Positions 1-55,785 of a DNA stretch of 55,785 nucleotides are shown here, piece after piece. A model generated the notes under the pieces. It did not search any database, was not told the origin of the DNA, and saw nothing but the letters and a program-made list of their open reading frames with translations. Source of the DNA: a bacterium (GTDB taxonomy: Bacteria > Patescibacteriota > Andersenbacteria > UBA10190 > CAIZMI01); assembly GCA_030647555.1 (NCBI GenBank), contig JAUSJG010000030.1, positions 1 through 55,785 on the forward strand. The letters run 5' to 3'. Position numbers and translations under genes: made by a program. Within the stretch, counting starts at the first letter, position 1, and each line of letters starts with the position of its first letter.

Positions 1-137
1 CCCTGATTAACTAATCTATGATACTTGATTTACTCTTTGTCTTAATCAGAATAGCCTCGATCTGTGAGCGGTTACCCGGATGCCACCTGTTGTTGATAAT
101 TCAATCTAACAGAGTATAGTTACTTCAGTATCAATAA

Positions 138-181
138 GAAAAAGCCCTTGCGCAGGTTCCGTCCTATGTGAGGGCTTTTTC
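138..181. terminator. bidirectional intrinsic-terminator-like stem-loop
   Basis: AAAAAGCCCT...AGGGCTTTTT: GC stem flanked by an A-run and a T-run. Confidence 0.45.
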
Positions 182-289
182 ATTATTTGGGACTTGCTTT
201 GATAACCCACATAGAATGTATACAATACATACTAAAGAAACAGCCGAATACTTCCCTTTCGGGTTGGTGGTCGCAAGGCCTAGACTGAT

Positions 290-311
290 CCCCCTATCCA
301 TGGGGGTTTTT
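290..311 (+). terminator. intrinsic terminator candidate
   Basis: CCCCCTATCCATGGGGG followed by TTTTT. Confidence 0.5.
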
Positions 312-315
312 GGTT

Positions 316-440
316 CAAATTTTCAATTTTCAATTTCTAATTTTCATTAAATTTTTAATTATTCAATTTTCAAACGGCGTCGTTGTTTAGAAATTGAAAA
401 TTGATAATTTAATAGAAATTATGCATTAGAAATTAGAAAT
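316..440. repeat. AT-rich long palindromic intergenic element, copy 1 (diverged)
   Basis: arms built of ttcaatttt / aaattgaaa words around central ACGGCGTCGT; same architecture as 1452-1580, 32058-32188, 33117-33277, 38619-38744. Confidence 0.55.
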
Positions 441-456
441 TCGTCTCCAGAATGTC

Positions 457-1467
457 CTATTTGATTCCGTACTTTGTCTCCAGCACCTTGATCTCCGTTC
501 CTACCTCTGCGAATACCGCTCTTAATCCCTCTATACGCGAGGCGGCTACTAATACGGAAACATAGTCGGTTTGGTAGTTTTTGAGGGTTTCTGTGTTGGT
601 TTGTAAGGCTACTACAGCGGAAAGATATTTTTTGTGCAGTTCCGCCACTTCTTTTGGCACGGAAACATCGCGGAAGATTTGCGTGTTGTTTTTCAAATTG
701 GCAATAATTTTATCAAGTGGGGCGGAATCTTTTTTGCTTGTCAGCGTAGTAAAGGCCGTAGTGATTTCTTCCGGTGTGACGGCTTTTAGTTTAGCGTTTG
801 TCTTGAGCGAAAGAGTGTCGAGGTATTTTACAATCGCTGTTTTTCCCGTTGCGGTAATAATTTTGATATCGCTATCCAAAATGATTGGCAAAATACCGCG
901 GGCGTTGGTTTCGTTGATGAATTGATTGATTTGCGCCTCGTTGGCTTGGATATTTTGGTCGGTGGGGGTGATCCCTGTTTTGTTTACGAATAATTGTGTG
1001 AGCGAGGGAGATGGCAGAGGTGAGGTTGAAAGTGGGGTTAACGCGGTGGTTCCCAGCCTTGTTGCAAGACGATCAATTTTATCGTTTGGTGACTTGATTA
1101 ACGGGTCGTAGCCGTTTGCCACTTCATCGCCGTCTTTGTAACCATCACCATCGGTATCGGGATTATTGGGGTCGGTCTTGTAAAGCGCCTCCATCGCGTC
1201 GGAAAGGCCGTCGTTGTCGGAATCGACTTCCGCGGATGGTACAACAATGTTGTTAGTAAAAGAGTCGGGCGTCGAACTGGGTGAGGTAATGTTGCTTTGG
1301 GCCATAAAATTGGTTGTTTTTGCCTTTTTGGGCCCGAAAATGGTTTGATAGCCGAACCAGAAAATCCCCAGCACAAAGATGGTTCCGATGAAGGGGAGAA
1401 TAATACTGCGAAGGTTGTCGAATGGAGTTGGTTTGTTCATATAATTTGTAAAATTATCAATTTTCAA
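457..1467 (-). CDS. membrane-anchored protein with thrombospondin type-3-like Ca-binding repeats (paralog of 15368-16561 and 16654-17733)
   Basis: N-terminal TM helix ILPFIGTIFVLGIFWFGY; DSDNDGLSD...DPNNPDTDGDGYKDGDE (DxDxDGxxDxxE repeats); C-terminal helical region alignable with the two paralogs. Confidence 0.7.
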   Translation of the reverse strand: MKIDNFTNYMNKPTPFDNLRSIILPFIGTIFVLGIFWFGYQTIFGPKKAKTTNFMAQSNITSPSSTPDSFTNNIVVPSAEVDSDNDGLSDAMEALYKTDPNNPDTDGDGYKDGDEVANGYDPLIKSPNDKIDRLATRLGTTALTPLSTSPLPSPSLTQLFVNKTGITPTDQNIQANEAQINQFINETNARGILPIILDSDIKIITATGKTAIVKYLDTLSLKTNAKLKAVTPEEITTAFTTLTSKKDSAPLDKIIANLKNNTQIFRDVSVPKEVAELHKKYLSAVVALQTNTETLKNYQTDYVSVLVAASRIEGLRAVFAEVGTEIKVLETKYGIK

Positions 1468-1580
1468 TGGCCAATTATCAATTAATGATCAAACTTCAAT
1501 TTTCAAACAATCGCGTAATAATTGATAATTTAGACATTGATAATTAATTGAAAATTGGGAATTGAACATTGAAAATTTTA
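1452..1580. repeat. AT-rich long palindromic intergenic element, copy 2 (reverse orientation)
   Basis: reads as reverse complement of copy 3: aaattatcaattttcaatggccaattatcaattaatgatc...attgataattaattgaaaattgggaattga. Confidence 0.7.
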
Positions 1581-1631
1581 TGTTTTAATTGTTCGGATAT
1601 TTTTAATATACATCACAATTTTCTTAAGTCA

Positions 1632-2192
1632 TCAGAAGTCCTGCAGGCATTCCGTCACCTTAGTATAGCTGTTATCGTGACGCGTGATATCGCGGCAATC
1701 TTCGCACCGACGATTTGTGTCGTCGGGACAATAACCGGTGGCTTCGTATTCCGTGTCTTTCTTGGCGCCCGTGGAGCAGTGACAAGAACAATCCTTCGCC
1801 CAAAAGGGGTCGCCGGATCCCCCGCCACAGGGCTTGCCCTCTTCTTCCGTGTCCGTAATTTTTGGGGCGGGTTGCGGTATTGCGCCGACCAAACTTTTTA
1901 AACTGATATTATTCAAATTGTATCCACCGGACTTTACACCATAGTTCGCCGCTTGAGTATTTTTGTAAGCTGATTGGGTCTGCGGTGCTGGTATCCGCAC
2001 CTTGCTAACAACCTGTCCGGCAAATGTACCAATCACAGCCAATAGATTGTGAATGATGTCGGTAATTTCTTGGGTAAAATTTGTTGTGTCGTTGCGAAAA
2101 GGATTCCAGAATTCATCGGAAGGCGTGGCACCGTGCGACGCAAAAGGAAAAAAGATTATAACCAAAACTACTATTGCCAAAAGATAACGCAT
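1632..2192 (-). CDS. secreted Cys-rich protein, function unknown
   Basis: signal peptide MRYLLAIVVLVIIFFPFASHG; C-terminal Cys cluster CGGGSGDPFW..DCSCHC..CPDD..CEDC..ECL resembling 4336-5145. Confidence 0.6.
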   Translation of the reverse strand: MRYLLAIVVLVIIFFPFASHGATPSDEFWNPFRNDTTNFTQEITDIIHNLLAVIGTFAGQVVSKVRIPAPQTQSAYKNTQAANYGVKSGGYNLNNISLKSLVGAIPQPAPKITDTEEEGKPCGGGSGDPFWAKDCSCHCSTGAKKDTEYEATGYCPDDTNRRCEDCRDITRHDNSYTKVTECLQDF

Positions 2193-2342
2193 TTCTTAGT
2201 AAGAATAGCATTATTTTGCCGATGAATCATATAAGTGAACACCCCGTCAAATCACCTCACTTCGCTAATCCCACTACGCTAAAGCTTCGTGGGACGCGGA
2301 GCTACGCGGGGTTATTTTGCTTTGCAAACGGCAAAGCAAAAT

Positions 2343-2373
2343 AAAAAATCGCGCACCTAGGGTTAGGTGCGCG
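2343..2373 (-). terminator. intrinsic terminator candidate downstream of the S1 peptidase gene
   Basis: CGCGCACCTAGGGTTAGGTGCGCG stem-loop preceded on the plus strand by AAAAAA (T-run in gene sense). Confidence 0.55.
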
Positions 2374-2400
2374 TTGTCTCAGTGTTGTCTCAAAAGAGCT

Positions 2401-3174
2401 TCAATTTCTGGTGGCTAATTGGGCGTGTTGCCCAAGGTTCTTGGCGCAATCCTCCGTGATGCGCACGTGCCACCAAATACCATCGTCATTCCCGTAAAAC
2501 AGGTTGATGCCGACGGCTGTCCATCGACTAGTGGCCCGTGAATAACGGAAGAAGGGTCCGCCGGACAACCCCTTCATGTCTTCGAACTTCTCACCGTAAG
2601 TCCAAAGGCGTTTTCCTGGACCGTTCTTAACTTTTACACTTGCCTGATACTCGCGTCCCTGCTCTTTGGTAGGGTATCCGCAGTACCAGGTTTCGGTACC
2701 GTACGGGGAAGGGATGACATTTTCGTCCTCTTCCAAAGGACCGAAGTCGAAGAATCCGAGCCCAGGGTCTCTCTCCAATGTGCAGACGACCCAGTCACGG
2801 CTAACTCTTTCCCACACTTCTTCACCGCCGGATGCGCTGGCGTACTTAGAGCGGTAATCGGGATCAAATGCTGTGGCAATGACCCGGATTTTCCCGTGGG
2901 GCATTACGAGACGTCGCCCCGAACTGTCCATTGTGGCTCCCGGAGCGAAATGAACGGTCGGGTTCATACTGGTTAACCCCTCGGCCGGCTTGTACAAGCA
3001 ATGGGCGGCCGTGATTATCGTTCGGCCACTGCCACAAAGAAAGCCGGTCGACGACGGCTTTCCGTTGTAAAACACGATGCCGGTCAGCTCATACGGAGCC
3101 GCCTGTTGTGCCACCGTGGTCGAGTTGACGAAACCAAACAAAACGACCAAAACCAACGCGATTTTCCCAAACAT
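2401..3174 (-). CDS. secreted trypsin-fold (S1 family) serine peptidase
   Basis: signal peptide; catalytic motifs TAAHC (His) and GLSGGP (Ser); SD AGGAGAG 5 nt upstream of ATG. Confidence 0.8.
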   Translation of the reverse strand: MFGKIALVLVVLFGFVNSTTVAQQAAPYELTGIVFYNGKPSSTGFLCGSGRTIITAAHCLYKPAEGLTSMNPTVHFAPGATMDSSGRRLVMPHGKIRVIATAFDPDYRSKYASASGGEEVWERVSRDWVVCTLERDPGLGFFDFGPLEEDENVIPSPYGTETWYCGYPTKEQGREYQASVKVKNGPGKRLWTYGEKFEDMKGLSGGPFFRYSRATSRWTAVGINLFYGNDDGIWWHVRITEDCAKNLGQHAQLATRN

Positions 3175-3287
3175 GATTTCTCTCCTATTCGATTTTGAAG
3201 GTCAGACTTAACTTAAACTATCGGTATTATAATACTAATAATAATTTAAGTCAAGTATTATATTATTAGAATGTCAGTATAGAATGA

Positions 3288-3313
3288 CAAAAAACACGGG
3301 TACGGCCCGTGTT
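3288..3313 (-). terminator. intrinsic terminator candidate
   Basis: AACACGGGTACGGCCCGTGTT with A-run on the plus side, just downstream of the stop of 3335-4207. Confidence 0.55.
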
Positions 3314-3334
3314 TAGTACCCCTTTTGTGCCCAA

Positions 3335-4207
3335 TTAGACCGAAATTGGCTTACGCTGTGAAGTAGTGGAAATACGCCTTGAAACACCAATTTTGTCGCT
3401 TTTTTCTGACAATCCGGTGGTTCGTTGACCAATTGTCTCTTGATACAACACAACTAAGAAGGCTACTCCGAGAAGCATAAGAATGGCGGGAACCAGCCAA
3501 TACGCAAGCGGTAATGGTTGGACAATATATGAGGCAACAACGACGAAAATGGTCCATCCAACCAGGCGTAAGGCAATCGGCTTAAAATTTGGACGAATTA
3601 GTGTGACGCTATGTGTAAGAGCAGTTAGTCCTGACTTATTGTCGATTGAGGCAATGAGTTGAGCAAAAGAAAGCCAAACACCAATTACGAAAACCGGTAT
3701 TAAAAAGATAATTGCAGTGATCAGAACAAGAAGTTCGGCGACTGCCAAGGGCATAAATTGCGCAAGCATTTGTGTACCCAAAACGCCAGACCAATAGTTT
3801 AGAATTAAGACCGGAACAAGGGAGACGAAGACAAAAACCGCCAAAATAATTTCGGTGAACAAGAAGGCGGGAAAACGTTGAGTACCAATTTGAAGTGCCT
3901 TGCGAGCGCCAATTGCTTTAGTGGTGGAAAAAATGGCATAAAGGCCGACTTTTACAATTTCACAGAGAATTAGGAAAGTAACGGAGGCAATAAGCGCGAC
4001 AACAAAGAAAACCAATGTCACCCCTCGCAATGAAGGAGTTAAATTATATTGGTCGTAATTGGCGAGGTCGATTAGGTAGGGTAACGTAAAAGCAAAAGGG
4101 ACAAGCGGGAGAAGTGCTAATTTAATCGCCGTAACTTTGTGTAACCGTAATAAACGGAATGCACTCGATACTTGTTCTGTAAACGTGGAGTATTTAGCTG
4201 TTGTCAT
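3335..4207 (-). CDS. polytopic membrane protein, function unknown
   Basis: 290-aa ORF with about 6-7 long hydrophobic segments; no recognisable motif. Confidence 0.6.
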   Translation of the reverse strand: MTTAKYSTFTEQVSSAFRLLRLHKVTAIKLALLPLVPFAFTLPYLIDLANYDQYNLTPSLRGVTLVFFVVALIASVTFLILCEIVKVGLYAIFSTTKAIGARKALQIGTQRFPAFLFTEIILAVFVFVSLVPVLILNYWSGVLGTQMLAQFMPLAVAELLVLITAIIFLIPVFVIGVWLSFAQLIASIDNKSGLTALTHSVTLIRPNFKPIALRLVGWTIFVVVASYIVQPLPLAYWLVPAILMLLGVAFLVVLYQETIGQRTTGLSEKSDKIGVSRRISTTSQRKPISV

Positions 4208-4335
4208 GGTTATGTGTTTGTATTAATTAATTTGGTTAAAGGTATTATATAGTGTCTGATTTAATTTTGCTAGTTCCATTTATTTTTGTCGATAGTTTTG
4301 TGTAGTGTTTAGTCAAATTTATATGTGGTACGGGG

Positions 4336-5145
4336 TTAAAATCCAAAAAGCGTTGGATCATTGGGCGACCCGCCCGGTCCGGAAGCGGCATAGCTTTCTA
4401 CACTCTGGCGGAGACACTCTTGATAACCGTCATTGGAGGGATCGGAAACGGGGTAGCCGGAAAAATCAGCGTCCGTGGTATCTTTGCCGACATAGTAATC
4501 ATGTTTACGAATGTGGGCGTCTTGACCGAAACAAACTTCGCAAGCAACTTTTTGCGTTGATGGACCTCCGCCGATAACACTCCATAAATCGTAGCCAACG
4601 TAGTCCGGGATTGGACAATCGATCTGTTCGCCACATCGACAATAACAATCAAATTGGTTATGCCACGTCTGATATTGTTGAGCGTATTCGATGTTTCCCG
4701 GGCGCCAATAAGCAACCCAATACGCGTCTCCGGGCTTTTTACCGCAAACCTCGCCGAGTTGTGCTTGGTCGGTTACGTTTTTCCCGCCGATTTTTTTAAT
4801 CCCTTCGAAAAATTGTTGGATCGCGGTTTTTTGACCGGTAATGGAGTTGGTGCTACCGGATTTAATTCCCAGCCACTTTGGATTGCTGAATTTAAAAAGA
4901 CTGCCTAATCCACCGGAGATTTCGCTGTACCACGAATACGTGGCCGGTAGCAGGCCAAGTGCGGGGTCTACATCCTGTTTGTACCCCGCGTTTTCTCGAC
5001 CGATTCCTTCCCGAATTGACGGGTTTGATAAATCGCGTTCCACGTTAATTGGGCCGGTGGGCGGTGGATTTGCTGTTAAACCGGGGCGCGCAAAAACTAT
5101 CGTACCAATAATGATGAGGAAAAGTGCAAAAAGATTCTTATGCAT
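4336..5145 (-). CDS. secreted Cys-rich protein, last gene of the paralog operon
   Basis: signal peptide MHKNLFALFLIIIGTIVFA; CGKKPGDAYW..DCYCRC..DC..CEVC..ECL pattern similar to 1632-2192; starts 14 nt after the upstream stop. Confidence 0.7.
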   Translation of the reverse strand: MHKNLFALFLIIIGTIVFARPGLTANPPPTGPINVERDLSNPSIREGIGRENAGYKQDVDPALGLLPATYSWYSEISGGLGSLFKFSNPKWLGIKSGSTNSITGQKTAIQQFFEGIKKIGGKNVTDQAQLGEVCGKKPGDAYWVAYWRPGNIEYAQQYQTWHNQFDCYCRCGEQIDCPIPDYVGYDLWSVIGGGPSTQKVACEVCFGQDAHIRKHDYYVGKDTTDADFSGYPVSDPSNDGYQECLRQSVESYAASGPGGSPNDPTLFGF

Positions 5146-5159
5146 TGTTTGTGACGTTC

Positions 5160-6887
5160 TTAATTTACCACAGTTGTGTTGGTCTGGCTTGAAAAGAAAT
5201 TTGTAATCAGGGGAGCAATTATTTTAACAACACTTTCGATGACATTTTGTGGCATACCGCTTTGAAAAAGTTGTTGGATAATTTTTACTAAAACCGTGAC
5301 ATCGGGAGAGGAAGTGGGGTCTTCGGTTTTTTTGACGCAGGCGCCATTATAGGCGATTTGAACACGTTTTTGTGTTTGGGCGACGCAGGCGTTGGGTTGG
5401 GTTTGGCTATTGATATCACATACCGGCGCATAAGTATTCGGGCACGTGGCTACTGCCGGACTCGGTGTTGGGTTGGGTGTAGGGCTGGGGGAAGGATTAT
5501 TTTGATTCCCCTGCTGGTTACCGCCCTGCCCGTTGTTACCACCACCGTTGTTTCCTCCGCCATTATTACCATCGTTGTTCGCGCCTTGGTTGTTTGGTTT
5601 ACCGCGATTTGGGTCAGGTGATTTAAATTGACAATCCGGTGTAATAATTATCGGCTTATTATCCAGGTCCATAACAATGGACCTTTTTAGATAAATAAAA
5701 GGTTGGACTTTTTTTCCGTTTACCGTGTACGCGTGTCGTCCCGCGACACCACTGGCCAAAGATTCCTGGGCCTGTGCTTCCGTGATCATGCCGTCTATTT
5801 TGCCTGTGTCGTTGAGCCAAGTTATTTTTTCCTTTTCTTCGGGTTTCATTTTTTGGTTTTCAACCATGAGGTCATAGCTTGAACCAGCATCCGCGGTCGC
5901 TTTCTGCGTTTTTCCGTAGGTGGGATCTTTTATTGCGTCTGTCGTATCAACCTTACGCAAAAAATGCATTCGCGCGTCGCGTAATTTTTTGTTAATGTCG
6001 GATTCTTCGATTTTGTGGTTATCATCTGCTTTATTTTGTTCTCCACGGGGGTAAACCCCTGTGTTGCCAAGCATCCCTGGGTTTTGATAGCCGGTGGATT
6101 GGCCCGGTGTTACTACGCCACAATAACCGCGATTCTTTTTTATCCATTCATCTTTGGCTTTTTCATCGCGAAAAAACATAGGTGTATCATGGTTCAAAAT
6201 CAATTCGGCTTTATTATTATATTTTCCATTTGCTTTCAAGTAATCTATAAGTTCTCCGACAGTGATTACACCATCTCCATCCTTGTCCGCGCCACCGTTA
6301 CTTACGGCATTTGTGATGCGGTTTCCCATATCCGGGGCATAGCCAAGTTGATAGGCGGCAGAAGAGCTTAAGACGGCGCCGTTGTAAAGCCCGCCACCCA
6401 TAATTGACTCAACATTGTATAAGCAAAAAACGGTTCCTGACCCACACGAATCCAGAATTGTCGTGCCAACCAATTGGTTTTGTTCCAAAACTTGGGACGC
6501 CATCCATACTTGGTCGGCTTTGGAAAAAATTGAATCAGTACCGAGGCCATTTGTAACACCATGGCCGGCAAAAACAAGAGTGGCCGCGGCGGCTTCCGCG
6601 TATGGGGCAACGGCAGCATTAATCATTCGAAGGCCTTCTTCTCTATCTCTTACGTTGGAAACATCAACCCTCACAAACTGCACACCTGGAAAGTTTGCCA
6701 TGTAGCCATATTGTTGTTTATCAAGACCGGCAATTAAGCCGTCATTTGTGTGATTAACCAAGACAACAAGACTGGTGATGGGACCCACCGCGTATGTTGT
6801 GGGAGTAAACGATAACGAAATTAATAAAGCAAAGACGGCAAATATCGCGATGCTTTTAATCAGATTGTTTTTAATAATGATTTTCAT
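5160..6887 (-). CDS. secreted caspase-fold (clan CD-like) peptidase domain + EF-hand-like loop + GGGNN linker + degenerate Kazal-like knot + family C-terminal tail
   Basis: signal peptide; TLVFAGHG...(about 40 aa)...ILDSCGSG His/Cys dyad spacing; DKDGDGVITVGELIDYL; GNNGGGNNGGGNNG; C-x7-C-x10-C-x15-C; ATGA overlap with the upstream gene. Confidence 0.6.
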   Translation of the reverse strand: MKIIIKNNLIKSIAIFAVFALLISLSFTPTTYAVGPITSLVVLVNHTNDGLIAGLDKQQYGYMANFPGVQFVRVDVSNVRDREEGLRMINAAVAPYAEAAAATLVFAGHGVTNGLGTDSIFSKADQVWMASQVLEQNQLVGTTILDSCGSGTVFCLYNVESIMGGGLYNGAVLSSSAAYQLGYAPDMGNRITNAVSNGGADKDGDGVITVGELIDYLKANGKYNNKAELILNHDTPMFFRDEKAKDEWIKKNRGYCGVVTPGQSTGYQNPGMLGNTGVYPRGEQNKADDNHKIEESDINKKLRDARMHFLRKVDTTDAIKDPTYGKTQKATADAGSSYDLMVENQKMKPEEKEKITWLNDTGKIDGMITEAQAQESLASGVAGRHAYTVNGKKVQPFIYLKRSIVMDLDNKPIIITPDCQFKSPDPNRGKPNNQGANNDGNNGGGNNGGGNNGQGGNQQGNQNNPSPSPTPNPTPSPAVATCPNTYAPVCDINSQTQPNACVAQTQKRVQIAYNGACVKKTEDPTSSPDVTVLVKIIQQLFQSGMPQNVIESVVKIIAPLITNFFSSQTNTTVVN

Positions 6888-8725
6888 TTAACCACGCTTT
6901 CCGTGATGGAAGAACCGCCCGTGAATAAGCTGGTCGCACTCTTGGAAATGATACTAACCAAGTCTTGTATAAGTTGTGTAGGAATGCCACTTGAGCTTAA
7001 TTGCGCTACTAATTCTTGAAGCGCGTCGCCGGTGGTTTTGTTGGAAACCATTAGTTTTTCCGCGTCGGTGCAAACGCCAAGATGTTTGACAGAAGTTTGG
7101 TAACGGTTTGCCATACAACTGTTGGCATATGTTTTATAGTCAGCGCCACAAACTTTTTGGGTGTCTTGTTGGCAAGCGAAATTTGGGTCGTTGTAGGGGT
7201 TTGAAGTTTGCTGGGGCTGTTGGTTTTGTTGACCACCTTGGCCGAGACCTTTCAGGGCCTGCATCAGTTTGTTCACCACATCACCGAGGCCACCATCTTG
7301 TCCCCCGCCGTTATTACCGCCACCGTTGTTACCTCCGCCATTGTTGCCACCACCGCCGAGGTTGGGACTACCCGGAGGGGTGTTGGGTTGGCCTGGAGGT
7401 GGAATGGTTTGGGGCGGTGGTATGGGGGCTCCTGGGTTGTTGTTGCCTGGAGAATTTTGGCCATTATTAGGCAAAACAGGATTAGTTTGGTTGGGTTGCG
7501 CTCCACTTCCAGGAAAACTTGAATTACCACCCGGCATACATGTCGTACCAACTTGTTTCTTTTTTGCGTCTTCTTTGGCTTTTGTTTGGTTTTCTAGCGC
7601 ATCAAATTTGCAAGATTTGCCATCTTTAACATCAACAACTTCCACAAACTTTCCATCTTTATCACATTCGTAGTGTCCAATCGTATAAATACCAGGTTGA
7701 ACCATCGGTCCGCCACTCGAAACAGAGTAAGGACCATTGTTCATGAGCATTTCACTGGCTCTTCGCCAATAATCTTTGGGAATTTCTGTTTTTCCTCCTG
7801 TGGTCCAGAGCGCGGTCTGACCTGGCTTGACCCTTTGCTGAAAAAAATCAACGTTAGTTTCGTTTGGATTTGGTAGACGTTGGCCTTTATGGGCTATGGT
7901 TTCATTGTTAGACACTTGGCTGTAGTGGCCGGAATTTTTTAGGCGTAACATATTATTTATTACATTTTCATATTTTTTAGCTTCTTTTCCTAGGATATCT
8001 CTGGGATCATTAATATTTCCTTCGTTTCTTGGTGCGACGAGGTTGTCACGATACATGGGGTGGTCATCATCTGCATATTCACCAAGTTTGGGGTGAACGC
8101 ATTGTTGGGTTAGCAATGACGGTGACGTGGGGAGGGATAATAAATTTGCCTCTAGGCTTTTTTTGTAATCTGCAATAAGTGGTCTTAATTTTTCCAGAAT
8201 TTTTGCTGAATCCTTTTGATCATTAAGTGATAATCCTAGTAGGTCTGACCACGGCGAACTAGGAGCTGATTCTGCTGTTGTGCCTAGCCTTTCGTTAGCA
8301 AGATCTTCTCCCGGCTTTCCAGTTCCCAAGGATTCTTTCCCACCCGGTAAATTCTTCGTATTTTCCCCAAAATAATACCATTCATTACCTGTCGATAGTT
8401 CTTTGTTTTCTACTAATTTTAGTCGTCCTGCCTTTGCCATTTCTTCTAGTAGACTTTGGCCTAGGCGGTCGGGATCAGTTAAGACGCCGGAGCCATAAAA
8501 TTCACGTCCGACAGCCGAAAGAAACTTGCGTGACTCATCTTTTTGAATGTTGCTTTGAATCCACGCAGGAGGGGATATCCACAATCCCGGGACTTTTGTC
8601 GTACACCCACCAAGAAGGGTGCAGGAATCACCATTTGCCGCCAAAGAAGCTTTGCCAAACAATGCAACAACTGCTAATAATACAAAAAGAGCGATTCTTT
8701 TTGGGGTAATTTTTGTACCCGACAT
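6884..8725 (-). CDS. large secreted paralog with Kazal-like domain and family C-terminal tail
   Basis: ATG at 8725, 4 nt after the upstream stop (ORF track extends to a TTG at 8740); signal peptide; GGGNNGGGNNGGGNN linker; VNKLMQALKGLGQG; CQQDTQKVCGADYKTYANSC...GVC; tail LQELVAQLSSSGIPTQLIQDLVSII. Confidence 0.75.
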   Translation of the reverse strand: MSGTKITPKRIALFVLLAVVALFGKASLAANGDSCTLLGGCTTKVPGLWISPPAWIQSNIQKDESRKFLSAVGREFYGSGVLTDPDRLGQSLLEEMAKAGRLKLVENKELSTGNEWYYFGENTKNLPGGKESLGTGKPGEDLANERLGTTAESAPSSPWSDLLGLSLNDQKDSAKILEKLRPLIADYKKSLEANLLSLPTSPSLLTQQCVHPKLGEYADDDHPMYRDNLVAPRNEGNINDPRDILGKEAKKYENVINNMLRLKNSGHYSQVSNNETIAHKGQRLPNPNETNVDFFQQRVKPGQTALWTTGGKTEIPKDYWRRASEMLMNNGPYSVSSGGPMVQPGIYTIGHYECDKDGKFVEVVDVKDGKSCKFDALENQTKAKEDAKKKQVGTTCMPGGNSSFPGSGAQPNQTNPVLPNNGQNSPGNNNPGAPIPPPQTIPPPGQPNTPPGSPNLGGGGNNGGGNNGGGNNGGGQDGGLGDVVNKLMQALKGLGQGGQQNQQPQQTSNPYNDPNFACQQDTQKVCGADYKTYANSCMANRYQTSVKHLGVCTDAEKLMVSNKTTGDALQELVAQLSSSGIPTQLIQDLVSIISKSATSLFTGGSSITESVVK

Positions 8726-8729
8726 ATTT

Positions 8730-9476
8730 TTAGTTTCCAACTGTTACTGTTGTTCCGCAGATCTCCTCTGTCGCGCTAGTTGAGGCGTTTTGTACGCAAA
8801 AGTTATAGGAGCCGGCATTTGGGAAGCGGAAAATTATTGTTCCCTCTTTATTGACTGTCTGCTCGTTAGTGGTGGTTTTTACGTTGTTTTTATAAACATG
8901 CATTACTCGGTTACTACCGGTGCCGTTGATTAAATTGACACAATTGCCTTTTGCAATACTAACAGTGGTCGGTTTAATCACTAATGCTTCCGCATCGCCC
9001 GCCAAGAATAAGGTTTGACCGCACAATGTTGGCCCCGCTGATGGTGTTGGCGTGGCGTAGGGATTCCACGTTGTTCCGTTGCCACCATAAGCATATGGAT
9101 CGTTGTAATTGCCGTTTTGACTACCGCTACCATTTTGACTGCCACTTCCCTGCGGGCCAACGGTACCGTATTGCGGAAGTTTTTCGTCAACGTTGCCTTG
9201 TTGGGGCGTACTACCGCCACCCTGAAACAGTTGCATAAGCATTGGTAGTAGGGAGAGCATAATTTTCATCATTCCACCGCCACCACCGCTAAGCAGTGAT
9301 CCTAGACCGCCGGCCGCAGCGCTTGATCCTCCGCCACATCCACCGGAACCACATCCGCCCGATTGTGCCAGGGCGGATTCTATGGGAAACGCGACCCCTG
9401 ATTGAATAAATAAAAGTACAAAGATGATTGCAACGACAGATTTTTTTCGGAGTGAGTTGAGTGTGAGTGTTTTCAT
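8730..9476 (-). CDS. small secreted Gly/Met-rich protein with 4-Cys beta-rich C-terminal domain (paralog of 11066-11650)
   Basis: ATG at 9476 (ORF track TTG at 9497); signal peptide; MLMQLFQGGG; GNVDEKLPQYGTV; LCGQTLFLAGD...NFCVQ...CGTTVTVGN aligns along its length with 11066-11650. Confidence 0.7.
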   Translation of the reverse strand: MKTLTLNSLRKKSVVAIIFVLLFIQSGVAFPIESALAQSGGCGSGGCGGGSSAAAGGLGSLLSGGGGGMMKIMLSLLPMLMQLFQGGGSTPQQGNVDEKLPQYGTVGPQGSGSQNGSGSQNGNYNDPYAYGGNGTTWNPYATPTPSAGPTLCGQTLFLAGDAEALVIKPTTVSIAKGNCVNLINGTGSNRVMHVYKNNVKTTTNEQTVNKEGTIIFRFPNAGSYNFCVQNASTSATEEICGTTVTVGN

Positions 9477-9486
9477 GTATTTGAAA

Positions 9487-11064
9487 TTATTTAACAACTG
9501 TTTCCGTCAAAACCGACGTACCGCTTAGGAAACTGCCGATTAATTTTGCGACAACCTGCGCGATGTCTGTGATTAGTTGTGTGGGTAGTCCGCTGGTGCT
9601 TAATTGTTGCAGAAGAGTGGTGGCTACTTTGCTGTTGCTGTCTAAAGTTGCGGTGGTTTGGTCTGCTTCAGTACATTCACCGATGTGTTTAATGGCGATT
9701 TGGTTTTTGTATTCAGCCACACAGCGATTCGCGTATGTAATCGCATCGGCTCCACACACTGCTTGTGCATCCGGGGGGCAAGCGAAAGCGCTTGGAGTCG
9801 GGGATGGGGATGTTGTTGGGTTTTGGTTGCCTTTACCTAGTCCTTGCAGGGCTTTCATAAGTTCCGGCAAAATTTTGTCGAGGCCACCACCACCTCCTCC
9901 GCCTGGTCCTCCGCCACCGCCACCCTCACCACCTTGGAGGTTTGGCCAGCCACCCGGGTTGTTGGCGCCCTGATTTCTAAGGTCTTCCGCGGTTGCTCTC
10001 AAGAACTTGCAATCGTCGGTAACTTTTGTGTCGTTGGTTGACTTCTTTGCCGCGGTGGGGCTTGGATTATCAGCACTGTCAGTAAATCTCAACGGATACG
10101 CGCCCGGTGTCATGCGCATTTCAGAACCGTTGTCTGGTTTGTACCCATTACGGGTGTCTGGATTAGCCTTGCTTTCTCCTGGGAATGTAAGCGCATATTT
10201 CGTGTGCTCACTTTTTGATTTTGGAATATATGGTGGCTTAAATCCTTCCGGCAGTTTTTCCTGTAGTTGTTTTTCGTTCGATTTGTTGCCAATTGTTACT
10301 CCACCGCCTCCAAGTTTGTCGTGGTGGAGTTTTCCTTTCTCGGTTAAGGAATTATAGTCGTCTTCTGATGTAACTCCCAGAGACCGTTTTGGGGGATTGT
10401 CTTTAAGGTACCACCAATTCAGCTGGCTCATTCTTTTTACCGGCACATCAATCCCATCAATATCTTTTGCACAAGAATCATCGACTCGACAAAATGGATT
10501 TTCAGCAAGAGTTGGACCTGCTGGGTTGTATTGCGCAAATTCCGGAAATTCATCCGCATCTTTGACTAAAGCTACGCCACTTTGGCCCCACATGTCGCCG
10601 TTAACTTTAGATTGGCCAGGTGGGACAAGACTACATTTGACACCTTTATCTAATTTCTTTTGTAGGTTGTCCCTTAGGGCCTTCATAACTTCGCTGGTCG
10701 GTGGTTTTAATGTTTCTGGGATACCGTTTTTCCCAAGATCTTTTTTGTCGACTTCTTTAACATCGAGACTGGCACCACGGAGTTGCTCTGCTATTTGTTT
10801 AGGAGAAAGTCCGTCTGCCAAGATACCTTTACCTAAAGCTTCGAGAGTGGCGTCACACGATGGACACCATGATTTTCCAGTTGTAACATCGAAAGTTCCT
10901 ACGTAGAGAACGGAGTTAACTGTATTGGCGCCACCGTTTGGAGGGCAACCTTGGGGGCCACAACCTGGCGCGGCATTAACCGAATTTTTTAAGGCATAGC
11001 CGGTAATACACAAAACGGCAATTACCAAACACGATTGCAATAAAGTTTTAAGTGATATTTTCAT
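9487..11064 (-). CDS. large secreted paralog with Kazal-like domain and family C-terminal tail
   Basis: ATG 1 nt after the upstream TAA, with AGGAGG inside the upstream gene end; signal peptide; KVTDDCKFLRATAEDL; poly-Gly; LMKALQGLGKG; CPPDAQAVCGADAITYANRC...GEC; tail LLQQLSTSGLPTQLITDIAQVV. Confidence 0.75.
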   Translation of the reverse strand: MKISLKTLLQSCLVIAVLCITGYALKNSVNAAPGCGPQGCPPNGGANTVNSVLYVGTFDVTTGKSWCPSCDATLEALGKGILADGLSPKQIAEQLRGASLDVKEVDKKDLGKNGIPETLKPPTSEVMKALRDNLQKKLDKGVKCSLVPPGQSKVNGDMWGQSGVALVKDADEFPEFAQYNPAGPTLAENPFCRVDDSCAKDIDGIDVPVKRMSQLNWWYLKDNPPKRSLGVTSEDDYNSLTEKGKLHHDKLGGGGVTIGNKSNEKQLQEKLPEGFKPPYIPKSKSEHTKYALTFPGESKANPDTRNGYKPDNGSEMRMTPGAYPLRFTDSADNPSPTAAKKSTNDTKVTDDCKFLRATAEDLRNQGANNPGGWPNLQGGEGGGGGGPGGGGGGGLDKILPELMKALQGLGKGNQNPTTSPSPTPSAFACPPDAQAVCGADAITYANRCVAEYKNQIAIKHIGECTEADQTTATLDSNSKVATTLLQQLSTSGLPTQLITDIAQVVAKLIGSFLSGTSVLTETVVK

Positions 11065-11065
11065 A

Positions 11066-11650
11066 TTAATTGCCTCCTACGGTTACGGTTGTGCCACAGA
11101 AGTCTGCGACGGAACCGGTGCCTTTGACACAGAATTTAAATATCCCACTATTTACGAAGCGGAAGATAAACATATCTTCTTTTTTGACAACCTGTTCGGT
11201 GGCTGTTTTGGCGTCGTCTTTGTAAATACGCATTGTTTTATCGCTACTCGAGCCATTGATTAAGTTTAGACAGTCGTTTTGGGCGACTTTTAATGAATCC
11301 GGTTTTAATGTCAAATCTTTTCCGGTGCCTGCTAAGAAAAATGTTTGATCGCAGAGAGTTGTTTTAGGAGTGGTGGGTGAATTGGTTGGTTGCACCGTGG
11401 CATAGCGTGGCAGTTGTTCCTCCACGTTACCTTTTTGCGGTGTATTACTACTCTGAAAAAGTTGCATCATCATTTGCATCAGGAGGGCGATGATCATAAT
11501 CATGCCACTGTCTTGCGCTTGGGCGTTTGGCGTGATGATAAATGCTACCGGCGAAATAAATTGCAGGCCGATGATGATTAGAACAAATAAAACACCCAAC
11601 TTAAAGGGAGTCCCAAACTTAGTATGAAGGCTACGAAATATTTTCTGCAT
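11066..11650 (-). CDS. small secreted Met-rich protein with 4-Cys beta-rich C-terminal domain, first gene of the operon
   Basis: start taken at MQKIFRSL (ORF track extends to 11725); TM/signal segment; MMMQLFQSS; GNVEEQLPRYATV; LCDQTFFLAG...KFCVK...FCGTTVTVGGN. Confidence 0.65.
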   Translation of the reverse strand: MQKIFRSLHTKFGTPFKLGVLFVLIIIGLQFISPVAFIITPNAQAQDSGMIMIIALLMQMMMQLFQSSNTPQKGNVEEQLPRYATVQPTNSPTTPKTTLCDQTFFLAGTGKDLTLKPDSLKVAQNDCLNLINGSSSDKTMRIYKDDAKTATEQVVKKEDMFIFRFVNSGIFKFCVKGTGSVADFCGTTVTVGGN

Positions 11651-11761
11651 TTTTGTATTTAGTGTTTTAGTTATTTTTATCCACCTAACATTAATTAGTA
11701 TAGCATGAATTGCAGTGTTGCACAAACGATATTTTTGAACTGCTTATAGGTTTGAAAGTTC

Positions 11762-11796
11762 GTCTTTGCGAGCCCTTTCAAGGGCGAAGCAATCTC
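11762..11796 (+). repeat. 35-nt GTCTTTGCGAG-hairpin-GAAGCAATCT element
   Basis: GTCTTTGCGAGCCCTTTCAAGGGCGAAGCAATCTC. Confidence 0.6.
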
Positions 11797-11818
11797 AGTG
11801 CTTTTTTGTTTATCGCGG

Positions 11819-11853
11819 GAGATTGCTTCGGCGTTGAAACGCCTCGCAAAGAC
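11819..11853 (-). repeat. 35-nt GTCTTTGCGAG-hairpin-GAAGCAATCT element (inverted copy)
   Basis: reverse complement reads GTCTTTGCGAGGCGTTTCAACGCCGAAGCAATCTC. Confidence 0.6.
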
Positions 11854-11988
11854 TGCGTTTTTTCGAATTACTTTCATGCGAGTGAGGAGTTACACGTTTT
11901 TTCGTTTGTTGTGAAAGAATCCCCGTCGGATCTTTTTAATGGGCAGTATTATTTTTTGTAATTAACGTCTATAATTAAGGAAAGAAAA

Positions 11989-13197
11989 ATGAAAACACTA
12001 AAACTTTTGCTTTTTTTTGTATTTCTGTTGCCACTGATCGCGCAAGCGGTTGGTGGTTGCTCCAATGGGAAGTGTTTAAATCCGAATCCGGTCGTTAGTC
12101 CAACATCGAAATCTTCTGATAAACCGGCTGATGCGCCTTCCTTGCCGAAACTGCCGGCCATGAACAGCGAAGATAAAAAGCCAACCCCTAATACCGAGGC
12201 GTGCGGATTTGTGAGCAAGGGAATGCAAGATGGCGGTGATGACGACAAAATGTATGGGCAACCGAATGTGGCGTCTTTCATGGACGAAGAGCCGTTATCA
12301 TATTACAGACCTATCCCGAATCCTGTGCCGATTGATTTTTATGATATTTCCGCTAGGCCGGATAATATTTTGTATTCTGCTTCGGATGTACATGGGCTGC
12401 CGACCTACTACTATGAAAGCGCCACTAACTTTTTTTATCGTACTCAAGGTGTGGATATGTGGAATAAAGGTCTGGGTGGAATAAGAACAAAATCAACATG
12501 GGACAAAAGCCAGCTCTATCCGGATATTCAGACGCGGTTGAATGAGGCAAGCGAGTATTACAAAGGATTATCCAATGAAGAAATTGTGCGGAAGGCGGTC
12601 GGCAAAAGGTCGGTAACAATAGTTTTGCCAACCATTGCGCAAAACAAAGACACTTCCAAGGTTTCATATATACCGGATAACGGTTCCAGTCAGGAAATTC
12701 GGCCAATTGTGGTGAATGAAGGCAGTGTCATTAGCAGTGTCAAAACTTTGCAAGACGGTCAAACGCCGGATACGAAAGTTAATGATGATTGTTCATTGAC
12801 GGAATTATCAAAAGACGAGGCAAAAAAGTTGCAAAACCCTCAGCCACCAAACGGATCAGGTTCACCACAAGGACAAGGTGGTGGCGGAGGGGGCGGTGGA
12901 GAAGATGGATTGAGTAAAATAATGTCGGCTTTACAGCAGGCTTTGAGTGCGGCCAAAGGCGGACAAAATAACAATGCCAACACGCAACCGCAGACGCAAC
13001 CGCAGGCAAGCGCGCAACCAACTCCCGCCTTTGTTCCTATGGCAAATAAGGTAGACGTTATCGGTCAGGCAATGAACGCCGGTATTCCTACGTCATTTCT
13101 GGAAAGTATTTTTCAGTCTATTACAAAACTATTGGAAAACATTTCACTGTACGGTCTGTCTAGCGATAAGACGGCGCGGACAGTAATTGTTCAGTGA
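11989..13197 (+). CDS. secreted paralog of the large-protein family (no Kazal knot)
   Basis: signal peptide MKTLKLLLFFVFLLPLIAQA; KVNDDCSLTELSKDEAKKL; GGGGGGGG; LSKIMSALQQAL; tail VIGQAMNAGIPTSFLESIFQSITKLL. Confidence 0.7.
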   Translation: MKTLKLLLFFVFLLPLIAQAVGGCSNGKCLNPNPVVSPTSKSSDKPADAPSLPKLPAMNSEDKKPTPNTEACGFVSKGMQDGGDDDKMYGQPNVASFMDEEPLSYYRPIPNPVPIDFYDISARPDNILYSASDVHGLPTYYYESATNFFYRTQGVDMWNKGLGGIRTKSTWDKSQLYPDIQTRLNEASEYYKGLSNEEIVRKAVGKRSVTIVLPTIAQNKDTSKVSYIPDNGSSQEIRPIVVNEGSVISSVKTLQDGQTPDTKVNDDCSLTELSKDEAKKLQNPQPPNGSGSPQGQGGGGGGGGEDGLSKIMSALQQALSAAKGGQNNNANTQPQTQPQASAQPTPAFVPMANKVDVIGQAMNAGIPTSFLESIFQSITKLLENISLYGLSSDKTARTVIVQ

Positions 13198-13497
13198 GGA
13201 AATAAGTCCAAGACATTGTGACTTGTTAGCCGATTCTCGTCGATCTACAGTAGTCTCCGGCGTCTGGTTTGATTTTTTGAGTAACTCCGTAACGTTGTGG
13301 AGTTTTTTGTTGACCAGCGTACCGTTCACGGAACGGAGCAAGGTTGCTCCGTTCCGTGAACGGGCGAAGCGGTTCGAATAATTCACTCTTGCCCATCCTC
13401 ACGGATGGTCAATGGTCCCCCCTCGCCGAGGCTATGGGGGGGGCGCAAAGACGCGAAACGCGTTAATTATTTCATACCCACTATTGCGTGTGGACTG

Positions 13498-14613
13498 TTA
13501 AACGCCACCAAATAGTTGCCACGTTTGAATCCCAATGTTACCAGCTAATGATTCAAACATATTGAATGGGAATGGGGTTAAATTACTCATCATATTCGTT
13601 ACCGGCTTAAGAAGCGAAGATGATGATGGCGGTACGGCCGGTGGTGGTACTGCGGGTGGCTCAAATTTCTGCGCGGCATCGGCGGCACTTTTTTGCAGAT
13701 TATCGAAATCTTCTTGTGTTGCCTCTACGAACGAACAATCAGCTGTCACTTTAGCTTTTTTACCATCAGCAGTGTCGTAAACTTGTCCTTTTACGTAGGC
13801 TCCAACGCCAGCTTTTTTTGTGGGATACATTTTTGATCCACCTTTTGTTTTATATCCTCCCTTGGGAGAGCTCATGTGTTCTTTTGCTTCATTTTCTCCA
13901 GGCAAAGGTGTTTCGCCTTTCCATCCCGCCCAGTCGGCATTAGATCTTCCCTCTTTTAATGAAAGTTCATTTTGAATTATGGGGTCAGCGCTTGCTGTTT
14001 TGGCGATCTTGAGGGCATCATCATCACGATAACCAAGATGTTTCTCGCGCAATTCCTTATTTGTTGGGGATTCCATCCCCTTTAGCGCTTCGTTTCCAAA
14101 AGCATCCTTGCCACCCGGATCTTTAGCGACTCCTTCTTCGCCCCACATATTGCCATATTCCGGCGTTTGGCCGGGTGTTACCAAGGCACAACCGTCATTT
14201 GTCGGTTTTTTGCCAAAAAGACTGCTTAGTAAATCGCCACCCTTTTTTGATGCTGCTTCCGCGGCATCTTGTATTTTTTTTCTCGCGATAAAATCGACTT
14301 GTTGATCGCTACCTAAGTATTTTGTAGCTGCTTTTGTATAAGCCTCTCCCGTATCAGGATCGAAAGTAGTTTTAGTTAACCTTGATAATTTTCCAGAGCT
14401 GGTCTCAAATAATTTTACTGTTTCACCTGCGGTGTTACTTGAATTAAACGTATTAAGTGTTATTGGTTTTAAGTTTTGAGAAATAAATGACGTCTGTCCC
14501 GCAGCCACGGGGTTTGATTGAGCCTTTATTATACTAAAATTTAAACCTAGCGCACCCATCGCGCATAGTATCAACGTCCCTAAAATTATTGAATGTTTTT
14601 TTAATTGTTTCAT
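13498..14613 (-). CDS. secreted paralog of the large-protein family (short form)
   Basis: signal peptide; CALVTPGQTPEYGNMWGEEG matches CSLVPPGQSKVNGDMWGQSG of 9487-11064; KVTADCSFVEATQEDF; Pro-rich linker. Confidence 0.7.
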   Translation of the reverse strand: MKQLKKHSIILGTLILCAMGALGLNFSIIKAQSNPVAAGQTSFISQNLKPITLNTFNSSNTAGETVKLFETSSGKLSRLTKTTFDPDTGEAYTKAATKYLGSDQQVDFIARKKIQDAAEAASKKGGDLLSSLFGKKPTNDGCALVTPGQTPEYGNMWGEEGVAKDPGGKDAFGNEALKGMESPTNKELREKHLGYRDDDALKIAKTASADPIIQNELSLKEGRSNADWAGWKGETPLPGENEAKEHMSSPKGGYKTKGGSKMYPTKKAGVGAYVKGQVYDTADGKKAKVTADCSFVEATQEDFDNLQKSAADAAQKFEPPAVPPPAVPPSSSSLLKPVTNMMSNLTPFPFNMFESLAGNIGIQTWQLFGGV

Positions 14614-14733
14614 GTGTGTATAAATAAAGGTTACAACATATTTATTACTTTGTCACAAACTTGACAAAAAACATAATTAAATATATAATTTTGGTGTTTC
14701 TTGTTCTACAAAATAATATAAAGGGAGATAGGC

Positions 14734-15108
14734 ATGTTCATTCTTTTAATGGCGACCGTGTTGGGGACAAACGGCCTGGCGCCCATTTCGGGACAAAACG
14801 AAATGCGGGTGGCCCTGGGCATGTCCGTTGTTCGTTCCGTGGACGGCGAAATGATCACTTTCCGTCTGCCGAAGGAGGCTAAGCTTACTCGGTATGATGA
14901 GGAAACAGTGATGATTTCTCATCCCCGTGTGCCTGGCCTAATCTTGCTCCAACGGTATGACCATGGTGAGTTCCGTTGGCGACTTATTGGCATAAAGGCA
15001 GAGGATGGAAAAATAGCCTCCGGTTGGGTGGCCGTGAACGAGCAAATCTTGCGAGACGAGTTGCGTTTCCTGGATACGCTCAAAGAGTCCGTCGACCAAA
15101 ACCGCTAG
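14734..15108 (+). CDS. hypothetical protein
   Basis: 124-aa ORF with GGGAG SD upstream of ATG; visibly more GC-rich than its neighbours. Confidence 0.5.
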   Translation: MFILLMATVLGTNGLAPISGQNEMRVALGMSVVRSVDGEMITFRLPKEAKLTRYDEETVMISHPRVPGLILLQRYDHGEFRWRLIGIKAEDGKIASGWVAVNEQILRDELRFLDTLKESVDQNR

Positions 15109-15367
15109 TTGCACTGCTGGCGGTATTTTTTATTGCCAAAACAGACAGAATTGCCACCAAGTTAGAGAAGAAGACGTCGTCGTTACCCTCCTTTGTTTAA
15201 AGTTGCACACGCCTCGGTGATGTTACTGTGATGAGCAAAGGGCGAGGGTGGATTAAGATAAGAAGCTAAGATTGTGCTTATATTCACAATCCCTCCCCGC
15301 CTCCCTTTAAATAAAGGGAGGACTCGCTACGCCTACCCGAAATGATCCACTATTGTGTGTGATTCTT

Positions 15368-16561
15368 TTATTGCACAAAGGAAGCGAGGTTGTCGCGAAT
15401 GGTTTTTAGTTTTGTGATATTTGTGTTTAATCCGGCCTGCAGTTCACGTGCCGCCAAGTACGCTTTTACCGGATCTGTTTTTCCATAAGTCTGAATTACT
15501 CCCAGGCGGTCGTTTAGAAACCTTGTTATTTGGACTAATAAAGTTTGGTGCGGTACGGCAGTTGCGGGAGTGGGAATGGCTAATAATTTTCCTTCGTAGG
15601 TTGTTAGGTTGCCTCGGATAGAAGCCAGTTGTTGTGTATTGCCATAGAACGCATTCATTAACGCGGTTGTTAGGGTGTTTGAGTCGAGAAGTTCGGTTGG
15701 TCGCATTGCATCTATTTTCGTTAAGTAATCATTTATATCGGCGGGGGTGTTGGTTTGAATAATATTTAATTCCGATACTTTTGCTTCCGGTAGGGTGGTG
15801 TTTAATTGCGCATTGGCCAGTGTTTGTTGGACTTGTTCCGGGGTTACTTTAACTTGCCCGATTTGGTTTGTGGGCGTGTTGCCAAGCATCAGGCCGGCCA
15901 AACCCTCGGTGTAGTTGGAGGAATTTGTGTTGGGGCGCATGGCGGCATCGGACAGTTGGGCTTTTTTTTCGGGTAACGCGTCGCTGCCTTTTCCGTCTCC
16001 CGTTTTGGCGGGATCATAGCCATTTGTAACTTCTACGCCATCTTTATAATTATCCCCGTCCGTATCCGGATTAAACGCGTCTGTCTCCCATTTACATTCT
16101 TGATCATCGGTTAAACCGTCATCATCACTATCCAGGCGGGCATTGCCAGGCGTTAGAGGATTATAGCCGTTCTTCACTTCGTCGCCGTCTTTATAACTGT
16201 CTCCGTCCGTATCAGGATTGTTGTTATCAGTTTTGTAAATTGTTTCCACGGTATCCGGTAAACCATCATTGTCGGTGTCGGTTTGGCCAACCCATTGTGT
16301 GGGGCAAGCACTTTTTGAATTGACTGTCAGGGTGCTTCCGTTTGAAATTGCGTTTGGGTCGGGGGTGCCGTTAAAAAGCGGATCGGAGCCGTTATTGTTT
16401 CCGTCACCAAAAAGCGGTGCTTCGGATGGTGTTGGTGAACTCGAGTCGGTTGGTGGTTGGTTTGTAGTTGTGTCCTTATTTCTTACTAATTGGAAAATAC
16501 CGACACTGGCAACGATGAGCAGTGCTACCCCGAGAACAATATAGAGAATTCTGTTTTGCAT
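15368..16561 (-). CDS. membrane-anchored thrombospondin type-3-repeat protein
   Basis: N-terminal TM; DTDNDGLPD, DPDTDGDSYKDGDE, DSDDDGLTDDQE, NPDTDGDNYKDG repeats; C-terminal helical domain. Confidence 0.75.
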   Translation of the reverse strand: MQNRILYIVLGVALLIVASVGIFQLVRNKDTTTNQPPTDSSSPTPSEAPLFGDGNNNGSDPLFNGTPDPNAISNGSTLTVNSKSACPTQWVGQTDTDNDGLPDTVETIYKTDNNNPDTDGDSYKDGDEVKNGYNPLTPGNARLDSDDDGLTDDQECKWETDAFNPDTDGDNYKDGVEVTNGYDPAKTGDGKGSDALPEKKAQLSDAAMRPNTNSSNYTEGLAGLMLGNTPTNQIGQVKVTPEQVQQTLANAQLNTTLPEAKVSELNIIQTNTPADINDYLTKIDAMRPTELLDSNTLTTALMNAFYGNTQQLASIRGNLTTYEGKLLAIPTPATAVPHQTLLVQITRFLNDRLGVIQTYGKTDPVKAYLAARELQAGLNTNITKLKTIRDNLASFVQ

Positions 16562-16653
16562 TTATTATTTTGGTTTACAAAAAGTATAGCACAAAAAATA
16601 ATTTAGTTGTTGCAACGGCACAGATTTGGAGTGTTGATTGATGATTTCAACAA

Positions 16654-17733
16654 CTATTTCGCTAACGCGTCTAATTTTTGTCTTTCAATTTTAAGCGCGT
16701 TTAAGTTATCGGAAAGAATTTTTTGTAAGCCGGTCGCGGCTTGTAATTGTTTTTGCGGGTCTTTTCCTGCCACAGAGGCGATAATTCCGAGTTGTTGGTT
16801 TACGGAACGCGCTAAAGAAACCAATAAAATTTGATGATTAATCGCGTTCTCGGGAGTGGAAATTTTGAGAATATCTTTTTCGTATGTGTTTAATTGTGCC
16901 AAGACTGGTTGAAGTTTTGAGCCATCTCCGTTAAAAGCGGCTACTAATGCGTCGGTAAAAGGCGTACCACCGATTAAAACAGCCGGACTGCTCTGATCAA
17001 CTGTAGCTAAATATGTTTTTACGTTAGCCGGTGTGCTGTTTTTGCTAATATTTAGTTCGGTACGGGCAACTTTTACGAAATTAACCGGAGGAAAAGTTGG
17101 CGCGACGGTGGCTCTTGGCGTGGCGGTTGGAAGTGTGGATGTGGTTGGGGTGGGTGTGCCAAAAACTATACCTGTTGGTTCCGGCGATGGTGAGAAACCC
17201 GGTATTGGGGTGGGTGATGTACCTCCAATGCGGGCGTTCCCTGGAATTAGCGGATCATAACCGTTTATTACTTCCGCGCCGTCATTAAAGCTATCTCCGT
17301 CCGAGTCTGCCTTAAACGCGTCTGTCTCCCATTTACATTCTTGATCATCGGTTAAACCGTCATTATCACTATCCAGTCTCGCGCTACCTGGCTTTAGTGG
17401 GTCATAACCATTCTTCACTTCTTCGCCATCTTTATAACTATCTCCGTCTGTATCAGGGTTATTGGTATCGGTTTTGTAGATTGCTTCCACGGTATCAGGT
17501 AGACCATCATTGTCTGTGTCGGTTTGACCAATCCATTGCGTGGGACAAATAGCGGCAACAAGCGGTCCGTCCGGTGTTGGAGTGGCGGTGAATATCGGGC
17601 TTTCGGTTGGGGTCGCCGTTGGTTCCGGTGAAGGACCAACGCCTGTTTTTTTGCCAAATAAAAAGTATCCGACAATGCCAAATACCAGTAGGGCAAATAC
17701 TATGGCGATAATGATGAGGTTGCGTTTCGACAT
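16654..17733 (-). CDS. membrane-anchored thrombospondin type-3-repeat protein (tandem paralog)
   Basis: same repeat series as 15368-16561; 64/65 nt identity between 17312-17376 and 16071-16135. Confidence 0.75.
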   Translation of the reverse strand: MSKRNLIIIAIVFALLVFGIVGYFLFGKKTGVGPSPEPTATPTESPIFTATPTPDGPLVAAICPTQWIGQTDTDNDGLPDTVEAIYKTDTNNPDTDGDSYKDGEEVKNGYDPLKPGSARLDSDNDGLTDDQECKWETDAFKADSDGDSFNDGAEVINGYDPLIPGNARIGGTSPTPIPGFSPSPEPTGIVFGTPTPTTSTLPTATPRATVAPTFPPVNFVKVARTELNISKNSTPANVKTYLATVDQSSPAVLIGGTPFTDALVAAFNGDGSKLQPVLAQLNTYEKDILKISTPENAINHQILLVSLARSVNQQLGIIASVAGKDPQKQLQAATGLQKILSDNLNALKIERQKLDALAK

Positions 17734-17766
17734 TGTTTGTTTTGTTTACTATTTATTAAATGTTTT

Positions 17767-18069
17767 TTAATTTTTCGGTCCGTAGAGTTCTTGTAAACTG
17801 GATTGGATATCTTCAACTACTTTGTCTGTTTGTGGCGCCATTCGATTCACCAGGGTGTCTTGATTAGTTTGCGGAGCAGAAGATACAACGGCCGGTGGTG
17901 GTTGCGTTGGAACTGTTTGGGTTTGTGTGTTTGCGGTAGGTTGAAAAGCCTGCGTCTTTAGAGTATCGCTACTTCTTTTTGTAATCCAAGAAATACCAAA
18001 AATAGTAATCGCGATAACGATTCCAATTCCGAAACCGAAAGCTAAACCAGATGTACGATTGAGATTCAT
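17767..18069 (-). CDS. small single-pass membrane protein
   Basis: 100-aa ORF, TM LAFGFGIGIVIAITIFGISWI, then a T/Q/P-rich segment. Confidence 0.5.
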   Translation of the reverse strand: MNLNRTSGLAFGFGIGIVIAITIFGISWITKRSSDTLKTQAFQPTANTQTQTVPTQPPPAVVSSAPQTNQDTLVNRMAPQTDKVVEDIQSSLQELYGPKN

Positions 18070-18137
18070 ATAAATTTGTTGACAAGTCTTATCTAAAAAA
18101 TATCACAAATAAGCGGTAAGCGCCATAAGGCTAAACA

Positions 18138-19052
18138 CTAATTGTTTTTAACGGCCAAAATTTGTAGCCACTCTTCTATTGAGAGGGTTTGCGCGCGGCG
18201 GGAGGGTTCTATATCCGCTTTTTTTAATATCTTGGCCGCTTCTTCCCCACTGCAATGCCAGAGGGCGTGCAAGGAGTTTTGAAGTGTTTTTCTTTTTTGG
18301 GCAAAGCCACCTTTTACTAACGAAAAAAATTCTTTTTGTAATTCTTCGGGGACTAATGGTTCTTTTCTCGTTTCCATTCTTAAAATGGAGGATTTTACTT
18401 TTGGTTGCGGAACGAATGCGGTTGGTAAAACTACCGGCCCGACAATTTTCGGTTCGGCAAAGACGTGGACGGAAATGGCGAGCACACTCATTTTGTCCGG
18501 TTTGGCGGTAATGCGTTCGGCAACGGCGGAGTCCATCAAGAAAGTAATTGAGCGCGGGCGCAGTTTCCAACCGAGGATATGGCGAATTAATTTGGACGTG
18601 ATGTTGTAGGGAATATTGCCGATTACGTCGAAGGGTACAGGGGTCAGGGTAGAGGGGACAGGCTTGTCGGATTCGGACTGAGTGAAAAAAATTAGTTCAG
18701 GATAGAGGTTCAAGATGTCGCCTTCGATTACTTTTATGCTTGGAATCTTTTTTGTTCGATGTTTCAAGAGTGGAGCTATCCGTCTATCAAGTTCAATCGC
18801 AAATATCCGTCCTGTACCATGTTCACTGTCCCCTGTACCCTTGGCCATCGCATCAGCGATGGCAAGCGTGAGTACTCCAAGGCCCGCACCGATTTCTATA
18901 ATCGGCACTTTTGGATCAGGATTTGCGGCGGAAACAATTTCATCTAATACGTTATGGTCAATTAAAAAATTCTGCCCAAAACGTTCCAGGAGAGGAAGAC
19001 CGTGGTGTTTTAGGTATTCTTCTAGGCCTGTTTGGCTGAGTAATTCGTCCAT
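18138..19052 (-). CDS. rsmA: 16S rRNA (adenine1518/1519-N6)-dimethyltransferase
   Basis: FGQNFLIDHNVLDEIV and SAM-binding IEIGAGLGVLT motifs typical of KsgA/RsmA. Confidence 0.85.
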   Translation of the reverse strand: MDELLSQTGLEEYLKHHGLPLLERFGQNFLIDHNVLDEIVSAANPDPKVPIIEIGAGLGVLTLAIADAMAKGTGDSEHGTGRIFAIELDRRIAPLLKHRTKKIPSIKVIEGDILNLYPELIFFTQSESDKPVPSTLTPVPFDVIGNIPYNITSKLIRHILGWKLRPRSITFLMDSAVAERITAKPDKMSVLAISVHVFAEPKIVGPVVLPTAFVPQPKVKSSILRMETRKEPLVPEELQKEFFSLVKGGFAQKRKTLQNSLHALWHCSGEEAAKILKKADIEPSRRAQTLSIEEWLQILAVKNN

Positions 19053-19172
19053 AGTGCTTTATGACCGTAATTATTAACTGAATAAGCGATGCTTGACAAA
19101 TCGACAATTACAATCATATTTAATGCGGTTTGAACTTTGGAACAAGAGGCCAACAAAGGGCGGAGAACCCAA

Positions 19173-19355
19173 ATGAAGATCGAAATTGCTAGCATTGTGA
19201 TTGGGCTGATTCTTGGCTTGGCTTACGGATGCTTGTATTGGTCGAAAGTGCGTCGAGCCGGCCGATCGTTGGTCTGGCATGATTGGTTGCCGTTCGTGTC
19301 GGGTTCAATTATGGCTTATGGATTGGCATATTTTACCCTGAGCATCATCTTTTGA
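19173..19355 (+). CDS. small two-TM membrane protein
   Basis: ATG at MKIEIAS with GGAG 8 nt upstream (ORF track starts at a TTG at 19137); followed by a terminator. Confidence 0.45.
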   Translation: MKIEIASIVIGLILGLAYGCLYWSKVRRAGRSLVWHDWLPFVSGSIMAYGLAYFTLSIIF

Positions 19356-19373
19356 TTTTCGGGGCGACCCACC

Positions 19374-19398
19374 ACTGCAGACCTATGTCTGCTTTTTT
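19374..19398 (+). terminator. intrinsic terminator
   Basis: GCAGACCTATGTCTGC followed by TTTTTT. Confidence 0.6.
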
Positions 19399-19399
19399 A

Positions 19400-20332
19400 T
19401 TACAGCAGTTGTTCTACTCTTACCGGTACCGTTCCCTGCCACAGTGGGGCGATGGCCGCGAAGGCGTCCGTACTCAAGTCCACGATACGGCCGGCCACGT
19501 ATGGACCTCGATCAGCTACGCGCACGATTGTTGATGCGCCTGTTTCCGTATTGATAACGCGCAGTTTTGTACCGAATGGTAACGTCTTATGGGCGGTCGT
19601 TTTGGGGTGGAAGGCGTACCAGGAGGCGCGACCGATTTCTGTACTGATGACGACTACTTTTGTGCCATGAACAGTAATTTTCGGTTTTGCTTCTTGTTTT
19701 ACTTCTTTCTTTACGACTTTTTTTAAAACTTCGACGCCGTTTTCACTGCGTATTTTATATGTGATCAAAGTAATTTTGGGTTGCCCTTCATCGATTATTT
19801 TTTCTTCACCTAATAATACTTTGGGATCGTCGCGCCATTTTTCGGTTTGTTTGGTTTCCTCTTCTTCGGTTTTTGTTACTTCGTTAACACGAGTGATTTT
19901 TATCGTGTCATCATTTTTAAGAAAGACGGAACGACCAGGTTGCACTAAGTCAATTTCACTCAAAGCAATCTTGGCTTTTTGCAAAACGTCCGTGACATTT
20001 GTTTTGTAGGTTGTAATATTGGTTGCCTTTTCTTTGCCAACAATAATGTGAATGGTACGCTGGCGCGAAATATAAACATTATTTACCGATTGGATTGGCG
20101 TGTTGGCAGGAGGAATGAGCCAGTCGCTTCCGCCCCACTTGATATTGGCGGTGTTGAGGGTGTCGGCGACGGTAGACCCGCTTCTGGGCAAAGTGAGCCA
20201 AACATCGTCGTCGTTAAGATATAGAGGTTGGATATAGGAAGGTTTGGGTGGCTCTTGAGCGTGCAAGAAGGACGCAAAGCAGAAGATGCCGGCGAGCATC
20301 AGGGGCAATAGTTGTTTATCGTGTTTTGGCAT
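19400..20332 (-). CDS. secreted DUF348-G5-RlpA-like (double-psi beta-barrel) cell-wall protein
   Basis: signal peptide; G5-like EKIIDEGQPKITLITYKIRSENG; C-terminal GRASWY...TAHKTLPFGTKLRV...VRVADRGPYVAGRIVDLS typical of the RlpA DPBB. Confidence 0.7.
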   Translation of the reverse strand: MPKHDKQLLPLMLAGIFCFASFLHAQEPPKPSYIQPLYLNDDDVWLTLPRSGSTVADTLNTANIKWGGSDWLIPPANTPIQSVNNVYISRQRTIHIIVGKEKATNITTYKTNVTDVLQKAKIALSEIDLVQPGRSVFLKNDDTIKITRVNEVTKTEEEETKQTEKWRDDPKVLLGEEKIIDEGQPKITLITYKIRSENGVEVLKKVVKKEVKQEAKPKITVHGTKVVVISTEIGRASWYAFHPKTTAHKTLPFGTKLRVINTETGASTIVRVADRGPYVAGRIVDLSTDAFAAIAPLWQGTVPVRVEQLL

Positions 20333-20393
20333 TGATAGATAGTACTATAGCAGATGAGGAATTGAACGCGAGGGGTTAGCGTTTAAGAGTGAT

Positions 20394-20428
20394 GTCTTTG
20401 CGAGGCGCTTCAGCGCCGAAGCAATCTT
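20394..20428 (+). repeat. 35-nt GTCTTTGCGAG-hairpin-GAAGCAATCT element
   Basis: GTCTTTGCGAGGCGCTTCAGCGCCGAAGCAATCTT. Confidence 0.6.
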
Positions 20429-20434
20429 ATGGTT

Positions 20435-20671
20435 GTATATTGTATTTGGTATATAGTATATGGAATTATTTTCCGTATTCTGTTTTAATGTCCAGATGCA
20501 ATTATCGTATGTTTCGGTAATAATTTTGGGCAATTCCAGCCGTCGCTAAAGCTATGGCCGGCAGGCATGAATTGCCCCTACAGCGGACGAATATGCTATT
20601 TAATTTCATTTGAGATTCAGGTGAAATATATTGTTTGTAGGTTCATATACTATATACCAAATACAATATAC
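20435..20671. repeat. 237-nt segment bounded by perfect 28-bp inverted repeats (MITE-like)
   Basis: GTATATTGTATTTGGTATATAGTATATG at 20435-20462 and its exact reverse complement at 20644-20671. Confidence 0.65.
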
Positions 20672-20720
20672 AAATCTTGGTATAGTAAAGGATGCGATTT
20701 TAGAAGAAGTATATAGGAAA

Positions 20721-22934
20721 CTACACACTACTTTCTACACACTTCTCCAGCGGCGCTACCGTTCCATCCAACATTTTTGTACCGACTTTGAACTTGATAA
20801 ACAAGATTGTGCCTTGGATTTTTTCGATTATACCTTCGCCAAATGTTTCGTGGCGCACACGCTCACCGGGGGCGTAGGCCAGTTCTTCTTCGGCAAACTC
20901 GCGCGCTTCGTCCATGAATGAACTGCCGATAATGCCGTTAGCAAGTGGCGCGTCTTCCGTGTCGCCACGGTAGTCTTTGATGTCGTCCAAGAAACGGGAC
21001 GGGTTGGTTTCCACCATTTTGCCGTAGATGGTGCGGGTGCGGGCATAAGATAGAAAAAGTTCCTCACGGGCGCGGGTGATGGCCACATAACAAAGACGAC
21101 GTTCTTCTTCCAGTTGCGAATCCATTTCCAGCGAATTTTGGTGTGGTAGTAATCCTTCCTCCATGCCGGCCACCGCGACGATTGGAAACTCCAAACCTTT
21201 GGCGGCGTGGATGGTCATCATCTTAATGCGCTGACGGTTTTCGTCTTTGGAAGAAGATTTTTCCGCGTCGGAAATAAGCGCCAACTCTTCAATAAATTCA
21301 GCAAGATTGTCGTGACGATTGGCGACCGTGGCTAATTCCATGACGTTTTCAAATTTGTTGTCGCCAAGGTCGGAACGGCCGTGGGTTCTCTCACTTTCCT
21401 CGCGCAAATAATTCTTAAACTGAATCTTGCGAAGCAGTTCATCAAAAATAATTACCGGTCGGGTATTTTCTATTTTGCTTCTTAACTCATCGATGATAAC
21501 GGCTAATTGATCTAGGCTTCCACGACGGGCTTCAGGGATGCCGGCACGATTTACCGCATCTAATGGTGTACCCCCGTTTTGGCGGGCTTGCTGGAGCAGA
21601 ATTTCCACTGAACGATCTCCTACCCCACGTGTTGGCACGTTCGCCATGCGCCGAAAAGCCAATTCGTCGTTAGGGTTCAAAATAAAACGGAGGTAAGCGA
21701 TGATATCGCGGACTTCTTTGCGTTCATAAAAAGTTAATCCGCCAATGATTTCATATGGTGTGCCGGTGTGTAGACAAGCTTCTTCCAAGGCGCGTGATTG
21801 GGCGTTGGTGCGATACAAAATAGCCGCGTCGGACGGCCGATACTGGAGCGTGCCGAATAATTTTTGGAACTGGCGGAGGATGCGACGCCCTTCATCTTTT
21901 TCATCGATGGCGCGAATTAGAAATGGGGCTTTGCCGGCCGGGTTTTGCGTCCACAAATCCTTTTTAAAACCTTCGGCACTTTTGGAAATAACTTGGTTGG
22001 CCGAGAGCAGGATTGCTTGTGTTGAGCGATAGTTTTGATCGAGGGTGATCACTTTACATCCTTCAAAATGGTCCGGAAAATTGCGGATGTTTTCGATCTT
22101 GGCACCGCGCCAACCATAGATAGATTGGGCGTCGTCTCCTACTGCGCAGACATTGTTGGTGGTGCCGGTAAGTAACTTTAGCATTTGAAATTGGCAGTTG
22201 CTGGTGTCCTGGTATTCATCAACAGAAATATACTGAAATTGTTTTTCATATTTTGCTCTAACATCTTCGTGGTTTTTTAAAATTTGCACGGTGGTGTGCA
22301 AGAGGCCGTCAAAATCAATCGCGTTTAGTTCCTTCAAGCGGTCTTCATAAGCGCGCCAAAGTTTGGCAACACGTCGTTCCCACACATCGCCGGCCGATGT
22401 TTCGGCGTAGGTGTAGTCGTGCATATCGTCTTTGTATTTGGCGATTTTACTTAAGATAGATGCCGGGTTGACGTCTTTGGGAGAAAGACTAGCGTCAACG
22501 ATAGCAGATTTCATTATTGAGCGCGATTCATCAGTATCGTAAATGGTGAATTGTGGTGGCAAACCAACCAGACTGCCTTCTTTACGCAAAAAACGGGCGC
22601 AGAAGCTGTGGAAAGTGCCCATAGTAGGCACTTCCGCTTTGCGGCCGATTAGTTTCACAATCCGCTCACGCATTTCGCGCGCGGCTTTATTGGTGAAGGT
22701 TAAGGAAAGAATATTTTCCGCCGAGACGTTTTTATCTTTAATAAGATAGGCGATACGGTGCGTGAGTGTTTTTGTTTTGCCGGATCCTGCTCCCGCGATA
22801 ATCAAAACCGGTCCATTGGTGGTGATGACGGCTTCGCGTTGGTTGGGATTAAGGGAATCAAGTAAATCATTTTTTTTGTTTACTCCGAGTGCAATCGAGG
22901 AGTGAATTTCCGGAGCTTTTTTTTGGGACGACAT
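20721..22934 (-). CDS. pcrA: ATP-dependent DNA helicase, UvrD/PcrA family
   Basis: Walker A AGAGSGKTKTLTHRIAYL, SF1 motifs (VDEYQDT, TIHAAKGLEF); start at MSSQKK chosen (ORF extends to 22979). Confidence 0.85.
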   Translation of the reverse strand: MSSQKKAPEIHSSIALGVNKKNDLLDSLNPNQREAVITTNGPVLIIAGAGSGKTKTLTHRIAYLIKDKNVSAENILSLTFTNKAAREMRERIVKLIGRKAEVPTMGTFHSFCARFLRKEGSLVGLPPQFTIYDTDESRSIMKSAIVDASLSPKDVNPASILSKIAKYKDDMHDYTYAETSAGDVWERRVAKLWRAYEDRLKELNAIDFDGLLHTTVQILKNHEDVRAKYEKQFQYISVDEYQDTSNCQFQMLKLLTGTTNNVCAVGDDAQSIYGWRGAKIENIRNFPDHFEGCKVITLDQNYRSTQAILLSANQVISKSAEGFKKDLWTQNPAGKAPFLIRAIDEKDEGRRILRQFQKLFGTLQYRPSDAAILYRTNAQSRALEEACLHTGTPYEIIGGLTFYERKEVRDIIAYLRFILNPNDELAFRRMANVPTRGVGDRSVEILLQQARQNGGTPLDAVNRAGIPEARRGSLDQLAVIIDELRSKIENTRPVIIFDELLRKIQFKNYLREESERTHGRSDLGDNKFENVMELATVANRHDNLAEFIEELALISDAEKSSSKDENRQRIKMMTIHAAKGLEFPIVAVAGMEEGLLPHQNSLEMDSQLEEERRLCYVAITRAREELFLSYARTRTIYGKMVETNPSRFLDDIKDYRGDTEDAPLANGIIGSSFMDEAREFAEEELAYAPGERVRHETFGEGIIEKIQGTILFIKFKVGTKMLDGTVAPLEKCVESSV

Positions 22935-23108
22935 GTGGGTGATTGTAGCACGGGGACCGCCAAAAATCCCAAACTCCAAACCCCAATGACCAACAAAATC
23001 CTAATTATTAAAAATCCAAAAACAAACGTTTTGGTCATTTGAGTTTTTGAGCATTTGTTTGGACATTGGGGTTTGGTCATTGGGATTTTTTATATTTGTC
23101 ACTTCCCC

Positions 23109-23136
23109 TTGACGCCTTTTGGGCACCATGTAACAT
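23109..23136 (+). promoter_or_regulatory. sigma70-like promoter candidate for the M23 peptidase gene
   Basis: TTGACG - 16 nt - TAACAT; would give a leader of about 140 nt. Confidence 0.35.
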
Positions 23137-23281
23137 AGGTCTTGTCGCAGCGCGTCAGTCTTTTACAGTAATTACGTAGTAAACGGCTAACGCAAGCGAA
23201 AAAAGGTTATAAACCAACCTTTTAGTCCAAGTGATTCATCAGTGATTTCCTTTAGTTAGTGCCAATAGGGGGGCGCATGTA

Positions 23282-24736
23282 ATGCGCGGGGGCAAACTAC
23301 TTAGAACTAGGTTTTATAGTAGTTTGGGTGCCTTTAGGAATCCAAGAAGAGAAAGGTCCGCTATTACTTCCTTTTCCCTCTGGGGTCGTCTGAAAAATCG
23401 CAAAAATTCGGATTCAGCGCTCCAAAGTGCCCAAGAAGGTGGCATCGTAGCGACAACTCATAATAAGCGTGCTTTTGGTGATAAGTTCAAGGTGCGTTTT
23501 CGTCGAGAATCTCTCGATATCGGACTCTGGCTCCGAAAATTGCCTGTGATCCGGGTGTCTCCACGGCTTTTACGTCTTTTGCCGAGAGGAAGATTCTCGA
23601 TTTTCAAGGAATATGTGGTGCATTTGGTAGTGCTTCTGATTGTTATTGGTGTGGTGTTTACAAATTTTGCCACCGGCGCGGCCGATCGTGGCAGTATGCT
23701 TTATCGTTTGTTTAGCGAAGCGGAAATTGAAGAAGGGCCGTTAAATACAAAGGCACTCCGTGAGGCGGCTTTGTCTTCTGTTACGGGGCGCAATTACGCC
23801 TTGGCGCAAGTTCCCTCTTCCGGCGGTATTACAGAAAATGACTTGGAGTTTCAACTTTCCAATACTTTGGATGGCAACGCGCTTCTTTCAACCGAGGAAC
23901 CAATTACATCCAACACGCAGACCGATCAGACGCAGAAACAAAAAAGTACTTTTGCATATTCTGTGCGTGAAGGTGATACGCCTTCAACGATTGCGGCTAA
24001 ATACGGCGTTAGTACCAATACAATCCTTTGGGCGAACGGTATTCATGATGGTGACACGATAAAAACAGGTGATATTTTGGTGATATTGCCGGTTACGGGT
24101 GTTCTCCACGAAGTTAAAGATGGTGATAATCTTGGTTCAATCGCCAAGAAATACAATGTTAAGTTGGAAGACATTGCTTCCGAAAATCACTTGGCCGATG
24201 CGGGAAGCCTGAAGATTAGTCAAAAATTAATAATTCCAGACGGTTATGTTGCACCAGTAACACAGCGACGAGTGGTGGCACAAGCGCCTGCCGATACAGC
24301 GGATAATTCCGACAATAGTGACGGCAGTGATCATACAGATCATCCAAAACCGGACGAAACACCAGCCAAACCGACAATTGGCGGTGGCTTTATTTGGCCG
24401 ACGGCCACCAAAAAACTGTCTCAATATTATGGTTGGAATCATACGGGGATTGATATTCCCAATCGCGCCTTGCCCCCGGTTTATGCGGCAAAGGCCGGTA
24501 CAGTTTCCTTTAGCGGTTGGTTGGGTGGTTATGGACACCTGATTATTGTTGATCATGGTAATTCAACTAAAACTTATTACGCTCACTTATCAAAAGACTT
24601 TGTAAAGACGGGAGAAGTTGTAAAACAAGGCGAGGTGATTGGAAATGTCGGTTCTACCGGTCGTTCTACCGGTCCGCATTTGCACTTCGAAATTCGTAAG
24701 AACGGAAAACCTACGAATCCGCTTAGTTACTTTTGA
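23282..24736 (+). CDS. LysM-domain M23 family metallopeptidase
   Basis: one TM; two LysM repeats (YSVREGDTPSTIAAKYGV, HEVKDGDNLGSIAKKYNV); M23 motifs HTGIDI and GSTGRSTGPHLHFEIR; exact start uncertain. Confidence 0.85.
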   Translation: MRGGKLLRTRFYSSLGAFRNPRRERSAITSFSLWGRLKNRKNSDSALQSAQEGGIVATTHNKRAFGDKFKVRFRRESLDIGLWLRKLPVIRVSPRLLRLLPRGRFSIFKEYVVHLVVLLIVIGVVFTNFATGAADRGSMLYRLFSEAEIEEGPLNTKALREAALSSVTGRNYALAQVPSSGGITENDLEFQLSNTLDGNALLSTEEPITSNTQTDQTQKQKSTFAYSVREGDTPSTIAAKYGVSTNTILWANGIHDGDTIKTGDILVILPVTGVLHEVKDGDNLGSIAKKYNVKLEDIASENHLADAGSLKISQKLIIPDGYVAPVTQRRVVAQAPADTADNSDNSDGSDHTDHPKPDETPAKPTIGGGFIWPTATKKLSQYYGWNHTGIDIPNRALPPVYAAKAGTVSFSGWLGGYGHLIIVDHGNSTKTYYAHLSKDFVKTGEVVKQGEVIGNVGSTGRSTGPHLHFEIRKNGKPTNPLSYF

Positions 24737-24776
24737 GCGAGACTCGCCCCGATGGGCGGTCCGCTTAGTTACTTTT
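24719..24776 (+). repeat. 16-bp direct duplication of the gene 3' end flanking a 26-nt GC-hairpin insert
   Basis: CCGCTTAGTTACTTTT at 24719-24734 and 24761-24776 around GAGCGAGACTCGCCCCGATGGGCGGT. Confidence 0.7.
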
Positions 24777-24896
24777 AGAAATAAACTCAAACAAGGAAGC
24801 AGGGTAAAAGGCCTTGCTTTTTTGTTGGATGTTTATCACTCTGTCTTTGGGTTGTTCCAGTTAAAACTTATTGTCTTTTGCACTAAGGAGTCATAC

Positions 24897-25853
24897 ATGT
24901 TATTGCGCGGAATTTATTATCGTCCCGTATTTAACGCGTCCGGAGCGCGGGGACCTTTTGGGGAAGGCTACAAAGCAGATCGTCTCTGGGGACCACTGAG
25001 GGCGCGTTTCGGTAACTGCGGTTTTAACGCCAAAACCACGACGTTGCTTGCCAATGCAGGCAATATGCCCATGCGGCCGGATGGAATTACGCCGCAGGAA
25101 ATTTTTCCTCGGTGTATTTATGTCGATATTTTCAAGGAAATTATGCTTAATGCGGTGGGCTTAAGCGGTCCAGGCTTGGAATTTCTGCTTAATGACGGAC
25201 GCTGGCAGGCACGAATGGAACCATTTTTCATTTCGTTTAGCCCTATCGGCAAAACACGTGATGAGCGCCTGGACGAGACGCAGGTGTTCGTGGATTTGCT
25301 ACAGCCACTTTTACCTTCGTTTCGATCACGTGTCGGTTTGGAGATTGACATTTCCTGCCCGAATGTCGGTCACGATCCCAATGAATGGATTTATGAAGTG
25401 CTGCACCTGCTGGATATTACTCTGGTGCTGAATATGCCCCAGCAATGTAAATTCAATGCGGTGGCTTCACCGGAGCTGGTGTCGGAAGTTTGCAGTCATC
25501 CGGCGTGCGACGCTGTTGTGGTGTCAAACACGATTCCTTGGTTGATGCTGCCGGAATGGATTGATTGGCATAAGCTTTTTGGAATGAGTGTTTCACCGTT
25601 GGCGCGTCGGGGTTTCAGTGACGGCGGGTTGTCCGGTTGGCCACTTCTACCGATTGTCTGTAACTGGATCAGAGAGATCAGAAAAAGAGGTTTCAAAAAA
25701 CCAATTTGGGCGTGTGGCGGGATTGATTCGGTTAGGGCGGTTGATAAAGTGCACGTGGCCGGTGCCAGTGGTATTCAAGTCGGATGCGTCAAAAGCCTGC
25801 GTCCATGGCGAGTGCCGGGCATCATCCGACGGGCGCACGAGTTGTTTGAGTAG
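24897..25853 (+). CDS. pyrD: class-1 dihydroorotate dehydrogenase-like flavoprotein
   Basis: ATG at 24897 with AAGGAG 6 nt upstream; NASGARG, NAVGLSGPG, EIDISCPNV (active-site Cys motif), GGLSG, ACGGI..GASGIQVG. Confidence 0.65.
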   Translation: MLLRGIYYRPVFNASGARGPFGEGYKADRLWGPLRARFGNCGFNAKTTTLLANAGNMPMRPDGITPQEIFPRCIYVDIFKEIMLNAVGLSGPGLEFLLNDGRWQARMEPFFISFSPIGKTRDERLDETQVFVDLLQPLLPSFRSRVGLEIDISCPNVGHDPNEWIYEVLHLLDITLVLNMPQQCKFNAVASPELVSEVCSHPACDAVVVSNTIPWLMLPEWIDWHKLFGMSVSPLARRGFSDGGLSGWPLLPIVCNWIREIRKRGFKKPIWACGGIDSVRAVDKVHVAGASGIQVGCVKSLRPWRVPGIIRRAHELFE

Positions 25854-25922
25854 TATTTTCTTTCGTTAATCACAGGTCTTCAGTGGCCTGTTTTTTAATT
25901 TGGCTCATATTTTTTTCAAAAG

Positions 25923-25952
25923 AAAAAACCGCCAGGGTGTGGGGTGGCGGTT
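25923..25952 (-). terminator. intrinsic terminator candidate for 25960-26274
   Basis: AACCGCC...GGCGGTT stem with an A-run on the plus strand. Confidence 0.55.
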
Positions 25953-25959
25953 GGACTGC

Positions 25960-26274
25960 TTAGGTTGCGGTTGTGGCAACTGTGGCGTTTTTCGGTTCGA
26001 GAGCCGTTCGAACCTCGTTTATGATTGCGCTCATTTCTTCTTGAATCCACTCCTTTGAGTCTTCTTCGCTGAACGTTAAGCAGATAACTCTGTTGTCATC
26101 TATAACGAGTCCTGTTTTCACGGGCAGGTCACTGTAATTCGGGCCAGAATAGCAGAAAACTACTCGTCCAGTTGTGTCAGCCTCGACAAAGAAATCGTCA
26201 TGCTTTCCAAGTTCATTGAGAAACCTGGTAAACAAAGCAGTCATGGACTGGTGGATCTGGTGATTGGGTAGCAT
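25960..26274 (-). CDS. hypothetical protein
   Basis: 104-aa ORF with AGGAGGG SD upstream. Confidence 0.55.
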   Translation of the reverse strand: MLPNHQIHQSMTALFTRFLNELGKHDDFFVEADTTGRVVFCYSGPNYSDLPVKTGLVIDDNRVICLTFSEEDSKEWIQEEMSAIINEVRTALEPKNATVATTAT

Positions 26275-26410
26275 TACGAGCCCTCCTTTATCCTGTGTGT
26301 AAAGTGCGCCCCCTCTAATTAAATTGTAGAACTATTAAATTGCAAATACAAAAAACTGAAGCAGTTCAGTTTTTTGTGACAGCCGTCCGACTCCCGTTAA
26401 GCCAATGTTG

Positions 26411-26505
26411 CTCCGAAATCTTCGCGCGTCCGAGCGCGAAGATTTCGGAGTTCTTCGATTCTTGTGCAAAACAACCAAACAGGATGTTTGGTTGTTTTGT
26501 GTACA
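26411..26505 (+). repeat. multi-hairpin trailer element, copy 1
   Basis: CTCCGAAATCTTCGCGCGTCCGAGCGCGAAGATTTCGGAG + TTCTTCGATTCTTGTGC + AAAACAACCAAACAGGATGTTTGGTTGTTTT. Confidence 0.7.
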
Positions 26506-26529
26506 TTAGGATTGTTTTGCTTCGCAAAT

Positions 26530-27150
26530 TTAAACAATAGGTTGCCTGAGAATTGTTCGCAATTTCTTTGGTGCAGTTTTCCTCATATCACTCAAATAAA
26601 TTTCGTGATGTTTTTGAACTAATCCGTCAAAGGCATACCCATTTTCTTTTATGAAAGTATGAAGGTTGGCGATAGTTGGTCCTTCGTCTTTGTATGCACC
26701 AATATACAAAATTTGTGCACAAAGACTCTCATCTAGTGTCTCAAGATGGAGTTTGCTTAAAGCGGGTAATTCCTTTTTAGATTTTACTTCCTCAAAAGCC
26801 GTATCAAACATTTTTTTAGTTACAAAATTTGGTTGAACAATAAATATTTTCCATTTCCATAAATCTTTGTTTTTTATGGAAAAATCCCTCATATCATCCA
26901 TCCACCACAACCCCTCTAGTGGCATAACCGCGAAATCTTTATTTAATTTCTTACATGCAAATTTGATTTTATATACCATCGAGTAAAGTGCTTCTGTTGC
27001 ATTTTTAAATTCTACAGACGTGTTTGGATTCCCTTGACCGATCACAGAAATGATCGTTTGTTTGGATACGGTAACAAACGAAGGTTGCTTGGCCGAAGGA
27101 CAATAAAGTTGTTTTAGTTCTTTCTTGAGATCAAGTTTCATAATTTTCAC
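26530..27150 (-). CDS. GyrI-like small-molecule-binding domain protein
   Basis: LYCPSAKQPSFVTV, PLEGLWWMDD, W.WKIFIVQPNFVT, HHEIYLSDMRKTAPKKLRTILRQPI are typical of the GyrI-like/effector-binding family. Confidence 0.7.
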   Translation of the reverse strand: MKIMKLDLKKELKQLYCPSAKQPSFVTVSKQTIISVIGQGNPNTSVEFKNATEALYSMVYKIKFACKKLNKDFAVMPLEGLWWMDDMRDFSIKNKDLWKWKIFIVQPNFVTKKMFDTAFEEVKSKKELPALSKLHLETLDESLCAQILYIGAYKDEGPTIANLHTFIKENGYAFDGLVQKHHEIYLSDMRKTAPKKLRTILRQPIV

Positions 27151-27220
27151 TGTAATTTGATACTTTTTTGTAAGTTTATGATCATTTTATGTAAGTTTCT
27201 AATTACTTCTGTACACTTTG

Positions 27221-27291
27221 AGCGGGTAACGGGAGTCGGACCCGTTTCTCTATCTTGGCAAGATAGCATAATACCGTTATACGATACCCGC
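27221..27291 (-). tRNA. tRNA-Gly(GCC)
   Basis: manual fold: acceptor GCGGGTA/TACCCGC, anticodon arm CTATC-TTGCCAA-GATAG, T arm ACGGG-TCCGACT-CCCGT, discriminator T; D stem weak; no encoded CCA. Confidence 0.7.
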
Positions 27292-27325
27292 GTGGTTAAT
27301 AATGTAATGGATAACCTCGGATTTT

Positions 27326-28024
27326 TCAAGCTTCCTGGATGCCTTTTATCAGTCCCATTATTTTATAAAATAGTTCGGTAGAATTGATTCTTATTTGAGC
27401 TGTGCCGTAAGGTAAACAATTAAACTTTTTTGTTCTTTTGCTAGAGATACTCACTCCCCTATACACTTTGCCCAGGTTTTCTTTTGGTATTTTTGTAATT
27501 TCTTGCCAATATCTCATTATTTTATTTTCATCCATTCCATCGTAAAGATGAACAGAAAGTTTAATTTTTGTTTCATTCACGTTAAGACATTTTCTAAGAA
27601 ATAGCAGAAATATCTTAATTAATTCCGGATCAGAATTTGATAGTGAAACCGGGTGATAGGTGCGTTCTTTGTTTCGTACGATAATTTGTTTTTTGTATCC
27701 CTCTCCCCAATAAAGTGCGGTTCCAATTAGCAATAGTTCGCGGGTGGAAAGTTCTCCTACAGTAGCTTTTGATATTCTTAATGTTTCTTGTGAGCGTTCA
27801 AGCGCTAATTTTGTTTGATGTATATTTCTTCGGATTAATCCCTTTTTTGAGCCCTTGTATACCCTGGAATCGATTCTATTTTGTGCTTGAACGGAAAGCT
27901 CAATATTTTCAAGCCATGAATATAAAGTGCTTTTTGGAATATGGAGAATAGAAACAATTTCATTGTAACTTTTGCCACTTTTTCGTAATTCCCTTGCTTG
28001 CTCAATTTCGTTTAAGCTGTGCAT
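27326..28024 (-). CDS. HTH + single-motif LAGLIDADG-like endonuclease-family protein
   Basis: N-terminal HTH KSGKSYNEIVSILHIPKSTLYSWL; LLLIGTALYWGEGYK (LAGLIDADG-type helix with acidic residue); VSLSNSDPELIKIFLLFLRK; paralog of 53470-54174. Confidence 0.55.
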   Translation of the reverse strand: MHSLNEIEQARELRKSGKSYNEIVSILHIPKSTLYSWLENIELSVQAQNRIDSRVYKGSKKGLIRRNIHQTKLALERSQETLRISKATVGELSTRELLLIGTALYWGEGYKKQIIVRNKERTYHPVSLSNSDPELIKIFLLFLRKCLNVNETKIKLSVHLYDGMDENKIMRYWQEITKIPKENLGKVYRGVSISSKRTKKFNCLPYGTAQIRINSTELFYKIMGLIKGIQEA

Positions 28025-28110
28025 TATCAGTAGTATAGCACAGCAGTTCGTATTTTACAAAATACGCAAGATTCGCTACCCTACATATAACAATACTTGC
28101 TATTGTTAAT

Positions 28111-28426
28111 GCCGCGGTAGCTCAGCGGTAGAGCGCAGCCCTGGAAACTTCGGGGCCCGGTACAGCAATGAACCGTGAATAACTGGGTGAATTCGGGGAA
28201 ACTTTCTTTCGTCTTTGGAAAAACAAAGACCCATGCCAGCCCATGGACAGAAACAATCCCGAGCCGAGCCAAAAAGGGTAACAAGTTTTTTGGAAGGTGT
28301 AGAGACTAGCGGGTGAGTCCCAACGATAATCCCGCACTAGCGCCCAGCTCCGTGATATTACGGATGATGAGATAGTCCAAATAAAGGAAGAGGCTGGCGT
28401 CGACAGTTCGACTCTGTCCCGCGGCA
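28111..28426 (+). tRNA. tRNA-Phe(GAA) interrupted by a 244-nt group I intron
   Basis: exon 1 GCCGCGGTAGCTCAGCGGTAGAGCGCAGCCCT + exon 2 GAAGAGGCTGGCGTCGACAGTTCGACTCTGTCCCGCGGCA gives a canonical cloverleaf with loop CTGAAGA. Confidence 0.8.
28143..28386 (+). ncRNA. group I intron (ORF-less) in the anticodon loop, between U33 and G34
   Basis: 5' exon ends in U that can pair CCCU with the internal guide GGGG (28152-28155); intron ends in G; R/S-like core GTAGAGACTAGCGG (28299-28312) and GAGATAGTCC (28369-28378) forming a P7-like GACUA/UAGUC. Confidence 0.75.
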
Positions 28427-28553
28427 CTCGAGATTTGTTTCGCTTTGCGAAACAACCAAGGGTACACCAAATGACCAAACATCCTGTTTGGTCATTTGGC
28501 ACAAGAATCGAAGAACTCCGAGAATGAGCGCCAAGAGGCGTGAATTCTCGGAG
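28427..28553 (-). repeat. multi-hairpin trailer element, copy 2 (directly 3' of tRNA-Phe)
   Basis: CTCGAGATTTGTTTCGCTTTGCGAAAC identical to the tRNA-Leu trailer, then hairpins CCAAATGACCAAAC..GTTTGGTCATTTGG and CTCCGAGAAT..ATTCTCGGAG. Confidence 0.7.
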
Positions 28554-28565
28554 CCAATTTATACA

Positions 28566-28590
28566 AAAATCCGGCTTTCGCCGGATTTTT
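28566..28590. terminator. bidirectional intrinsic terminator
   Basis: AAAAATCCGGCTTTCGCCGGATTTTT between convergent tRNA-Phe and 28617-29303. Confidence 0.7.
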
Positions 28591-28616
28591 CGCTTATACT
28601 CCAACTTTCTAATAAA

Positions 28617-29303
28617 TTAGAAGCTTAGAATGTTTTGCGCCGTAACGGTAATCGTCTGGATGAAGTGACTAATATCGGTAAAGATGCTAGTTACTGGAAT
28701 GAAGACAGTACCTTCTGAATGGGTTTTGCCCGTCAGAGTTTGACTTTGTGCCGGGTCGATGCGTCGAATGACCGGTGCTGGAACCACTACGAAATTGTTT
28801 GATTGCGTGAGGGTGCCAGTGGCCGCGCTTTGGTTTTCTCCAACTTTGGAGAATTGCGCGATCGATGAGTTTTCGCTCAAGTTGGCCGTCGCATCATTTG
28901 TGTGTTGCGATTGGGCAACGCTACCGATCGTGTCGGACGCGACATTGCTGAAGCCTGTACCTGAAGAACAAGGGGCTGGGTTACCACAACCGGAAACGCT
29001 GTTCCAAGTTAGTGCTGAACCGACGTTACCACCCTGTGCTTGTGCAAACGAACCATTCGAGTGCGTCAATGATTGGCCGGCGGTCGCTGCGGATTGCGCG
29101 ACGGCGTTATTGCCGAGTTGAGTTGCGGTGCTAACATTGGCATTCTGTTGCGCCGTGTAGGACGCAGTGCCAGCTCTTTCACCGCTTTGTGCTTGGTCAA
29201 AGGAGACTAAAGCCCATGAGCCGTTTCCGGCCATTGCTGAAGATGCAACCAAGGACAACGCCGCAATTGGAGCAGTAACTAATAGATTTTTGATTTTGAA
29301 CAT
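28617..29303 (-). CDS. secreted Q/N/S/A/T-rich low-complexity protein
   Basis: signal peptide ...SSAMA; strong SD GGAGG; loose Q-x-G-x-x-N-x-A-like repeats (TQLGNNAVAQS, AQAQGGNVGSA). Confidence 0.6.
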   Translation of the reverse strand: MFKIKNLLVTAPIAALSLVASSAMAGNGSWALVSFDQAQSGERAGTASYTAQQNANVSTATQLGNNAVAQSAATAGQSLTHSNGSFAQAQGGNVGSALTWNSVSGCGNPAPCSSGTGFSNVASDTIGSVAQSQHTNDATANLSENSSIAQFSKVGENQSAATGTLTQSNNFVVVPAPVIRRIDPAQSQTLTGKTHSEGTVFIPVTSIFTDISHFIQTITVTAQNILSF

Positions 29304-29515
29304 ATATTTTACCTCCTTTCAAGAGAAGATTGGCTAAAACAGCCATTCTTATCTGTTTAAACTAATCTTATATTATTAAATATCTTGTGTGTAAGGACAC
29401 ACCCCTGGAAACTGACATAACGGAGCGGAAAACGCACAAAAATAACGAACAACCTCCGTTTGTGTTCTTAATATAGGACTTTATAGGAAAATTGCAATGG
29501 GAATGTCAAGCTTCG

Positions 29516-29590
29516 TGGTGGGCAGTGCAGGGATCGAACCTGCGGCCTCCTCGGTGTAAACGAGATGCTCTACCGCTGAGCTAACTGCCC
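29516..29590 (-). tRNA. tRNA-Val(TAC)
   Basis: GGGCAGT-TA-GCTCAGCGGTAGAGC-A-TCTCG-TTTACAC-CGAGG-AGGCC-GCAGGTTCGATCCCTGC-ACTGCCC-A-CCA. Confidence 0.9.
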
Positions 29591-29673
29591 GGACAAGGAT
29601 GTCTTTGTTTATCGAGATTACTTCATTTTGTTATTGTTTTCAAGGTGTCTAGCTCAGTTGGTCTAGTGTGGGG

Positions 29674-29801
29674 CTTCGAAACTTCGCGCATCCGAGCACG
29701 AAGATTTCGAAGTTCTTCGATTCTTGTGCAAAACAACCAAACGGGATGTTTGGTTGTTTTGTGTACATTGTATGGTTTCGCAAAGCGAAACAAATCTCGA
29801 G
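29674..29801 (+). repeat. multi-hairpin trailer element, copy 3 (directly 3' of tRNA-Leu in gene sense)
   Basis: CTTCGAAACTTCGCGC..GCACGAAGATTTCGAAG, AAAACAACCAAACGGGATGTTTGGTTGTTTT, GGTTTCGCAAAGCGAAAC, CTCGAG junction. Confidence 0.7.
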
Positions 29802-29885
29802 TGCGGCCGATGGGACTCGAACCCACACGAGCTAAGCTCACACGCCCCTCAAGCGTGCACGTGCTACCAATTTCGTCACGGCCGC
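29802..29885 (-). tRNA. tRNA-Leu(GAG)
   Basis: GCGGCCG acceptor, anticodon arm CACGC-TTGAGGG-GCGTG, long variable arm, T arm GTGGG-TTCGAGT-CCCAT; no encoded CCA. Confidence 0.85.
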
Positions 29886-29920
29886 AACATTAGGGATCAT
29901 ATCAGTGATTGGTGATGTTT

Positions 29921-30649
29921 TCAAGAGATCTTTATTGCATGATTTTTGTCGGAGAATGTGGGTATTATTCCATTTTTTGCGTTGCTTAATGCTGTCCACT
30001 GTCTATCCATTTTATCTTTCTTTCTCTTAAGAAATAGGTCGGTTTGGTTATCGTATAAAGCGTTAAATAGCGGTCTTGCTTTTGTTTTTGAATACTGAAG
30101 AACATATATGCTTCTCGCCTTTTTTATGCAGCCCACGATTTCAAGTAAAAATAGTACTTTCTTCTGGATCCATTCCAAGTGTGGCCTGCTTGCGGAACAA
30201 AAATTCATGTAGAGGGATACACTGCTACGCCATCGTGTATCCCAATATGCACATGATGATCCATCACCGTCGAATTCTCCACGCAGATGATCAAAAAAGA
30301 AGCGGTCTGGCACGTTTATTGCACCGATAGTCTTGCTTTTTCTGGGCGTTATTCCGATACTGATGAACCATCGGTATAATTCAACATCGCCAAATTGTAG
30401 TTGGCCATACATTTTTCGTGGTTCGCCGCCTCGTGATTTGTAACTTATTTTAACTTTTAATTTTAGGATCTTTTTGAATAGTAATAATTGTTCTGTATCT
30501 TTTGATGTCAGATTTAGATGACGGCCGTCTGATATAAGACAACCGTCGGTAGCCATAAGCCCACAAGCGTAAGCTAATTCTGATGTCCACGTAGTCGGAG
30601 TTGTGCATCGTGGTTTTGGTCCGGGTTTCTTTTTTATTTTTGTTTCCAC
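29921..30649 (-). CDS. double-motif LAGLIDADG homing-endonuclease-family protein
   Basis: LAYACGLMATDGCL and FDHLRGEFDGDGSS motifs with about 100-aa spacing. Confidence 0.75.
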   Translation of the reverse strand: METKIKKKPGPKPRCTTPTTWTSELAYACGLMATDGCLISDGRHLNLTSKDTEQLLLFKKILKLKVKISYKSRGGEPRKMYGQLQFGDVELYRWFISIGITPRKSKTIGAINVPDRFFFDHLRGEFDGDGSSCAYWDTRWRSSVSLYMNFCSASRPHLEWIQKKVLFLLEIVGCIKKARSIYVLQYSKTKARPLFNALYDNQTDLFLKRKKDKMDRQWTALSNAKNGIIPTFSDKNHAIKIS

Positions 30650-30690
30650 AATACAATAGTACGGTAAACGTACGGCATAGTCAAGTCAAG

Positions 30691-30715
30691 AAAAAACCCG
30701 CAATTGGTGCGGGTT
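30691..30715 (-). terminator. intrinsic terminator for 30746-31303
   Basis: AACCCGCAATTGGTGCGGGTT preceded on the plus strand by AAAAAA. Confidence 0.65.
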
Positions 30716-30745
30716 AGGACGAAACGCGGAGTGCGAGTCGTGAAC

Positions 30746-31303
30746 TTATTCTTGGCCGATGAACTTCTGCCATTCCGGCGACTGTCGGTTGACGGTGTTG
30801 AACCCCTGATCGGCCATGACGCGGAGGACGTCAAGCGGTTTTCCGCCTTGTCCCGCCGCTTGTAGCAGGCCGGCCATGAACAAATCCTCATCAAATTCTT
30901 GGCTCGTCACATCCGTCCCGTGGACAAATTGGGCGAAGAGAACGGACTCCACTTTTTCGCTAGGCCCAGGTATGTGAGCACGATAGTTTACTGTTTCGCC
31001 GTCCCACTCCATGCCGATTTGTCCCGCCCATTTCTTTTGGATTTGATGAAGCGCGTCTGTCAACGCACCTTGTGTCCCAAAACCGAACTCACTGGGATCG
31101 TGATCGTCGTAATCACAAAACGTTTGTCCGATACACAGTGTATCGTGAACGATTTTAGACAAGTGATAGCCGAAGAGTGGGTTTTCTCCGATTTCTGCCA
31201 ATTCCAGCATATCTCTTGTGGCTTGAGCAACTAGAGTGTCAGTAAAACTAGTGAGATGGTCAAGAAACGCACTAAGTGACGGAATCGACATCGAAAGAGG
31301 CAT
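30746..31303 (-). CDS. hypothetical acidic cytoplasmic protein
   Basis: 185-aa ORF, AAGGAG SD, GC-richer than its surroundings. Confidence 0.55.
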   Translation of the reverse strand: MPLSMSIPSLSAFLDHLTSFTDTLVAQATRDMLELAEIGENPLFGYHLSKIVHDTLCIGQTFCDYDDHDPSEFGFGTQGALTDALHQIQKKWAGQIGMEWDGETVNYRAHIPGPSEKVESVLFAQFVHGTDVTSQEFDEDLFMAGLLQAAGQGGKPLDVLRVMADQGFNTVNRQSPEWQKFIGQE

Positions 31304-31467
31304 GAGGTTCTCCTTGTGAAAAACGAAACAACATTCAGGTCAACGGAACACTGAATTGTATATTTTAGTATGATTTTGTCAAGCGAAAGCTGGACAATCA
31401 GTGACCGACCCTGAACCCAACGTGGTTCAGGGACAGTCCCTGCGTGGGAGCACGGGGACGTGCTCCC

Positions 31468-32049
31468 CTACGATGTTTTATTGATTTTCTTTAATATCAG
31501 GGGGATTCTGGACGCGTCTTGAAACATTACTTCTCTTAAACTGCCATTATAAAGCGCGGCGGCGGGGTGATACATCGGATAGTAAACCAGTTTATCTTTA
31601 CGGAATGGTTTGCCATGGGCTTTGCCGATTGCCAATTCCGGTAGAAAGCGGGCCAATGAATGGCGACCCAATAGAACGATTATTTTTGGGGCGATGATTT
31701 CGACTTGCTTTTGCAAGTAGGGCCAGCAAGCCGTAACCTCTTCTGGTAATGGGTCGCGATTGCCCGGTGGTCGATGTTTAACCACATTGGCGATAAAAAC
31801 GTCGTTGCGCGTGAGGCCGATATGTTGTAGTAGTGCTTCGAGTAGTTTTCCCGCTGCCCCAACGAAAGGGCGGCCAAGCTCATCTTCTTTTTTGCCCGGG
31901 CCTTCGCCGATAAAAAGAATGTCGGCGTTGGGATTACCTTCACCGGGAACAGCATTGGTGGTGTTTTTATAGAGTGGGCAAAGTTGGCAAGTCTTGATCT
32001 TGGCTACTAATTCTTCGAGCTTTTCTTTCTTTTGTTCCAGAGTGGACAT
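31468..32049 (-). CDS. uracil-DNA glycosylase, family 4
   Basis: CQLCPL...VPGEGNPNADILFIGEGPG..ED..GRPFVGAAGKLL and HP motifs typical of family-4 UDG. Confidence 0.85.
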   Translation of the reverse strand: MSTLEQKKEKLEELVAKIKTCQLCPLYKNTTNAVPGEGNPNADILFIGEGPGKKEDELGRPFVGAAGKLLEALLQHIGLTRNDVFIANVVKHRPPGNRDPLPEEVTACWPYLQKQVEIIAPKIIVLLGRHSLARFLPELAIGKAHGKPFRKDKLVYYPMYHPAAALYNGSLREVMFQDASRIPLILKKINKTS

Positions 32050-32057
32050 GTAAAGTT

Positions 32058-32188
32058 ATTAATTATCAATTATCAATTCCCAATTTTCAATTAATTATCA
32101 ATGGTTTAATTATCAATTACGGCGTCGTATTTTGATAATTTAAAAATTGATCATTAATTGATAATTGGTCATTGAAAATTGATAATTT
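32058..32188. repeat. AT-rich long palindromic intergenic element, copy 3
   Basis: ttatcaattatcaattcccaattttcaattaattatcaatgg...ACGGCGTCGT...gatcattaattgataattggtcattgaaaattgataattt. Confidence 0.75.
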
Positions 32189-32212
32189 AGGGCTAATTAT
32201 TTTCTGAATAAG

Positions 32213-33052
32213 TTATATATTATTACGCATTTTTTTCAACAACTCCAAATCCTGAGTCTGTCTCTCCTCTCCTCCCGGGGTCTCCAATATCCAATTTATT
32301 TTGGAAAAAGTTTTATTGGCCATGAGATTTTTAAAAGTATTGATTCCCAACTTGCCGTTACCAATATCATCGTGACGATCTTTGAATTCGCCCAGCTCAA
32401 ATTTTGAATCATTTGCATGTAGGAGTTTTATTTTATCCAATGCAAGATATTTCTTAAATTCTTTTAGCGTGTTGGCGATTTCCTCGGACGTACGAATTGC
32501 ATATCCGGACGCGAACATGTGACAACTGTCCAGACAAATACCGATGTCTTCGCTTACTCCGTCAATAATTTGTCCCAATTCTTCAAATCTGGCACCCACT
32601 ACTCCACCCGCACCGGCGGAATTTTCCAAGAGTAGTTTTGTCGTCCATTTTTCAGGTTTCTTATATATTTCTTTTATTCGCTCGATTGTTTGTTTGATTG
32701 CTTCGTCCTTGCCTAGATCTTTACTTGAACCAAGGTGGGTCATTACATGTTTAACACCCAAGGCTGTACCCCGTTCTAATTCCTCACGAATGGTGGCGGC
32801 GGAGCCGTGCGAAATACGATCATTGCCAGATGCGAAATTGATGTAGTATGGCGCGTGGATGTAGCTTTCCATGCCGTATTCTTTGGTTTTTCCTTTGAAC
32901 AGGTCGGCAATTTCTTTGGTGATAGGTCTGCTGGGACCGCCACGCGGACTGCGCGAAAAGAACTGAAAAACCTCGCAACCGAGGAGTTTTGCGTTGTCGG
33001 GGGCGAGATCTAATGATCCTGCGCCTGATACGTGAGCACCTATGAGTGACAT
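32213..33052 (-). CDS. nfo: endonuclease IV (AP endonuclease)
   Basis: IGAHVS, HAPYYINFAS, MTHLGS, LENSAG, CLDSCHMFASGY, HANDSK...DRHDDIGNG metal-ligand pattern. Confidence 0.85.
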   Translation of the reverse strand: MSLIGAHVSGAGSLDLAPDNAKLLGCEVFQFFSRSPRGGPSRPITKEIADLFKGKTKEYGMESYIHAPYYINFASGNDRISHGSAATIREELERGTALGVKHVMTHLGSSKDLGKDEAIKQTIERIKEIYKKPEKWTTKLLLENSAGAGGVVGARFEELGQIIDGVSEDIGICLDSCHMFASGYAIRTSEEIANTLKEFKKYLALDKIKLLHANDSKFELGEFKDRHDDIGNGKLGINTFKNLMANKTFSKINWILETPGGEERQTQDLELLKKMRNNI

Positions 33053-33116
33053 GAGGACACTATAAGACAGAAGCTGGAGTTTTCAAAACATACATAATCT
33101 GTAAAAGATTATGAAT

Positions 33117-33277
33117 AATTTTCAATTATCAATTCCCAATTTTTCCGCCATCGGGCGGACCCGCCGTCGTGGCGGGCAATAAATTATCAATGGCCTAATT
33201 ATCAATTACGACGTCGTCTTTTGATAATTTAAAATTTGATCATTAATTGATAATTGGTCATTGAAAATTGATAATTT
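33117..33277. repeat. AT-rich long palindromic intergenic element, copy 4, carrying a nested 33-nt GC insert
   Basis: collinear with copies 3 and 5 except for 33144-33176. Confidence 0.75.
33144..33176 (+). mobile_element. 33-nt GC-rich double-hairpin insertion element
   Basis: TCCGCCATCGGGCGGACCCGCCGTCGTGGCGGG sits between cccaatttt and caataaatt, which are contiguous in copies 3 and 5; second copy at 53220-53252. Confidence 0.7.
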
Positions 33278-33284
33278 GTAAGTA

Positions 33285-34493
33285 CTAGTATCGTTCCAAT
33301 GTGATGTTTACACTCTTCTGCTCAACAGCAACGGCCGTCGTCTGGTCCGGTGTTACAATGTCACTCACCTGTGGTTGGACGCTAAAAGTTCCATCGTTTT
33401 TACCCGAAGCACTGATGTAGATTTTCGCGTCATTATTCTGCAGGTTGGAAACATTTTTTCCTCTTAGAGAAACCTTCAGCGATGTCGGATTAACAGTGGA
33501 CGCGCGTAAACCATCGGGTAAATCTTTTATGGAAATCGGAGCGCTGATTTCTTTGGTGTCTTCCAACGGCGCGATATCAACGCGGGCCCTAATTGTTGTT
33601 TCACCGGAAGATAATTTTACTCCATTAGGTAGTGTCGGTTTTAAATCCCCATCGCGGGCGGAAATGGCACCGTCGATATTGATTGGTTCGGTGTCTACCA
33701 AAGTAAGTGGATCAACTAAATTACGATCGCCGGTAACTTCTATGGTCACTGGTGTTGTAGTGATACCGCGCACAAAATAACCGTTTTGTGGCGTGCCTTG
33801 GGTTTTTACGCGGATACCAAGGTTTTTGCTGATTTGTGTTTGTTCAACGGCAATTTTCACTCGAACACGATCAACGCCCGATTGAACGCCTGTCGGTAAA
33901 ACCAAATAGGCATCGCCTTCAAACGCTTCCTTGATTCCTGCCACATTGATTTTGGCATCAATACCGGCGGAAAGGGTCTGAAAAAGTCCTAACGCCGCGC
34001 GTACTTTCACCAATTGCGGGGTGGGTTGAATTATTCCAAGCTGGTACCCTTCCGCAGGACTGCCTTCGGGGATAACTCTCACGGGTACTTCCCGTTCAAC
34101 GGATGGATCAAGAGCAACCGTGATGGAGTTTGGTACAACGGAAATTATTGTTGCGTTGGGGATAGAAGTTGTTACCGAGACTGAAACGGTGCGTTCACCG
34201 ATGCCGCTGCCGCTAAGATCGATAAAGGCGCGAACCAGTTGGTTTTTGTCTTGTGATGTGACGGCATTATTCGTTAGTGGGGCGCGCAACTGAACGGTGA
34301 CTTTTGGAAGATTTTCACCCAGTCCAAGTCCGGTTGGAATATTGACGATGTCCGGAGTGATATTGTCGATCGTGACTGTGTGATTTCCCAAAAAACTAAG
34401 TGTAGCCCATAAACCGACGGCAACGGCTAAGGCAAGCAGTTTAATGTTTAAGTCTTTTGTGAAAAACGCGAGGAGATTTATTTTTCGTTCCAT
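33285..34493 (-). CDS. YbbR-domain protein (CdaR-like)
   Basis: one N-terminal TM then four repeated beta-rich modules of about 90 aa (V.V..P.G) typical of YbbR repeats; start at MERKINLL (ORF extends to 34538). Confidence 0.65.
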   Translation of the reverse strand: MERKINLLAFFTKDLNIKLLALAVAVGLWATLSFLGNHTVTIDNITPDIVNIPTGLGLGENLPKVTVQLRAPLTNNAVTSQDKNQLVRAFIDLSGSGIGERTVSVSVTTSIPNATIISVVPNSITVALDPSVEREVPVRVIPEGSPAEGYQLGIIQPTPQLVKVRAALGLFQTLSAGIDAKINVAGIKEAFEGDAYLVLPTGVQSGVDRVRVKIAVEQTQISKNLGIRVKTQGTPQNGYFVRGITTTPVTIEVTGDRNLVDPLTLVDTEPINIDGAISARDGDLKPTLPNGVKLSSGETTIRARVDIAPLEDTKEISAPISIKDLPDGLRASTVNPTSLKVSLRGKNVSNLQNNDAKIYISASGKNDGTFSVQPQVSDIVTPDQTTAVAVEQKSVNITLERY

Positions 34494-34494
34494 A

Positions 34495-34632
34495 CCCAGT
34501 ATATCAACTTCCAATTTGAACGAACGCGGTTCGTTCAAAACGGGAGAGGATTAAGGTTGAGACTTTGTGTTTATTCATAATTTTGTTAATAATACAGTTC
34601 ATTGAGTTAAAATTGGAAGTTGTATTACTGGG
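34495..34632. repeat. inverted-repeat element abutting the start codon (copy 1)
   Basis: CCCAGTATATCAACTTCCAATTT ... AAATTGGAAGTTGTATTACTGGG; same ends at 40037-40180. Confidence 0.65.
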
Positions 34633-34671
34633 CATACAATATAGATGATAGCACAAAAAGAAAAGCTAAAT

Positions 34672-34691
34672 TGTATCGATATATCGATACA
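34672..34691. promoter_or_regulatory. perfect 20-bp palindrome (operator-like)
   Basis: TGTATCGATATATCGATACA. Confidence 0.35.
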
Positions 34692-34828
34692 AAAGTTTTA
34701 GGGAATAATCCCTAATACGGCGACCGTTTTTTGTAATTACCTCTGGATTATTTGGGGTCACACGTAATAGTGGGATAGATACAATTAATCGGCCTGTGTG
34801 CTTATCATCTTGTTTTGTATGTTCAAGT

Positions 34829-34990
34829 AATAATGACCAATGTTCAATAACCCAATGACCATTGAATAACCAATGCGTTAATGACCACTAATCGACGCGA
34901 ACACGACGATAACGACGTATAAGCGTGTAATTGGTCATTTGTCATAGTAGTCATTCAGTGGGTATTGGGAAGTGGGCATTGGTCATTTTT
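34829..34990. repeat. long imperfect palindrome built of aatgacca/tggtcatt words
   Basis: left arm aataatgaccaatgttcaataacccaatgaccattg, right arm ...gggaagtgggcattggtcatt; related word structure at 22981-23095. Confidence 0.5.
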
Positions 34991-35071
34991 AAGAACAAAA
35001 GAAACGGAATGATTGTTATTATATGACCCTATATTGCGTGTGATCCATTATTTGTTCACCGCTTTTGCTTT

Positions 35072-35090
35072 TCGTATCAATATGATACGA
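35072..35090. promoter_or_regulatory. 8-bp inverted repeat 28 nt upstream of the Fic gene ATG (operator-like)
   Basis: TCGTATCA-ATA-TGATACGA; an extra half-site TGATACG at 35105-35111. Confidence 0.35.
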
Positions 35091-35117
35091 TTAAAGTACT
35101 TAAATGATACGTAAGTA

Positions 35118-36173
35118 ATGCCCAAATTAGACACAAAACAGCAAAAAATCGTCGGTTTGTTTCTCGAAAAAGGCGAGATGCAATCTTCAGATGTTCATAA
35201 TGCACTTAGTGGTCAAGGGGAAGATATTTCGCTTGTCACTGTTAAAAGGGCTTTGTCCGAACTGGAAAGCGGTGGAATTTTAACTACTGCCGGATTGGGA
35301 CGATCGACAAGTTACAAGATTTCCTCTGTCGGAAGAGTATTCGCGGATATTGACGCGAAACAATACTGTACGATTGAACCGGACAAAAGATACGGCTTGA
35401 AACAATTCAATTTTGATTTATTACCGGCCGTGCCGACCAATATTATTTTTGAAGATGAAGTAAATAAACTCGACGAGGCGACGGTAAAGTACAAAGAAAG
35501 AATAAAAGACAGTTCCGCCGTAATTCAAAAGAAAGAACTGGAAAGATTGGTAATTGAACTGTCATGGAAATCATCAAAGCTTGAGGGAAATACCTATACT
35601 CTTTTGGACACAGAAAGACTTATTTTGGAAAACAAGAAAGCCGAGGGACACAGTAAGGATGAAGCGCAAATGATTCTTAATCATAAGGATGCTTTTAATT
35701 ATATTCATCAGAACTCGGCGCAATTTAAAACCGTGTCCCGAAAAAATATTGAAGAATTACACACAATTCTTGTAAAAGATTTAGGTGTCGGTGTGGGTTT
35801 GCGAAAAAAAGTTGTTGGCGTGACCGGTTCAATTTATCATCCATTGGATAATATCCACCAAATTTCCGAAGCGATTGAGTCGCTTGCCAATACCGTTTCG
35901 CGACTGGCAACGCCGTATGAAAAAGCACTCGTTGTGTTGCTTGGTATTAGTTATATTCAACCGTTCGAAGACGGAAATAAGAGAACCGCGCGATTGATGA
36001 CTAATGCGATATTGCTTGCTCATAAGTGCGCCCCGCTTTCCTATCGCAGTATTGACGAAAATGATTACCGTGAAGCGATGTTGGTTTTTTATGAAATAAA
36101 TTCCTTGATGCCGATTAAAAAAATATTTATTGAACAATACTTGTTTGCCGCGGAAAATTACGCGGTGAGATAA
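35118..36173 (+). CDS. wHTH + Fic-domain protein with a degenerate active-site motif
   Basis: N-terminal wHTH; inhibitory-helix-like SSKLEGN; Fic motif position reads IQPFEDGNKRTARL instead of HPFx(D/E)GNGRxxR. Confidence 0.75.
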   Translation: MPKLDTKQQKIVGLFLEKGEMQSSDVHNALSGQGEDISLVTVKRALSELESGGILTTAGLGRSTSYKISSVGRVFADIDAKQYCTIEPDKRYGLKQFNFDLLPAVPTNIIFEDEVNKLDEATVKYKERIKDSSAVIQKKELERLVIELSWKSSKLEGNTYTLLDTERLILENKKAEGHSKDEAQMILNHKDAFNYIHQNSAQFKTVSRKNIEELHTILVKDLGVGVGLRKKVVGVTGSIYHPLDNIHQISEAIESLANTVSRLATPYEKALVVLLGISYIQPFEDGNKRTARLMTNAILLAHKCAPLSYRSIDENDYREAMLVFYEINSLMPIKKIFIEQYLFAAENYAVR

Positions 36174-36184
36174 CAAGGCGAATT

Positions 36185-36237
36185 AAGGATTATCCTTTCG
36201 TTTACCCTGAGTGAAATCGAAGGGTAGGATAATCCTT
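36185..36237 (+). terminator. long stem-loop downstream of the Fic gene
   Basis: AAGGATTATCCT...AGGATAATCCTT; no clear T-run. Confidence 0.35.
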
Positions 36238-36242
36238 AATTG

Positions 36243-36282
36243 GAGATTGCCACGTCCCGCCCGTGGCGGGACTCGCAAAGAC
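36243..36282 (-). repeat. GTCTTTGCGAG-hairpin-..GCAATCTC element (variant)
   Basis: reverse complement GTCTTTGCGAGTCCCGCCACGGGCGGGACGTGGCAATCTC. Confidence 0.55.
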
Positions 36283-36335
36283 GCGCGTTTGGATCCTCGA
36301 TGTCGCTCGAGGATGATTTTGCGAACTACGCAAAA

Positions 36336-37889
36336 TCATTTCGCGATAGCTTCCGCGCGGAGTTCGCGGACGACGTTAACTTTCACGTCACCCGGGTATT
36401 CGAGTTCTTGTTCGATTTTGGCGGCGATGTCTTGGGCTAATTTGATGGCGGACAAATCATCTACTTTTTCGGGTTGCACAAACACACGTACTTCACGGCC
36501 GGCAGAGATGGCGTAAACTTTTTGCACGCCATCAAAGGCTTGCGCCAATCTTTCCAAGTCTTCCATGCGTTTCACATAGAGTTCATAGCTTTCGCGACGC
36601 GCACCGGGACGGGAGGCAGAAATGGCGTCGGCTACCTGCACGATTAACGCTTCCATTGTTTCGAACGGATAACTATCATGGTGAGCGGCGGCGGCTTTAA
36701 TGATGGCTTCCGGAATACTGAATTTCTTCATAATGTTGATGCCGATTTCAACGTGGTTTCCTTCTACTTCGTGATCAACCGCCTTACCGATGTCGTGGAG
36801 CAATGTGGCGCGTTTGGTGATATTTACGTCACCGCCCAATTCTTCGCAAAGCATCGTAGCGATTCTGGCGGCTTCCCATGAATGTTGGAGAATACTTTGG
36901 CCGTAGCTGGTGCGGAATTTGAGACGGCCGATTAGTTGGACCAAGTTTGGGTGAAAATCGGTGATACCGAGGTCGTAAACCACTTCTTCCCCGGCCTCCA
37001 TCACATTTTTAGCGATGTCTTTTTTGGCTTTTGCGACTACTTCTTCAATACGAGCGGGTTGAATACGTCCATCTTCGATCAGGCGCTCAATGGATACTTT
37101 GGCGATTTGACGACGGAGCGGTGAAAAACCGGAAACAACAATCGTGCCCGGGGTTTCATCGACCAAAATTTCACAGCCAGTAATAGTTTCCAAAACCTTG
37201 ATGTTGCGTCCTTCTTTGCCGATAATACGGCCTTTCAACGTGTCATCGGCCAAATGGACGACGGAAGTCGTTGTTTCAGAAACTTGTGAGGCGGCATAAC
37301 GTTGGACAACTTGCGCCAAAAGGTTGTTGGCGCGTTTTTCCCATTCGTCACGTCCCACTTCTTCCAATTTACGCATTCGGCGAACGAGTTCCACCTTGGT
37401 GCGTTCTTCGGCGGCAAACAAAACTTTCTTCTCCGCTTCCATTGGTGAAAGTTGGGCCACTTCTGACAGTTTTTGTTGTTCTTCGGCATAGAGTTGATCA
37501 ACAGACGCCTCTTTTTCTTGGACTGCTTTTATTTTTTCCTGCAAACGGCGGGCTTTGGCTTCCATTTCATCCAGTTTGACGGCAATGCGCTCTTCGCGTT
37601 GAATAACGCGTTCTTCCAGTTGGGCGAGGCGTTGTTTTTCTTGATGCGTGTCTTCGTCGACCCGACGGCGAATTTCGATTGCTTCCTGTTTGGCTTCCAT
37701 AACAATTTCGGCCGCTTCGTTGCGGGCCTGTTTTTCGTTTTGGGCCACCTGTTGCACACGCGGTTCATGTTGGGGTTTTACTCTTGGTTCAATGCGTTGT
37801 TTTCTTTGTTCAACCTCAAATGGTTCCTCAAATTTGCGTGGTTGCGGTTTAGGGGCTTTCCTAAAAAAACTAAATAATTTTCCAAACAT
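36336..37889 (-). CDS. rny: ribonuclease Y
   Basis: coiled-coil N-terminal part, KH domain (IIGKEGRNIKVLE), HD domain (LLHDIGKA...HH). Confidence 0.9.
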   Translation of the reverse strand: MFGKLFSFFRKAPKPQPRKFEEPFEVEQRKQRIEPRVKPQHEPRVQQVAQNEKQARNEAAEIVMEAKQEAIEIRRRVDEDTHQEKQRLAQLEERVIQREERIAVKLDEMEAKARRLQEKIKAVQEKEASVDQLYAEEQQKLSEVAQLSPMEAEKKVLFAAEERTKVELVRRMRKLEEVGRDEWEKRANNLLAQVVQRYAASQVSETTTSVVHLADDTLKGRIIGKEGRNIKVLETITGCEILVDETPGTIVVSGFSPLRRQIAKVSIERLIEDGRIQPARIEEVVAKAKKDIAKNVMEAGEEVVYDLGITDFHPNLVQLIGRLKFRTSYGQSILQHSWEAARIATMLCEELGGDVNITKRATLLHDIGKAVDHEVEGNHVEIGINIMKKFSIPEAIIKAAAAHHDSYPFETMEALIVQVADAISASRPGARRESYELYVKRMEDLERLAQAFDGVQKVYAISAGREVRVFVQPEKVDDLSAIKLAQDIAAKIEQELEYPGDVKVNVVRELRAEAIAK

Positions 37890-37954
37890 AACTTTATTAA
37901 CGAAGAGTGAGAGCCATTAGAAGCCTCTCGCAATTCCTAAAATTCCAGACAAAA

Positions 37955-38578
37955 TTAAGCAGATTTTTTAGACGTGACGATTTTATCGATAATGCCGTAG
38001 GCTTTGGCTTCGTCGGCCGACATATAATAGTCGCGATCCGTGTCTTTTTCAATCTTCTTAATAATTTGTCCGGTATGTTTTGAGAGAATGCGATTAAGAC
38101 GTTCTTTTGTGGCAAGAATATGCCGCGCGGAAATTTCAATTTCCGTGGCTTGCCCTTCCGCTCCGCCCATAACTTGGTGAATCAGTACTTCCGCGTTAGG
38201 AAGCGCGACTCTTTTACCTTTTACTCCGGCGGCCAGAAGGGTCGCGGCCATGCTCGCCGCCATGCCGACACAGATTGTCGATACATCGCACGGGATGTAT
38301 TGCATTGTGTCGTAGATGGCGAGACCAGCCGTCACGCTTCCACCGGGAGAATTGATGTAAAGGGAGATGTCTTTTTTTTCGTCTTGATTTGCTAAAAAGA
38401 TTAATTGGGCAATGATTGTATTGGCCATCGCGTCGGTAATTGCGCCACTCAAGAAAATTATTCGTTCGCGGAGGAGGCGTGAGTAAATATCGTAAGCCCG
38501 TTCGCCGAATTGGCTTTTTTCGATGACGGTGGGGATTAGATATGACACTTCTTGATTTGATTCTTCTTTATGACGCAT
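37955..38578 (-). CDS. clpP: ATP-dependent Clp protease proteolytic subunit
   Basis: [23 protein letters not shown] (active Ser), HQ..GG; start at MRHKEE (ORF track extends into the repeat, to 38626). Confidence 0.9.
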
Positions 38579-38584
38579 AAGTTC

Positions 38585-38613
38585 AGTGTAGTTTGGATGA
38601 AAGAAAATATCAA
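38585..38613 (-). promoter_or_regulatory. promoter candidate giving a leaderless or near-leaderless clpP mRNA
   Basis: gene sense TTGATA - 17 nt - TACACT - GAACTT - ATG; no SD. Confidence 0.4.
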
Positions 38614-38618
38614 CACTA

Positions 38619-38744
38619 ATTTTCAATTATCAATTCCCAATTTTCAATTAATTATCAATGACTCAATTATCAATTACAACGTCGTCACTTGATAATTTAA
38701 GAATTGATCATTAATTGATAATTGATCATTGAAAATTGATAATT
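38619..38744. repeat. AT-rich long palindromic intergenic element, copy 5
   Basis: ttttcaattatcaattcccaattttcaattaattatcaatgac...ACAACGTCGTC...gatcattaattgataattgatcattgaaaattgataatt. Confidence 0.75.
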
Positions 38745-38748
38745 ATCT

Positions 38749-40035
38749 TTATATTCCCGCTAGTTTTTCTAACAACTCAAATACTTTCTTGTTTCGTAAA
38801 GTACCAACAGTGATCTCCGTCAACGCCTCAATATCGACCTGTTTTTTGGCTTCTTCGGCGCTTGGAAAACGTTGCAGAAATTTAATCATTTCTTTTTGTA
38901 CTTCGTCATCGCTAACTTCAATATTTTCAATTTTTGCAATTGAACGTAAAGTTAAACCCGATTTAATGCGTTTCATGGCTTGTTCTTTCAAACCGTCACG
39001 CATTTGTTCTTGGGTTTTTTTGATTTGCAACAGATATTGTTCCATTGTTAAGCCTATTTGAGTGATTCCCTCTTCCATTTCGGAAACCATTTTATCCAGC
39101 TCATTTTCAACGAGAAGTTCCGGAATTTCTTCGAAGGTGGTTTTTTCTACCACTTGTTCCAGTAACGCTTGTTGTAACCGTTGTGTTTCCTTATATTCTT
39201 TTTCTAACAGTATGTTTTCTTTAATTTTGACTTTCAGTTCATCGATATTCGCAAATTTACCCATTCCTTGGGCGAAATTATCGTTTATTTCCGGTAAATT
39301 CTGTTGTTGCACCGTTAAAACTTTGATTTTGAAATCAACGGTTTTGTTCTGGAGGTCCTTTTGTGGGTGATCGGCGGGAAATTTGATCGGAAATTCTTTT
39401 GTTTCGCCTTCTTTGGCACCAATAATTTGGACCTCAAATTCCGGGAATAAGTGACTGTCGCCCAAAATTACGGATTGCTTGCGCGCATTGCCGTCTTCGA
39501 GCGGGACACCATCCGCGGAAACATTAATATCGATATCTACCCGATCGCCCTTTTCGGCGACTCTCTGAACAGTGACGTAGGAAGCGCGCATTTTGCGGAG
39601 TTCTTCAATTTCAGTGTCGACTTCTTTATCTTCAACCGTCATTTGTTTTTTTGTTTCCTTGACGGATTTATATTCGCCCAGTTTAATATCGGGCAACATC
39701 GAAACAGTGGCCTCGTAGACCCAATTCTTGCCAATTTCCACTTCTTTAGCTTCAATTTCCGGACGACCGATTGCTTCAATTTCTTTATCTTCCAAAAGCG
39801 CGTCCACATAAGTTTTCGGGACGAGTTTTTGGAGGGCGGTTTCAACCAAGTGATGATCACCAATGGCGGAACGCATCACATCAAACGGGACTTGGCCGGG
39901 ACGAAAACCTTTTACGGGGTGTTTTTTTGATTCTTCTTTAGCGGCCACATCCAAAAACGGCTGGACCTCGTCCGGTTCAATTTCAATAATTAACTTGATT
40001 TTTGACTTAGGGAGTTTCTCTTTTGTGACTTTCAT
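38749..40035 (-). CDS. tig: trigger factor
   Basis: N-terminal ribosome-binding region with GFRPGQVP signature, FKBP-like middle, helical C-terminus; start at MKVTKEKL (ORF extends to 40083). Confidence 0.85.
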   Translation of the reverse strand: MKVTKEKLPKSKIKLIIEIEPDEVQPFLDVAAKEESKKHPVKGFRPGQVPFDVMRSAIGDHHLVETALQKLVPKTYVDALLEDKEIEAIGRPEIEAKEVEIGKNWVYEATVSMLPDIKLGEYKSVKETKKQMTVEDKEVDTEIEELRKMRASYVTVQRVAEKGDRVDIDINVSADGVPLEDGNARKQSVILGDSHLFPEFEVQIIGAKEGETKEFPIKFPADHPQKDLQNKTVDFKIKVLTVQQQNLPEINDNFAQGMGKFANIDELKVKIKENILLEKEYKETQRLQQALLEQVVEKTTFEEIPELLVENELDKMVSEMEEGITQIGLTMEQYLLQIKKTQEQMRDGLKEQAMKRIKSGLTLRSIAKIENIEVSDDEVQKEMIKFLQRFPSAEEAKKQVDIEALTEITVGTLRNKKVFELLEKLAGI

Positions 40036-40036
40036 A

Positions 40037-40180
40037 CCCAGTATATCAACCCGCCAATGCAAACATTTTCGGAATGTTTGCAAAAAACAGTGTTTATTAC
40101 GTGTAAAAATTTCATTTGAATGATTTAGTTTGAATAATTCTTATATTAACCATGTCAAAGTGGCGGGTTGTATTACTGGG
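40037..40180. repeat. inverted-repeat element abutting the start codon (copy 2)
   Basis: CCCAGTATATCAACCCGCCA ... TGGCGGGTTGTATTACTGGG. Confidence 0.65.
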
Positions 40181-40302
40181 CATAGTCGCTTGAGAATACA
40201 ATATGAGCGCGATCTTGTCTAGGAAAAGGCTGAAAAGAGGGTGGAGTATCCCCCGTCGCTCTGATGAGCTATGGGGGATTATTGTTCTTTTTTAAGAACA
40301 AT

Positions 40303-40328
40303 AAAAAACCGCGGATGAGTTTCCGCGG
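40303..40328 (-). terminator. intrinsic terminator for 40349-40804
   Basis: CCGCGGATGAGTTTCCGCGG with an A-run on the plus strand. Confidence 0.6.
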
Positions 40329-40348
40329 TGGTGGGTAATTTTGTTGCC

Positions 40349-40804
40349 CTAGGACTCTCGTCCGAATGGTCTTAGATCCTTGAGCTTCATTTGCATAATT
40401 CCACTCGTTCCTTTGAAAAAGACGTCAATAATATCGCTGGTGCGGCCGCCTTGTCCTGGCATCGAAAACTTGATGACATATCCAACTGTTCCATCCATTA
40501 CGCCAATACGACCGTTTGCCACAACTACATCGCCTAATTCAAGATTAAACCCCACGGATTTTAGCGCGATAATTTTGTCGCCAGCGAACGTTAGTTCCAA
40601 GTCTCTACTTCTGATCGCAACTTTATGTGTCAGAGAGGCTTCGTGCTGAATTAGTAGCGCCAAGTCATGAAGAAGCTCGCAGTCTTCGATAGCATCCTTA
40701 ATGTTGTCATCGTTGCCACCGAGCGCGGCCACTTCAGGAAGCAGAGCGGAATAGAGGCGGAAAGCGCATGTCATGGGATGTTCTGTCTGTGTATTCTCGG
40801 TCAT
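40349..40804 (-). CDS. hypothetical protein
   Basis: start at MTENTQ with AAGAGGA SD (ORF track extends to 40873). Confidence 0.55.
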   Translation of the reverse strand: MTENTQTEHPMTCAFRLYSALLPEVAALGGNDDNIKDAIEDCELLHDLALLIQHEASLTHKVAIRSRDLELTFAGDKIIALKSVGFNLELGDVVVANGRIGVMDGTVGYVIKFSMPGQGGRTSDIIDVFFKGTSGIMQMKLKDLRPFGRES

Positions 40805-40938
40805 TGTGAGATCCTCTTGTACGGTCACTGAACTTGTTTTGAAACGAACGCGCGCTAAACATATATTAAACACTAAATAATGTCAATAAAAAACAGCGAC
40901 TTAATCGTATTATGTTGATGTTTTTTGCTAATTTTCGC

Positions 40939-41277
40939 TTAATATCCCAGTTTCACGCCCACTTTTTCAGCGAGTTCGTGGATCCACCGTTCGTGGCGGT
41001 CTGATTTGCGCGAGGTCATTATCATTTCTTGGAAATATTTATCGGACTTGGCAGAATAAGCATCAACAGCATCCAGTAGTTCACTAACGTCTTTCTTATC
41101 GGCCTTGTTTTCCTGAAGATCGTCTATTTTTGCTTCAACACTTATAAGTCTCTGGTCAAGGGTATTGAAGTGTTTATCATTGGAAACAAAATGCTTGTCA
41201 ATGTCGGCAAAACGTTCGTCAATCTTATTGAATTTTTTATCTAGATATTCAACTAATTCGGAATAATCTTCGCTCAT
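40939..41277 (-). CDS. hypothetical coiled-coil protein
   Basis: 112 aa, heptad-like, repeated DKHF / DERF words. Confidence 0.5.
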   Translation of the reverse strand: MSEDYSELVEYLDKKFNKIDERFADIDKHFVSNDKHFNTLDQRLISVEAKIDDLQENKADKKDVSELLDAVDAYSAKSDKYFQEMIMTSRKSDRHERWIHELAEKVGVKLGY

Positions 41278-41455
41278 TGCTACATTATATTCCTTCCCAA
41301 ATACTTGTCTAATTTATTACCAAAACCGCTCGGCGGGTGGTTGGTAAAAATCGTTTTTCATCGAATTGCCATTAAAGTTTCTGTCAAATTGCCTACTTGA
41401 AAAATACGGCATTGTGCCGTAAAATTGAATACATATTTATAAATATATTAAAAAT

Positions 41456-42676
41456 ATGAGTAGCGAACAGAAATCTTTTAGTTCGAATTTTATTGAAGAT
41501 CCGAAGGAGGGTGTTGAAGCAAGTAATACTGATCCAAACAAGGAAATGTCGGATCAAGAAAAGATGGTTAGTGAATACCAGGAATACCGAAACAAATTGG
41601 CCAATGAAATTTTGTCTGTATCAAAAGGGGAAAGAAAATGTGTTCTTGAAGATGCTAAAAAATTACGGCAGTATTGGGAGGCATCGCTATTCAAAATAGA
41701 ACAACGGCGAGTCCTGTATGATGAATATCCGACAGAAGAACCGATTCCCACAGTAGAGTTGGTTTCTAAATACCTTTCTGAAGAAGACCGTCCCACAGGT
41801 GAAAAGATTGTTTTTGAGGTTGATGATCGAGATGTTTATAACATTTCGGCGCCGGTTAGAGTTGGTGATAAACAATACATTGTTGGCAGGATGGAAAAGC
41901 GGTCGGAATGGGCTAAATCGCAAGTAGCGTTTTTTGCGGAAAATGAAGCAGATGGCGTTTGGGAAAAAGACCCCAGTTTGCCTTTTTATGATTTGGAAGA
42001 TTCATTTGTCACTCGTGTCGGTGATGAAATTGTTTTTGGTGGAGTGAGAGTTTGGCAAGCGCCGAATAAGCCCGATGGGTGGGTGGATTGGCAAACCGTT
42101 TTTTACCGTGGAAAAGATTTGGAAAATATGAAAGAGTTTGCACATAGTCCGGTTGGGATGAAAGATGTTCGTCTTGCCGAATTCAGTGACGGAACCATTG
42201 GGGTTTTTACTCGACCATTAGGAGGTGTGGCCGGTCGGGGCAAAATTGGCTTTGCACATATTAATTCGCTTGAAGAGCTGACGCCGGAAAAATTGATCCG
42301 AGCGAGGGTACTAAAAGAAAAATTTATTGCGGAAGAATGGGGAGGGGTGAACGAGGTACATGTTCTTCCAGACGGAAAGGTTGGCGTAATTGGCCATATC
42401 TCTGCCTACGATAATGAAAAAAATAAACATTATTACGCGATGTCTTTTGTTTATGATCCTGAAACACATCAATCATCAAAAATAAAAATAATTGCCACAC
42501 GAGAGGATTTTCCCAAGGGAGCCGCAAAAGTTGCAAATGAAAAAGTCCCAAACGAGCTGGTAGACATTGTTTTTCCGGGCGGGATTGTTGGTTTAAACGA
42601 TGATTTTGTTACCCTTTATTGCGGATTAAGCGACACGGAAGCAGGAAGAATTAAAATAAAGAACCCATTTAAATAA
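41456..42676 (+). CDS. hypothetical protein, possibly beta-propeller glycosidase-like (DUF1861-like)
   Basis: from memory resembles DUF1861-type proteins (MKDVRL..DGTIGVFTRP, WGGVNE..LPDGKVGVIGHI); convergent with the GH130 gene. Confidence 0.35.
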   Translation: MSSEQKSFSSNFIEDPKEGVEASNTDPNKEMSDQEKMVSEYQEYRNKLANEILSVSKGERKCVLEDAKKLRQYWEASLFKIEQRRVLYDEYPTEEPIPTVELVSKYLSEEDRPTGEKIVFEVDDRDVYNISAPVRVGDKQYIVGRMEKRSEWAKSQVAFFAENEADGVWEKDPSLPFYDLEDSFVTRVGDEIVFGGVRVWQAPNKPDGWVDWQTVFYRGKDLENMKEFAHSPVGMKDVRLAEFSDGTIGVFTRPLGGVAGRGKIGFAHINSLEELTPEKLIRARVLKEKFIAEEWGGVNEVHVLPDGKVGVIGHISAYDNEKNKHYYAMSFVYDPETHQSSKIKIIATREDFPKGAAKVANEKVPNELVDIVFPGGIVGLNDDFVTLYCGLSDTEAGRIKIKNPFK

Positions 42677-42707
42677 AAAAATCTGCTGTCTTTGCACGAA
42701 AGAGAGC

Positions 42708-43661
42708 TTAAATTTTTGTAAAAATCTTGTTTAATGGTAGGATAGCACGACCAATTACTCGATCAGCCGCACCGTAATAGATCCAGAGTTCTTCGCCGCG
42801 CTTTATCGCACCGCAGGTGTAGACAACGTTGTTTACAAACCCGACTTTTTCGTAGTCGGTTTCCGGTTCAAGAATGGGGCCGGCGTGCCAAATAATTTTT
42901 GAAGGGTCTTTGTTGTCTAGAAGCATTAGGCCAAGACGATAAACATGGTCATTGCTCACGGCGTGGTAGACCATTAACCAACCTTTTTCTGTTTTGATGG
43001 GTTGTGAACCGGCACCAAATTTGAAGCCTTCCCACGCGTCCGCTTTCGGCCAGGTGACCTCTGTTGTGTTGTGCCAGTTTTTAAAGTTTTCGCTATATGA
43101 AACTTTTAGCGTTTCTCCGGTTTCTGTGTGTTCGCGATAAAACACCGCGAATTCACCATTTACTTTTTCAGGTAAAAGAAAGGCATTTTTCGCCTTGATG
43201 TCCGGAAGAATGACACCATAGTTTTGGAAGCTAATAAAATCTTTAGTGGTGCGCATGCCCACACGCACACGCCAAGGGATGTAACCAAACGAGCCACGCA
43301 CATCGGGAATGTGGCCGATTTCGTGGTAAGAGGCGCTGGTGTGGAGAATATAATAAGTGTCGTCCAGTTTTGTAATGCGTGGGTCCTCAATCCCGAGGCG
43401 TTCAAACGGATCGTTTGGATTAGTATCAATGGCCGGGTTGTCGTGTTTGGTAAAATTTATGCCGTCGGAACTTTCCGCATAACCTAAACGGGAAATGCGA
43501 AAATCATCGTAGGCCCGGTATAATAAAATAACTTTTCCATCGTATTCAGTGACGCCGGGATTAAACGTGCCGTTCCGCTCCCACCAGTGTTGGTCGGAAG
43601 TTCTGGGTTCAATGATTGGATGAGTTGGATTTCGGGTTGCTTTGATGGTATTGGTATTCAT
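42708..43661 (-). CDS. GH130-family glycoside phosphorylase/hydrolase
   Basis: FNPGV..DGKVILLYRAYD...RLGYAESSDGINF...GIEDPRITKLDDTYYILHT pattern typical of GH130. Confidence 0.7.
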   Translation of the reverse strand: MNTNTIKATRNPTHPIIEPRTSDQHWWERNGTFNPGVTEYDGKVILLYRAYDDFRISRLGYAESSDGINFTKHDNPAIDTNPNDPFERLGIEDPRITKLDDTYYILHTSASYHEIGHIPDVRGSFGYIPWRVRVGMRTTKDFISFQNYGVILPDIKAKNAFLLPEKVNGEFAVFYREHTETGETLKVSYSENFKNWHNTTEVTWPKADAWEGFKFGAGSQPIKTEKGWLMVYHAVSNDHVYRLGLMLLDNKDPSKIIWHAGPILEPETDYEKVGFVNNVVYTCGAIKRGEELWIYYGAADRVIGRAILPLNKIFTKI

Positions 43662-43675
43662 ATTTTGATTTTATC

Positions 43676-43706
43676 ACAAAAACCGCCCAGCGATTGCCGA
43701 GCGGTT
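43676..43706 (-). terminator. intrinsic terminator downstream of hppA
   Basis: AACCGC..GCGGTT stem with an A-run on the plus side. Confidence 0.55.
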
Positions 43707-43757
43707 TATTCTGAACATTAGGGATTCTCCTGCGAAAGGAAAATTCCTAATGACGGT

Positions 43758-45824
43758 TTAGATAAACAATGACGCTAATGCTAATGTGAGTGTGCTGAAA
43801 AGTTTGATCAACACGTGCAATGACGGCCCGGCAGTGTCTTTGAAGGGGTCGCCTACTGTATCGCCCGTGACGGCAGCTTGATGAGCAAAGCTCTTTTTGC
43901 CACCGAAGTTGCCTTTTTCGATGAATTTCTTGGCATTGTCCCAAGCGCCACCGGCGTTATTGAGCATAATCGCCATTAAGACGCCAACAATTGTACCAAC
44001 CATCACGAATCCGGCCGCCGCTTCGGCGCGCAGGAAGTAGCCGACCAAAATTGGAGCAGTAATTGCCAGGATGCCCGGGGCAATCATGTGACGAAGGGCG
44101 CTCACGGTCGCGATATCAACGGCTGCGGCGTAATCCGGTTTGTCTGTTCCGGCCATAATGCCGGGTTTGGCCTTGAATTGACGGCGAACTTCCTCAACGA
44201 TTACGCCGGCTGCTTTACCAACCGCGCGAATAGCGAGAGAAGAAAAGAGAAATACCACCATTCCACCGATCAGGGCGCCGACGAAAACCGGCACTTTGGC
44301 CATATCAACAGAGGTAATTTTGGCTTGTTCAAGATAAGCCGAGAAAAGTAGAAAAGCGGCTAAGGCGGCAGAACCAACGGCGTAGCCTTTTGTGATTGCC
44401 TTGGTGGTGTTGCCCGTCGCGTCTAATTCATCTGTTACTTCACGTGTCGCTTCCGGAGCATTGCTCATTTCCACGATTCCACCGGCGTTATCGGTGATCG
44501 GGCCAAACATATCCATGGCCAAGATATAGCCAACCGTGGCCAGCATTCCGATAGTGGCCACCGCTGTGCCGTATAATCCGCCCATTGGAATTCCCGTGCT
44601 ATTACCTAGCGCGTAGGAGCTCAACAGTGCTCCGGCAACCACAATTACCGGTAGTGCTGTGCTTTCCATACCAACCGACATTCCGGTGATGACGTTTGTG
44701 CCGTGACCGGTGAGGGAAGATTCGGCAATCGATTTTACCGGGCGATATTGTTTGCCGGTGTAGTAATCGGTGATGTAAACGAAAGCAAGCGCGGTAAGAA
44801 TGCCGATAAATCCGGCCCAGAAGAATGGCGTGGTGTTGTAACCGGGCGCCACTAGCATCATACGGGTTGTGAAGAACAAGGCGATGATTGCCAAAATAGT
44901 TGTTACCCAATAACCACGCGTGAGAGCCTTCATGGGGTTTTCACCCTCTTTGGCTTTTACAAACCAAAGTCCGATAATTGTTGCCAATAGTCCAAAAGCA
45001 TGTAAAACGAGAGGAAACAAAATACCTTTGACGCCAAAAATTGGGTAAAGGGCGACACCCAGGACCATCGCGCCGATGCTTTCAGCAGAAATACTCTCGA
45101 ACAAATCGGCACCGCGACCGGCGCAGTCACCAACGTTGTCTCCGACTAAGTCGGCGATAACGGCTGGGTTACGTGGATCATCTTCCGGAATGCCTGCTTC
45201 CACTTTTCCAACCAAATCTGCTCCCACGTCAGCGGCCTTGGTATAAATGCCACCACCGAGCTGGGCAAATAAAGCCACAAAGCTCGCGCCAAAACCATAA
45301 CCCACAATCAGGCCGGGAATTTGTGCCACGGCGATGTGGAAGATGTTTTGATAGATCAAATAGAGTGACATCACTCCCAGAAGCGAGAGGGCGACGATGG
45401 TAATACCGGAAACCGCCCCTGCTTTAAGCGCTGTAAGGAGAGCGTGATTCAATCCGGAACCAGCGGCATCCGCTGTGCGAATGTTGGCACGGGTGGCGAC
45501 AACCATACTGATTGCGCCTGCCAGGGCGGAGAGAAAAGCACCAATGATGAAGGCGCCGGCCACTTGCGCACCCGCTGTCCAGCCGTTTGTGCCACCGGTT
45601 AGGCCGTGTGCGAGATAAATAACGACCGCCACCACCGCCACAAAGATTACAATTGTCTTATATTGGCGCTTCAAAAAGGCGTTTGAGCCTTCTTTAATCG
45701 CGTCGGCGACTTTGCGCATCGTGTCCGTGCCGGTTCCCTGCTTGAAAATTTGGGACCACAGCATCCAGGCATAGACGAGTGCCAATATCCCCACCCCTGA
45801 AATGAATATATCGATTCTCTGCAT
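43758..45824 (-). CDS. hppA: membrane-bound pyrophosphatase, K+-independent H+-translocating type
   Basis: GGIYTKAADVGADLVGKVE, DNVGDCAGRGADLFES; GNTTKAITKG carries the Lys associated with K+ independence. Confidence 0.9.
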   Translation of the reverse strand: MQRIDIFISGVGILALVYAWMLWSQIFKQGTGTDTMRKVADAIKEGSNAFLKRQYKTIVIFVAVVAVVIYLAHGLTGGTNGWTAGAQVAGAFIIGAFLSALAGAISMVVATRANIRTADAAGSGLNHALLTALKAGAVSGITIVALSLLGVMSLYLIYQNIFHIAVAQIPGLIVGYGFGASFVALFAQLGGGIYTKAADVGADLVGKVEAGIPEDDPRNPAVIADLVGDNVGDCAGRGADLFESISAESIGAMVLGVALYPIFGVKGILFPLVLHAFGLLATIIGLWFVKAKEGENPMKALTRGYWVTTILAIIALFFTTRMMLVAPGYNTTPFFWAGFIGILTALAFVYITDYYTGKQYRPVKSIAESSLTGHGTNVITGMSVGMESTALPVIVVAGALLSSYALGNSTGIPMGGLYGTAVATIGMLATVGYILAMDMFGPITDNAGGIVEMSNAPEATREVTDELDATGNTTKAITKGYAVGSAALAAFLLFSAYLEQAKITSVDMAKVPVFVGALIGGMVVFLFSSLAIRAVGKAAGVIVEEVRRQFKAKPGIMAGTDKPDYAAAVDIATVSALRHMIAPGILAITAPILVGYFLRAEAAAGFVMVGTIVGVLMAIMLNNAGGAWDNAKKFIEKGNFGGKKSFAHQAAVTGDTVGDPFKDTAGPSLHVLIKLFSTLTLALASLFI

Positions 45825-45919
45825 AACAATATTCTTAAAAATTAATTATTAAGCTTTTGAATAATGATTTATGATATATGAATGATGATAACGCGCGTAC
45901 ATTCATCATTCTTCATTCG

Positions 45920-47110
45920 TTATTCATCATTCTTCTTCAGCTCTTCTGCCGGCTTCACAGTTGCCTCATTAGCAGAAATTTCCTCGGACTTTATTTCTTC
46001 GTCGGGCGTCGCGCTGGCGTCTTCCATCACGACCGCTTCTTCTCCGGATTTCACGATATCAATTCTCCACCCCGTCAATTTGGCGGCCAAGCGGACATTC
46101 TGGCCACGCTTACCGATCGCCAAACTTAATTGATCTTCGTTAACGTGAACCACCGCTTTGTGTTCGTCGTTTTGCAAGTCTACTCTCACAATTTTTGCGG
46201 GCGATAAAGCTTGGACGATAAACTTTGCGAAATCGTCATCCCATTGAATAATATCAATTTTCTCACCGGATAATTCGGAAATTACTGTTTGAATACGTGT
46301 TCCGCGTTGGCCGATACACGAACCAACCGCATCCACACCGTCTTGTTTGGAAAGGACCGCCACTTTTGAGCGTTGGCCCGCTTCACGCGCGACCGCCTTG
46401 ATTTCCACGATGCCACTGTAAACTTCCGGCACTTCCAGTTCAAACAATTTCTTCATCATACCGGGATGGGCGCGAGACAAAATAATATCCGTACCTCGCG
46501 AGGTTAATTCCACTTTTACGAGGTAAACCTTCACGCGCTGGTTGATGCGATAGTGTTCGGTGGGAACTTGCTCTGAAGGAAACAAAACACCCGTGGCACG
46601 GCCCAAGTCAACGAAGATATTATTGTTTTCAATCCGCTGAATCGTGCCGTTGATGATTTCACCTTCTTTGCCCTTAAAGGCTTCGAAAGTGGCGGAGCGT
46701 TCCGCTTCGCGAATACGTTGGATAATAACCTGCTTGGCGGTTTGCGCGGCAATGCGACCGTAATTGGGATCGGTTGGTGTCACTTCCGTAGAGATTTCAT
46801 CGCCAACTTTGGCGTCCGCCTTTTGTTCGGAGGCCTCTGTGACTGTAAATTCTGCGTCAGGATTGAGAATTTTCGGTTCTTCGCCTTCCACTACCGTTGT
46901 GGGTTCGACAACCGTCATAACTCTAAAAATTCGCGCTCTGCCGGTTTTCACGTCGAACGTGGCGCGAATATCTTGACCACGCTTTCCGTAATCGCGTCGA
47001 AAAGCGGCCGCAATAGCAGCGGCGATAGTTTCGATGACTTTATTGGGATCAATTCCCTTTTCTTCCGCAATCTGCGTGATTGCCGCGGCGAACTCGTCTT
47101 GTGATGGCAT
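45920..47110 (-). CDS. nusA: transcription termination/antitermination factor NusA
   Basis: N-terminal domain, S1 (GTIQRIENNNIFVDLG), two KH (CIGQRGTRIQ, AIGKRGQNVRLA), acidic tail. Confidence 0.9.
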   Translation of the reverse strand: MPSQDEFAAAITQIAEEKGIDPNKVIETIAAAIAAAFRRDYGKRGQDIRATFDVKTGRARIFRVMTVVEPTTVVEGEEPKILNPDAEFTVTEASEQKADAKVGDEISTEVTPTDPNYGRIAAQTAKQVIIQRIREAERSATFEAFKGKEGEIINGTIQRIENNNIFVDLGRATGVLFPSEQVPTEHYRINQRVKVYLVKVELTSRGTDIILSRAHPGMMKKLFELEVPEVYSGIVEIKAVAREAGQRSKVAVLSKQDGVDAVGSCIGQRGTRIQTVISELSGEKIDIIQWDDDFAKFIVQALSPAKIVRVDLQNDEHKAVVHVNEDQLSLAIGKRGQNVRLAAKLTGWRIDIVKSGEEAVVMEDASATPDEEIKSEEISANEATVKPAEELKKNDE

Positions 47111-47133
47111 ATGGATTGTTATTTAATTGTCTA

Positions 47134-47191
47134 AGTCTTTGTGAGCGAAGCGCCTGCCACCCGATGCTTTAGCGAAGGGTGGAAGCAATCT
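47134..47191 (+). repeat. GTCTTTG(T)GAG-hairpin-GAAGCAATCTT element (expanded hairpin)
   Basis: GTCTTTGTGAGCGAAGCGCCTGCCACCCGATGCTTTAGCGAAGGGTGGAAGCAATCTT. Confidence 0.5.
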
Positions 47192-47377
47192 TCGCGTCCC
47201 ACGAATAACCGCTTGTAATGAACAGGCGGTACTGTGGATAGATTAATCGAAATTATATTACTTGTCAAATTTAGGAATTGCTTAAGATTGGGTGAATTTT
47301 AGATATTGAATAATGATTTATGAATGATGCAACAAAAAAACCGACACTGGGTAGTGTCGGGTGGTTCTTCGGGTTTC

Positions 47378-48301
47378 TTAATCCCTTTTCTTTGTTCGCG
47401 GACGACGCGGACGAGCCGTCTTTGCTGGCTTCCTTTGCTGTTCATTGATTCGATGGTCGGCAAACATCCCTGCGACCTGTTTAAAGATTCTGGTGTCGCC
47501 ATCGTCGGCCAGTGCATCCAGAACCTCAAGAACAAGCGCCTCCGGAAGTGTGACGGCAAGTTCCTTATAAACATCAAGGCCGATTCGAATCTGGTGTGCG
47601 GTACGCGTATTTTTGCCGCGGCGCACAAACCAGTCAGCGCACTCAAGTGCTTTCTCATGGTTTCCCGATGCCTTAAAGCAATAGAGCGCGTATTGCGTGG
47701 GCATTGTATCGCCGTTATCATTTTGCATCTCAAGCAACCCGTTTCCCAGTTCGTTGAGTTTGGCGATGGCTTTTGCATCCATGTAGCAATTAATCGCCGT
47801 CTCAAATTGCAGAAACCTTCGGGAAACATCACCCAACTCCACTTGTTCTTGTTCCGCGTATGTCTTTGCGGAGGCGAGTAGGCTATAGGCCAATCCGAAG
47901 TATCTTGAGCAATCCGAGGAAATGTTTAATGCTTTGAGATACAGAAGGTATTTCCTGCCAAGCGATAACTGCTGGTCTGTGGCATTACAGACACCAAAGC
48001 ATATGCGGGCGAGTTGATGTCGTTCGTAATTTTCCGGTCCGGCAATGCCTACTGCGCAAATTTTTCCCAAATCAAGAAGCTTTTCGAGGGCGTTTGCCTT
48101 TTTGTAAGCTTCTATTGCATCATCAAGCCTTCCAATTTTCGCCGCCGCATTCCCGCACATTACCAATAAGTCGGCTGGAATGGGTTGGTTTTTTGGGTTG
48201 CAGTCGAGGGCTTTGTCTAAGTTGCCTCGTCGCAGATACGTGTCTCTGATCATCAAAGCCTTGAGTTCTTCTGCAGTGAGTTTTGTCGTCGTCATGGCCA
48301 T
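47378..48301 (-). CDS. helical-repeat (TPR-like) protein with a basic C-terminal tail
   Basis: 307-aa ORF preferred over overlapping 47299-47832 and 47324-47881; repeated A/L/Y-rich helix pairs; tail RKPAKTARPRRPRTKKRD. Confidence 0.5.
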   Translation of the reverse strand: MAMTTTKLTAEELKALMIRDTYLRRGNLDKALDCNPKNQPIPADLLVMCGNAAAKIGRLDDAIEAYKKANALEKLLDLGKICAVGIAGPENYERHQLARICFGVCNATDQQLSLGRKYLLYLKALNISSDCSRYFGLAYSLLASAKTYAEQEQVELGDVSRRFLQFETAINCYMDAKAIAKLNELGNGLLEMQNDNGDTMPTQYALYCFKASGNHEKALECADWFVRRGKNTRTAHQIRIGLDVYKELAVTLPEALVLEVLDALADDGDTRIFKQVAGMFADHRINEQQRKPAKTARPRRPRTKKRD

Positions 48302-48439
48302 TTCCTTTAATTCTATTTCGCGACTGAAGCATGGATTACCACGTTGGTAACCCTAAATTGTGAAGGAACTGGTGAATTTACTACTGGGCAACGTTTATGT
48401 CAATTTTTTGTACTCTCGTTGATAGCACACATCAACTTA

Positions 48440-48808
48440 TTATGTCAGTGTGATGTACTTTAAATGTTCAATCTTTGATTCTCCCGTTGTCAGCATAATT
48501 GCTACTAAATCCAGTCGATATTGCGTTTGCCACGGGAAATTTTGCATATACATTAATATACTGCGTTTCAGTATATGCTGTTTATTTGGGGTTATAGACG
48601 CTATGGGTTCACCGAATTTGGTATTCGTCCGCGTCTTAACTTCTACAAAAACATATTCGTTTTTTTCCGAATCATGCATTACAAGGTCGAGTTCCCCACC
48701 CGGAACGCGAGCATTGGCTTCAATAAACTTGAGACCGATGCCTTCCAAATATTCGCGCGCCAAATCTTCTCCTTTTTTACCTGTGATGCCAAGATGTGGA
48801 ATTGCCAT
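48440..48808 (-). CDS. yraN: YraN-family (UPF0102) endonuclease
   Basis: GKKGEDLAREYLE..G.....N.....GELDLV......YVFVEVKTR pattern. Confidence 0.8.
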   Translation of the reverse strand: MAIPHLGITGKKGEDLAREYLEGIGLKFIEANARVPGGELDLVMHDSEKNEYVFVEVKTRTNTKFGEPIASITPNKQHILKRSILMYMQNFPWQTQYRLDLVAIMLTTGESKIEHLKYITLT

Positions 48809-49044
48809 AGTTTAATTATCATATAAATAGTCTCTTGATTTCTCTTTTGAATCGATATATTCTTAATTATATGACAAATATATCAACTGGTCGCTATATA
48901 AGAGATATTAAAATTTCAGCCTTCGTGGCTTTGGTGTTCATGGTTGTTTTGTTTGGGATGTTTATGGCCAATGTAAAATACGGTTTTTCGGAGCGTTTTG
49001 TAAACGTATTTGTAGCAAAAATCTACGGCGGAGCGTAGTGGTTG

Positions 49045-50409
49045 CTAGAGATTTGATTGATTATTCTTACGGGTAGGAACGGTAGGAACATTATTTCGTT
49101 CCTCGCGGAGGGTTGTGTCAGGATGTTTTGACAGAATTGCCGGAATCAGGGTTAGAAATATAACAAGCATCACGCGCCCCGCCTGATTAGTCCAAAGATA
49201 ATGATCGAGCAAAATAAGTGGCGAGATTATAAGCAGTGTTACTAATAATGCGTTAGTAGAATTATGGACGGGTTTTAGAGTTTTATATATAAAATACAAT
49301 ATTACAATTGTTCCAAAAATCCCCAGGTCCGTCATGACCAGGATTAATGTGTTGTGTGGATAATCATATTGCCAATTTTTTAGGCCAGTTCCAAAGGGAG
49401 CTCGTCTAGTTAAACTGTTAAAATAATTTCCCAACCCAATTCCAAAAAGTGGGTCGGACATAAAAATTTTCGTGCCGAATTCGTTTAATATAATTCGGTC
49501 CGAAAAAAACAAATCCGATGTCGGGGGTGAGATTCGGTGCCAAATGGCGGTTCGAAGCGGTGAAATTATCATCAATATGCCAATAATGATAAAAATTGTA
49601 TAAAAAATGGTGCGCCTGTAAAGAAAATAATTCCAGAGACGAAATTGCCAAAACAAGATGAAAATTAATAAAAATATCGAAAATAACGCCGATCTTGAGA
49701 ATGTCAGGGTCGCGCCGGCGAGCATAATAATGATTGAGATTCCCGAAATACGGCGTTTTGATGGATATTTATAAAATAAATAGAGCCCGGCACAAATACT
49801 TAACACCAAAAAACCACCAAGAATGTTGGGATGTGGCATTGTTCCGTAGGCACGTAAAAGTTTTTCGCCGTTGTTGAGATCAACTTTTGCAACGCCAGCC
49901 ATGCCAGTCGACAAAGTTTGTTCCGCAAGAAAGTACAAACCGAACGAATGGCCGACGATTACCTGGAAAAACCCCAACAATGATTCGAACATGCCAATTC
50001 CTACAAGTGTTGCGGAAACATAAAGTCTTGTTTTTTGTTCGCGAAGGAACTTGGAGAATAAATAGACCAGCACTAAAAATTGAATGATGCGGACTAGAGA
50101 GTAGATTCCCAGTGAAGTAATTGGGTTACGAAGGGTTTCAGCAATTAGGAAGACTAAAATAGCGCCAAACAAAAGGTAGTTTTGTTTAGAATGCCTGAAA
50201 AAATGCTTTCGTTCGGCAAATAAAACAAAAAGAAAAAAGAAATCGGCTGTATAGATGGAAATAGCGAGTAGTTCCGAAAACCATCCGGCTCGACTGGCAT
50301 CGGCGAAATTCATTACGTGACGGAACGGTAGGAAGGAGGTTGCGATAAATAAACAAAACAGGGCGATTTTATTATTGACATTATTTATGAAACTAGAAAA
50401 TTTGTTCAT
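49045..50409 (-). CDS. O-antigen ligase/Wzy-like polytopic membrane protein
   Basis: about 10-12 TM segments, central loop with ..TFSRSALFS.. typical of Wzy_C. Confidence 0.5.
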   Translation of the reverse strand: MNKFSSFINNVNNKIALFCLFIATSFLPFRHVMNFADASRAGWFSELLAISIYTADFFFLFVLFAERKHFFRHSKQNYLLFGAILVFLIAETLRNPITSLGIYSLVRIIQFLVLVYLFSKFLREQKTRLYVSATLVGIGMFESLLGFFQVIVGHSFGLYFLAEQTLSTGMAGVAKVDLNNGEKLLRAYGTMPHPNILGGFLVLSICAGLYLFYKYPSKRRISGISIIIMLAGATLTFSRSALFSIFLLIFILFWQFRLWNYFLYRRTIFYTIFIIIGILMIISPLRTAIWHRISPPTSDLFFSDRIILNEFGTKIFMSDPLFGIGLGNYFNSLTRRAPFGTGLKNWQYDYPHNTLILVMTDLGIFGTIVILYFIYKTLKPVHNSTNALLVTLLIISPLILLDHYLWTNQAGRVMLVIFLTLIPAILSKHPDTTLREERNNVPTVPTRKNNQSNL

Positions 50410-50410
50410 T

Positions 50411-50905
50411 TTAGTTTGAGTATGTCACGACATCACCTATTTTAATATTATTCGATATCGTCCAGTTAAGATTAGTTTCAATAACTACATCAACTGCAGA
50501 AGGGGAATAAAAGTGCTTTAATTGCTCAATTGGCGTATCTAGTTCAGGAAACATATGGTCAAAGCCAACCACTTTATGATTGGCTACCCAAATTATATCT
50601 AATGGGATTATTGTGTCCTTCATCCAAAAATTCTGAATTTGCGCTGTTGGGAAGACAAAAATCATGCCGTTATCTTTTTCAAGCGAAATGCGATTGGAAA
50701 GACCTTTCGACCATTCGGCGAGTGTTGAAGCATATTCGACCCGTAGTGACTTATCGCTGATCGTGAGGGTTTTGAATTTTGTGGCGTTTGTTTGAAGGGG
50801 AACTGTTATTGGTTGTTTCGCCCGATAGGGTTTGAAACTAATCAGCATCACCGAACTGATAACAATTAGTAAAAGCAAGAAAAATATAATTAGTTTTTTA
50901 TCCAT
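50411..50905 (-). CDS. DUF192-domain protein
   Basis: signal anchor; GLSNR..L..D.GMIFVF......FWMKDTIIPLDIIWV. Confidence 0.7.
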   Translation of the reverse strand: MDKKLIIFFLLLLIVISSVMLISFKPYRAKQPITVPLQTNATKFKTLTISDKSLRVEYASTLAEWSKGLSNRISLEKDNGMIFVFPTAQIQNFWMKDTIIPLDIIWVANHKVVGFDHMFPELDTPIEQLKHFYSPSAVDVVIETNLNWTISNNIKIGDVVTYSN

Positions 50906-51010
50906 TTGTTTAATATATCACAATGGCCTGCACAAATTATTAAATATCTTCATCTTTTTTGGGTTAAAATCATGGATTTTCTAAACCCAAAATGCTAGAC
51001 TTCATTTGCT

Positions 51011-52579
51011 ATGAATAAAATGAAAAATCTTTCCGCAACCGATGATCAGGCATTCAAACTCAAAGTTTTGGCCAAGGAAAAAGAAAGTGTCAGACGCAAG
51101 CTGGCGGTGAAGGCCGAGAAACTTCGTCTCAAAGCCAAAACGCGTGTCGCGACCGCCAAGGAAAAGGAAAGCGTCAGACGCAAGTTGGCGGTGAAGGCCG
51201 AGAAACTTCGTCTCAAAGCCAAACTGCTCGCCTTGACCGCCAAGGAAAAAGAAAGCGTCAGACGCGAGCTGGCGGTGACGGCCGAGAAACTTCGTCTCAA
51301 AGCCAAACTGCTCGCCTTGACCGCCAAGGAAAAAGAAAGTGTCAGACGCAAGCTGGCGGTGACGGCCGAAGATCTGGAACAGATTAGAGTGAAAAACGAA
51401 GCGATGCTGGTGAGTATCGGCGACGGTTTGGTGGTAACGGATAAAAACGAACGGATTCTGCTGGTGAATAAGGCGTTTGAGAATATTTTGGGCTGGAAGA
51501 AAAAAGAAGTAATGGGGAAGTTTTTGGACAAAGTTATTCCTATGGTCGACGAAAACGGTAAGGTTATCTCTTCGTCGGAACGCTTAATCACTAAAACGAT
51601 CAAAAAACACGCTACCATTTCCATTTCTATCGCTACCGCGGAAGAAGAAAAAGAAAAGATTAATCCCGAAACAATGACTGCATCCGGTTTTTATTATTAC
51701 GTGCGCAAAGACAAGACCAGGTTTCCGGTAGCCGTAACCGTCGCCCCGGTAAAGCTGGGGAATAAGTTTATCGGAGCAATTGAGGTTTTTCGCGACATCA
51801 CGCAAGAAAAAGAAATTGACAAAGCAAAAAGCGAATTCATTTCTCTCGCCTCTCATCAGCTAAAAACGCCGCCAACAGCAATCAAGTTGGTCGTCGAAAG
51901 GTTGCTTGGCGGCAAAATGGGGACATTCACGGAAAAACAGAAAGAATATCTCAATTATATTCACTTTTCAAACCAGCGGATGATTGACCTAATTAACGCG
52001 CTTTTAAATGTCTCGCGAATCGAGCTTGGCGCGTTTACTATTCAAGCAAAGGAGAAAGATGCCTACGCCACTGTGCAGAGTATTTTGGACGAATTGAAGT
52101 ACGCTGTTGATAAAAAACAATTGAAACTGAAAATAATTCCTCCCGAAAAACAGATTCTGCTCATGCTCGACGAATCTCTGTTCCGCATGGTAATGAATAA
52201 CATTGTCACAAACGCCATCCACTATACGGCGGAGGGAGGCGAGATACGAGTCGAATGCAAGGTGATGAATAAGGGACAATTTCTGGGAGAGAAGCTTTTG
52301 GAAGAGGACTATTTTGTGGTCATCGTGGCCGATACCGGCTACGGAATTCCGCAAAAAGACCAGAACAAATTGTTCACTAAATTTTTCAGAGCGGATAATG
52401 CCAGAGAAAAAAGCAGCGACGGAACAGGCCTTGGGCTCTATATCGCAAAATCCATTCTTGAACAATCCAGCGGATTGATCTGGTTCACTTCGCGTGTAAA
52501 TAAAGGGTCGGAGTTTTATGTGGCCATCCCAATTGCCGGAATGAGAGCAAAGGATGGCAAAAAAGGGCTTATTGGCTAA
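51011..52579 (+). CDS. PAS-domain sensor histidine kinase with a repeated coiled-coil N-terminus
   Basis: H-box SEFISLASHQLKTP, N-box NAIHYT, G-box DTGYGIP..GTGLGLYIAKS. Confidence 0.85.
   Translation: MNKMKNLSATDDQAFKLKVLAKEKESVRRKLAVKAEKLRLKAKTRVATAKEKESVRRKLAVKAEKLRLKAKLLALTAKEKESVRRELAVTAEKLRLKAKLLALTAKEKESVRRKLAVTAEDLEQIRVKNEAMLVSIGDGLVVTDKNERILLVNKAFENILGWKKKEVMGKFLDKVIPMVDENGKVISSSERLITKTIKKHATISISIATAEEEKEKINPETMTASGFYYYVRKDKTRFPVAVTVAPVKLGNKFIGAIEVFRDITQEKEIDKAKSEFISLASHQLKTPPTAIKLVVERLLGGKMGTFTEKQKEYLNYIHFSNQRMIDLINALLNVSRIELGAFTIQAKEKDAYATVQSILDELKYAVDKKQLKLKIIPPEKQILLMLDESLFRMVMNNIVTNAIHYTAEGGEIRVECKVMNKGQFLGEKLLEEDYFVVIVADTGYGIPQKDQNKLFTKFFRADNAREKSSDGTGLGLYIAKSILEQSSGLIWFTSRVNKGSEFYVAIPIAGMRAKDGKKGLIG
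51071..51370 (+). repeat. 84-nt tandem repeat, about 3.6 copies, inside the kinase gene
   Basis: unit starts GCCAAGGAAAA at 51071, 51155, 51239 and 51323; encodes AKEKESVRRKLAV(K/T)AEKLRLKAK(LLALT/TRVAT). Confidence 0.85.
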
Positions 52580-52615
52580 AAAAGTATATTGCGTTATAAT
52601 AACGTCACCTACATT

Positions 52616-53014
52616 ATGACCGAAGATAAAAAGATGAAAATTCTACTTGTTGAGGATGAGCCGGCAATTAGCAAAGTATATGCGGAGGAGCTAACTGATG
52701 AAGGATTTGTCACGCTTACGGCAACGAATGGCAGAGATGGCTTAGAGCTTGCGCTTGTTGAAAAGCCCGATCTTATTTTACTCGATATCCTCATGCCGAT
52801 AATGGATGGTCTCACAATGATGGACCAACTGCGCAAAAAAAACGAATACGGAAGGAAAGTTCCGATCATTCTTTTAACCAATTTGTCCGCGGATGAGGAA
52901 AGAATTATTAAAGCAATCGTGGAAAATGAACCTGTGTATTATGTGGTAAAATCTGATTACAAACTAAGCGATGTGGTGAAGATGGTGCGAGAGGGGCTTA
53001 CTCGGATATCATAA
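52616..53014 (+). CDS. stand-alone response-regulator receiver domain
   Basis: KILLVEDEP, LILLDILMP (phospho-Asp), LTN, K; start among three in-frame ATGs (52589/52616/52634) is uncertain. Confidence 0.8.
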   Translation: MTEDKKMKILLVEDEPAISKVYAEELTDEGFVTLTATNGRDGLELALVEKPDLILLDILMPIMDGLTMMDQLRKKNEYGRKVPIILLTNLSADEERIIKAIVENEPVYYVVKSDYKLSDVVKMVREGLTRIS

Positions 53015-53019
53015 TAAAG

Positions 53020-53090
53020 TCGGGGCGACAGGATTTGGCTTCATCGTCCTTTGCCCAGTACATTTATTGTGCTGGGCGAAACGATGCGCC
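53020..53090 (-). pseudogene. tRNA-Pro 3' fragment with a hairpin inserted in the anticodon loop
   Basis: matches the intact copy in TCGGGGCGACAGGATTTG and ..CATCGTCC / GAAACGATGCGCC, with a 28-nt hairpin TTTGCCCAGTACATTTATTGTGCTGGGC in between; lacks the 5' acceptor and D arm. Confidence 0.6.
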
Positions 53091-53104
53091 TGTTAAATTG
53101 TCCG

Positions 53105-53176
53105 TCGGGGCGACAGGATTTGAACCTGCGGCCTCATCGTCCCGAACGATGCGCGCTACCACTGCGCTACGCCCCG
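53105..53176 (-). tRNA. tRNA-Pro(CGG)
   Basis: CGGGGCG-TA-GCGCAGTGGTAGCGC-G-CATCG-TTCGGGA-CGATG-AGGCC-GCAGGTTCAAATCCTGT-CGCCCCG-A. Confidence 0.9.
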
Positions 53177-53213
53177 ACGAACAATTCAACACCTCAATTT
53201 TTACTAATTTTTT

Positions 53214-53306
53214 GATTTGCCCGCCACATCGGCGGGTCCGCCTGCTGGCGGAAACCTGCGGCCTCATCGTCCCGAACGATGCGCGCTACCACTGCGCTAC
53301 GCCCCG
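53214..53306 (-). pseudogene. tRNA-Pro(CGG) copy truncated after the T loop and carrying the 33-nt GC element
   Basis: 53253-53306 is 54/54 identical to 53123-53176; insert after GGTT; CAAATC follows, then homology ends (no 3' T stem or acceptor). Confidence 0.75.
53220..53252 (-). mobile_element. 33-nt GC-rich double-hairpin insertion element (second copy)
   Basis: gene-sense TCCGCCAGCAGGCGGACCCGCCGATGTGGCGGG; stems identical to 33144-33176, loops differ. Confidence 0.7.
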
Positions 53307-53318
53307 AAATTTTTTATG

Positions 53319-53390
53319 TGGACCTGGCGGGACTCGAACCCGCGGTCTTTAGTATGCCATACTAACGCTTTTCCTCTAAGCTACAGGCCC
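53319..53390 (-). tRNA. tRNA-Ala(GGC)
   Basis: GGGCCTG acceptor with G3:U70, anticodon arm TTAGT-ATGGCAT-ACTAA, T arm GCGGG-TTCGAGT-CCCGC. Confidence 0.85.
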
Positions 53391-53469
53391 CCAACTTCGC
53401 TCTGTCTTGCTAGCCAGAGCTTCGCTGGGCAGGCAATGGAGATATTTACCACTGCTTGTCCCGCGAAGC

Positions 53470-54174
53470 TCAATCAAGAGATTGAGCGGAGTGGGAAGCT
53501 ACAGGCCCTAATTTTTCTAATAGTACTTTGGGAAGTGTTTCTAACTCTAGTTGTTTATCGGTTCCGGCGCAACCGATGATACATACGCCGTGATAATCCT
53601 TTTTTAATGTCGGTTTACCAATTGTGCGAGGATCAGGTTTAGACTGGCAAAAGTTTTTAATTGGAATACCCAGTGTCTTAGACCAATATTTATGCAATTT
53701 ATGAAGATTCTGATCAGCCCTATAACTCATTGATGCGTGAAGAACATCACGACTGATACCGTAGCATTTTTCAAGTAGCAGTACATACAGTCCCATTAAT
53801 TCTGGAGAGGAACTTCCCAACTGAAGACCTCGGTGTCCTGCCCATTTATAACCCTCTCCAAGATATAGAAATGAAAGTGCGATTTTATATATTTGAGGAT
53901 CCGGGTCATGTAAAAAATCCTCACATGTTTGTTGAATTGCAGCCATTCTGTCTTCTTGTTTTTTCCTACTATAAGCCAACGAATTTACCCTGCCACGCGC
54001 CAGACTTTTTAACATATTTTCCTTGTAAGCTTTCATGTAAGCTGGAGGAAGTTTTACGTCTTTTAACCAATAAGAAAGTGTACCTTTTGGAATTTTTCGC
54101 CCAAGAGCTTCTTGAATATCACCAAAAGTTTTTCCTTGTGCTCTTAGTTTCTGCGCCATTTCTTTTTCTGTCAT
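53470..54174 (-). CDS. HTH + single-motif LAGLIDADG-like endonuclease-family protein (paralog of 27326-28024)
   Basis: AQGKTFGDIQEALGRKIPKGTLSYWL; ALSFLYLGEGYKW; LQLGSSSPELMGLYVLLLEK. Confidence 0.55.
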   Translation of the reverse strand: MTEKEMAQKLRAQGKTFGDIQEALGRKIPKGTLSYWLKDVKLPPAYMKAYKENMLKSLARGRVNSLAYSRKKQEDRMAAIQQTCEDFLHDPDPQIYKIALSFLYLGEGYKWAGHRGLQLGSSSPELMGLYVLLLEKCYGISRDVLHASMSYRADQNLHKLHKYWSKTLGIPIKNFCQSKPDPRTIGKPTLKKDYHGVCIIGCAGTDKQLELETLPKVLLEKLGPVASHSAQSLD

Positions 54175-54278
54175 GTTGTAATTATACTCCGCGCCTATTC
54201 CATGTGCAATATCGTTTATGAGAAAAATCCATATTGCAGAAATTCAAATAATAAGTAAAAATAGGCGTACAGACGTAG

Positions 54279-54520
54279 GGGCCGTTAGCTCAGCCAGTAG
54301 GATTGTCGGCAATGAGTTGCCGAATCGGGGCAATCCTTCGGTGGGATGAGCCGGCTCCGCCGGAACATTATTTCACCGTAGAGCGCTACATTCGCATTGT
54401 AGAGGTCGGCGGTTCGCCGGAGCACCATGTGGGGAGCGGCGGGTTCCCCGAGAACATTCTGTGAATGTTCGAGAGGGTGCCAGCTCGCGTCCAGTACCCT
54501 ACGTGGTACTGGACGAATCC
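54279..54520 (+). pseudogene. tRNA-Ala(CGC) copy with structured inserts in the D loop and T loop, 3' end missing
   Basis: GGGCCGTTAGCTCAGC[about 83 nt]GTAGAGCGCTACATTCGCATTGTAGAGGTCGGCGGTTCG[about 105 nt]AATCC, then no acceptor 3' strand. Confidence 0.65.
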
Positions 54521-54565
54521 AAATTGCTATTTTCAAAAGCATGTTTGTATCATGATCAAATATTA

Positions 54566-54665
54566 GGGCTCGTAGCTCAGCTGGCAGAGCGCGGCATTCG
54601 CATTGCCGAGGTCAAGGGTTCGCTCGCTATCGCAGCGAGCGCCCGCTGAAATAGCGGGCGAATCC
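54566..54665 (+). pseudogene. second tRNA-Ala(CGC)-like copy with a 38-nt double hairpin in the T loop, 3' end missing
   Basis: GGGCTCGTAGCTCAGCTGGCAGAGCGCGGCATTCGCATTGCCGAGGTCAAGGGTTCG[CTCGCTATCGCAGCGAGCGCCCGCTGAAATAGCGGGCG]AATCC. Confidence 0.65.
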
Positions 54666-54697
54666 TAGCATTTCATTATATAATTGATTAATTACCA

Positions 54698-54773
54698 GGG
54701 CCGTTAGCTCAGCTGGCAGAGCGCTACATTCGCATTGTAGAGGTCGGCGGTTCGAATCCGCCACGGTCCACCA
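54698..54773 (+). tRNA. tRNA-Ala(CGC)
   Basis: GGGCCGT acceptor with G3:U70, CTACA-TTCGCAT-TGTAG, GGCGG-TTCGAAT-CCGCC, ACGGTCC-A-CCA. Confidence 0.9.
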
Positions 54774-54778
54774 AAATC

Positions 54779-55228
54779 ATGCGTGAAATACTAGACAGGC
54801 CCGGTGACGGTATTCTTTGCGCGGTAGCCATCATGATTAAAGGTGACAAAATTCTTGTTGGTCATCGGCATTACACAAAAGACAAATGGAAAGTTATTTC
54901 TGTTTGGACTATTCCTGGTGGTAGATCTGATAAGGGTGAAATTATTGAACAAACATTGCGACGCGAGGTTGCGGAAGAAGTCGGTATTTCTGAATTTGAA
55001 ATTGTTGATTTTATTGGAGAAGTACCTGGAGCTAAAGAAGGCGACGTGGTTTTAATTTTCCATTGTGAAACTGGTCAGGAAGCGAAACTCATGGAACCGG
55101 AAAAATTTTCGGAGTGGAGATGGGTTTCGATTGATGATTATATTTCGGAAGAAAAGTACAGTGGCTTTAATCCGGTTGCCAAGCAAATGATAGTGAATTA
55201 TTTGCTCGGTTTACGAAGGGGAAAATAA
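54779..55228 (+). CDS. Nudix hydrolase
   Basis: Nudix box GGRSDKGEIIEQTLRREVAEEVGI; ATG 5 nt after the tRNA CCA end. Confidence 0.85.
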   Translation: MREILDRPGDGILCAVAIMIKGDKILVGHRHYTKDKWKVISVWTIPGGRSDKGEIIEQTLRREVAEEVGISEFEIVDFIGEVPGAKEGDVVLIFHCETGQEAKLMEPEKFSEWRWVSIDDYISEEKYSGFNPVAKQMIVNYLLGLRRGK

Positions 55229-55234
55229 CTTGAT

Positions 55235-55638
55235 ATGTCCTGGTATCTCTATATCGCGCAAGCGCAAAAGACGGGGAATTATTATGTTGGAATTTCCACG
55301 GATGTGAAAAAGCGGATTATTGCGCACAATAAGGGTAAGGCCTCGTCCGTAAATAAATTCCCCAAGATTATACTCACTGCATCTTTAACTGCAAGCACTT
55401 CTCAATCGTAAAACCTTTCACCGTACTGCTAGTACGCCTCAAGGTTTTACTCAATCAAAGTACTTACATTTAAAGCGCATTGAGTATAATCTTGGGGAAT
55501 TTATTTACGGACGAGGCCTAAGGGAGCGTAATGGCGCGGACGCAGGAGCCGTTCGTTTTGGTTTACAAATCAAAAAACTGCCGACGTAGTTGGTGGTTTC
55601 GATCGAATACCATGATGCCGATATCCTATGGCGACTGA
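55235..55638 (+). pseudogene. GIY-YIG (UPF0213-like) nuclease gene disrupted by a MITE and a frame change
   Basis: MSWYLYIAQAQKTGNYYVGISTDVKKRIIAHNKGK up to 55338; after the insert GA-stop, while ..EPFVLVY.. continues in another frame. Confidence 0.5.
55339..55518. mobile_element. 180-nt MITE with perfect 38-bp terminal inverted repeats and TAA flanks
   Basis: GGCCTCGTCCGTAAATAAATTCCCCAAGATTATACTCA at 55339-55376, exact reverse complement at 55481-55518; TAA on both sides (55336-55338, 55519-55521). Confidence 0.8.
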
Positions 55639-55682
55639 CGTAAATAACCTGTCCATATTCTGTTCAATACGCTCTGAATACT

Positions 55683-55746
55683 GTTACTATGATTGAACAA
55701 AATTTAGAGGCGTACTGTAAGTACGGTGAGAGATTTTGTGATTGAG
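55683..55746 (-). repeat. second, diverged copy of the MITE core
   Basis: reverse complement aligns with 55401-55463 (CTCAATC..AAAA..TCACCGTACT..AGTACGCCTC..TT..CAATCA.AGTA); 55630-55680 weakly resembles the TIR; runs to the window edge. Confidence 0.5.
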
Positions 55747-55785
55747 TAGTAATTGTAGTCAGAGATGTAGTGGACATAAGATGGA

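Follow-up and report, generated by a model that had tools for sequence, protein, structure and literature searches.

A cassette of modular exported proteins in Andersenbacteria and its possible association with a Patescibacteria T4SS locus

To what system does a run of paralogous exported proteins belong, encoded with almost no spacing in a member of the Andersenbacteria, and does the run stand alone? The DNA analysed is contig JAUSJG010000030.1, 1–55,785 (assembly GCA_030647555.1; CAIZMI01, Andersenbacteria, Patescibacteriota), and this whole stretch of 55,785 nt is referred to as the window.

Organization of the cassette

The locus is chromosomal, lies amid housekeeping genes and has genome-average composition. 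On the KsgA side the cassette is bounded by two paralogous TSP3-repeat proteins (Pfam TSP3_bac) encoded on the minus strand at 15368–16561 and 16654–17733, which are 41% identical to each other (BLASTP, E = 9e-91) and occupy the same position in the related loci L002, L013, L021, L027 and L028. Moving inward from this boundary, g8 (13498–14613, minus strand) encodes an exported family member with a signal peptide, central module, Pro-rich stretch and short tail, lacking a Kazal knot. The divergently transcribed g7 (11989–13197, plus strand) encodes a signal peptide, a C-x4-C loop, the central module, a Gly linker, a helix and a two-helix tail, again with no Kazal knot. The 338 nt between g6 and g7 (11651–11988) are the presumed site of both promoters; a promoter search of this region established none.

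The remaining cassette genes all lie on the minus strand. The product of g6 (11066–11650), small protein 1, comprises a signal peptide, a hydrophobic helix (MIMIIALLMQMMMQLFQ), a linker and a 4-Cys beta-sandwich ending in CGTTVTVGGN. It is followed by large protein 1, g5 (9487–11064), with a signal peptide, a C-x4-C loop, a head containing WCPSC, the central module, a poly-Gly linker, the helix, a 4-Cys Kazal knot and a tail of ~45 aa. Small protein 2, g4 (8730–9476), is a paralogue of g6 with an additional C-x4-C loop and Gly-rich stretch, and large protein 2, g3 (6884–8725), has a signal peptide, a C-x5-C loop, a head, a divergent central module, a P/G/N-rich linker, the helix, a Kazal knot and a tail. 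The product of g2 (5160–6887) begins with a signal peptide and an alpha/beta domain bearing conserved His-Gly and Cys motifs, and continues through an EF-hand loop, the central module, a GGNN linker, a Kazal knot and a tail. The last member, g1 (4336–5145), is an exported 8-Cys protein that served as the marker for finding related loci. After g1 comes a membrane protein with several hydrophobic segments (multi-TM; 3335–4207, minus strand), which is probably the last gene of the g1 transcription unit; directly 3′ of it lies a terminator-like hairpin, by consensus match only (3292–3314, minus strand; 9-bp stem then a T-run).

ORF calling returned the same coordinates for g1–g8 as a preliminary description of this DNA, and the ORF coordinates together with internal ATGs reproduce its junctions of 1 nt, 10 nt, 4 nt, an ATGA overlap and 14 nt. 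Its counts require correction. Six genes (g6–g1, minus strand) run from 11650 to 4336, not seven, the seventh co-directional gene (3335–4207) falling outside that range, and the family proteins number eight, not nine.

Modules of the proteins and their divergence

In an all-vs-all BLASTP the proposed paralogy of the cassette proteins emerges far above chance, g1 excepted. The small proteins g4 and g6 are 41% identical (E = 5e-43) and the C-termini of g3 and g5 40% identical (E = 4e-26), with further matches between g2 and g5 (E = 2e-9), g2 and g8 (E = 1e-7), g5 and g7 (E = 7.5e-7) and g8 and g5 (E = 1e-4). By the same search g1, which had been included as a relative, has no similarity to the other seven proteins. 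Alignments reveal a Cys-bounded central module common to all five large proteins (g2, g3, g5, g7 and g8); that of g8 matches the family profile P0045 (7.7e-56), and the divergent module of g3 matches profile P0046 (4.9e-53). The order of the large proteins is variable head, Cys-bounded central module, Gly-rich flexible linker, short hydrophobic helix, 4-Cys Kazal knot and two-helix tail. The small proteins share the helix motif of the large ones, followed by a linker and a cupredoxin-like beta-sandwich, for which g6 gives a weak plastocyanin-like match (E = 0.4). Aligned across loci, the small proteins vary little or not at all in the motifs LMQLFQ, GN(V/A)(D/E)E and CGTTVTV. The paired arrangement is likewise kept in other genomes; in 9/9 cases seen, the next gene downstream of a small gene belongs to the large family.

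All eight products begin with a hydrophobic segment after a basic start, in keeping with the signal peptides first proposed, as judged by a hydrophobicity heuristic alone. Cys counts are mostly even. The cassette proteins have neither a sortase signal nor a lipobox, nor do they end in a TM anchor. The families are undescribed: apart from the Kazal knot and EF-hand loop there is no match in Pfam, NCBIfam, PHROGs or PADLOC, and neither structure nor sequence searches linked the proteins to any known adhesin, pilin or component of a T4SS.

The DNA backbone of a close relative, L001, is 85–89% identical to the window, with g6 92%, g4 90% and g2 85–89% identical. A single stretch in g5 aside, the N-terminal ~300–420 residues of both large proteins have no nucleotide similarity to L001. 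The hypervariable head segment of g5 (10153–11055, minus strand; about aa 1–300) has a GC content of 0.443, equal to the genome average, and its sole nucleotide similarity is one 84-nt stretch at 79%; at the protein level the head is 25–57% identical and the last ~160 residues 80–100%. For that of g3 (7452–8656, minus strand; about aa 25–425; GC 0.428) nucleotide similarity to L001 was not found, and the protein is 25–50% identical in the head and 92–100% in the C-terminal part. The linker-helix-Kazal-tail parts of the two proteins are 92–100% identical in L001, apart from the range given for the end of g5. The constant parts of the large proteins are nearly identical between close relatives, and the heads are replaced. 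The L001 counterpart of g7 has a common signal peptide and is divergent thereafter, while the adjoining 61 nt of the intergenic region (11940–12000, extending a little way into g7) match at 95%; in L002 the g7 orthologue is 32% identical. L004 carries an identical ~100-aa linker and Kazal segment in two paralogues. The cassette diverges faster than its neighbours, its L002 orthologues being 46–61% identical compared with 80–89% for the adjoining KsgA and G5/DPBB genes. The combination of export, richness in Cys, modular build and fast divergence is compatible with a role of the cassette at the cell surface or in host interaction.

Neighbourhood of the cassette and a possible role

The cassette family is extremely rare and patchy in distribution. 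Its defining central module has 28 representatives among 1.84 billion proteins, and the named relatives are all Patescibacteria, the ultrasmall bacteria of the CPR (Andersenbacteria/Parcubacteria group). The best-conserved member of the locus is g1, for which 40 clusters were found; six Cys (C167, C169, C177, C202, C205 and C244) are invariant, as are E46, D126, W143, R148, N151, E153 and H215, and its fold has no match in the PDB. An orthologue of the multi-TM protein, itself with no Pfam match, follows g1 in nearly all loci. Beyond it in the window is an exported trypsin-like serine protease (2401–3174, minus strand; Pfam Trypsin 20.5 bits, cut-off 20.6), a lineage-specific insertion that is missing at the same position in L004, L009 and L029–L031. 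Next is an exported 8-Cys small protein (1632–2192, minus strand), distantly paralogous to the core of g1 when the two alignments are compared (hhalign, A1 vs A8; probability 96.5%, E = 7.8e-10). It is syntenic in L004, L009 and L029–L031 and has a weak (27%) counterpart in L021. The final gene encodes a membrane-anchored TSP3-repeat protein (457–1467, minus strand; Pfam TSP3_bac 50.5 bits), and the contig terminates 456 nt beyond it.

Orthologues of this TSP3 protein (42–70% identity) lie just upstream of T4SS genes in L004, L009, L010, L021 and L029–L031, with a gap of none to about 750 nt. In these seven lineages a g2-like gene is succeeded by g1, multi-TM, (Cys protein) and TSP3, and after these comes the T4SS cluster, which comprises VirB6, PrgI/VirB3, TrsD-like and VirB4. 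By profile, PrgI scores 38.2 bits (cut-off 27) and CagE_TrbE_VirB 22.4 (cut-off 21), TrbL/VirB6 falls below its cut-off (25.1 bits, cut-off 25.9), and the genes include one for a TraC/TrsD-like protein. In L031, whose counterparts of the downstream genes are the most similar (about 70% identity), the cluster begins right after the TSP3 gene. The earlier view of a self-contained new system does not hold, as the cassette order continues into a T4SS cluster in these lineages. No T4SS genes were found within the window, and we therefore infer the linkage of this locus from synteny. Roughly ten further loci have housekeeping genes after g1 and multi-TM and lack a T4SS within about 10 kb; the linkage is therefore not universal. 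Gene neighbourhood alone is no proof of joint function.

Our tentative assignment would make the region one half of a chromosomal locus conserved in Parcubacteria/Andersenbacteria-type Patescibacteria, namely the variable half that encodes exported proteins, with an MPF-FATA-like T4SS as the other half. Since the cassette sits directly beside the T4SS in related genomes, it is a candidate host-contact part of that system. The reading that we prefer, without holding it to be established, is that the proteins, exported by Sec and combining constant modules for assembly with heads prone to swapping, could form a host-facing accessory module of the Patescibacteria T4SS. After Sec export the small and large subunits would assemble through their common helix and tail motifs at the cell surface near the T4SS, and the heads would touch the host cell envelope and determine host specificity. 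The Kazal knots might make the proteins resistant to proteases or inhibit those of the host or of the cell itself, and g2 might contribute a Ca2+-binding, possibly enzymatic, domain. The multi-TM protein with g1 and its 1632–2192 paralogue would be a conserved core coupling the cassette to the membrane or T4SS.

A contact role has a parallel in pCF10, where PrgA, PrgB and PrgC are exported surface proteins of an MPF-FATA T4SS locus that mediate contact with target cells. The cassette may be analogous, with exported surface-type proteins in such a locus, but has no sequence similarity to the Prg proteins and no LPXTG anchor. In Patescibacteria PrgB-type adhesins have been sought and not found, nor has any adhesin been found for their T4SS (PMC12102498). 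Epibiotic growth requires the T4SS (PMC12857230), and were the host-facing reading true the cassette would be a candidate host-contact component of a machine needed for life on host cells.

Arrays of variable Sec-exported proteins flanking Patescibacteria T4SS have already been described in principle in other classes (PMC7427843, PMC12102498). In the TM7x 'secreted array' and the VirB2-like pilin arrays of Southlakia epibionticum and other classes, as here, a chromosomal, non-conjugative MPF-FATA-like T4SS is flanked by tandem paralogous, fast-diverging proteins with Sec signals, KsgA is nearby and a role in the epibiotic lifestyle is proposed (PMC7427843, PMC12102498, PMC12857230); KsgA is a frequent neighbour of virB4 in Patescibacteria (PMC12102498). 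The cassette differs in that its components are unrelated to VirB2, are much larger (194–613 aa), modular (central module, Kazal, tail, EF-hand) and arranged in small + large pairs, with variability confined to the large-protein heads, and lie 5–6 genes from the T4SS core rather than embedded there. Two papers on the Patescibacteria T4SS make no mention of the cassette (PMC12102498, PMC12857230).

Protease, cargo, pilus and envelope readings

The Kazal knots and g2 bear on a different possibility, that of a stand-alone secreted toolkit of proteases and inhibitors. Here g2, if it is a cysteine protease, would act with the trypsin-like enzyme to break down proteins of the host or the environment on behalf of an auxotrophic cell; the Kazal domains would protect that cell's own exoproteins or block host proteases, and the T4SS neighbourhood would be incidental. 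The Kazal assignment itself holds in Pfam (g5 28.9 bits, g3 24.9 and g2 21.0, just at the cut-off of 21) and in a PDB sequence search (ovomucoid 1.6e-9, LDTI 4e-5). Like ovomucoid, LDTI and the oomycete inhibitors EPI1 and EPI10, the proteins are presumably extracellular, here in a host-associated organism, and have the core C-x7-C-G-x-D-G-x-T-Y-x-N-x-C ... C. Unlike them, the module has four Cys only, the C1–C5 pair being missing, and is a single predicted module between the flexible linker and helical tail of a large bacterial protein. Its P1 residues, read directly from the sequence, are Pro, Gln and Asn, atypical for trypsin-type targets.

The label 'peptidase-like' given to g2 derives only from its His-Gly and Cys motifs, which are conserved across eight loci. 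As in clan CD cysteine peptidases (caspase, legumain, clostripain and gingipain fold), an alternating beta-alpha-beta sandwich is predicted, with the conserved His-Gly after one strand and the conserved Cys after the next. Unlike these enzymes, the domain has no match among Pfam and PDB sequences, and Foldseek searches with its AF2 model (pLDDT 70) returned generic alpha/beta folds only, clostripain-like and caspase-like viral proteins appearing at E 0.02–0.045 amid many unrelated matches. The label is thus unsupported by Pfam, PDB profile search or Foldseek. The trypsin-like gene within the locus, a Trypsin_2 gene adjoining the L003 cassette and the loci whose flanks lack a T4SS would suit a toolkit, but g2 is not demonstrably a peptidase, the trypsin gene is no conserved member of the locus, and the small + large pairing and localised head replacement are left unexplained. 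We consider this reading unlikely.

Somewhat less probable again is that the proteins are cargo and not T4SS-associated structures, namely toxins or effectors that are exported by Sec, assemble on the outer side of the membrane and depend on the T4SS for release or delivery, like pertussis toxin on Ptl. Sec-signal proteins encoded beside a T4SS with no conjugation role do parallel Bordetella ptx-ptl, an analogy drawn earlier for the TM7x array (PMC7427843). The multi-subunit organization suits an assembled toxin, and the conserved C-terminal tail could serve as a recognition element. Against this, domain searches recognised no toxin domain, neither ADP-ribosyltransferase nor B-subunit folds were detected, and there is no sequence similarity to ptx-ptl. 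Bordetella is diderm and uses a two-step route, for which a monoderm has no outer membrane. Polymorphic toxins are, moreover, usually variable at the C-terminus, whereas here the N-terminus varies and the C-terminus is constant.

A pilus- or fibre-like appendage, in which small proteins polymerise as shaft subunits and large ones act as tip adhesins, analogous to VirB2/VirB5 or the Saccharibacteria VirB2 arrays, would accommodate the invariable gene pairing and the hydrophobic helix directly after the signal peptide of the small proteins. It is improbable, as a single such helix, not two, follows the leader, most of the small protein consists of a beta-sandwich, and no VirB2/TrbC or T4SS_pilin match appears even at E up to 10. 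Least probable of all, generic cell-envelope or S-layer-type structural proteins of the lineage, without any specific part in host interaction or in the T4SS, would agree with exported, Cys-rich, linker-rich products of a chromosomal locus of average composition among housekeeping genes, but hardly with the extreme rarity and patchy distribution of the family, the localised replacement of heads between close relatives and the repeated T4SS linkage.

Gene organization and distribution of the cassette

The cassette comprises eight genes, named g1 to g8. Six of them form a tightly packed series on the minus strand in the order g6 (11066–11650, 194 aa counted from an internal ATG), g5 (9487–11064, 525 aa), g4 (8730–9476, 248 aa), g3 (6884–8725, 613 aa), g2 (5160–6887, 575 aa) and g1 (4336–5145, 269 aa). 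Upstream of this run lie g7 (11989–13197, plus strand, 402 aa) and g8 (13498–14613, minus strand, 371 aa). The gene coordinates of the preliminary description are reproduced by our ORF list, and its junctions of 1, 10 and 4 nt, an ATGA overlap and 14 nt agree with the ORF coordinates; it counted seven co-directional genes and nine family proteins, for which the ORFs give six and a total of eight. A terminator-like hairpin at 3292–3314 suggests that the transcription unit includes the multi-spanning membrane protein gene at 3335–4207. The hairpin serves as a hint only; promoter and terminator counts barely exceed shuffled expectation.

In an all-vs-all BLASTP alignment the proposed paralogy holds for g2 to g8 (E 5e-43 to 1e-4) and fails for g1, which matches no other cassette protein. 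The small proteins g4 and g6 are 41% identical across 182 aa (E 5e-43). Within the large proteins (g2, g3, g5, g7 and g8), g3 and g5 share 40% identity over the last 135 aa (E 4e-26), g2 matches g5 (E 2e-9) and g8 (E 1e-7), and g5 matches g7 (E 7.5e-7) and g8 (E 1e-4). The pairing of small and large genes recurs in related genomes; counting all loci seen, the small gene directly precedes a large-family gene in nine of nine cases. No described system had been recognized from the sequence, and searches of NCBIfam, PHROGs and PADLOC bear this out, with no meaningful matches for ten proteins; phage, defence-system and curated-family explanations were dropped on this basis. Pfam detects Kazal domains in g5, g3 and g2 and an EF-hand loop in g2, and otherwise nothing in g1 to g8.

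The family is rare. A word-indexed search of 5.8 billion sequences returns only three non-self relatives of g5, and scanning 1.84 billion representatives exhaustively with an HMM profile of the central module of the large proteins yields 28 proteins at E 1e-3 or better, four of them from the window; g1 has about 40 clusters. The named genome matches are all Patescibacteria (Candidatus Andersenbacteria/Anderseniibacteriota, the Parcubacteria group, and MAGs auto-labelled Saccharibacteria), and the paralogue family is restricted to one group of that phylum. A locus of much higher GC (L003, Logan ERR3478686) encodes a large Kazal protein, a protein combining His/Cys motifs, an EF-hand and a Kazal module, and a g1 homologue of 43% identity; as it holds the same core, the system extends past the immediate clade of the window.

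Architecture of the cassette proteins

The products form an exported, disulfide-rich, modular family of paralogues. As had been described, each begins as expected for a signal peptide, with a basic start followed by a hydrophobic segment (by a hydrophobicity heuristic rather than SignalP). By regex and hydropathy scan, g1 to g8 have no C-terminal LPXTG with a transmembrane segment, no lipobox and no C-terminal transmembrane anchor, and the hydropathy of their tails peaks at 1.5. All five large proteins contain a central module bordered by two invariant cysteines, with the consensus C-x-(V/L)-x-PGQ...G-x-M(W/Y)G ... GY-x-P-x-(N/G)GS-x-M-x-PG-x-Y ... (V)TDDC-x-F. From its C-terminal side a linker rich in Gly or in G/N/P/Q leads to a short hydrophobic helix of the LMKALQGLG type and a second linker; a Kazal module is next in g2, g3 and g5, and the chain closes with a tail of ~45 aa, predicted to form two helices with an SG(I/L/M)P turn between them. 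Across the family modules are combined in different ways: the proteins differ in their N-terminal domains, which often have His/Cys motifs, and contain between zero and two Kazal modules.

The Kazal-like four-Cys knot of the preliminary description is confirmed by Pfam (PF00050/PF07648) and by PDB matches. In g5 it scores 28.9 bits for Kazal_1 (cut-off 21) and 28.2 for Kazal_2 (cut-off 22.8); Kazal_1 scores 24.9 bits in g3 and 21.0 in g2, the latter exactly at the gathering threshold. The nearest solved structures are ovomucoid (1.6e-9) and the leech tryptase inhibitor LDTI (4e-5). Whereas a canonical Kazal domain has six cysteines in three disulfides (C1–C5, C2–C4 and C3–C6), that of the cassette has only four, equivalent to C2, C3, C4 and C6 (e.g. 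ACPPDAQAVCGADAITYANRC...GEC in g5), and the C1–C5 pair is missing. Judged by its cysteines it is a reduced, four-Cys variant.

Among the heads, the variable N-terminal parts of the large proteins, seven of g5 type share an invariant C-x-x-C motif (WCPSC at aa 66–70 of g5). A thioredoxin-like fold is not established: against the PDB the best match (E 0.028) is not a thioredoxin-family protein, thioredoxin, DsbE and Grx appear only at E 0.8–3, and Pfam TXD17-like_Trx reaches 20.2 (cut-off 23.1) in one g5-type head only. Right after the predicted signal-peptide cleavage site, g3, g4, g5 and g7, small and large proteins alike, have a C-x(4-5)-C mini-loop (CGPQGC at aa 35–40 of g5), which takes a C-x3-C form in a few relatives.

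In nine sequences the N-terminal domain of g2-type proteins contains a canonical EF-hand loop and two conserved motifs, His-Gly and (D/E)-S-C-G-S-G. The Cys and its neighbouring Gly are invariant, and the His is kept in eight of the nine, being replaced in one relative (L021). An EF-hand has, between helices, a 12-residue Ca2+-binding loop of the form D-x-[DN]-x-[DN]-G-x-[ILV]-x-x-x-E; g2 carries such a loop, DKDGDGVITVGE, whose D, D and E residues are unchanged in all nine sequences. The g2-type profile matches EF-hand proteins of the PDB at 2e-9, and matches nothing else there; the single-sequence Pfam score is 19.5 (cut-off 25.4), and there is one loop only, with no partner. The protein had been called peptidase-like, and a clan CD assignment is not supported. 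None of the nine domains matches C11, C13, C14, C25 or CHAT in Pfam at E up to 10. The AF2 model of g2 (pLDDT 70, weak around both motifs) is an alternating beta-alpha-beta sandwich that would place the His after strand 101–107 and the Cys after strand 140–146, an arrangement compatible with a dyad in a region of low confidence. Foldseek searches of the PDB return generic Rossmann, flavodoxin and SGNH folds (E 0.005 or higher) and no caspase, legumain or gingipain structure among the top 50; in BFVD, clostripain-like (E 0.02) and caspase-like (0.045) matches occur amid unrelated ones. Because only generic alpha/beta folds are found, the peptidase reading is unproven.

In the small proteins a hydrophobic helix (LMQLFQG/S), of the same motif type as that of the large proteins, directly follows the leader, and a linker then leads into a four-Cys beta-domain. 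Plastocyanins are the top PDB matches of this domain, at non-significant E values of 0.39–1.2, and a cupredoxin-like fold is plausible. No conserved His or Met ligands appear in an alignment of the small proteins; with the copper-ligand set (His, Cys, His and Met) lacking, copper binding is rejected for them. They are also rejected as VirB2 pilins: seven small proteins have no match to VirB2/TrbC (PF04956) or T4SS pilin (PF18895) at E up to 10, and where such pilins have two hydrophobic helices after a long leader, these proteins have a single one and then a beta-sandwich.

The best-conserved protein of the locus is g1, with six invariant cysteines and invariant E, D, W, R, N and H positions. 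Its AF2 model (pLDDT 60) is confident at residues 130–250 only and has no PDB match by Foldseek. A Cys-rich core is common to g1 and the product of the gene at 1632–2192, three genes downstream (hhalign probability 96.5%, E 8e-10), with shared motifs PCG..GDP(Y/F)W, DC-x-C-x-C, CP, CE-x-C and I-(R/T)-(K/R)-HD. A trypsin-like exported protease gene (2401–3174) lies between the membrane protein gene and this Cys-rich gene in this genome only; in the distant high-GC locus a Trypsin_2 gene (L003 3492–4985) adjoins the cassette.

Mosaic evolution and synteny with type IV secretion loci

The cassette combines constant, assembly-type modules with replaceable heads. Compared with its close relative L001, protein identity is 92% for g6, 90% for g4 and 85–89% for g2, and overall 54% for g5 and 56% for g3. 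In the latter two the divergence lies in the heads: in 40-residue steps, identity is 25–65% (mostly 25–57%) along the N-terminal ~360 aa of g5 and ~440 aa of g3, and over the final ~160 aa it is 80–100% in g5 and 92–100% in g3. At the DNA level a backbone of 85–89% identity is broken by sharp gaps, with no detectable similarity over ~11055–10153 and ~8656–7452. In L002 the cassette orthologues are 46–61% identical, against 80–89% for the neighbouring KsgA and G5/DPBB genes. Within one relative (L004) two large paralogues (3620–5599 and 6345–8213) have an identical segment of ~100 aa, spanning the Gly-rich linker and Kazal module, beneath different heads, which suggests gene conversion or homogenization of the constant part. 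In numerous independent assemblies the contig breaks off within the last large-protein gene, a few hundred bases upstream of g1 (at the locus starts of L006, L008–L012, L016–L020, L022–L023, L030 and L033–L038), a pattern that paralogous or polymorphic cassette sequence could produce by interrupting assembly.

Several origins for this pattern were rejected. The head segments have the GC content of the genome average and the composition profile shows no island, against a foreign source. Recent duplication or gene conversion among the paralogues of the window is contradicted by the lack of nucleotide repeats of at least 20 nt, other than one chance 21-mer. A diversity-generating retroelement is likewise rejected: no reverse transcriptase is matched among the ~40 window ORFs scanned, and the heads are wholly divergent rather than A-mutated, the repeats having been examined at 20 nt and above only.

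Mapping the ORFs of 30 related loci onto a reference set reveals a conserved order. Starting from KsgA there are one or two TSP3-repeat proteins, then g7/g8-type genes and a variable number of small and large pairs, followed by a g2-type gene, g1, the multi-spanning membrane protein (3335–4207), the Cys protein (1632–2192) and a further TSP3-repeat protein (457–1467). In seven lineages (L004, on a 1.02-Mb contig, L009, L010, L021, L029, L030 and L031) a type IV secretion system (T4SS) cluster comes next, so that the cassette is syntenically linked to it. The cluster encodes an exported protein of ~190 aa, a protein of ~510 aa, one or two proteins of ~150–200 aa, a polytopic protein of ~750–800 aa (TrbL/VirB6-like at 25.1 bits in L031, cut-off 25.9), PrgI/VirB3 (38.2 bits), a TraC/TrsD-like protein and VirB4 (CagE_TrbE_VirB, 22.4 bits). 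The VirB4 ATPase encoded together with VirB3/PrgI, VirB6 and TrsD-like proteins, which defines an MPF-FATA-type locus, is found in the syntenic relatives L004, L029 and L031.

The window itself, over its whole 55,785 nt, has no VirB4, VirB3/PrgI, VirB6 or TrsD-like gene. L031, the relative nearest to it in the downstream genes (about 70% identity), has the cluster directly after the TSP3-repeat gene, and relatives have a gap of 0–750 nt before the first T4SS gene. Positions 1–456 hold no ORF beyond that gene; since the contig stops after these 456 non-coding nt, we infer that its own T4SS cluster lies out of view. As housekeeping genes come after g1 and the membrane protein gene in roughly ten other loci, the linkage is frequent and not universal.

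The window encodes three paralogous, membrane-anchored, Ca-binding TSP3-repeat proteins (457–1467, 15368–16561 and 16654–17733) that flank the cassette on both sides. This bracket is kept in relatives, in which no other gene ever separates the downstream copy from the T4SS cluster, and these proteins may themselves be T4SS-associated.

Possible roles and genomic setting

The T4SS of Patescibacteria is a chromosomal, MPF-FATA-like system without relaxases, often located close to ksgA, for which no adhesin is known; other classes have variable arrays of VirB2-like proteins, exported by Sec, on its flanks (PMC12102498, PMC7427843). Southlakia epibionticum cannot grow as an epibiont without it (PMC12857230). 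The cassette goes unmentioned in two papers on this system (PMC12102498 and PMC12857230), and no paper among the top full-text search results combines Kazal domains with Patescibacteria. A host-defence preprint (PMC13622651), considered as a protease link to the Kazal modules, was dropped because the defence it describes is Esx-based. The protein families are new, and belong to a known kind, the variable array of exported proteins attached to a Patescibacteria T4SS locus.

The cassette could well be a host-facing accessory module of the T4SS locus of this lineage, a reading we favour tentatively, in which assembly would proceed through the helix and tail motifs and the heads would make contact with the host. 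A more specific version, possible but doubtful, makes it the host-recognition module of the Patescibacteria T4SS. The constant C-terminal helix–Kazal–tail modules and the small subunits would then dock interchangeable heads at the secretion site, and recombination that replaces heads would determine, and alter over time, the range of host cells open to attachment and exploitation by the epibiont.

Other explanations seem less probable. A stand-alone exoproteome of protease and inhibitor is unlikely; the P1 residues of the Kazal modules, as they are read off, are Pro in g5, Gln in g3 and Asn in g2. It is rather improbable that the proteins are cargo of the pertussis-toxin type, exported by Sec first and then by the T4SS, and we give little credence to a pilus-like assembly of shaft plus tip. 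Generic envelope proteins are the least probable reading of all.

A large part of bacterial diversity belongs to the Patescibacteria, which live mostly attached to other cells. The T4SS is essential for the attached lifestyle in their only genetically tractable case, and the link of the cassette to T4SS loci, together with head-swapping, makes it testable which factors govern the contact of CPR epibionts with their hosts and their host range. The cassette supplies concrete candidates for such tests. It also adds new modules: the Cys-bounded central module, the Cys-rich core of g1 and the 1632–2192 protein, the helix–Kazal–tail unit and a bacterial four-Cys Kazal variant. Its importance is limited in that the functional steps are all inferred, the family occupies a narrow clade and the T4SS genes are those of relatives. 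Were the T4SS link incidental, this would still be a new and very rare exported family with unusual mosaic evolution, of modest wider importance.

The window itself is ordinary chromosome of even composition, with KsgA, UvrD, NusA, ClpP, trigger factor, RNase Y and tRNAs. Unrelated to the cassette, the gene at 35118–36173 combines a Fic/DOC domain with an N-terminal FUR-like winged-helix match, and may encode a Fic-type AMPylator or a toxin-like regulator. At 41456–43661 a DUF1861 gene and a GH130 gene (beta-1,4-mannooligosaccharide phosphorylase-like) are adjacent on opposite strands, and are adjoined by an H+-pyrophosphatase gene (43758–45824), a notable metabolic content for a reduced CPR genome.

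What the first reader, a model, noticed from the sequence alone, without database searches (positions are those of the whole stretch)
27221..30649. Every LAGLIDADG-type gene sits immediately 5' of, and co-oriented with, a tRNA gene (3 of 3)
On the minus strand, 28024->27326 is followed after 34 nt by tRNA-Gly. 30649->29921 is followed after 35 nt by tRNA-Leu. 54174->53470 is followed after 79 nt by tRNA-Ala(GGC), then by the Pro copies. None of the three is inside an intron. The only intron here (tRNA-Phe) is ORF-less, yet it lies 87 nt from the 5' end of 27326-28024, divergently oriented. Two of the proteins add an N-terminal HTH and have a single LAGLIDADG-like helix with Glu (LYWGEGYK / LYLGEGYK). 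The recurrence suggests co-transcription with tRNAs. One reading is free-standing homing endonucleases that target tRNA genes, which would explain the decayed tRNA copies nearby. Another is maturase-like or tRNA-associated factors.
Basis: partly seen in the sequence, partly recalled or inferred. Interest (0 to 1): 0.7.

Follow-up and report, generated by a model that had tools for sequence, protein, structure and literature searches.

The report
Selfish endonuclease-type genes docked beside tRNA genes
Three small genes in this Patescibacteria window each sit directly in front of one particular tRNA gene, and in about 250 related loci they appear as optional insertions at those same tRNA genes, which is how homing-endonuclease-type selfish DNA behaves; one gene family also travels with an ORF-less intron in tRNA-Phe.

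Summary
The geometry is exact. ORF A (27326-28024), ORF B (29921-30649) and ORF C (53470-54174), all on the minus strand, end 34, 35 and 79 nt before tRNA-Gly(gcc), tRNA-Leu(gag) and tRNA-Ala(ggc).

It generalises strongly:
- ORF B relatives: 75 of 75 evaluable sit directly 5' of tRNA-Leu.
- ORF C relatives: 8 of 8 abut tRNA-Ala(ggc).
- ORF A relatives: 82 of 88 touch a tRNA. [quoted passage not shown]

Only ORF B is a demonstrable LAGLIDADG protein. A and C are paralogs with an HTH plus a C-terminal domain that no profile or fold search assigns.

All three are presence/absence insertions in a conserved compact array, rplS - tRNA-Leu - Val - Phe - Gly. In one closely related pair the adjacent tRNA was exchanged with ORF B. 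ORF B leaders carry a copy of the tRNA-Leu 5' half.

Best reading (0.6): free-standing homing-endonuclease-type selfish genes, each dedicated to one tRNA gene, with family A cooperating with the tRNA-Phe intron ("collaborative homing"). Cleavage is untested. I found no report of tRNA-flanking endonuclease genes in Patescibacteria.

The parts
29921..30649 (-). ORF B, 242 aa (GTG start): free-standing two-motif LAGLIDADG endonuclease-type gene
   Evidence: Motifs GLMATDGCL and LRGEFDGDGS. Pfam LAGLIDADG_3 E 0.0024, below the cut-off, for this protein, but PF14528 is on most homologs. PDB sequence hits to I-CreI derivatives and 2dch. PHROG 'endonuclease' E 1e-22. D129 is invariant and D35 is conserved in at least 90%.
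29801..29885 (-). tRNA-Leu(gag), the invariant downstream partner of the ORF B family
   Evidence: 75 of 75 evaluable ORF B homologs have tRNA-Leu directly downstream, median gap 1 nt.
29896..29924 (-). Promoter-like site TTGAAA-17-TATGAT (with TG) overlapping the ORF B stop codon and ending 10 nt before tRNA-Leu
   Evidence: This is a consensus match only.
30656..30684 (-). Promoter-like site TTGACT-17-TACTAT in front of ORF B; a terminator-like hairpin of the upstream gene lies at 30695-30715
27326..28024 (-). ORF A, 232 aa: N-terminal HTH, long helix, then an unassigned alpha/beta C-terminal domain with invariant L104 Y105 E108 G109 K111 W173 G207
   Evidence: The family has 9746 clusters at E<=1e-3.
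27220..27291 (-). tRNA-Gly(gcc), 34 nt downstream of ORF A
27301..27329 (-). Promoter-like site TTGAAA-17-TACATT overlapping the ORF A stop codon and ending 9 nt before tRNA-Gly
28032..28060 (-). Promoter-like site TTGTAA-17-TATACT (with TG) in front of ORF A
28111..28426 (+). tRNA-Phe(GAA) interrupted after U33 by a 244-nt ORF-less group I intron (28143-28386); this is the conserved partner of the ORF A family
   Evidence: Rfam Intron_gpI scores 43.1 bits, E 7e-9, below the gathering score here. It scores 51-96 bits, above it, in 10 of 10 related loci tested. The joined exons give a canonical tRNA-Phe(gaa). 63 of 88 A genes lie next to such a gene.
29516..29590 (-). tRNA-Val(tac), a member of the conserved Leu-Val-Phe-Gly array
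53470..54174 (-). ORF C, 234 aa: paralog of ORF A (24% identity, E 4e-16)
53318..53390 (-). tRNA-Ala(ggc), partner of the ORF C subfamily
   Evidence: 8 of 8 independent ORF C homolog contexts abut tRNA-Ala(ggc).
53496..53508 (-). 13-nt copy of the tRNA-Ala 5' end (GGGCCTGTAGCTT) inside the 3' end of ORF C. It marks the ancestral ORF/tRNA junction, now separated from the real tRNA by about 105 nt (53391-53495) that includes an inverted repeat
   Evidence: Read directly from the sequence. In most homologs (5 of 8) the called ORF runs 10 nt into tRNA-Ala and ends at its U8-A9-G10 TAG.

Best explanation
ORF A, B and C are free-standing, homing-endonuclease-type selfish genes. Each lineage is dedicated to one tRNA gene.

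The proposed cycle has four steps:
1. The protein recognises the DNA of a specific tRNA gene. tRNA genes are among the most conserved DNA in any genome.
2. It breaks alleles that lack the element.
3. Recombinational repair copies the gene, together with the neighbouring tRNA, into the broken site.
4. The gene therefore ends up, and stays, within a few nucleotides of that tRNA, without inactivating it.

ORF B is a two-domain LAGLIDADG enzyme tied to tRNA-Leu(GAG). Its cassette is bounded on the left by a truncated tRNA-Leu copy that ends in the anticodon loop, and on the right by an intact tRNA-Leu.

ORF A and C belong to a large uncharacterised family (HTH plus a C-terminal domain) that probably acts as a dimer. 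[quoted passage not shown] That is the architecture of 'collaborative homing': the intron would shield the resident gene from the nuclease, and the nuclease would mobilise the intron. The C subfamily is tied to tRNA-Ala(GGC).

Shown here: the adjacency, the tRNA specificity, the optional presence, the exchange of the flanking tRNA in one close pair, the remnants, the intron co-occurrence, and the LAGLIDADG identity of ORF B.

Inferred: DNA cleavage, the target sites, the immunity mechanism, and any nuclease activity of A and C.
For: 1. Specificity.
- ORF B family: all 75 evaluable genes of 82 lie directly 5' of tRNA-Leu (73 gag, 2 cag), median gap 1 nt.
- ORF C subfamily: 8 of 8 abut tRNA-Ala(ggc).
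- ORF A family: 82 of 88 have a tRNA within 150 nt, and 75 are next to tRNA-Phe(gaa).
- Other ORFs in the same loci: 9% (Fisher p about 1e-47 for A and 1e-43 for B).

2. Optional insertions in a conserved backbone. The backbone is rplS - tRNA-Leu(gag) - Val - Phe - Gly, with 3-15 nt spacers in empty genomes. Among loci chosen for ORF A, 15 have rplS directly followed by tRNA-Leu and 1 has ORF B between them. L038 has two A copies, one before Phe and one before Gly.

3. Exchange of flanks. L025 (empty) and L116 (occupied) are 100% identical over 93 nt of rplS and 91% identical 3' of the tRNA. They differ in the rplS tail, ORF B and the whole tRNA-Leu. L038 and L103 are 90% identical across Leu-Val and find no match beyond the end of tRNA-Val.

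4. Remnant. 49 of 79 ORF B leaders carry GGTATACGC-N5-10-TTGAG, which copies tRNA-Leu from the D arm to the anticodon loop. The motif occurs 48 times inside tRNA-Leu genes and only about 13 times elsewhere in 1.6 Mb. In L147, where the partner is tRNA-Leu(cag), the remnant reads CTCAG.

5. ORF B keeps both catalytic acidic positions. Its pairwise identities track those of rplS only weakly (Spearman 0.22).

6. Intron link. tRNA-Phe next to an A gene has the intron in 63 cases and lacks it in 12. tRNA-Phe not next to an A gene has it in 1 case and lacks it in 8 (Fisher p 2e-5). The introns score above the Rfam gathering score in 10 of 10 loci tested.

7. The A tree forms clades by tRNA partner and layout.

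8. Natural tandem fusions of two complete A modules (424-576 aa) exist, as expected for a protein that works as a dimer.

9. Precedents. SegB sits in the T4 tRNA cluster and recognises a tRNA T-loop motif (PMC2330249). F-CphI sits next to an intron-containing psbA (PMC6083498, PMC3984707).
Against: - No cleavage data exist for any of the three proteins.
- The C-terminal domain of A and C matches no nuclease or LAGLIDADG profile. Fold search gives only weak OmpA/YfiB-like hits (E 3e-3, TM 0.41, rmsd about 8 A) and I-DmoI at rank 49 (E 0.27, TM 0.44, rmsd 4.1 A).
- The intact tRNA next to ORF B should still contain any target that lies wholly inside the tRNA. How the resident allele would be immune is unexplained.
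- ORF B is as conserved as ribosomal protein L19 (mean identity 0.54 against 0.53), and few pseudogenised copies were seen. That would also fit a host function.
- Twelve A genes flank an intron-less tRNA-Phe, and L168 has the intron without an adjacent A gene. The intron link is strong but not obligate.
- The comparison sets were selected on the genes themselves, so occupancy frequencies are rough.
- The flank-exchange evidence rests on one close pair plus one weaker pair. A wider search for close pairs for family A was uninformative.
Confidence: 0.6

Rival explanations
1. The genes are host-serving, tRNA-linked factors. ORF A would be a splicing cofactor (maturase-like) for the tRNA-Phe group I intron. 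A, B and C could also be DNA-binding regulators of the adjacent tRNA promoters, comparable to WhiA, a LAGLIDADG-derived transcription factor. They would be kept next to their client genes by selection.
For: - A genes co-occur strongly with intron-containing tRNA-Phe.
- A and C have an HTH domain.
- Palindromic, operator-like sequences span the -10 region of many A promoters.
- ORF B is highly conserved and few copies are pseudogenised.
- Promoter-like hexamers for the tRNAs lie inside the ORF 3' ends.
Against: - The distribution is sporadic: 15 empty against 1 occupied tRNA-Leu site, and several intron-less Phe-Gly arrays have no A gene.
- Twelve A genes sit next to intron-less tRNA-Phe. The whole C subfamily, and A copies before Ile, Val and Met tRNAs, have no intron nearby.
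- ORF B keeps both catalytic acidic residues.
- The tRNA was exchanged with the gene in the close pair.
- Some genomes carry several copies.
Confidence: 0.15
2. ORF A and C are transposase- or integrase-like genes of very small insertion elements. These would insert next to tRNA genes by transposition or site-specific recombination, not by break-and-repair homing.
For: - The N-terminal HTH resembles those of Tc1/IS630, IS3 and resolvase proteins (HTH_23, HTH_28, HTH_SB, HTH_7).
- Some genomes carry several copies, at different tRNAs.
- Family A appears in either orientation and on either side of tRNA-Phe.
Against: - No DDE, serine- or tyrosine-recombinase domain was found by Pfam, NCBIfam, PHROGs or PDB profile search.
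- No terminal inverted repeats flank the three window genes in the repeat scan.
- No consistent target duplication was seen for A or C.
- The insertion is only the gene plus about 60-100 nt of promoter.
Confidence: 0.12
3. The arrangement is ordinary, ancient synteny. The genes were present next to these tRNAs in the Patescibacteria ancestor and have simply been lost many times. No mobility is involved.
For: - The tRNA array itself is strongly conserved.
- ORF B identity is fairly uniform, about 0.5-0.7.
Against: - ORF B distances correlate only weakly with rplS distances (Spearman 0.22), and in 185 of 1378 pairs ORF B is more than 10 points more similar than L19.
- L025 and L116 have near-identical flanks but a replaced tRNA plus ORF B.
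- The same layout exists at tRNA-Leu(cag), with a remnant bearing the matching anticodon.
- A family members sit at several different tRNAs, and related tandem-fused forms occur in proteins whose composition suggests high-GC organisms.
Confidence: 0.08

Closest known systems
Phage T4 SegB, a free-standing GIY-YIG homing endonuclease inside the T4 tRNA gene cluster (PMC2330249)
   Same: It is a free-standing endonuclease gene embedded among tRNA genes. Its recognition site includes a conserved tRNA motif. [quoted passage not shown]
   Different: SegB is a phage gene, not a cellular chromosomal one. It belongs to the GIY-YIG family, not to LAGLIDADG or the HTH family. It shows no one-gene-one-tRNA-species pairing with a gap of a few nucleotides, no tRNA 5'-half remnant, and no intron partner.
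Collaborative homing: F-CphI next to the intron-containing psbA of cyanophage S-PM2, and T4 mobE with the nrdB intron (PMC6083498, PMC3984707, PMC2790892)
   Same: [quoted passage not shown] In that system the intron blocks self-cleavage and the nuclease mobilises the intron. The ORF A / tRNA-Phe(intron) layout has the same architecture (63 of 88 genes).
   Different: The known cases are in phage protein-coding genes. Here the host gene is a tRNA in a bacterial chromosome, and the partner protein has no recognised nuclease domain. Cleavage at the intron insertion site is not shown. Some A genes lack the intron partner.
LAGLIDADG homing endonucleases of group I introns in Patescibacteria (CPR) rRNA genes, for example I-ShaI (PMC11270868)
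   Same: They occur in the same phylum and the same enzyme superfamily as ORF B. They show site-specific, sporadic distribution and inferred homing.
   Different: Those are intron-encoded, mostly single-domain, and lie in 16S or 23S rRNA genes. That paper does not mention tRNA at all. ORF B is free-standing, has two motifs, and lies outside the tRNA it accompanies.
I-Ssp6803I, the endonuclease encoded in the cyanobacterial tRNA-fMet group I intron and specific for the anticodon region (listed as reference 105 in PMC3984707; its PD-(D/E)XK fold is from my own knowledge)
   Same: It is a homing endonuclease whose target is the anticodon region of a tRNA gene carrying a group I intron.
   Different: It is encoded inside the intron, and it shows no sequence similarity to A, B or C.
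WhiA, a LAGLIDADG-derived transcription factor with an HTH domain (from my own knowledge)
   Same: It combines an HTH with a LAGLIDADG-type scaffold, which shows that such proteins can be domesticated as regulators.
   Different: WhiA has two degenerate LAGLIDADG domains followed by a C-terminal HTH, is broadly conserved, and is not linked to tRNA genes. A and C have an N-terminal HTH and one unassigned domain that keeps an invariant Glu.

Membership tests
LAGLIDADG homing endonuclease (ORF B) | One or two LAGLIDADG helices, each ending in a conserved acidic residue | tested here: met
   The motifs are GLMATDGCL and LRGEFDGDGS. D129 is invariant and D35 is conserved in at least 90% of 30 homologs.
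LAGLIDADG homing endonuclease (ORF B) | Significant match to LAGLIDADG profiles or to solved structures | tested here: met
   ORF B itself scores 18.5 bits against the Pfam LAGLIDADG_3 cut-off of 22.5. Most homologs carry PF14528. PDB hits are an I-CreI derivative (E 1.7e-4) and 2dch (E 3e-3), covering both halves. The PHROG 'endonuclease' match is E 1e-22.
LAGLIDADG homing endonuclease (ORF B) | Optional presence at one fixed genomic site | tested here: met
   75 of 75 evaluable genes lie directly 5' of tRNA-Leu. Among unselected rplS-tRNA-Leu junctions, 15 are empty and 1 is occupied.
LAGLIDADG homing endonuclease (ORF B) | Site-specific double-strand cleavage of the empty allele | not testable with these tools
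   This needs purified protein and cloned rplS-tRNA-Leu(GAG) junctions.
LAGLIDADG family (ORF A and ORF C) | Match to LAGLIDADG sequence profiles | tested here: not met
   None of 32 members hits any Pfam LAGLIDADG model. PDB profile searches find only HTH hits.
LAGLIDADG family (ORF A and ORF C) | The alpha-beta-beta-alpha-beta-beta-alpha fold | tested here: inconclusive
   The AF2 models (pLDDT 88-89) show a helix ending in G-E-G, a beta hairpin, S-x-D before the next helix, and then beta-alpha-beta-beta-alpha. Foldseek's best E-values go to OmpA/YfiB-like folds (3e-3, TM 0.41). I-DmoI ranks 49th with TM 0.44, rmsd 4.1 A and E 0.27.
LAGLIDADG family (ORF A and ORF C) | Acidic residue at the C-terminal end of the interface helix; the protein works as a dimer or a fused pseudo-dimer | tested here: inconclusive
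   E108 is invariant at the end of helix 94-108. Natural tandem fusions of two modules exist. Both observations are compatible with membership but not specific to it.
Collaborative homing pair (free-standing endonuclease plus ORF-less group I intron) | [quoted passage not shown] | tested here: met
   63 of 88 A genes lie within 150 nt of an intron-containing tRNA-Phe(gaa). The introns score 51-96 bits with Rfam Intron_gpI in 10 of 10 loci tested. The window intron is 244 nt and has no ORF.
Collaborative homing pair (free-standing endonuclease plus ORF-less group I intron) | Intron presence is associated with presence of the gene | tested here: met
   Next to an A gene, 63 tRNA-Phe have the intron and 12 lack it. 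Away from an A gene, 1 has it and 8 lack it. Fisher p 2e-5. The samples were selected on A or B, so this is indicative only.
Collaborative homing pair (free-standing endonuclease plus ORF-less group I intron) | The protein cleaves the intron-less allele at the intron insertion site, and the intron protects the resident allele | not testable with these tools
   This needs cleavage assays on intron-less and intron-containing tRNA-Phe genes.
Intron maturase | The protein is intron-encoded or found strictly with intron-containing genes | tested here: not met
   All three genes are free-standing. Twelve A genes flank intron-less tRNA-Phe. 8 of 8 C homologs flank intron-less tRNA-Ala.
Insertion sequence or transposase | A recognisable transposase or recombinase catalytic domain, and terminal inverted repeats | tested here: not met
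   Only the HTH is recognised. No inverted repeats flank the three genes in the window. Element ends were not searched systematically in the other loci.
tRNA-targeting integrative element (integrase type) | A tyrosine or serine recombinase, and duplication of the tRNA 3' end | tested here: not met
   No recombinase domain is present. The duplicated piece at ORF B is the 5' half of the tRNA.

The most novel reading that the evidence does not exclude
The ORF A/C family (HTH plus the 'LYWGEGYK ... NSD' domain; about 10,000 clusters at 50% identity) is a new family of homing endonucleases. Its fold would be either new or a LAGLIDADG derivative diverged beyond recognition.

It would act as a dimer on the naturally palindromic anticodon-arm DNA of specific tRNA genes. 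[quoted passage not shown] That would be the first case of collaborative homing in a cellular chromosome and in a tRNA gene.

Together with the LAGLIDADG gene locked to tRNA-Leu(GAG), this would make tRNA genes a major homing niche in these reduced genomes.
Probability: 0.35. Interest if true: 0.85.

Novelty: new variant of a known kind. Interest (0 to 1): 0.7.

Why it matters
If correct, tRNA genes join rRNA genes as a main habitat of homing-type selfish DNA in Patescibacteria.

- It would explain oddities in these genomes: kilobase gaps in otherwise compact tRNA arrays, tRNA fragments, and exchanged tRNA alleles.
- It would give a large protein family with no annotation beyond an HTH a testable function and a predicted DNA target, namely a specific tRNA gene.
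- It would extend 'collaborative homing' of a nuclease and an ORF-less intron from two phage cases to bacterial chromosomes.
- Enzymes that recognise defined tRNA-gene sequences could also be useful site-specific nucleases.
- For annotation, about 70% of the tRNA-Phe genes next to family A are missed by standard tRNA finders because of the intron.

Tried and rejected
- **LAGLIDADG membership of ORF A and C.** Tested with Pfam on 32 members, PDB profile searches (full length and C-terminal domain), hhalign against the ORF B family and I-CreI, and Foldseek against PDB (full length and domain only) and BFVD. None is significant. The domain stays unassigned.
- **NCBIfam, PHROGs and PADLOC for A and C.** Only HTH-level hits.
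- **A tRNA remnant upstream of A or C, like the one upstream of B.** Nothing consistent was found.
- **Close empty/occupied pairs for family A, to see exchange of Phe and Gly.** Only L038/L103 was usable. A systematic comparison of tRNA identities over 98 pairs was uninformative because no pair was close enough.
- **tRNA-Gly as the conserved partner of ORF A.** Rejected. The downstream tRNA varies (Gly, Pro, Met, Val), while tRNA-Phe is the constant neighbour.
- **The 300-500 nt gap upstream of many A genes as an unknown element.** It is the intron-containing tRNA-Phe, which ARAGORN misses in default mode.
- **ORF B as a remnant of an intron ORF.** Rejected for the present layout. There is no room for a ribozyme: the leader is 10-40 nt and the gap to the tRNA is about 1 nt.
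- **Overall promoter-like site count in 26300-30800.** It is not above the shuffled expectation (10 against 8.9). Only the placement of the sites is suggestive.
- **Literature.** Searches found CPR rRNA-intron endonucleases but nothing on tRNA-flanking ones.

Full report
**1. What is in the window**

The homologs of all three proteins come from Patescibacteria (CPR) metagenome-assembled genomes.

ARAGORN finds six tRNAs. A seventh, tRNA-Phe(GAA), is split by a group I intron:
- exon 1: 28111-28142
- intron: 28143-28386 (244 nt, no ORF)
- exon 2: 28387-28426

The joined exons fold as a canonical tRNA-Phe. Rfam Intron_gpI scores 43.1 bits (E 7e-9), just under the gathering score.

The three ORFs of the finding end 34, 35 and 79 nt before co-oriented tRNA-Gly(gcc), tRNA-Leu(gag) and tRNA-Ala(ggc). 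HMMs built from the two protein families find no further member in the window. The geometric observation is therefore exact.

**2. What the proteins are**

ORF B (242 aa, GTG start at 30649) is a two-motif LAGLIDADG protein.
- The motifs are GLMATDGCL and LRGEFDGDGS, and both acidic positions are conserved across 30 homologs.
- PF14528 is on most homologs.
- PDB sequence hits to I-CreI derivatives and 2dch cover both halves.
- A PHROG 'endonuclease' family matches at E 1e-22.

ORF A and ORF C are paralogs of each other (24% identity, E 4e-16), but they are not detectably related to ORF B.
- Across 32 members, Pfam sees only N-terminal HTH families.
- PDB profile searches see only HTH.
- hhalign gives 0.6-1.5% probability against the ORF B family and I-CreI.
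- AF2 models are confident (pLDDT 89 and 88). They show an HTH, a 44-residue helix, and an alpha/beta domain whose first helix ends in the invariant G-E-G.
- Foldseek gives no significant match. OmpA/YfiB-like folds reach E 3e-3 with TM 0.41 and rmsd about 8 A. I-DmoI appears only at rank 49, though with the best geometry in the list (TM 0.44, rmsd 4.1 A, E 0.27).

Two local features resemble LAGLIDADG_3 proteins:
- a helix that ends in G-E-G;
- an S-x-D motif just before the second helix. The non-significant hhalign alignment places this motif opposite the invariant S49-x-D51 of ORF B.

Natural tandem fusions of two whole modules also exist. I therefore leave the domain unassigned.

The family is very large: 9746 clusters at E<=1e-3 and 1645 at E<=1e-30.

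**3. Does the tRNA adjacency generalise?**

Yes, far beyond chance.

| Family | Sample | Result |
|---|---|---|
| B | 82 genes in 80 metagenome loci, L001 and the window | 75 have a co-oriented tRNA-Leu directly downstream (73 gag, 2 cag), median gap 1 nt. The other 7 sit at contig ends, so 75 of 75 evaluable |
| C | 8 independent contexts, 40-81% identity | All 8 abut tRNA-Ala(ggc). In most, the called ORF runs 10 nt into the tRNA and ends at the tRNA's own U8-A9-G10 TAG |
| A | 88 genes | 82 have a tRNA within 150 nt. 72 have a co-oriented tRNA downstream once intron-containing tRNAs are counted |
| Control | 669 other ORFs in the same tRNA-rich loci | 9% have such a neighbour |

In the window, a 13-nt copy of the tRNA-Ala 5' end survives inside the 3' end of ORF C (53496-53508). 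About 105 nt (53391-53495), which include an inverted repeat, now separate it from the real tRNA.

**4. The real partner of family A**

Many A loci seemed to have a 300-500 nt 'gap', or no tRNA at all.

An nhmmer search with the window's intron-containing tRNA-Phe hit 63 of the 80 A-selected loci. It also hit L116 and L123, both of which contain an A gene. ARAGORN in intron mode calls these genes tRNA-Phe(gaa) with 200-300 nt (up to about 440 nt) introns at position 33/34. Rfam scores the introns at 51-96 bits in 10 of 10 loci tested.

Of the 88 A genes, 75 are adjacent to tRNA-Phe(gaa), and 63 of those carry the intron. The main layouts are:
- A followed by Phe(intron): 26 genes, gap -10 to 42 nt.
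- Phe(intron) followed by A, usually with Gly, Pro or Met next: 27 genes, with 51-130 nt to the A start.
- Phe(intron) upstream and divergent from A, as in the window: 10 genes, 71-136 nt.
- A followed by intron-less Phe: 10 genes.

The downstream tRNA varies, while tRNA-Phe is constant. So tRNA-Gly in the window is a bystander of the conserved Phe-Gly array.

tRNA-Phe genes that are not next to an A gene are intron-less in 8 of 9 cases. L168 is the exception. Fisher p is 2e-5.

A rough neighbour-joining tree of A groups the genes by partner and layout.

**5. Optional insertions in a conserved backbone**

Gene maps of 160 loci show a shared backbone: FtsH - tRNA-Ile(tat) - Val - ... - rplS(L19) - tRNA-Leu(gag) - Val(tac) - Phe(gaa) - Gly(gcc). 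In 'empty' genomes the spacers are 3-15 nt.
- ORF B, when present, lies between rplS and tRNA-Leu. Among loci selected for A, 15 junctions are empty and 1 is occupied.
- A lies beside tRNA-Phe, and some copies lie before Ile(tat), Val(gac) or Met.
- L038 has two A copies, one on each side of an intron-less tRNA-Phe.

One empty/occupied pair is close enough to read. L025 and L116 are 100% identical over 93 nt of rplS and 91% identical downstream of the tRNA. The rplS tail, ORF B and the entire tRNA-Leu differ. So ORF B was exchanged together with its tRNA.

L038 and L103 are 90% identical across Leu-Val and find no match beyond the end of tRNA-Val, where the A-Phe-A-Gly block begins.

ORF B pairwise identities correlate only weakly with those of the adjacent rplS (Spearman 0.22), and ORF B is on average as conserved as L19.

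**6. A tRNA remnant in the ORF B leader**

49 of 79 ORF B genes carry, in the 150 nt before the start (mostly 0-40 nt before it), the motif GGTATACGC-N5-10-TTGAG. This copies tRNA-Leu(gag) from the D arm to the anticodon loop. A few loci keep the acceptor strand as well.

The motif occurs 48 times inside annotated tRNA-Leu genes. Outside them it occurs 62 times in 1.6 Mb, 49 of which are these leaders, which leaves about 13 other occurrences.

In L147, where ORF B precedes tRNA-Leu(cag), the remnant reads CTCAG instead of TTGAG (a single case).

The cassette is therefore [truncated tRNA-Leu ending in the anticodon loop] - ORF B - [intact tRNA-Leu]. The TTGAG(G/A) often lies 17 nt before a -10-like hexamer, so the remnant may now serve as the -35 element for ORF B. 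That is my inference. I see no such remnant upstream of ORF B in the window itself, where the rplS neighbour is also missing.

**7. Transcription**

Promoter-like hexamers lie in four places on the minus strand:
- at the 3' end of ORF B: TTGAAA-17-TATGAT with TG, ending 10 nt before tRNA-Leu;
- at the 3' end of ORF A: TTGAAA-17-TACATT, ending 9 nt before tRNA-Gly;
- in front of ORF A;
- in front of ORF B.

No terminator-like site lies between ORF and tRNA. The total count is not above the shuffled expectation, so these are leads only. Co-transcription is possible but not required.

**8. Mechanism**

The data fit free-standing homing-endonuclease-type genes, each dedicated to one tRNA gene:
- a fixed site;
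- optional presence;
- exchange of flanking markers;
- intact catalytic residues in ORF B;
- paralogous lineages at different tRNAs;
- several copies per genome.

For family A the layout matches 'collaborative homing'. In that known system a free-standing nuclease gene sits next to a gene whose ORF-less group I intron interrupts the nuclease's target, as for F-CphI and psbA (PMC6083498, PMC3984707). A tRNA-cluster precedent is T4 SegB, whose site includes the tRNA T-loop motif and which carries neighbouring tRNA genes along (PMC2330249).

It is my inference that the anticodon arm, a natural 17-bp near-palindrome specific to each tRNA species, is the target. The supports are the intron at position 33/34, the ORF B remnant that ends at the anticodon loop, and the dimer-type architecture of A.

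Not shown: any cleavage, the target sites, how the intact tRNA beside ORF B or the intron-less tRNA-Phe beside 12 A genes escapes cutting, and whether the A/C domain is a nuclease at all.

**9. Rivals**

- A host function (maturase or regulator) is weakened by the sporadic distribution and by members next to intron-less tRNAs.
- A transposase or integrase mechanism lacks a catalytic domain and element ends.
- Pure vertical synteny is contradicted by the L025/L116 pair, by the weak congruence with rplS, and by the tRNA-Leu(cag) case.

**10. Novelty**

LAGLIDADG endonucleases in CPR rRNA introns are described (PMC11270868, PMC11809585). That work does not mention tRNA genes. Full-text searches found no report of tRNA-flanking endonuclease-type genes, or of tRNA-Phe introns with an adjacent partner gene, in this phylum.

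I rate this a new variant of a known kind: free-standing homing genes and collaborative homing, here with a new host class, a new target class and a probably new protein family. Confidence in the overall selfish-element reading is about 0.6. It is higher for ORF B (about 0.75) than for A and C (about 0.5-0.55).

Noticed in passing
window 28427-28555 (+), 29675-29800 (-), 26405-26530 (-): A two-hairpin repeat element of about 125 nt, starting TCGAGATTTGTTTCGCTTTGCGAAAC, occurs in three copies. Two begin at the first base after tRNA-Phe and tRNA-Leu(gag), and one follows the GyrI-like ORF. The close relative L001 has only 30 nt between tRNA-Leu and tRNA-Val, so the copy there is a recent insertion. 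It could be a small mobile element or a terminator module.
   Followed up: partly
window 53253-53307 (-), about 53020-53050 (-), 33142-33179: The first 54 nt of tRNA-Pro(cgg) are duplicated (100% identical) between tRNA-Ala and tRNA-Pro. The copy is cut off in the T loop by a GC-rich hairpin element that also occurs, inverted, at 33142-33179. A tRNA-Pro 3' fragment lies downstream of the real gene.
   Followed up: no
window 54275-54530 (+) and 54565-54660 (+): Two decayed tRNA-Ala(cgc) copies lie upstream of the intact gene (54698-54773). One has an insert of about 80 nt in the D loop and one of about 100 nt in the T loop. The other has a 38-nt double-hairpin insert right after GGTTCG of the T loop. 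Something in this genome inserts into tRNA T loops.
   Followed up: no
window 29645-29685 (+): A piece resembling a tRNA 5' half (GGTGTCTAGCTCAGTTGGTCTAGTGTGGGGCTTCGAA) abuts the repeat element between tRNA-Leu and tRNA-Val.
   Followed up: no
window 55235-55411 (+), 55338-55380 / 55477-55519: A truncated GIY-YIG ORF of 58 aa (Pfam E 1e-7) runs into a 43-nt, 98% complementary inverted repeat. The relative L161 has an 89-aa GIY-YIG gene at the same place after the NUDIX gene.
   Followed up: no
window 300-420, 1440-1580, 32050-32200, 33100-33290, 38600-38760: AT-rich intergenic repeats built from ATTGAAAATTGATAATT-type units occur in five places, in both orientations.
   Followed up: no
loci L006, L010, L022, L025, L116, L154, L068: 40-110 nt upstream of ORF A homologs: DnaA-box-like motifs (TTATCCACA, TTATCAACA, ATATCCACA) recur, often in pairs, just upstream of ORF A homologs. 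They could be binding sites for the HTH protein, or a replication origin near the tRNA array.
   Followed up: no
loci L054, L056, L059, L060, L062, L064, L070-L072: the 50 nt before the ORF A homolog start: A palindrome, TTGAACC-N(about 25)-GGTTCAA, spans the -10 hexamer of the promoter of the ORF A homolog. It looks like an autoregulatory operator.
   Followed up: no
proteins P0209, P0214, P0218, P0226: Members of the ORF A family of 424-576 aa consist of two complete HTH-plus-domain modules in tandem. Their amino-acid composition suggests high-GC organisms, so the family probably extends beyond Patescibacteria. Their genomic context was not examined.
   Followed up: partly
locus L168 4580-5591: rplS - tRNA-Phe(intron) - tRNA-Gly(gcc) with no adjacent ORF A gene. 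This is the one case seen of the intron without its usual neighbour. It fits loss of the gene after invasion by the intron.
   Followed up: partly
locus L120: The ORF B homolog is split into two adjacent ORFs, probably by a frameshift, and a second, inverted partial copy lies at the end of the locus. This is one of the few apparently decaying copies.
   Followed up: no

Follow-up and report, generated by a model that had tools for sequence, protein, structure and literature searches.

An interrupted tRNA-Phe gene

The segment 28111-28426 of the analysed DNA (a stretch of 55.8 kb from a groundwater bacterium, hereafter the window) carries on its plus strand a tRNA-Phe(GAA) gene whose anticodon loop is split by a 244-nt insert (Table 1). 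Joined in silico, the two exons (28111-28142 and 28387-28426) give the canonical 72-nt cloverleaf with the loop CUGAAGA that the first-pass annotation had described, and ARAGORN identifies this spliced sequence, to which CCA and A-flanks were appended before the run, as tRNA-Phe(gaa). In the unspliced DNA the gene is missed both by ARAGORN and by the Rfam tRNA model, and neither program finds a second tRNA-Phe in the 55.8 kb, as had been stated. The insert follows U33 (28142) and its last nucleotide is G (28386), again in agreement with the initial description. Since standard tRNA finders miss the split gene, genomes carrying it seem to be without tRNA-Phe, which distorts estimates of completeness and codon usage.

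Table 1. Features of the split tRNA-Phe gene and its intron (positions in the window)
Feature	Position	Strand	Basis
tRNA-Phe 5' exon, 32 nt (acceptor 5' strand, D arm, anticodon-stem 5' strand, C32, U33)	28111-28142	+	sequence; ARAGORN on spliced product
P1 hairpin: exon GCCCU (28138-28142) and intron GGA (28143-28145) with UUCGGGGC (28149-28156); 5' splice-site wobble U33.G28152	28138-28156	+	covariation
Group I intron, 244 nt, without homing-endonuclease ORF	28143-28386	+	RF00028 full-model match; family alignment and covariation; 88% identity to Phe.2Ug seed
P10 guide CUUC, complement of 3'-exon GAAG (28387-28390)	28148-28151	+	family pairing counts; position-37 covariation
P2 hairpin, GNRA tetraloop GCAA (28165-28168), one A.A mismatch in the window copy	28158-28175	+	7/7 pairs with compensatory changes; MFE fold
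P3 5' strand CUGGGUG, pairs with 28341-28347	28183-28189	+	covariation
P4 (28193-28198 with 28257-28262; UCGGGG/UCCCGA) enclosing P5, P5a (28211-28230) and P5b (28231-28246)	28193-28262	+	P4, alignment pairing; P5/P5a/P5b, MFE fold
P6 (GCC with GGU) and P6a hairpin, loop GGG 28276-28278	28263-28298	+	strong P6a covariation
J6/7 and P7 5' strand (GUAGA GACUA)	28299-28308	+	invariant, 111 sequences
Inserted P7.1-like hairpin, 27 nt, between P7 and P3': stem GCGGG/CCCGC, conserved 17-nt loop UGAGUCCCAACGAUAAU	28309-28335	+	covariation of 5/5 stem pairs
P3 3' strand CGCCCAG	28341-28347	+	covariation
P8 hairpin, closing pair C28348-G28366, bulged U28365	28348-28366	+	covariation of outer pairs
J8/7 and P7 3' strand (AUGAGA UAGUCC), pairs with 28302 and 28304-28308, forms P3/P7 pseudoknot	28367-28378	+	invariant
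3' tail AAAUAAA and omega G (28386), no P9 hairpin	28379-28386	+	sequence
tRNA-Phe 3' exon, 40 nt (G34 A35 A36 G37 A38, anticodon-stem 3' strand, variable loop, T arm, acceptor 3' strand, discriminator A)	28387-28426	+	sequence; ARAGORN

An RF00028 (Intron_gpI) search, the test that the first-pass annotation had proposed, matches 28133-28387 with 43.1 bits and covers all 253 positions of the model (E = 1e-9 in a 551-nt search and 1.1e-7 over the whole window). The match is thus significant across the full model and well past chance level, though it does not reach the gathering score of 50, so that a default Rfam scan missed the intron and the E-value mode was needed. According to Williams (bioRxiv 10.1101/2020.01.27.920355), who worked with cut-offs of 18-20 bits, the Rfam seeds include no bacterial sequence. 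RF00028 gave no second group I match in the 55.8-kb window.

The secondary structure was drawn by hand first and tested on an alignment afterwards. The P1 helix originally suggested, exon CCCU with an internal GGGG including a U:G pair, is found as GCCCU plus GGA paired with UUCGGGGC, and the two strings likened to the R/S (P7) core correspond to J6/7-P7 (GUAGAGACUA, 28299-28308) and J8/7-P7' (GAGAUAGUCC, 28369-28378). The P3-P9 fold that had been expected was obtained in part, namely P3 to P8 with the P3/P7 pseudoknot, while P9 is absent from the window copy. The minimum free energy (MFE) fold of the precursor segment (-85.7 kcal/mol, z = -2.4) shows P1, P2, P4, P5, P5a, P5b, P6a, the inserted hairpin and P8; the P3/P7 pseudoknot is beyond what such a fold can represent. 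The hairpin between P7 and P3' is treated as an insertion by the Rfam model, and the P5a/P5b extension occurs, among the aligned introns (the window's and those of 110 listed matches), only in the window and in locus L110.

The T arm of the gene is of the variant GACAGUUCGACUCUGUC, and G37, in the loop CUGAAGA, is present in 67 of 111 CPR tRNA-Phe genes (110 listed matches and the window's, which is one of the 67). A37 is usual in bacterial tRNA-Phe; G37 suggests m1G37 modification rather than a modification of the i6A type.

The promoter scan detected no plus-strand promoter upstream of the gene, and the terminator scan reported one spurious minus-strand terminator inside the intron and nothing else. 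Downstream of the gene lie a 15-bp perfect inverted repeat (CCAAAUGACCAAACA...UGUUUGGUCAUUUGG, 28461-28499), a 10-bp inverted repeat (CUCCGAGAAU...AUUCUCGGAG, 28517-28554) and, at 28570-28590, the hairpin UCCGGC-UUUC-GCCGGA followed by UUUUU. The last, unreported by the terminator scan, looks like a two-way terminator common to the tRNA gene and the convergent ORF 28617-29303. In groundwater runs the word depth over 28434-28497 exceeds the expectation for a single-copy flank. A tRNA-Leu(GAG) gene on the minus strand (29801-29885) was found by ARAGORN and by Rfam in E-value mode (47.3 bits); its omission from the gathering-mode list, despite a score above the cut-off of 29, is presumably a filter effect.

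Distribution, covariation and optional elements of the intron family

Related genes were collected in one scan of GTDB species-representative genomes, using a pattern that tied the P7 strands to the tRNA-Phe 3' half and contained AGACTA and ATAGTC. Among the 120 loci listed, at least 110 are complete tRNA-Phe(GAA) genes split after U33, with introns of 200-336 nt (median 229 in the listed complete loci), and 5 further listed loci are interrupted by contig ends. In all 111 introns (the window's and the 110 listed) a U precedes the intron and a G ends it, and all 111 sequences are distinct. The hosts of the listed matches are almost all Patescibacteria/CPR with genomes from metagenomes, belonging to Moran-, Falkow-, Magasanik-, Doudna-, Yanofsky-, Wolfe-, Harrison-, Giovannoni- and Berkelbacteria, Paceibacterota and others; the split tRNA-Phe is present in at least 115 CPR species representatives.

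Four listed matches outside the CPR (L031, L045, L054 and L095; Sellimonas, Lachnospiraceae, Clostridium methylpentosum) were rejected as evidence of wider spread, being chance matches in a conserved protein-coding gene with no tRNA. This gene is nearly identical across genera, which suggests that it is mobile. Several other loci (L009, L012, L018, L020, L044, L056 and others) come from metagenome-assembled genomes labelled 'uncultured Gammaproteobacteria' or 'Bdellovibrionales', some of them 'binchicken'. Their tRNA-Phe genes and introns match those of Falkowbacteria or Moranbacteria exactly or almost exactly, which makes these labels doubtful. One of the 120 listed loci, L085, is a remnant: at about 6200-6460 it has an uninterrupted, odd tRNA-Phe-like gene with the T loop GUCCGAUUC and, within about 40 nt, the 3' third of a Phe intron, ending in A rather than G, and a second 3' exon. 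The arrangement looks like an intron-bearing gene whose 5' part was replaced.

The 111 intron regions of the window and the 110 listed matches were aligned with MAFFT, and a structure of 58 pairs from P1 to P8 was tested on this alignment. Paired nucleotides occupy 91.5% of the cells, as against 32-50% when the structure is slid by 1-3 columns; changes on both sides occur in 41 of the 58 pairs, and none of 500 shuffles matched the observed values. Covariation is strong in P1, P2 (7 of 7 pairs), P3, P6a and the inserted hairpin, and it backs P3, P4, P5, P6a and P8. In the exon-side helix of P1, five of six pairs covary (e.g. GC:63/CG:48, CG:67/AU:44 and G1-C:68/A1-U:35 among the listed sequences), and the splice-site U.G is present in 111/111 of the same set. 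The P2 loop is GNAA in the alignment. P3 is paired in 99.4% of cells (CG:54/UA:53 and UA:56/CG:43, listed matches) and P4 in 99.8%. All five stem pairs of the inserted hairpin covary (e.g. GC:47/AU:46, listed matches), and the closing pair of P8 is CG in 100 and UA in 9 of the listed sequences; the inner pairs of P8 were poorly aligned by MAFFT. At least four contiguous P10 pairs can be formed in 105/111 listed sequences, the window having four, and the P10 guide varies with tRNA position 37 (A37:U 44, G37:C 61, G37:U 6, listed matches). P7 is paired and invariant in 111/111 listed sequences, partly because its strings were contained in the search pattern, so that covariation is uninformative for this helix. 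Of the 89 columns conserved at the 90% level, the window copy deviates in one, which indicates that its core is intact. Taken with the Rfam match, the at least 110 further genes split at the same site and the covariation of the helices bear out the initial assignment of a group I intron in a bacterial tRNA-Phe(GAA).

P9 is kept in 48 of the 111 introns (the window's and the listed matches), nearly always with a GNRA loop, and is absent in 63. In 37 of these 63 listed P9-less members (e.g. L019, L040 and L047) the intron tail can form five or more base pairs with nucleotides 37-44 of the 3' exon, a helix which puts the 3' splice site in the four-base loop omega G-G34-A35-A36. The mean pairing of tail and exon is 4.86, compared with 3.69 ± 0.14 for shuffled exon partners, and the tail covaries with the exon. 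In the window, 28379-28397 forms neither a tail-exon helix nor P9, which makes this copy one of the most reduced in the family, with uncertain self-sufficiency in vitro.

A mutual-information scan of the alignment suggests that the loops of P6a and of the inserted hairpin pair with each other, which in the window would join GGG 28276-28278 to CCC 28319-28321 (alignment columns 275-279 and 428-430). This candidate L6a-P7.1 contact is GGG/CCC in most aligned sequences, with the matched changes GAG/CUC, GGC/GCC and GAU/AUC; since the tracts are homopolymeric, the paired percentage alone is uninformative, but double changes occupy 17 cells, as compared with 3.7 ± 1.8 after shuffling. In a further sub-lineage (L028, L086, L101, L072, L014, L053 and about a dozen more) two hairpins stand in place of the single inserted one, the first with a four-base loop (UUCG, GAAA) and the second with a variable loop (GCAA in L028), and the P6a loop has no GGG. 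The family provides a large and diverse natural alignment of a compact ribozyme, in which P9, the tail-exon helix, the P5 extension and the hairpins of J7/3 (one or two) are optional modules, and it shows a candidate new tertiary contact.

The nearest relative among the listed loci is L110, from an uncultured-bacterium bin, which is syntenic with the window across several genes. Between the two, identity is 90.6% in the intron region and 75-79% in the flanking genes; in this syntenic setting the higher identity of the intron points to orthology and to purifying selection on it. Near-identical words occur in groundwater, freshwater, wetland and soil metagenome runs, and contigs with related introns were recovered by the dozen from two groundwater runs and four times from one freshwater run. 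Among the variants, the change 28311 G>A in the inserted hairpin is compensated by 28333 C>U. In one DNA contig 28142 is followed directly by 28387; it represents an intron-less tRNA-Phe allele of a related organism. The intron has no endonuclease gene and, being orthologous and syntenic in L110, is probably inherited vertically with occasional loss.

Predicted splicing and alternative readings

It is very probable, judging from sequence comparison, that the insert is a group I intron with an IC3-like core and that it belongs to the Phe.2Ug class described below. The gene would be transcribed as a 316-nt precursor, and P1 would form between the guide 28149-28156 and the eight nucleotides across the 5' splice site (five of the exon, three of the intron), with the U33.G wobble at the splice site itself. 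A free guanosine bound in P7 would attack after U33; the guide CUUC (28148-28151) would next pair with the 3'-exon GAAG to form P10, and the terminal G28386 would move into the G site. The 5' exon would then attack after G28386, so that the 72-nt tRNA-Phe would be ligated, the intron released and the anticodon stem re-formed. We infer these steps from homology with the introns of Azoarcus tRNA-Ile and of cyanobacterial tRNA-Leu and tRNA-fMet. Splicing of the intron probably provides the cell with its functional tRNA-Phe and, judged from the 55.8 kb of genome covered, may be essential.

Reads across the ligated junction had been suggested as a check. The public RNA-labelled runs yielded low-depth contigs of related introns alone, with no spliced junction. 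One run, X14, whose RNA origin is a guess, contains a 246-nt contig about 94% identical to window positions 28109-28332, comprising a relative's 5' exon and most of its intron; it is either unspliced precursor or DNA carry-over. Where a community also includes intron-less alleles, any spliced-junction read would be ambiguous.

Three other readings of the locus were considered. The intron may be functional without being self-sufficient, requiring a protein cofactor or an RNA chaperone because the P9-P5 clamp is missing, a reading that seems rather unlikely and that is compatible with the group I assignment rather than exclusive of it. The absence of both P9 and the tail-exon helix from the window copy is in its favour, and protein-assisted splicing of group I introns is well documented (Hausner et al. 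2014, PMC3984707). However, no candidate maturase lies within or next to the intron, and the candidate L6a-P7.1 contact, with the P5a and P5b arms, could supply the missing stabilisation.

Much less probable is that the intron is a decaying relic which no longer splices, leaving this tRNA-Phe copy a pseudogene backed by another elsewhere. The same two missing helices, the A.A mismatch in P2, the Rfam score below gathering and the intron-less alleles that relatives carry in comparable samples might be taken as signs of decay, but all core helices are intact, only a single conserved column deviates, and the intron is better conserved between the window and L110 than the neighbouring genes. The absence of P9 from 63 of the 111 introns (the window's and the listed matches) indicates that its loss is a trait of lineages and not a sign of decay, and the 55.8-kb window contains no other tRNA-Phe.

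A third possibility, that the two tRNA halves are separated by unrelated DNA (a mobile element or the result of a chimeric assembly) or that the region is a minus-strand protein gene, suggested by a 160-aa ORF with a TTG start (28122-28604), has almost no probability, because the split gene recurs in over 110 independent assemblies, the substitutions track RNA pairing and not codons, and RF00028 matches over its full model. The ORF itself was rejected as a chance frame: only 13 of the 111 homologues (listed matches) have any frame open across the precursor, and L110 has none.

Relation to known tRNA introns

The first-pass annotation had regarded both the Phe host and the 33/34 site as extending the list of bacterial tRNA group I introns, and in neither respect is the finding new. 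Williams (2020; bioRxiv 10.1101/2020.01.27.920355) scanned about 80,000 genomes and raised the number of classes from the classical four (Leu.3Ug, Arg.5Ug, fMet.2Ug and Ile2.5Ug, each given as IC3) to 21, and the seed alignment includes 'Mba55.Phe.2Ug', a computational entry without a splicing assay. In this numbering position 2 is the 33/34 site, which is also the classical site of the cyanobacterial tRNA-fMet intron (fMet.2Ug), and the insertion site has therefore long been known. The earlier review of Hausner et al. (2014) does not mention tRNA-Phe. Lui et al. (2021, PMC8172020) reported that some tRNAs of complete CPR genomes were hard to detect owing to group I introns; read beyond the authors' own statement, the remark hints that intron-bearing tRNA genes can be sole copies. 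We found no splicing assay of the Phe.2Ug class in the literature.

By its sequence the intron of the window is one more member of the catalogued Phe.2Ug class. It has the tRNA-Phe host, the 33/34 insertion, the U at -1 and the G at omega, and is 88% identical to Mba55.Phe.2Ug over 208 aligned positions; the next seeds (Lys.2Ug, Ile2.5Ug and fMet.2Ug) are 73-77% identical. Apart from host, site and terminal nucleotides, the Mba55 intron shares with the window P1 (GCCCU with GGGGC), the core strings CUGGGUG, AAUUCGGGGAAA, AAUCCCGAGCC, GGUGUAGAGACUA and AUGAGAUAGUCC, and the inserted hairpin with the loop UGAGUCCCAACAAUAAU. The window copy differs in its P5a/P5b extension and its shorter 3' tail.

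The consensus structure of Williams (2020) already has optional hairpins between P7 and P3', with the L6a-P7.1 contact unannotated. One or two hairpins stand between the P7 5' strand and P3' in tmRNA group I introns, Lys.2Ug, Asn.4Ug and Leu.1Ug (SS_cons of the same work), and the hairpin of the window recurs in the Phe.2Ug, Lys.2Ug and Asn.4Ug seeds. The loop motif GAG..(C/G)C..AAC..AAUAA is common to Lys.2Ug, Asn.4Ug and the window, and the Asn.4Ug seed has GGC and GCC at the places matching the candidate contact. We tentatively suggest, without claiming an even chance for it, that the CPR Phe.2Ug introns and the Lys.2Ug and Asn.4Ug introns could form a distinct IC3 architecture, in which a 3-bp L6a-P7.1 kiss would clamp P4-P6 onto P3-P8 and permit the repeated loss of the P9-P5 clamp. 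The window copy would then be among the most stripped-down working tRNA ribozymes and its host's sole route to tRNA-Phe.

Subgroup IA introns have P7.1/P7.2 hairpins between P7 and P3'. An assignment to IA, suggested by the hairpin at this place, was dropped, since the rest of the core agrees in its strings with the classical IC3 seeds; by these shared strings it is IC3-like rather than IA-like. Typical of subgroup IC3 are a P2 with a GNRA loop, the lack of P2.1, a short J7/3 and a P9 that docks on P5 through its GNRA loop. The classical seeds and the window have in common AAAUUCGGGGAA, AAUCCCGA-GCC-AAG and GGU-GUAGAGACUA, and the window also has the GNRA loop of L2, but its J7/3 carries the inserted hairpin and P9 is missing, whereas the classical seeds have GA-C alone between P7 and P3'.

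Two classical introns are also close counterparts. The cyanobacterial fMet.2Ug intron (Biniszkiewicz et al. 1994, as cited in later work) is inserted after U33, as in the window, and is reported to self-splice experimentally. It shares with the window the IC3-type strings AAAYUCGGGGAA, AAUCCCGA and GGUGUAGAGACU and is about 73% identical to it in a gap-tolerant alignment; it differs in its tRNA, in having P9 and further 3' hairpins, and in lacking a hairpin between P7 and P3'. The Azoarcus tRNA-Ile(CAU) intron (Ile2.5Ug, IC3) is about 74% identical. It is inserted after position 36, unlike that of the window, and its J7/3 is GA-C instead of a 27-nt hairpin, while P9 and the P5 receptor CCUAAG/UAUGG are both missing from the window. 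The Azoarcus intron and that of the window are small, lack an endonuclease gene, interrupt the anticodon loop and have a GNRA loop in P2; they share an identical J6/7-P7 (GGUGUAGAGACUA) and the P6 form GCC-AAG-...-AA-GGU, and 48 of the 111 Phe introns (the window's and the listed matches) keep a P9 of the Azoarcus type, nearly always GNRA-looped.

Follow-up and report, generated by a model that had tools for sequence, protein, structure and literature searches.

A 30-nt double-hairpin element in bacteria: a proposed counterpart of mitochondrial elements, with a stand-alone GIY-YIG nuclease as its probable mobiliser

How does the same GC-rich double hairpin come to interrupt both an AT-rich repeat and a tRNA gene copy in one bacterial genome, and what moves it? 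The window, by which we mean the whole stretch of DNA analysed (55,785 nt), contains two such hairpins, which an earlier note on this DNA had described. Both are present exactly as it stated. We refer to the element family as E, a name of our own, and mark junctions with ^.

33144-33176, + strand: E copy 1, 33-nt double hairpin TCCGCC-ATCG-GGCGGA CCCGCC-GTCGT-GGCGGG (TCCGCCATCGGGCGGACCCGCCGTCGTGGCGGG), junction aatttt^caat
53220-53252, − strand: E copy 2, TCCGCC-AGCA-GGCGGA CCCGCC-GATGT-GGCGGG (TCCGCCAGCAGGCGGACCCGCCGATGTGGCGGG), junction gcaggtt^caaatc (T loop)

The two copies have identical stems and are each 33 nt long. Each is predicted to fold as two adjoining 6-bp hairpins, with folding energies as DNA of −15.2 kcal/mol for copy 1 (z = −3.8) and −15.3 kcal/mol for copy 2 (z = −5.2). 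Shuffled sequences gave no match to either copy, even when 3 mismatches were allowed.

We compared filled and empty sites, beginning with the AT-rich element that carries copy 1.

33112-33281, + strand: AT-rich palindromic (MITE-like) element carrying E copy 1, between the AP-endonuclease gene (identity inferred from synteny) and the YbbR gene
32056-32190, + strand: empty copy of the AT-rich element, with the reference empty site ...CCCAATTTT^CAATTAAT...
38628-38652, + strand: further empty AT-rich site
1543-1567, − strand: further empty AT-rich site

Alignment of 32056-32190 with 33112-33281 left a single gap, of 33 nt. The sequence TCCCAATTTT^CAATTAAT was unbroken in three other AT-rich copies (1543-1567 on the − strand, 32071-32095 and 38628-38652). 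The syntenic loci of two relatives, L130 and L132, lack E copy 1; the AP-endonuclease and YbbR genes overlap there, so there is no space for the AT-rich element or for E. Exact-protein matches to the window genes came from only one 951-nt contig. These comparisons confirm that copy 1 is a real, recent insertion of a mobile element.

Copy 2 lies in a truncated tRNA gene copy beside the intact gene.

53253-53306, − strand: L, a 54-nt 5' copy of tRNA-Pro(cgg), ending in TT and identical to the intact gene
53214-53219, − strand: r, caaatc, 6 nt, where the T loop resumes after E copy 2 before the copy is truncated
53177-53213, − strand: S, a 37-nt spacer
53104-53176, − strand: intact tRNA-Pro(cgg), with the empty reference site GCAGGTT^CAAATCC

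With E removed, the 5' copy (53306..53253) plus caaatc is the same as the intact gene (53176..53104) across GCAGGTT^CAAATC. The L fragment was also seen as a sub-threshold tRNA match at 53243-53304, and S resembles the native upstream sequence of tRNA-Pro in L130. The ORF at 53470-54174 had no match in Pfam, NCBIfam or PDB. Target bases were neither duplicated nor lost at the AT-rich site or at the tRNA-Pro site. The alignments thus bear out the claim of the earlier note that both hairpins were cleanly inserted at TT^CAA and that the target was not duplicated. Its question whether the 33 nt could be ancestral was settled in the same direction, as the other AT-rich copies are empty and the syntenic relatives lack E; these data support insertion for the E copies in the window. 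In L132, a near-identical 34-nt E (loops AGCAC/GATGT) lies in the T loop of tRNA-Val, with the layout L54-E-r10-S18-intact gene, as at tRNA-Pro in the window. The tRNA-Val gene of the window is empty.

One additional case in the window, absent from the earlier note, is a different double hairpin in a tRNA-Ala(cgc) fragment.

54566-54620, + strand: diverged 5' copy of tRNA-Ala(cgc), ending in gggtt
54621-54658, + strand: 38-nt double hairpin CGCTCGC-TATCGCA-GCGAGCG CCCGCT-GAAAT-AGCGGG
54659-54669, + strand: tRNA-like stretch of 11 nt after the double hairpin
54670-54697, + strand: spacer of 28 nt
54698-54773, + strand: intact tRNA-Ala(cgc), nearly identical to the L130 gene

The junction, gggtt^cgaatcc, falls in the T loop of the fragment, and the tRNA-Pro and tRNA-Ala sites have a common layout, with a truncated copy beside an intact gene. 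The anticodon stems of the tRNA-Ala fragment and the intact gene differ by paired changes; judging from its sequence, the fragment is probably foreign in origin. A single crossover in the 5' part of the tRNA was ruled out for this site: fragment and intact gene already differ at nt 5 and beyond, which leaves no place for the crossover inside the fragment.

A pattern scan for the exact stems returned at least 124 E copies in at least 120 contigs (chance expectation ~0.1, our own estimate). The consensus is TCCGCC-NNA-GGCGGA-CCCGCC-TNN-GGCGGG, usually 30 nt long (range 30-34 nt). Hosts among the contigs listed include at least 53 Patescibacteria, at least 23 Omnitrophota and at least 11 Planctomycetota, besides others, and the stems are identical in at least six phyla. 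The junction logo is TT^VA (V = C, A or G): among the copies listed, T occupied −2 in 102/121 and −1 in 92/121, and A occupied +2 in 84/121. Apart from TT, no conserved tetranucleotide was seen at the junctions of the 121 copies listed. The pattern search that the earlier note had proposed thus yielded many more copies with the same junction rule, so the window copies are neither isolated nor without a shared junction. We also observed stem variants with paired changes (CCAGCC/GGCTGG, TCCGGC/GCCGGA) and decayed copies. A metagenome scan for the variant with 4+5-nt loops gave a single match (L122), in a tRNA-Ser fragment adjoining an intact tRNA-Ser, and a viral scan gave one E match, in a viral contig. 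No Rfam family matched E, and E was not described in the literature searched on the element sequence and on GIY-YIG nucleases. The classical MITE hallmark, a fixed-length target-site duplication, was absent at clean sites; flank repeats, where present, were one-sided and 10-66 nt long. Two ideas about loops were dropped. Complementary loops, which would make E a 30-nt perfect palindrome, were observed 14 times vs 14 expected, and loop co-variation was limited to A9/T22 plus one other position. A hairpin loop as the target rule showed weak enrichment (53% vs 42%, p = 0.04).

E copies were found in intergenic repeats, in protein genes in frame, and in tRNA and 5S rRNA gene copies, where they occupy loops. 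Of the 124 copies listed, 73 (59%) fell within open frames that run for 150 codons or more. Frame 0 accounted for 52 of these 73, and there E is read as a 10-residue Ser/Ala/Gly/Pro peptide (SAxGGPAxGG). This reading-frame bias indicates that coding E copies are translated. RecG orthologues have clean 10-codon insertions at four sites, and aminoacyl-tRNA-synthetase-like proteins (identified by inspection) also carry E. About a quarter of the copies listed lie in truncated tRNA or 5S gene copies beside an intact copy, with ~30 genuine cases (35 rows, of which a handful are spurious). The E-bearing copy is always truncated, with the whole gene on one side and ~7 nt on the other (mostly 5-11, median 7 nt), and is joined to the intact copy by a short spacer or a small ORF. 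An intact tRNA lay <100 nt from E in 14 of the 124 copies listed, vs 38 of 2400 random positions in the same loci. A tRNA intron or spliced element was rejected, because the RNA genes that carry E are truncated pseudo-copies with an intact gene next to them, and coding copies are translated. Tandem duplication or replication slip-back was likewise rejected as the source of the partial gene copies: the spacer is generally unlike the sequence upstream of the fragment, so these simple processes are inadequate.

We assessed which genes recur near E. ORFs adjoining E carry a GIY-YIG domain (PF01541, E-values 6e-15 to 4e-11). The stand-alone ORF has about 80-95 residues, the catalytic domain alone, and is of the UPF0213 type, with the UPF0213 proteins 1YWL and 1ZG2 as the closest solved structures. 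It was found in 20 of the 120 loci listed and lay ≤30 nt from E in 13 cases among the 124 copies listed. These 13 ORFs always have the E-bearing fragment on one side and the intact tRNA on the other, in five tRNA species and in both polarities. No other gene family was recurrent within ~4 kb of the 124 copies listed, and no nuclease gene adjoined any of the 73 copies that lie in protein genes. Conversely, we fetched seven GIY-YIG homologues without reference to E, as the best matches of a profile made from tRNA-Ser-linked ORFs, so that their contexts are independent of E, not of tRNA-Ser. All seven showed E-type hairpins at a tRNA-Ser fragment. They carry Planctomycetes, Parcubacteria, Minisyncoccota, Elusimicrobia, Deltaproteobacteria and Sungiibacteriota labels, with one unlabelled contig; the Sungiibacteriota context is a 923-kb single-contig genome (L137; CP066690). 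The window contains one member of this nuclease family.

55235-55638, + strand: decayed stand-alone GIY-YIG (UPF0213-type) ORF, the sole window member of the E-adjoining nuclease family, split by a ~180-nt MITE at 55339-55518

It lies 460 nt from the closest element, and the syntenic loci of relatives contained no GIY-YIG gene.

Our main reading, to which we give a probability of about 0.55, is that E is a miniature non-autonomous mobile element served in trans by the GIY-YIG nuclease, with a composite autonomous form and solo copies in the window. E consists of two adjoining 6-bp GC hairpins and nothing else, which would stack when folded into a nicked 12-bp dumbbell. The nuclease would cut at TT^VA and next to E. 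We know of no strand transfer by GIY-YIG enzymes, which hydrolyse DNA, so host ligation or repair would be needed to finish the insertion. The autonomous form may be a composite of gene fragment, E, ~7 nt, nuclease gene and intact tRNA. Such a composite would bring a replacement gene copy, so that the essential tRNA gene is kept. The window copies would then be solo derivatives, from a subfamily that is specific to the lineage, has loops of 4-5 nt and was apparently active recently in a Patescibacteria (Andersenbacteria-like) clade. Against this reading stand the 73 copies in protein genes with no nuclease gene next to them, and the decay of the only such gene in the window. E and GIY-YIG genes could each target tRNA genes independently; the fine-scale layout speaks against this.

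The earlier note had instead assigned E to HUH/Y1 enzymes. On that view E would be a REP- or IS200/IS605-like unit, cut and pasted as single-stranded DNA by a Y1 transposase or RAYT whose gene lies elsewhere in the genome. The behaviour behind that proposal holds, in that a hairpin-made element is inserted 3' of a short TT motif without duplication; its attribution to a Y1 enzyme found no support in the window or near the copies listed. As the note had said, no Y1 gene (PF01797) is present in the window, by tblastn (queries IS608 TnpA and E. coli RAYT sequences) and by Pfam on 32 ORFs. A RAYT-like ORF (PF01797, 27.8 bits) does lie 1.2 kb from the E copy in L021. However, this is the only such gene in the 120 loci listed, and the REP sequences on either side of it, GTAG-GGGCGG...CCGCCC, are its own and differ from E; among the recurrent neighbours of listed copies there is no Y1 gene, the recurrent one being GIY-YIG. 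E junctions fall at the hairpin feet of two perfect hairpins without a spacer, and E lacks guide, linker and offset cleavage sequences and a conserved 5' tetranucleotide. REP families are mostly intergenic and genome-specific, whereas E stems are constant in at least six phyla and E is common inside genes. A Y1 mechanism would also leave the ~7-nt short arm and the abutting GIY-YIG gene unexplained, and we regard it as unlikely. Some other activity (a Cas1-like integrase, an enzyme from a phage or plasmid, or a structure-specific nuclease of the host together with a ligase) might move E, the GIY-YIG gene being merely a selfish resident of tRNA loci. The absence of the nuclease gene near most listed copies is in line with this, as are the size of 30-34 nt, which resembles that of integrase substrates, and the cross-phylum spread, which fits a shared mobile vector and includes one copy in a viral contig. 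No further gene family is recurrent near listed copies, though, and the E/GIY-YIG layout recurs at fine scale in five tRNA species and both polarities; we judge this explanation improbable.

Doubtful to a greater degree is the idea that E is an immobile boundary piece or scar of a GIY-YIG/tRNA cassette, its solo copies arising by loss through recombination between r repeats and its spread occurring only via homologous recombination or transformation with conserved flanking genes. E does sit at the edge of the cassette in all seven contexts sampled, the layout could reflect one crossover that joined a circle [E-r-ORF-L'] to a tRNA gene in the chromosome, and in the window the tRNA-Ala fragment looks foreign while the intact gene is like that of a relative. 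Against it, 73 copies lie in unrelated protein genes with no cassette or duplicated gene part, one lies in an AT-rich repeat likewise without a cassette trace, and the TT^VA junction is consistent at unrelated sites, which argues for direct insertion of the 30-nt unit. Perfect hairpins of very high GC with strongly conserved stems could also point to an assembly or sequencing artefact, or to a motif under host selection, for instance a terminator or a site for protein binding. E occurs, however, in MAGs of many studies and assemblers, in a single-cell genome (L003, L024, L088) and in the single-contig genome L137 (923 kb). The bias in reading frame and the preferred target point to biology, some copies are decayed, Rfam offers no matching family, and sites inside conserved proteins and pseudo-tRNA fragments do not fit a terminator. 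This distribution effectively refutes the artefact or host-motif view.

Mobilisation by the GIY-YIG nuclease, our preferred reading, has partial parallels among known systems. Mitochondrial double-hairpin elements (DHEs) and GC clusters are two-hairpin GC-rich units in AT-richer DNA of Allomyces, Schizosaccharomyces and yeasts; DHEs lie between genes and inside rRNA genes, are identical across species with mainly the loops differing, and are presumed to be mobile, by a mechanism yet to be established (PMC10085805). E resembles them as a dispersed GC-rich two-hairpin unit with cross-species identity except in the loops, a likeness by description. DHEs are organellar, whereas the hosts of E are bacteria from many phyla, either free-living or episymbiotic; unlike DHEs, E has a defined TT^VA junction and frequent in-frame coding insertions. 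To our knowledge, no recurrent UPF0213 GIY-YIG partner gene has been reported for DHEs. Allomyces also has a mobile endonuclease ORF that supplied a new gene end, the former end persisting as a pseudogene. Our best reading is that E is a bacterial counterpart of DHEs, with the GIY-YIG nuclease as the probable mobiliser. Rickettsia palindromic elements share translated in-frame ORF insertions and RNA-gene insertions with E, but are ~100-150 bp long and confined to Rickettsia, whereas E is 30-34 nt and crosses phyla; we know of no partner nuclease or gene-fragment duplication for them. REP/BIME with RAYT, IS200/IS605 and PATEs are, like E, hairpin-based and inserted 3' of a short motif without duplication. 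They use a Y1 HUH enzyme, GTAG or guide sequences and offset cleavage, none of which was found for E, and unlike E are mostly intergenic.

Free-standing GIY-YIG genes, such as the phage T4 Seg genes with SegB in a tRNA cluster, lodge in or beside tRNA genes, vary in presence and absence, and take flanking gene segments along when they transfer (PMC2330249). E cassettes in other genomes are similar, with an ORF beside the insertion and between gene segments; the free-standing endonuclease genes of fungal mitochondria, with their partial gene duplications, are a further system for comparison. Unlike free-standing homing endonucleases, the bacterial UPF0213 ORF has no DNA-binding domain, and in the cassette a conserved 30-nt double hairpin always accompanies it at the junction. 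More tentatively, and at less than an even chance, E and the stand-alone UPF0213 GIY-YIG protein may constitute a new kind of mobile system. In it a nuclease, not a transposase, would recognise the dumbbell or TT^VA, and hairpin DNA would be ligated in; the autonomous form would invade essential tRNA genes with a replacement copy and cross phyla among ultra-small groundwater bacteria (Patescibacteria, Omnitrophota, others).

E would rank among the smallest mobile DNAs known, found as a 10-residue insert in essential proteins (RecG, aminoacyl-tRNA-synthetase-like) and in tRNA and 5S gene copies. It is a direct marker for gene flow between uncultured ultra-small bacteria, and it affects genome annotation through pseudo-tRNA fragments, odd protein insertions and rearrangement breakpoints. 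Our reading offers a testable role for the very common, uncharacterised stand-alone UPF0213 GIY-YIG proteins; if true, the nuclease-based system would be the first function for this family and a bacterial model for the long-unexplained mitochondrial DHEs and GC clusters.

Two looser relatives of E had also been suggested for the window. The one at 36254-36272 is a single hairpin, and no tie to the E family could be made. The other is a real but different GC insert.

24735-24759, + strand: 25-nt GC insert at ctttt^ag, in the 3' end of an M23/LysM peptidase gene

A hairpin is present in its second half only (−6.1 kcal/mol, z = −1.9). Directly after it, 17 nt of the left flank (24718-24734) occur again as 24760-24776, and two related genomes have a single copy of this flank at the peptidase gene.

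A search of the window for TCCGCC-N4-GGCGGA-CCCGCC-N5-GGCGGG recovered the two 33-nt double hairpins with the same stems that the earlier note had picked out from the sequence. Shuffled sequence gave no matches to this pattern, even with three mismatches allowed. We refer to this 30-34-nt GC double-hairpin element as E. The inserts and associated features of the window are as follows.

33144-33176, + strand: E copy 1
53220-53252, - strand: E copy 2
54621-54658: double hairpin of another sequence, 38 nt, inserted at gggtt^cgaatcc (T loop) of a tRNA-Ala(cgc) fragment
24735-24759: 25-nt GC insert at ctttt^ag, end of the M23 peptidase gene
55235-55638, + strand: decayed GIY-YIG ORF, the sole window member of its family, split by an unrelated MITE
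55339-55518: the MITE, ~180 nt, bounded by TAAGG at each end; its terminal inverted repeats are 38 nt long (GGCCTCGTCCGTAAATAAATTCCCCAAGATTATACTCA)

Folded as single-stranded DNA, E copies 1 and 2 each formed a pair of neighbouring 6-bp hairpins, at -15.2 and -15.3 kcal/mol, respectively (z = -3.8 and -5.2). E copy 1 splits a copy of an AT-rich palindromic repeat of ~135 nt. Alignment of the repeat at 32056-32190 with that at 33112-33281 left a single gap, of 33 nt, and three other repeat copies in the window read TCCCAATTTT|CAATTAAT without interruption. Because empty copies outnumber filled ones 3 to 1, the extra 33 nt are derived and not ancestral. On the 5' side of copy 2 lies a 54-nt copy of the tRNA-Pro(cgg) 5' part, and on its 3' side caaatc. 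Its uninterrupted counterpart is the intact tRNA-Pro(cgg) 43 nt downstream, which reads GCAGGTT|CAAATCC; the locus thus consists of a 54-nt gene fragment, E, a 6-nt remnant, a 37-nt spacer and the gene. Both copies lie at TT^CAA with target bases neither duplicated nor lost, so the clean insertion first proposed is borne out against the empty repeats and the intact tRNA.

We scanned one-genome-per-species contigs (596 Gb) with fixed stems and free loops. We observed at least 124 exact-stem copies in at least 120 contigs, against ~0.1 expected in 596 Gb by our own estimate. The double-hairpin insertion is real, and its reach goes beyond what the window sequence alone could show. Nearly all listed copies were 30 nt long (TCCGCC-NNA-GGCGGA-CCCGCC-TNN-GGCGGG). 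The 4+5-loop form of the window was rare, with one match in a metagenome collection, in a tRNA-Ser fragment adjoining an intact tRNA-Ser. As labelled, the 120 listed contigs included 53 Patescibacteria, 23 Omnitrophota, 11 Planctomycetota, 8 Kiritimatiellia/Lentisphaerota, 8 Gammaproteobacteria, 6 Chloroflexota and a few others; a single-cell genome was among them. The further copies also shared the junction: T stood at -2 in 102/121 and at -1 in 92/121, C, A or G at +1 in 116/121, and A at +2 in 84/121. Within tRNA and 5S genes these flank bases are part of the target sequence, so the insertion rule is TT^VA (V = C, A or G).

Loops varied slightly from copy to copy within one genome. Also present in the E-bearing loci were solo half-elements, copies whose stems had 1-3 mismatches, and variants with paired changes in the stems (CCAGCC/GGCTGG; TCCGGC/GCCGGA with CCCGGC/GCCGGG). 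These variants show that E copies decay and that the hairpins are conserved rather than the exact bases. In Omnitrophota loci L016, L021, L024, L026, L003 and L119, E was central in longer palindromes of tandem heptamers (gttacag... / cggtttt...), which suggests larger composite repeats with E as their core. At locus L037, an unrelated 40-nt palindrome at gggatt^gaacc shares a tRNA-Thr fragment with E, ~40 nt to the left of it; TT^ sites seem to serve other hairpin families as well.

An intact tRNA lay within 100 nt of E for 14 of the 124 listed copies, compared to 38 of 2400 random positions in the same loci. The E-bearing RNA gene was never the functional gene and always a pseudo-copy, running from a gene boundary to the TT site, then E, then a short gene remnant (median 7 nt, mostly 5-11), with a spacer or small ORF and the intact gene beyond. 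The long arm was on one side of E in 16 and on the other in 19 of the 35 rows listed, ~30 of them genuine. Since the intact copy reads straight from long arm into remnant, the insertion as such is exact. A 5S rRNA gene (locus L025) showed the same layout.

Open frames of at least 150 codons contained 73 of the 124 listed copies. Of these coding copies, 52 were in frame 0 of either strand, encoding SAxGGPAxGG or PAxGGSAxGG. Among RecG orthologues from seven genomes, E occupied four positions, each time as a clean insertion of 10 codons; in three genomes the position was the LHGxM^K codon, where orthologues without E are contiguous. Coding E is thus translated rather than removed by splicing. 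Rickettsia palindromic elements insert in frame into genes too, and this common behaviour also places them close to E. We noted that recG was over-represented among targets (6 of 7 recG-bearing loci of the 120 listed: L008, L017, L027, L050, L063 and L092), and that the three genomes with E at LHGxM^K represent three lineages.

The closest named relatives of the window RNase Y are in Candidatus Andersenbacteria (~58% identity), and other relatives reach 78-82%, which places the window in a Patescibacteria (CPR) bacterium. We compared two syntenic loci, L130 (a 1.0-Mb contig) and L132, for presence or absence of E. Their YbbR and AP-endonuclease genes overlap, where the window has the AT-rich element and E in between. 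L130 has tRNA-Ala(cgc), 36 nt and tRNA-Pro(cgg), with no hairpin element at this locus. L132 carries an E of 34 nt (TCCGCC-AGCAC-GGCGGA CCCGCC-GATGT-GGCGGG; copy 2 is one base shorter), which occupies the T loop of a tRNA-Val(tac) 5' copy: 54 nt of tRNA, E, 10 nt of tRNA continuation, an 18-nt spacer and intact tRNA-Val. The window tRNA-Val has no such insert. Because the presence of E varies among close relatives and among tRNA genes, these comparisons indicate that E was recently active.

The fragment bearing the 38-nt double hairpin lies upstream of an intact tRNA-Ala(cgc), from which it differs by paired changes in the anticodon stem. The intact gene and its L130 counterpart are almost the same in sequence, so the fragment is probably the foreign partner. 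The 25-nt GC insert folds as a hairpin in its second half only; a 17-nt repeat of its left flank stands directly 3' of it, and relatives have one copy.

An all-against-all ORF comparison in the 120 listed loci yielded one family abutting E. The remaining families that recurred were target genes with E inside them (RecG, aminoacyl-tRNA-synthetase-like) or, among those checked, housekeeping genes. The E-abutting family is a stand-alone GIY-YIG domain of 85-95 residues (PF01541, E-values 6e-15 to 4e-11), nearest among solved structures to the UPF0213 proteins 1YWL and 1ZG2. It occurred in 20 of the 120 loci, in 13 of them within 30 nt of E. Its place was always between the fragment carrying E and the intact tRNA, whose orientation it shared. 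The order was either fragment-E-remnant-ORF-tRNA (tRNA-Ser, Pro and Glu) or tRNA-ORF-remnant-E-fragment (tRNA-Val and Pro); E was oriented by the strand that bears TT^VA and not by the ORF. As a counter to selecting loci by E, we searched for nuclease homologues (3518 at E-value ≤ 1e-8) and fetched seven contexts regardless of E, labelled Planctomycetes, Parcubacteria, Minisyncoccota, Elusimicrobia, Deltaproteobacteria, Sungiibacteriota (a 923-kb single-contig genome) and one unlabelled. In all seven, the ORF came with an intact tRNA-Ser and with a 5' fragment of tRNA-Ser that bore E-type hairpins. The query profile derived from tRNA-Ser-linked ORFs, so these contexts form an E-independent sample that is not independent of tRNA-Ser. 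In six, the hairpin sat in the anticodon loop, at ...ggtcttg^ or ...ggtctcg^; L129, the seventh, had decayed hairpins. In the Sungiibacteriota genome, L137 (CP066690.1, 294005-295716), a tRNA-Ser fragment and E preceded each of two GIY-YIG ORFs arranged in tandem, and one more E lay in a fragment 3' of the intact tRNA-Ser, which suggests serial invasions of one locus.

Mobilisation by HUH/Y1 transposases (IS200/IS605, REP/RAYT), the attribution made in the earlier note, agrees with E in mode of insertion: both insert 3' of a short motif without duplication. Membership of E in that group is not supported. IS200/IS605 ends have guide and linker sequences and REPs have GTAG, whereas E has none of these. 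The absence of a Y1 gene from the window was upheld by tblastn with approximate IS608 TnpA and E. coli RAYT sequences, a rough probe (no matches), and by Pfam, which found no transposase, integrase or nuclease among 32 window ORFs. The same tblastn across the 120 listed loci found one ORF (L021; Y1_Tnp by Pfam, 27.8 bits), about chance level for 0.85 Mb by our own estimate. It is flanked by its own GTAG-GGGCGG...CCGCCC REP-like hairpins, unlike E. This Omnitrophota MAG locus, with a RAYT-like Y1 transposase and REP-like hairpins alongside (3480-3625 and 3641-4330, - strand), appears to be a REP/RAYT system of its own that shares a genome with E.

E is inserted exactly at TT^VA as a 30-34-nt double hairpin, is physically linked to a UPF0213 GIY-YIG gene, and sits in RNA-gene copies truncated ~7 nt past it. 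We propose that a GIY-YIG-linked model should replace the HUH attribution. The folded hairpins would stack into a 12-bp duplex, GGCGGG^TCCGCC / GGCGGACCCGCC, closed by the two loops, which would juxtapose the target flanks; conserved A9/T22 would lengthen the central palindrome to AGGCGGACCCGCCT. The small nuclease may recognise this structure or palindrome and nick both TT^VA and the DNA at, or close to, the feet of E, with host ligation or repair finishing insertion. The constant ~7-nt remnant suggests a second cut, made a short and fixed distance away from E, after which another gene copy is joined on. The overall layout matches the expected product of a single crossover in which a tRNA gene of the chromosome recombines with a circle, or with an incoming fragment, carrying E, remnant, ORF and gene part. 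A composite of this kind would supply an intact copy of the essential gene that it disrupts, with transcription from the tRNA promoter. A simple slip-back origin of the duplication is unlikely because the spacers do not match the upstream flank, and the window tRNA-Ala fragment is probably foreign.

E belongs to a known kind, miniature hairpin mobile DNA. Its nearest counterparts in form and behaviour are the GC-rich double-hairpin elements of fungal mitochondria, which are identical across species except in their loops, occur in intergenic and rRNA regions, and are presumed to move by a mechanism that is not known (PMC10085805). The cross-phylum identity of E fits the horizontal exchange between Patescibacteria and Omnitrophota, GIY-YIG genes included, reported from groundwater MAGs (PMC12455944). 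No description of the family turned up in a full-text literature search of partial journal coverage (sequence; GIY-YIG, hairpin, tRNA, Patescibacteria, Omnitrophota, UPF0213), and the partner nuclease and gene-replacement layout appear new.

Several further differences separated the window from its relatives. Compared to L130 (1-500), a segment with tRNA-Ala(ggc) and tRNA-Ala(cgc) is inverted in the window (53100-54800), parting tRNA-Pro from tRNA-Ala(cgc); the breakpoints fall together with the hairpin-bearing tRNA fragments. Between these two loci lies a 234-residue ORF (53470-54174, - strand) that contains LYLGEG and had no matches in Pfam, NCBIfam or PDB; L130 has only 192 nt in its place, and the ORF may be another selfish or homing-type insert. 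At 16560-16700, L132 has an additional tRNA-Val 3' fragment and a second copy of the segment 3' of tRNA-Leu, in which an AT-rich hairpin is swapped for the half-E-like CCCCGCC-TCT-GGCGGGG. A Fic-domain ORF (35118-36173, + strand) between RNase Y and YbbR is missing in both relatives; next to it stand a lone hairpin (36254-36272) and a perfect inverted repeat of 16 nt (36181-36196 / 36226-36241).
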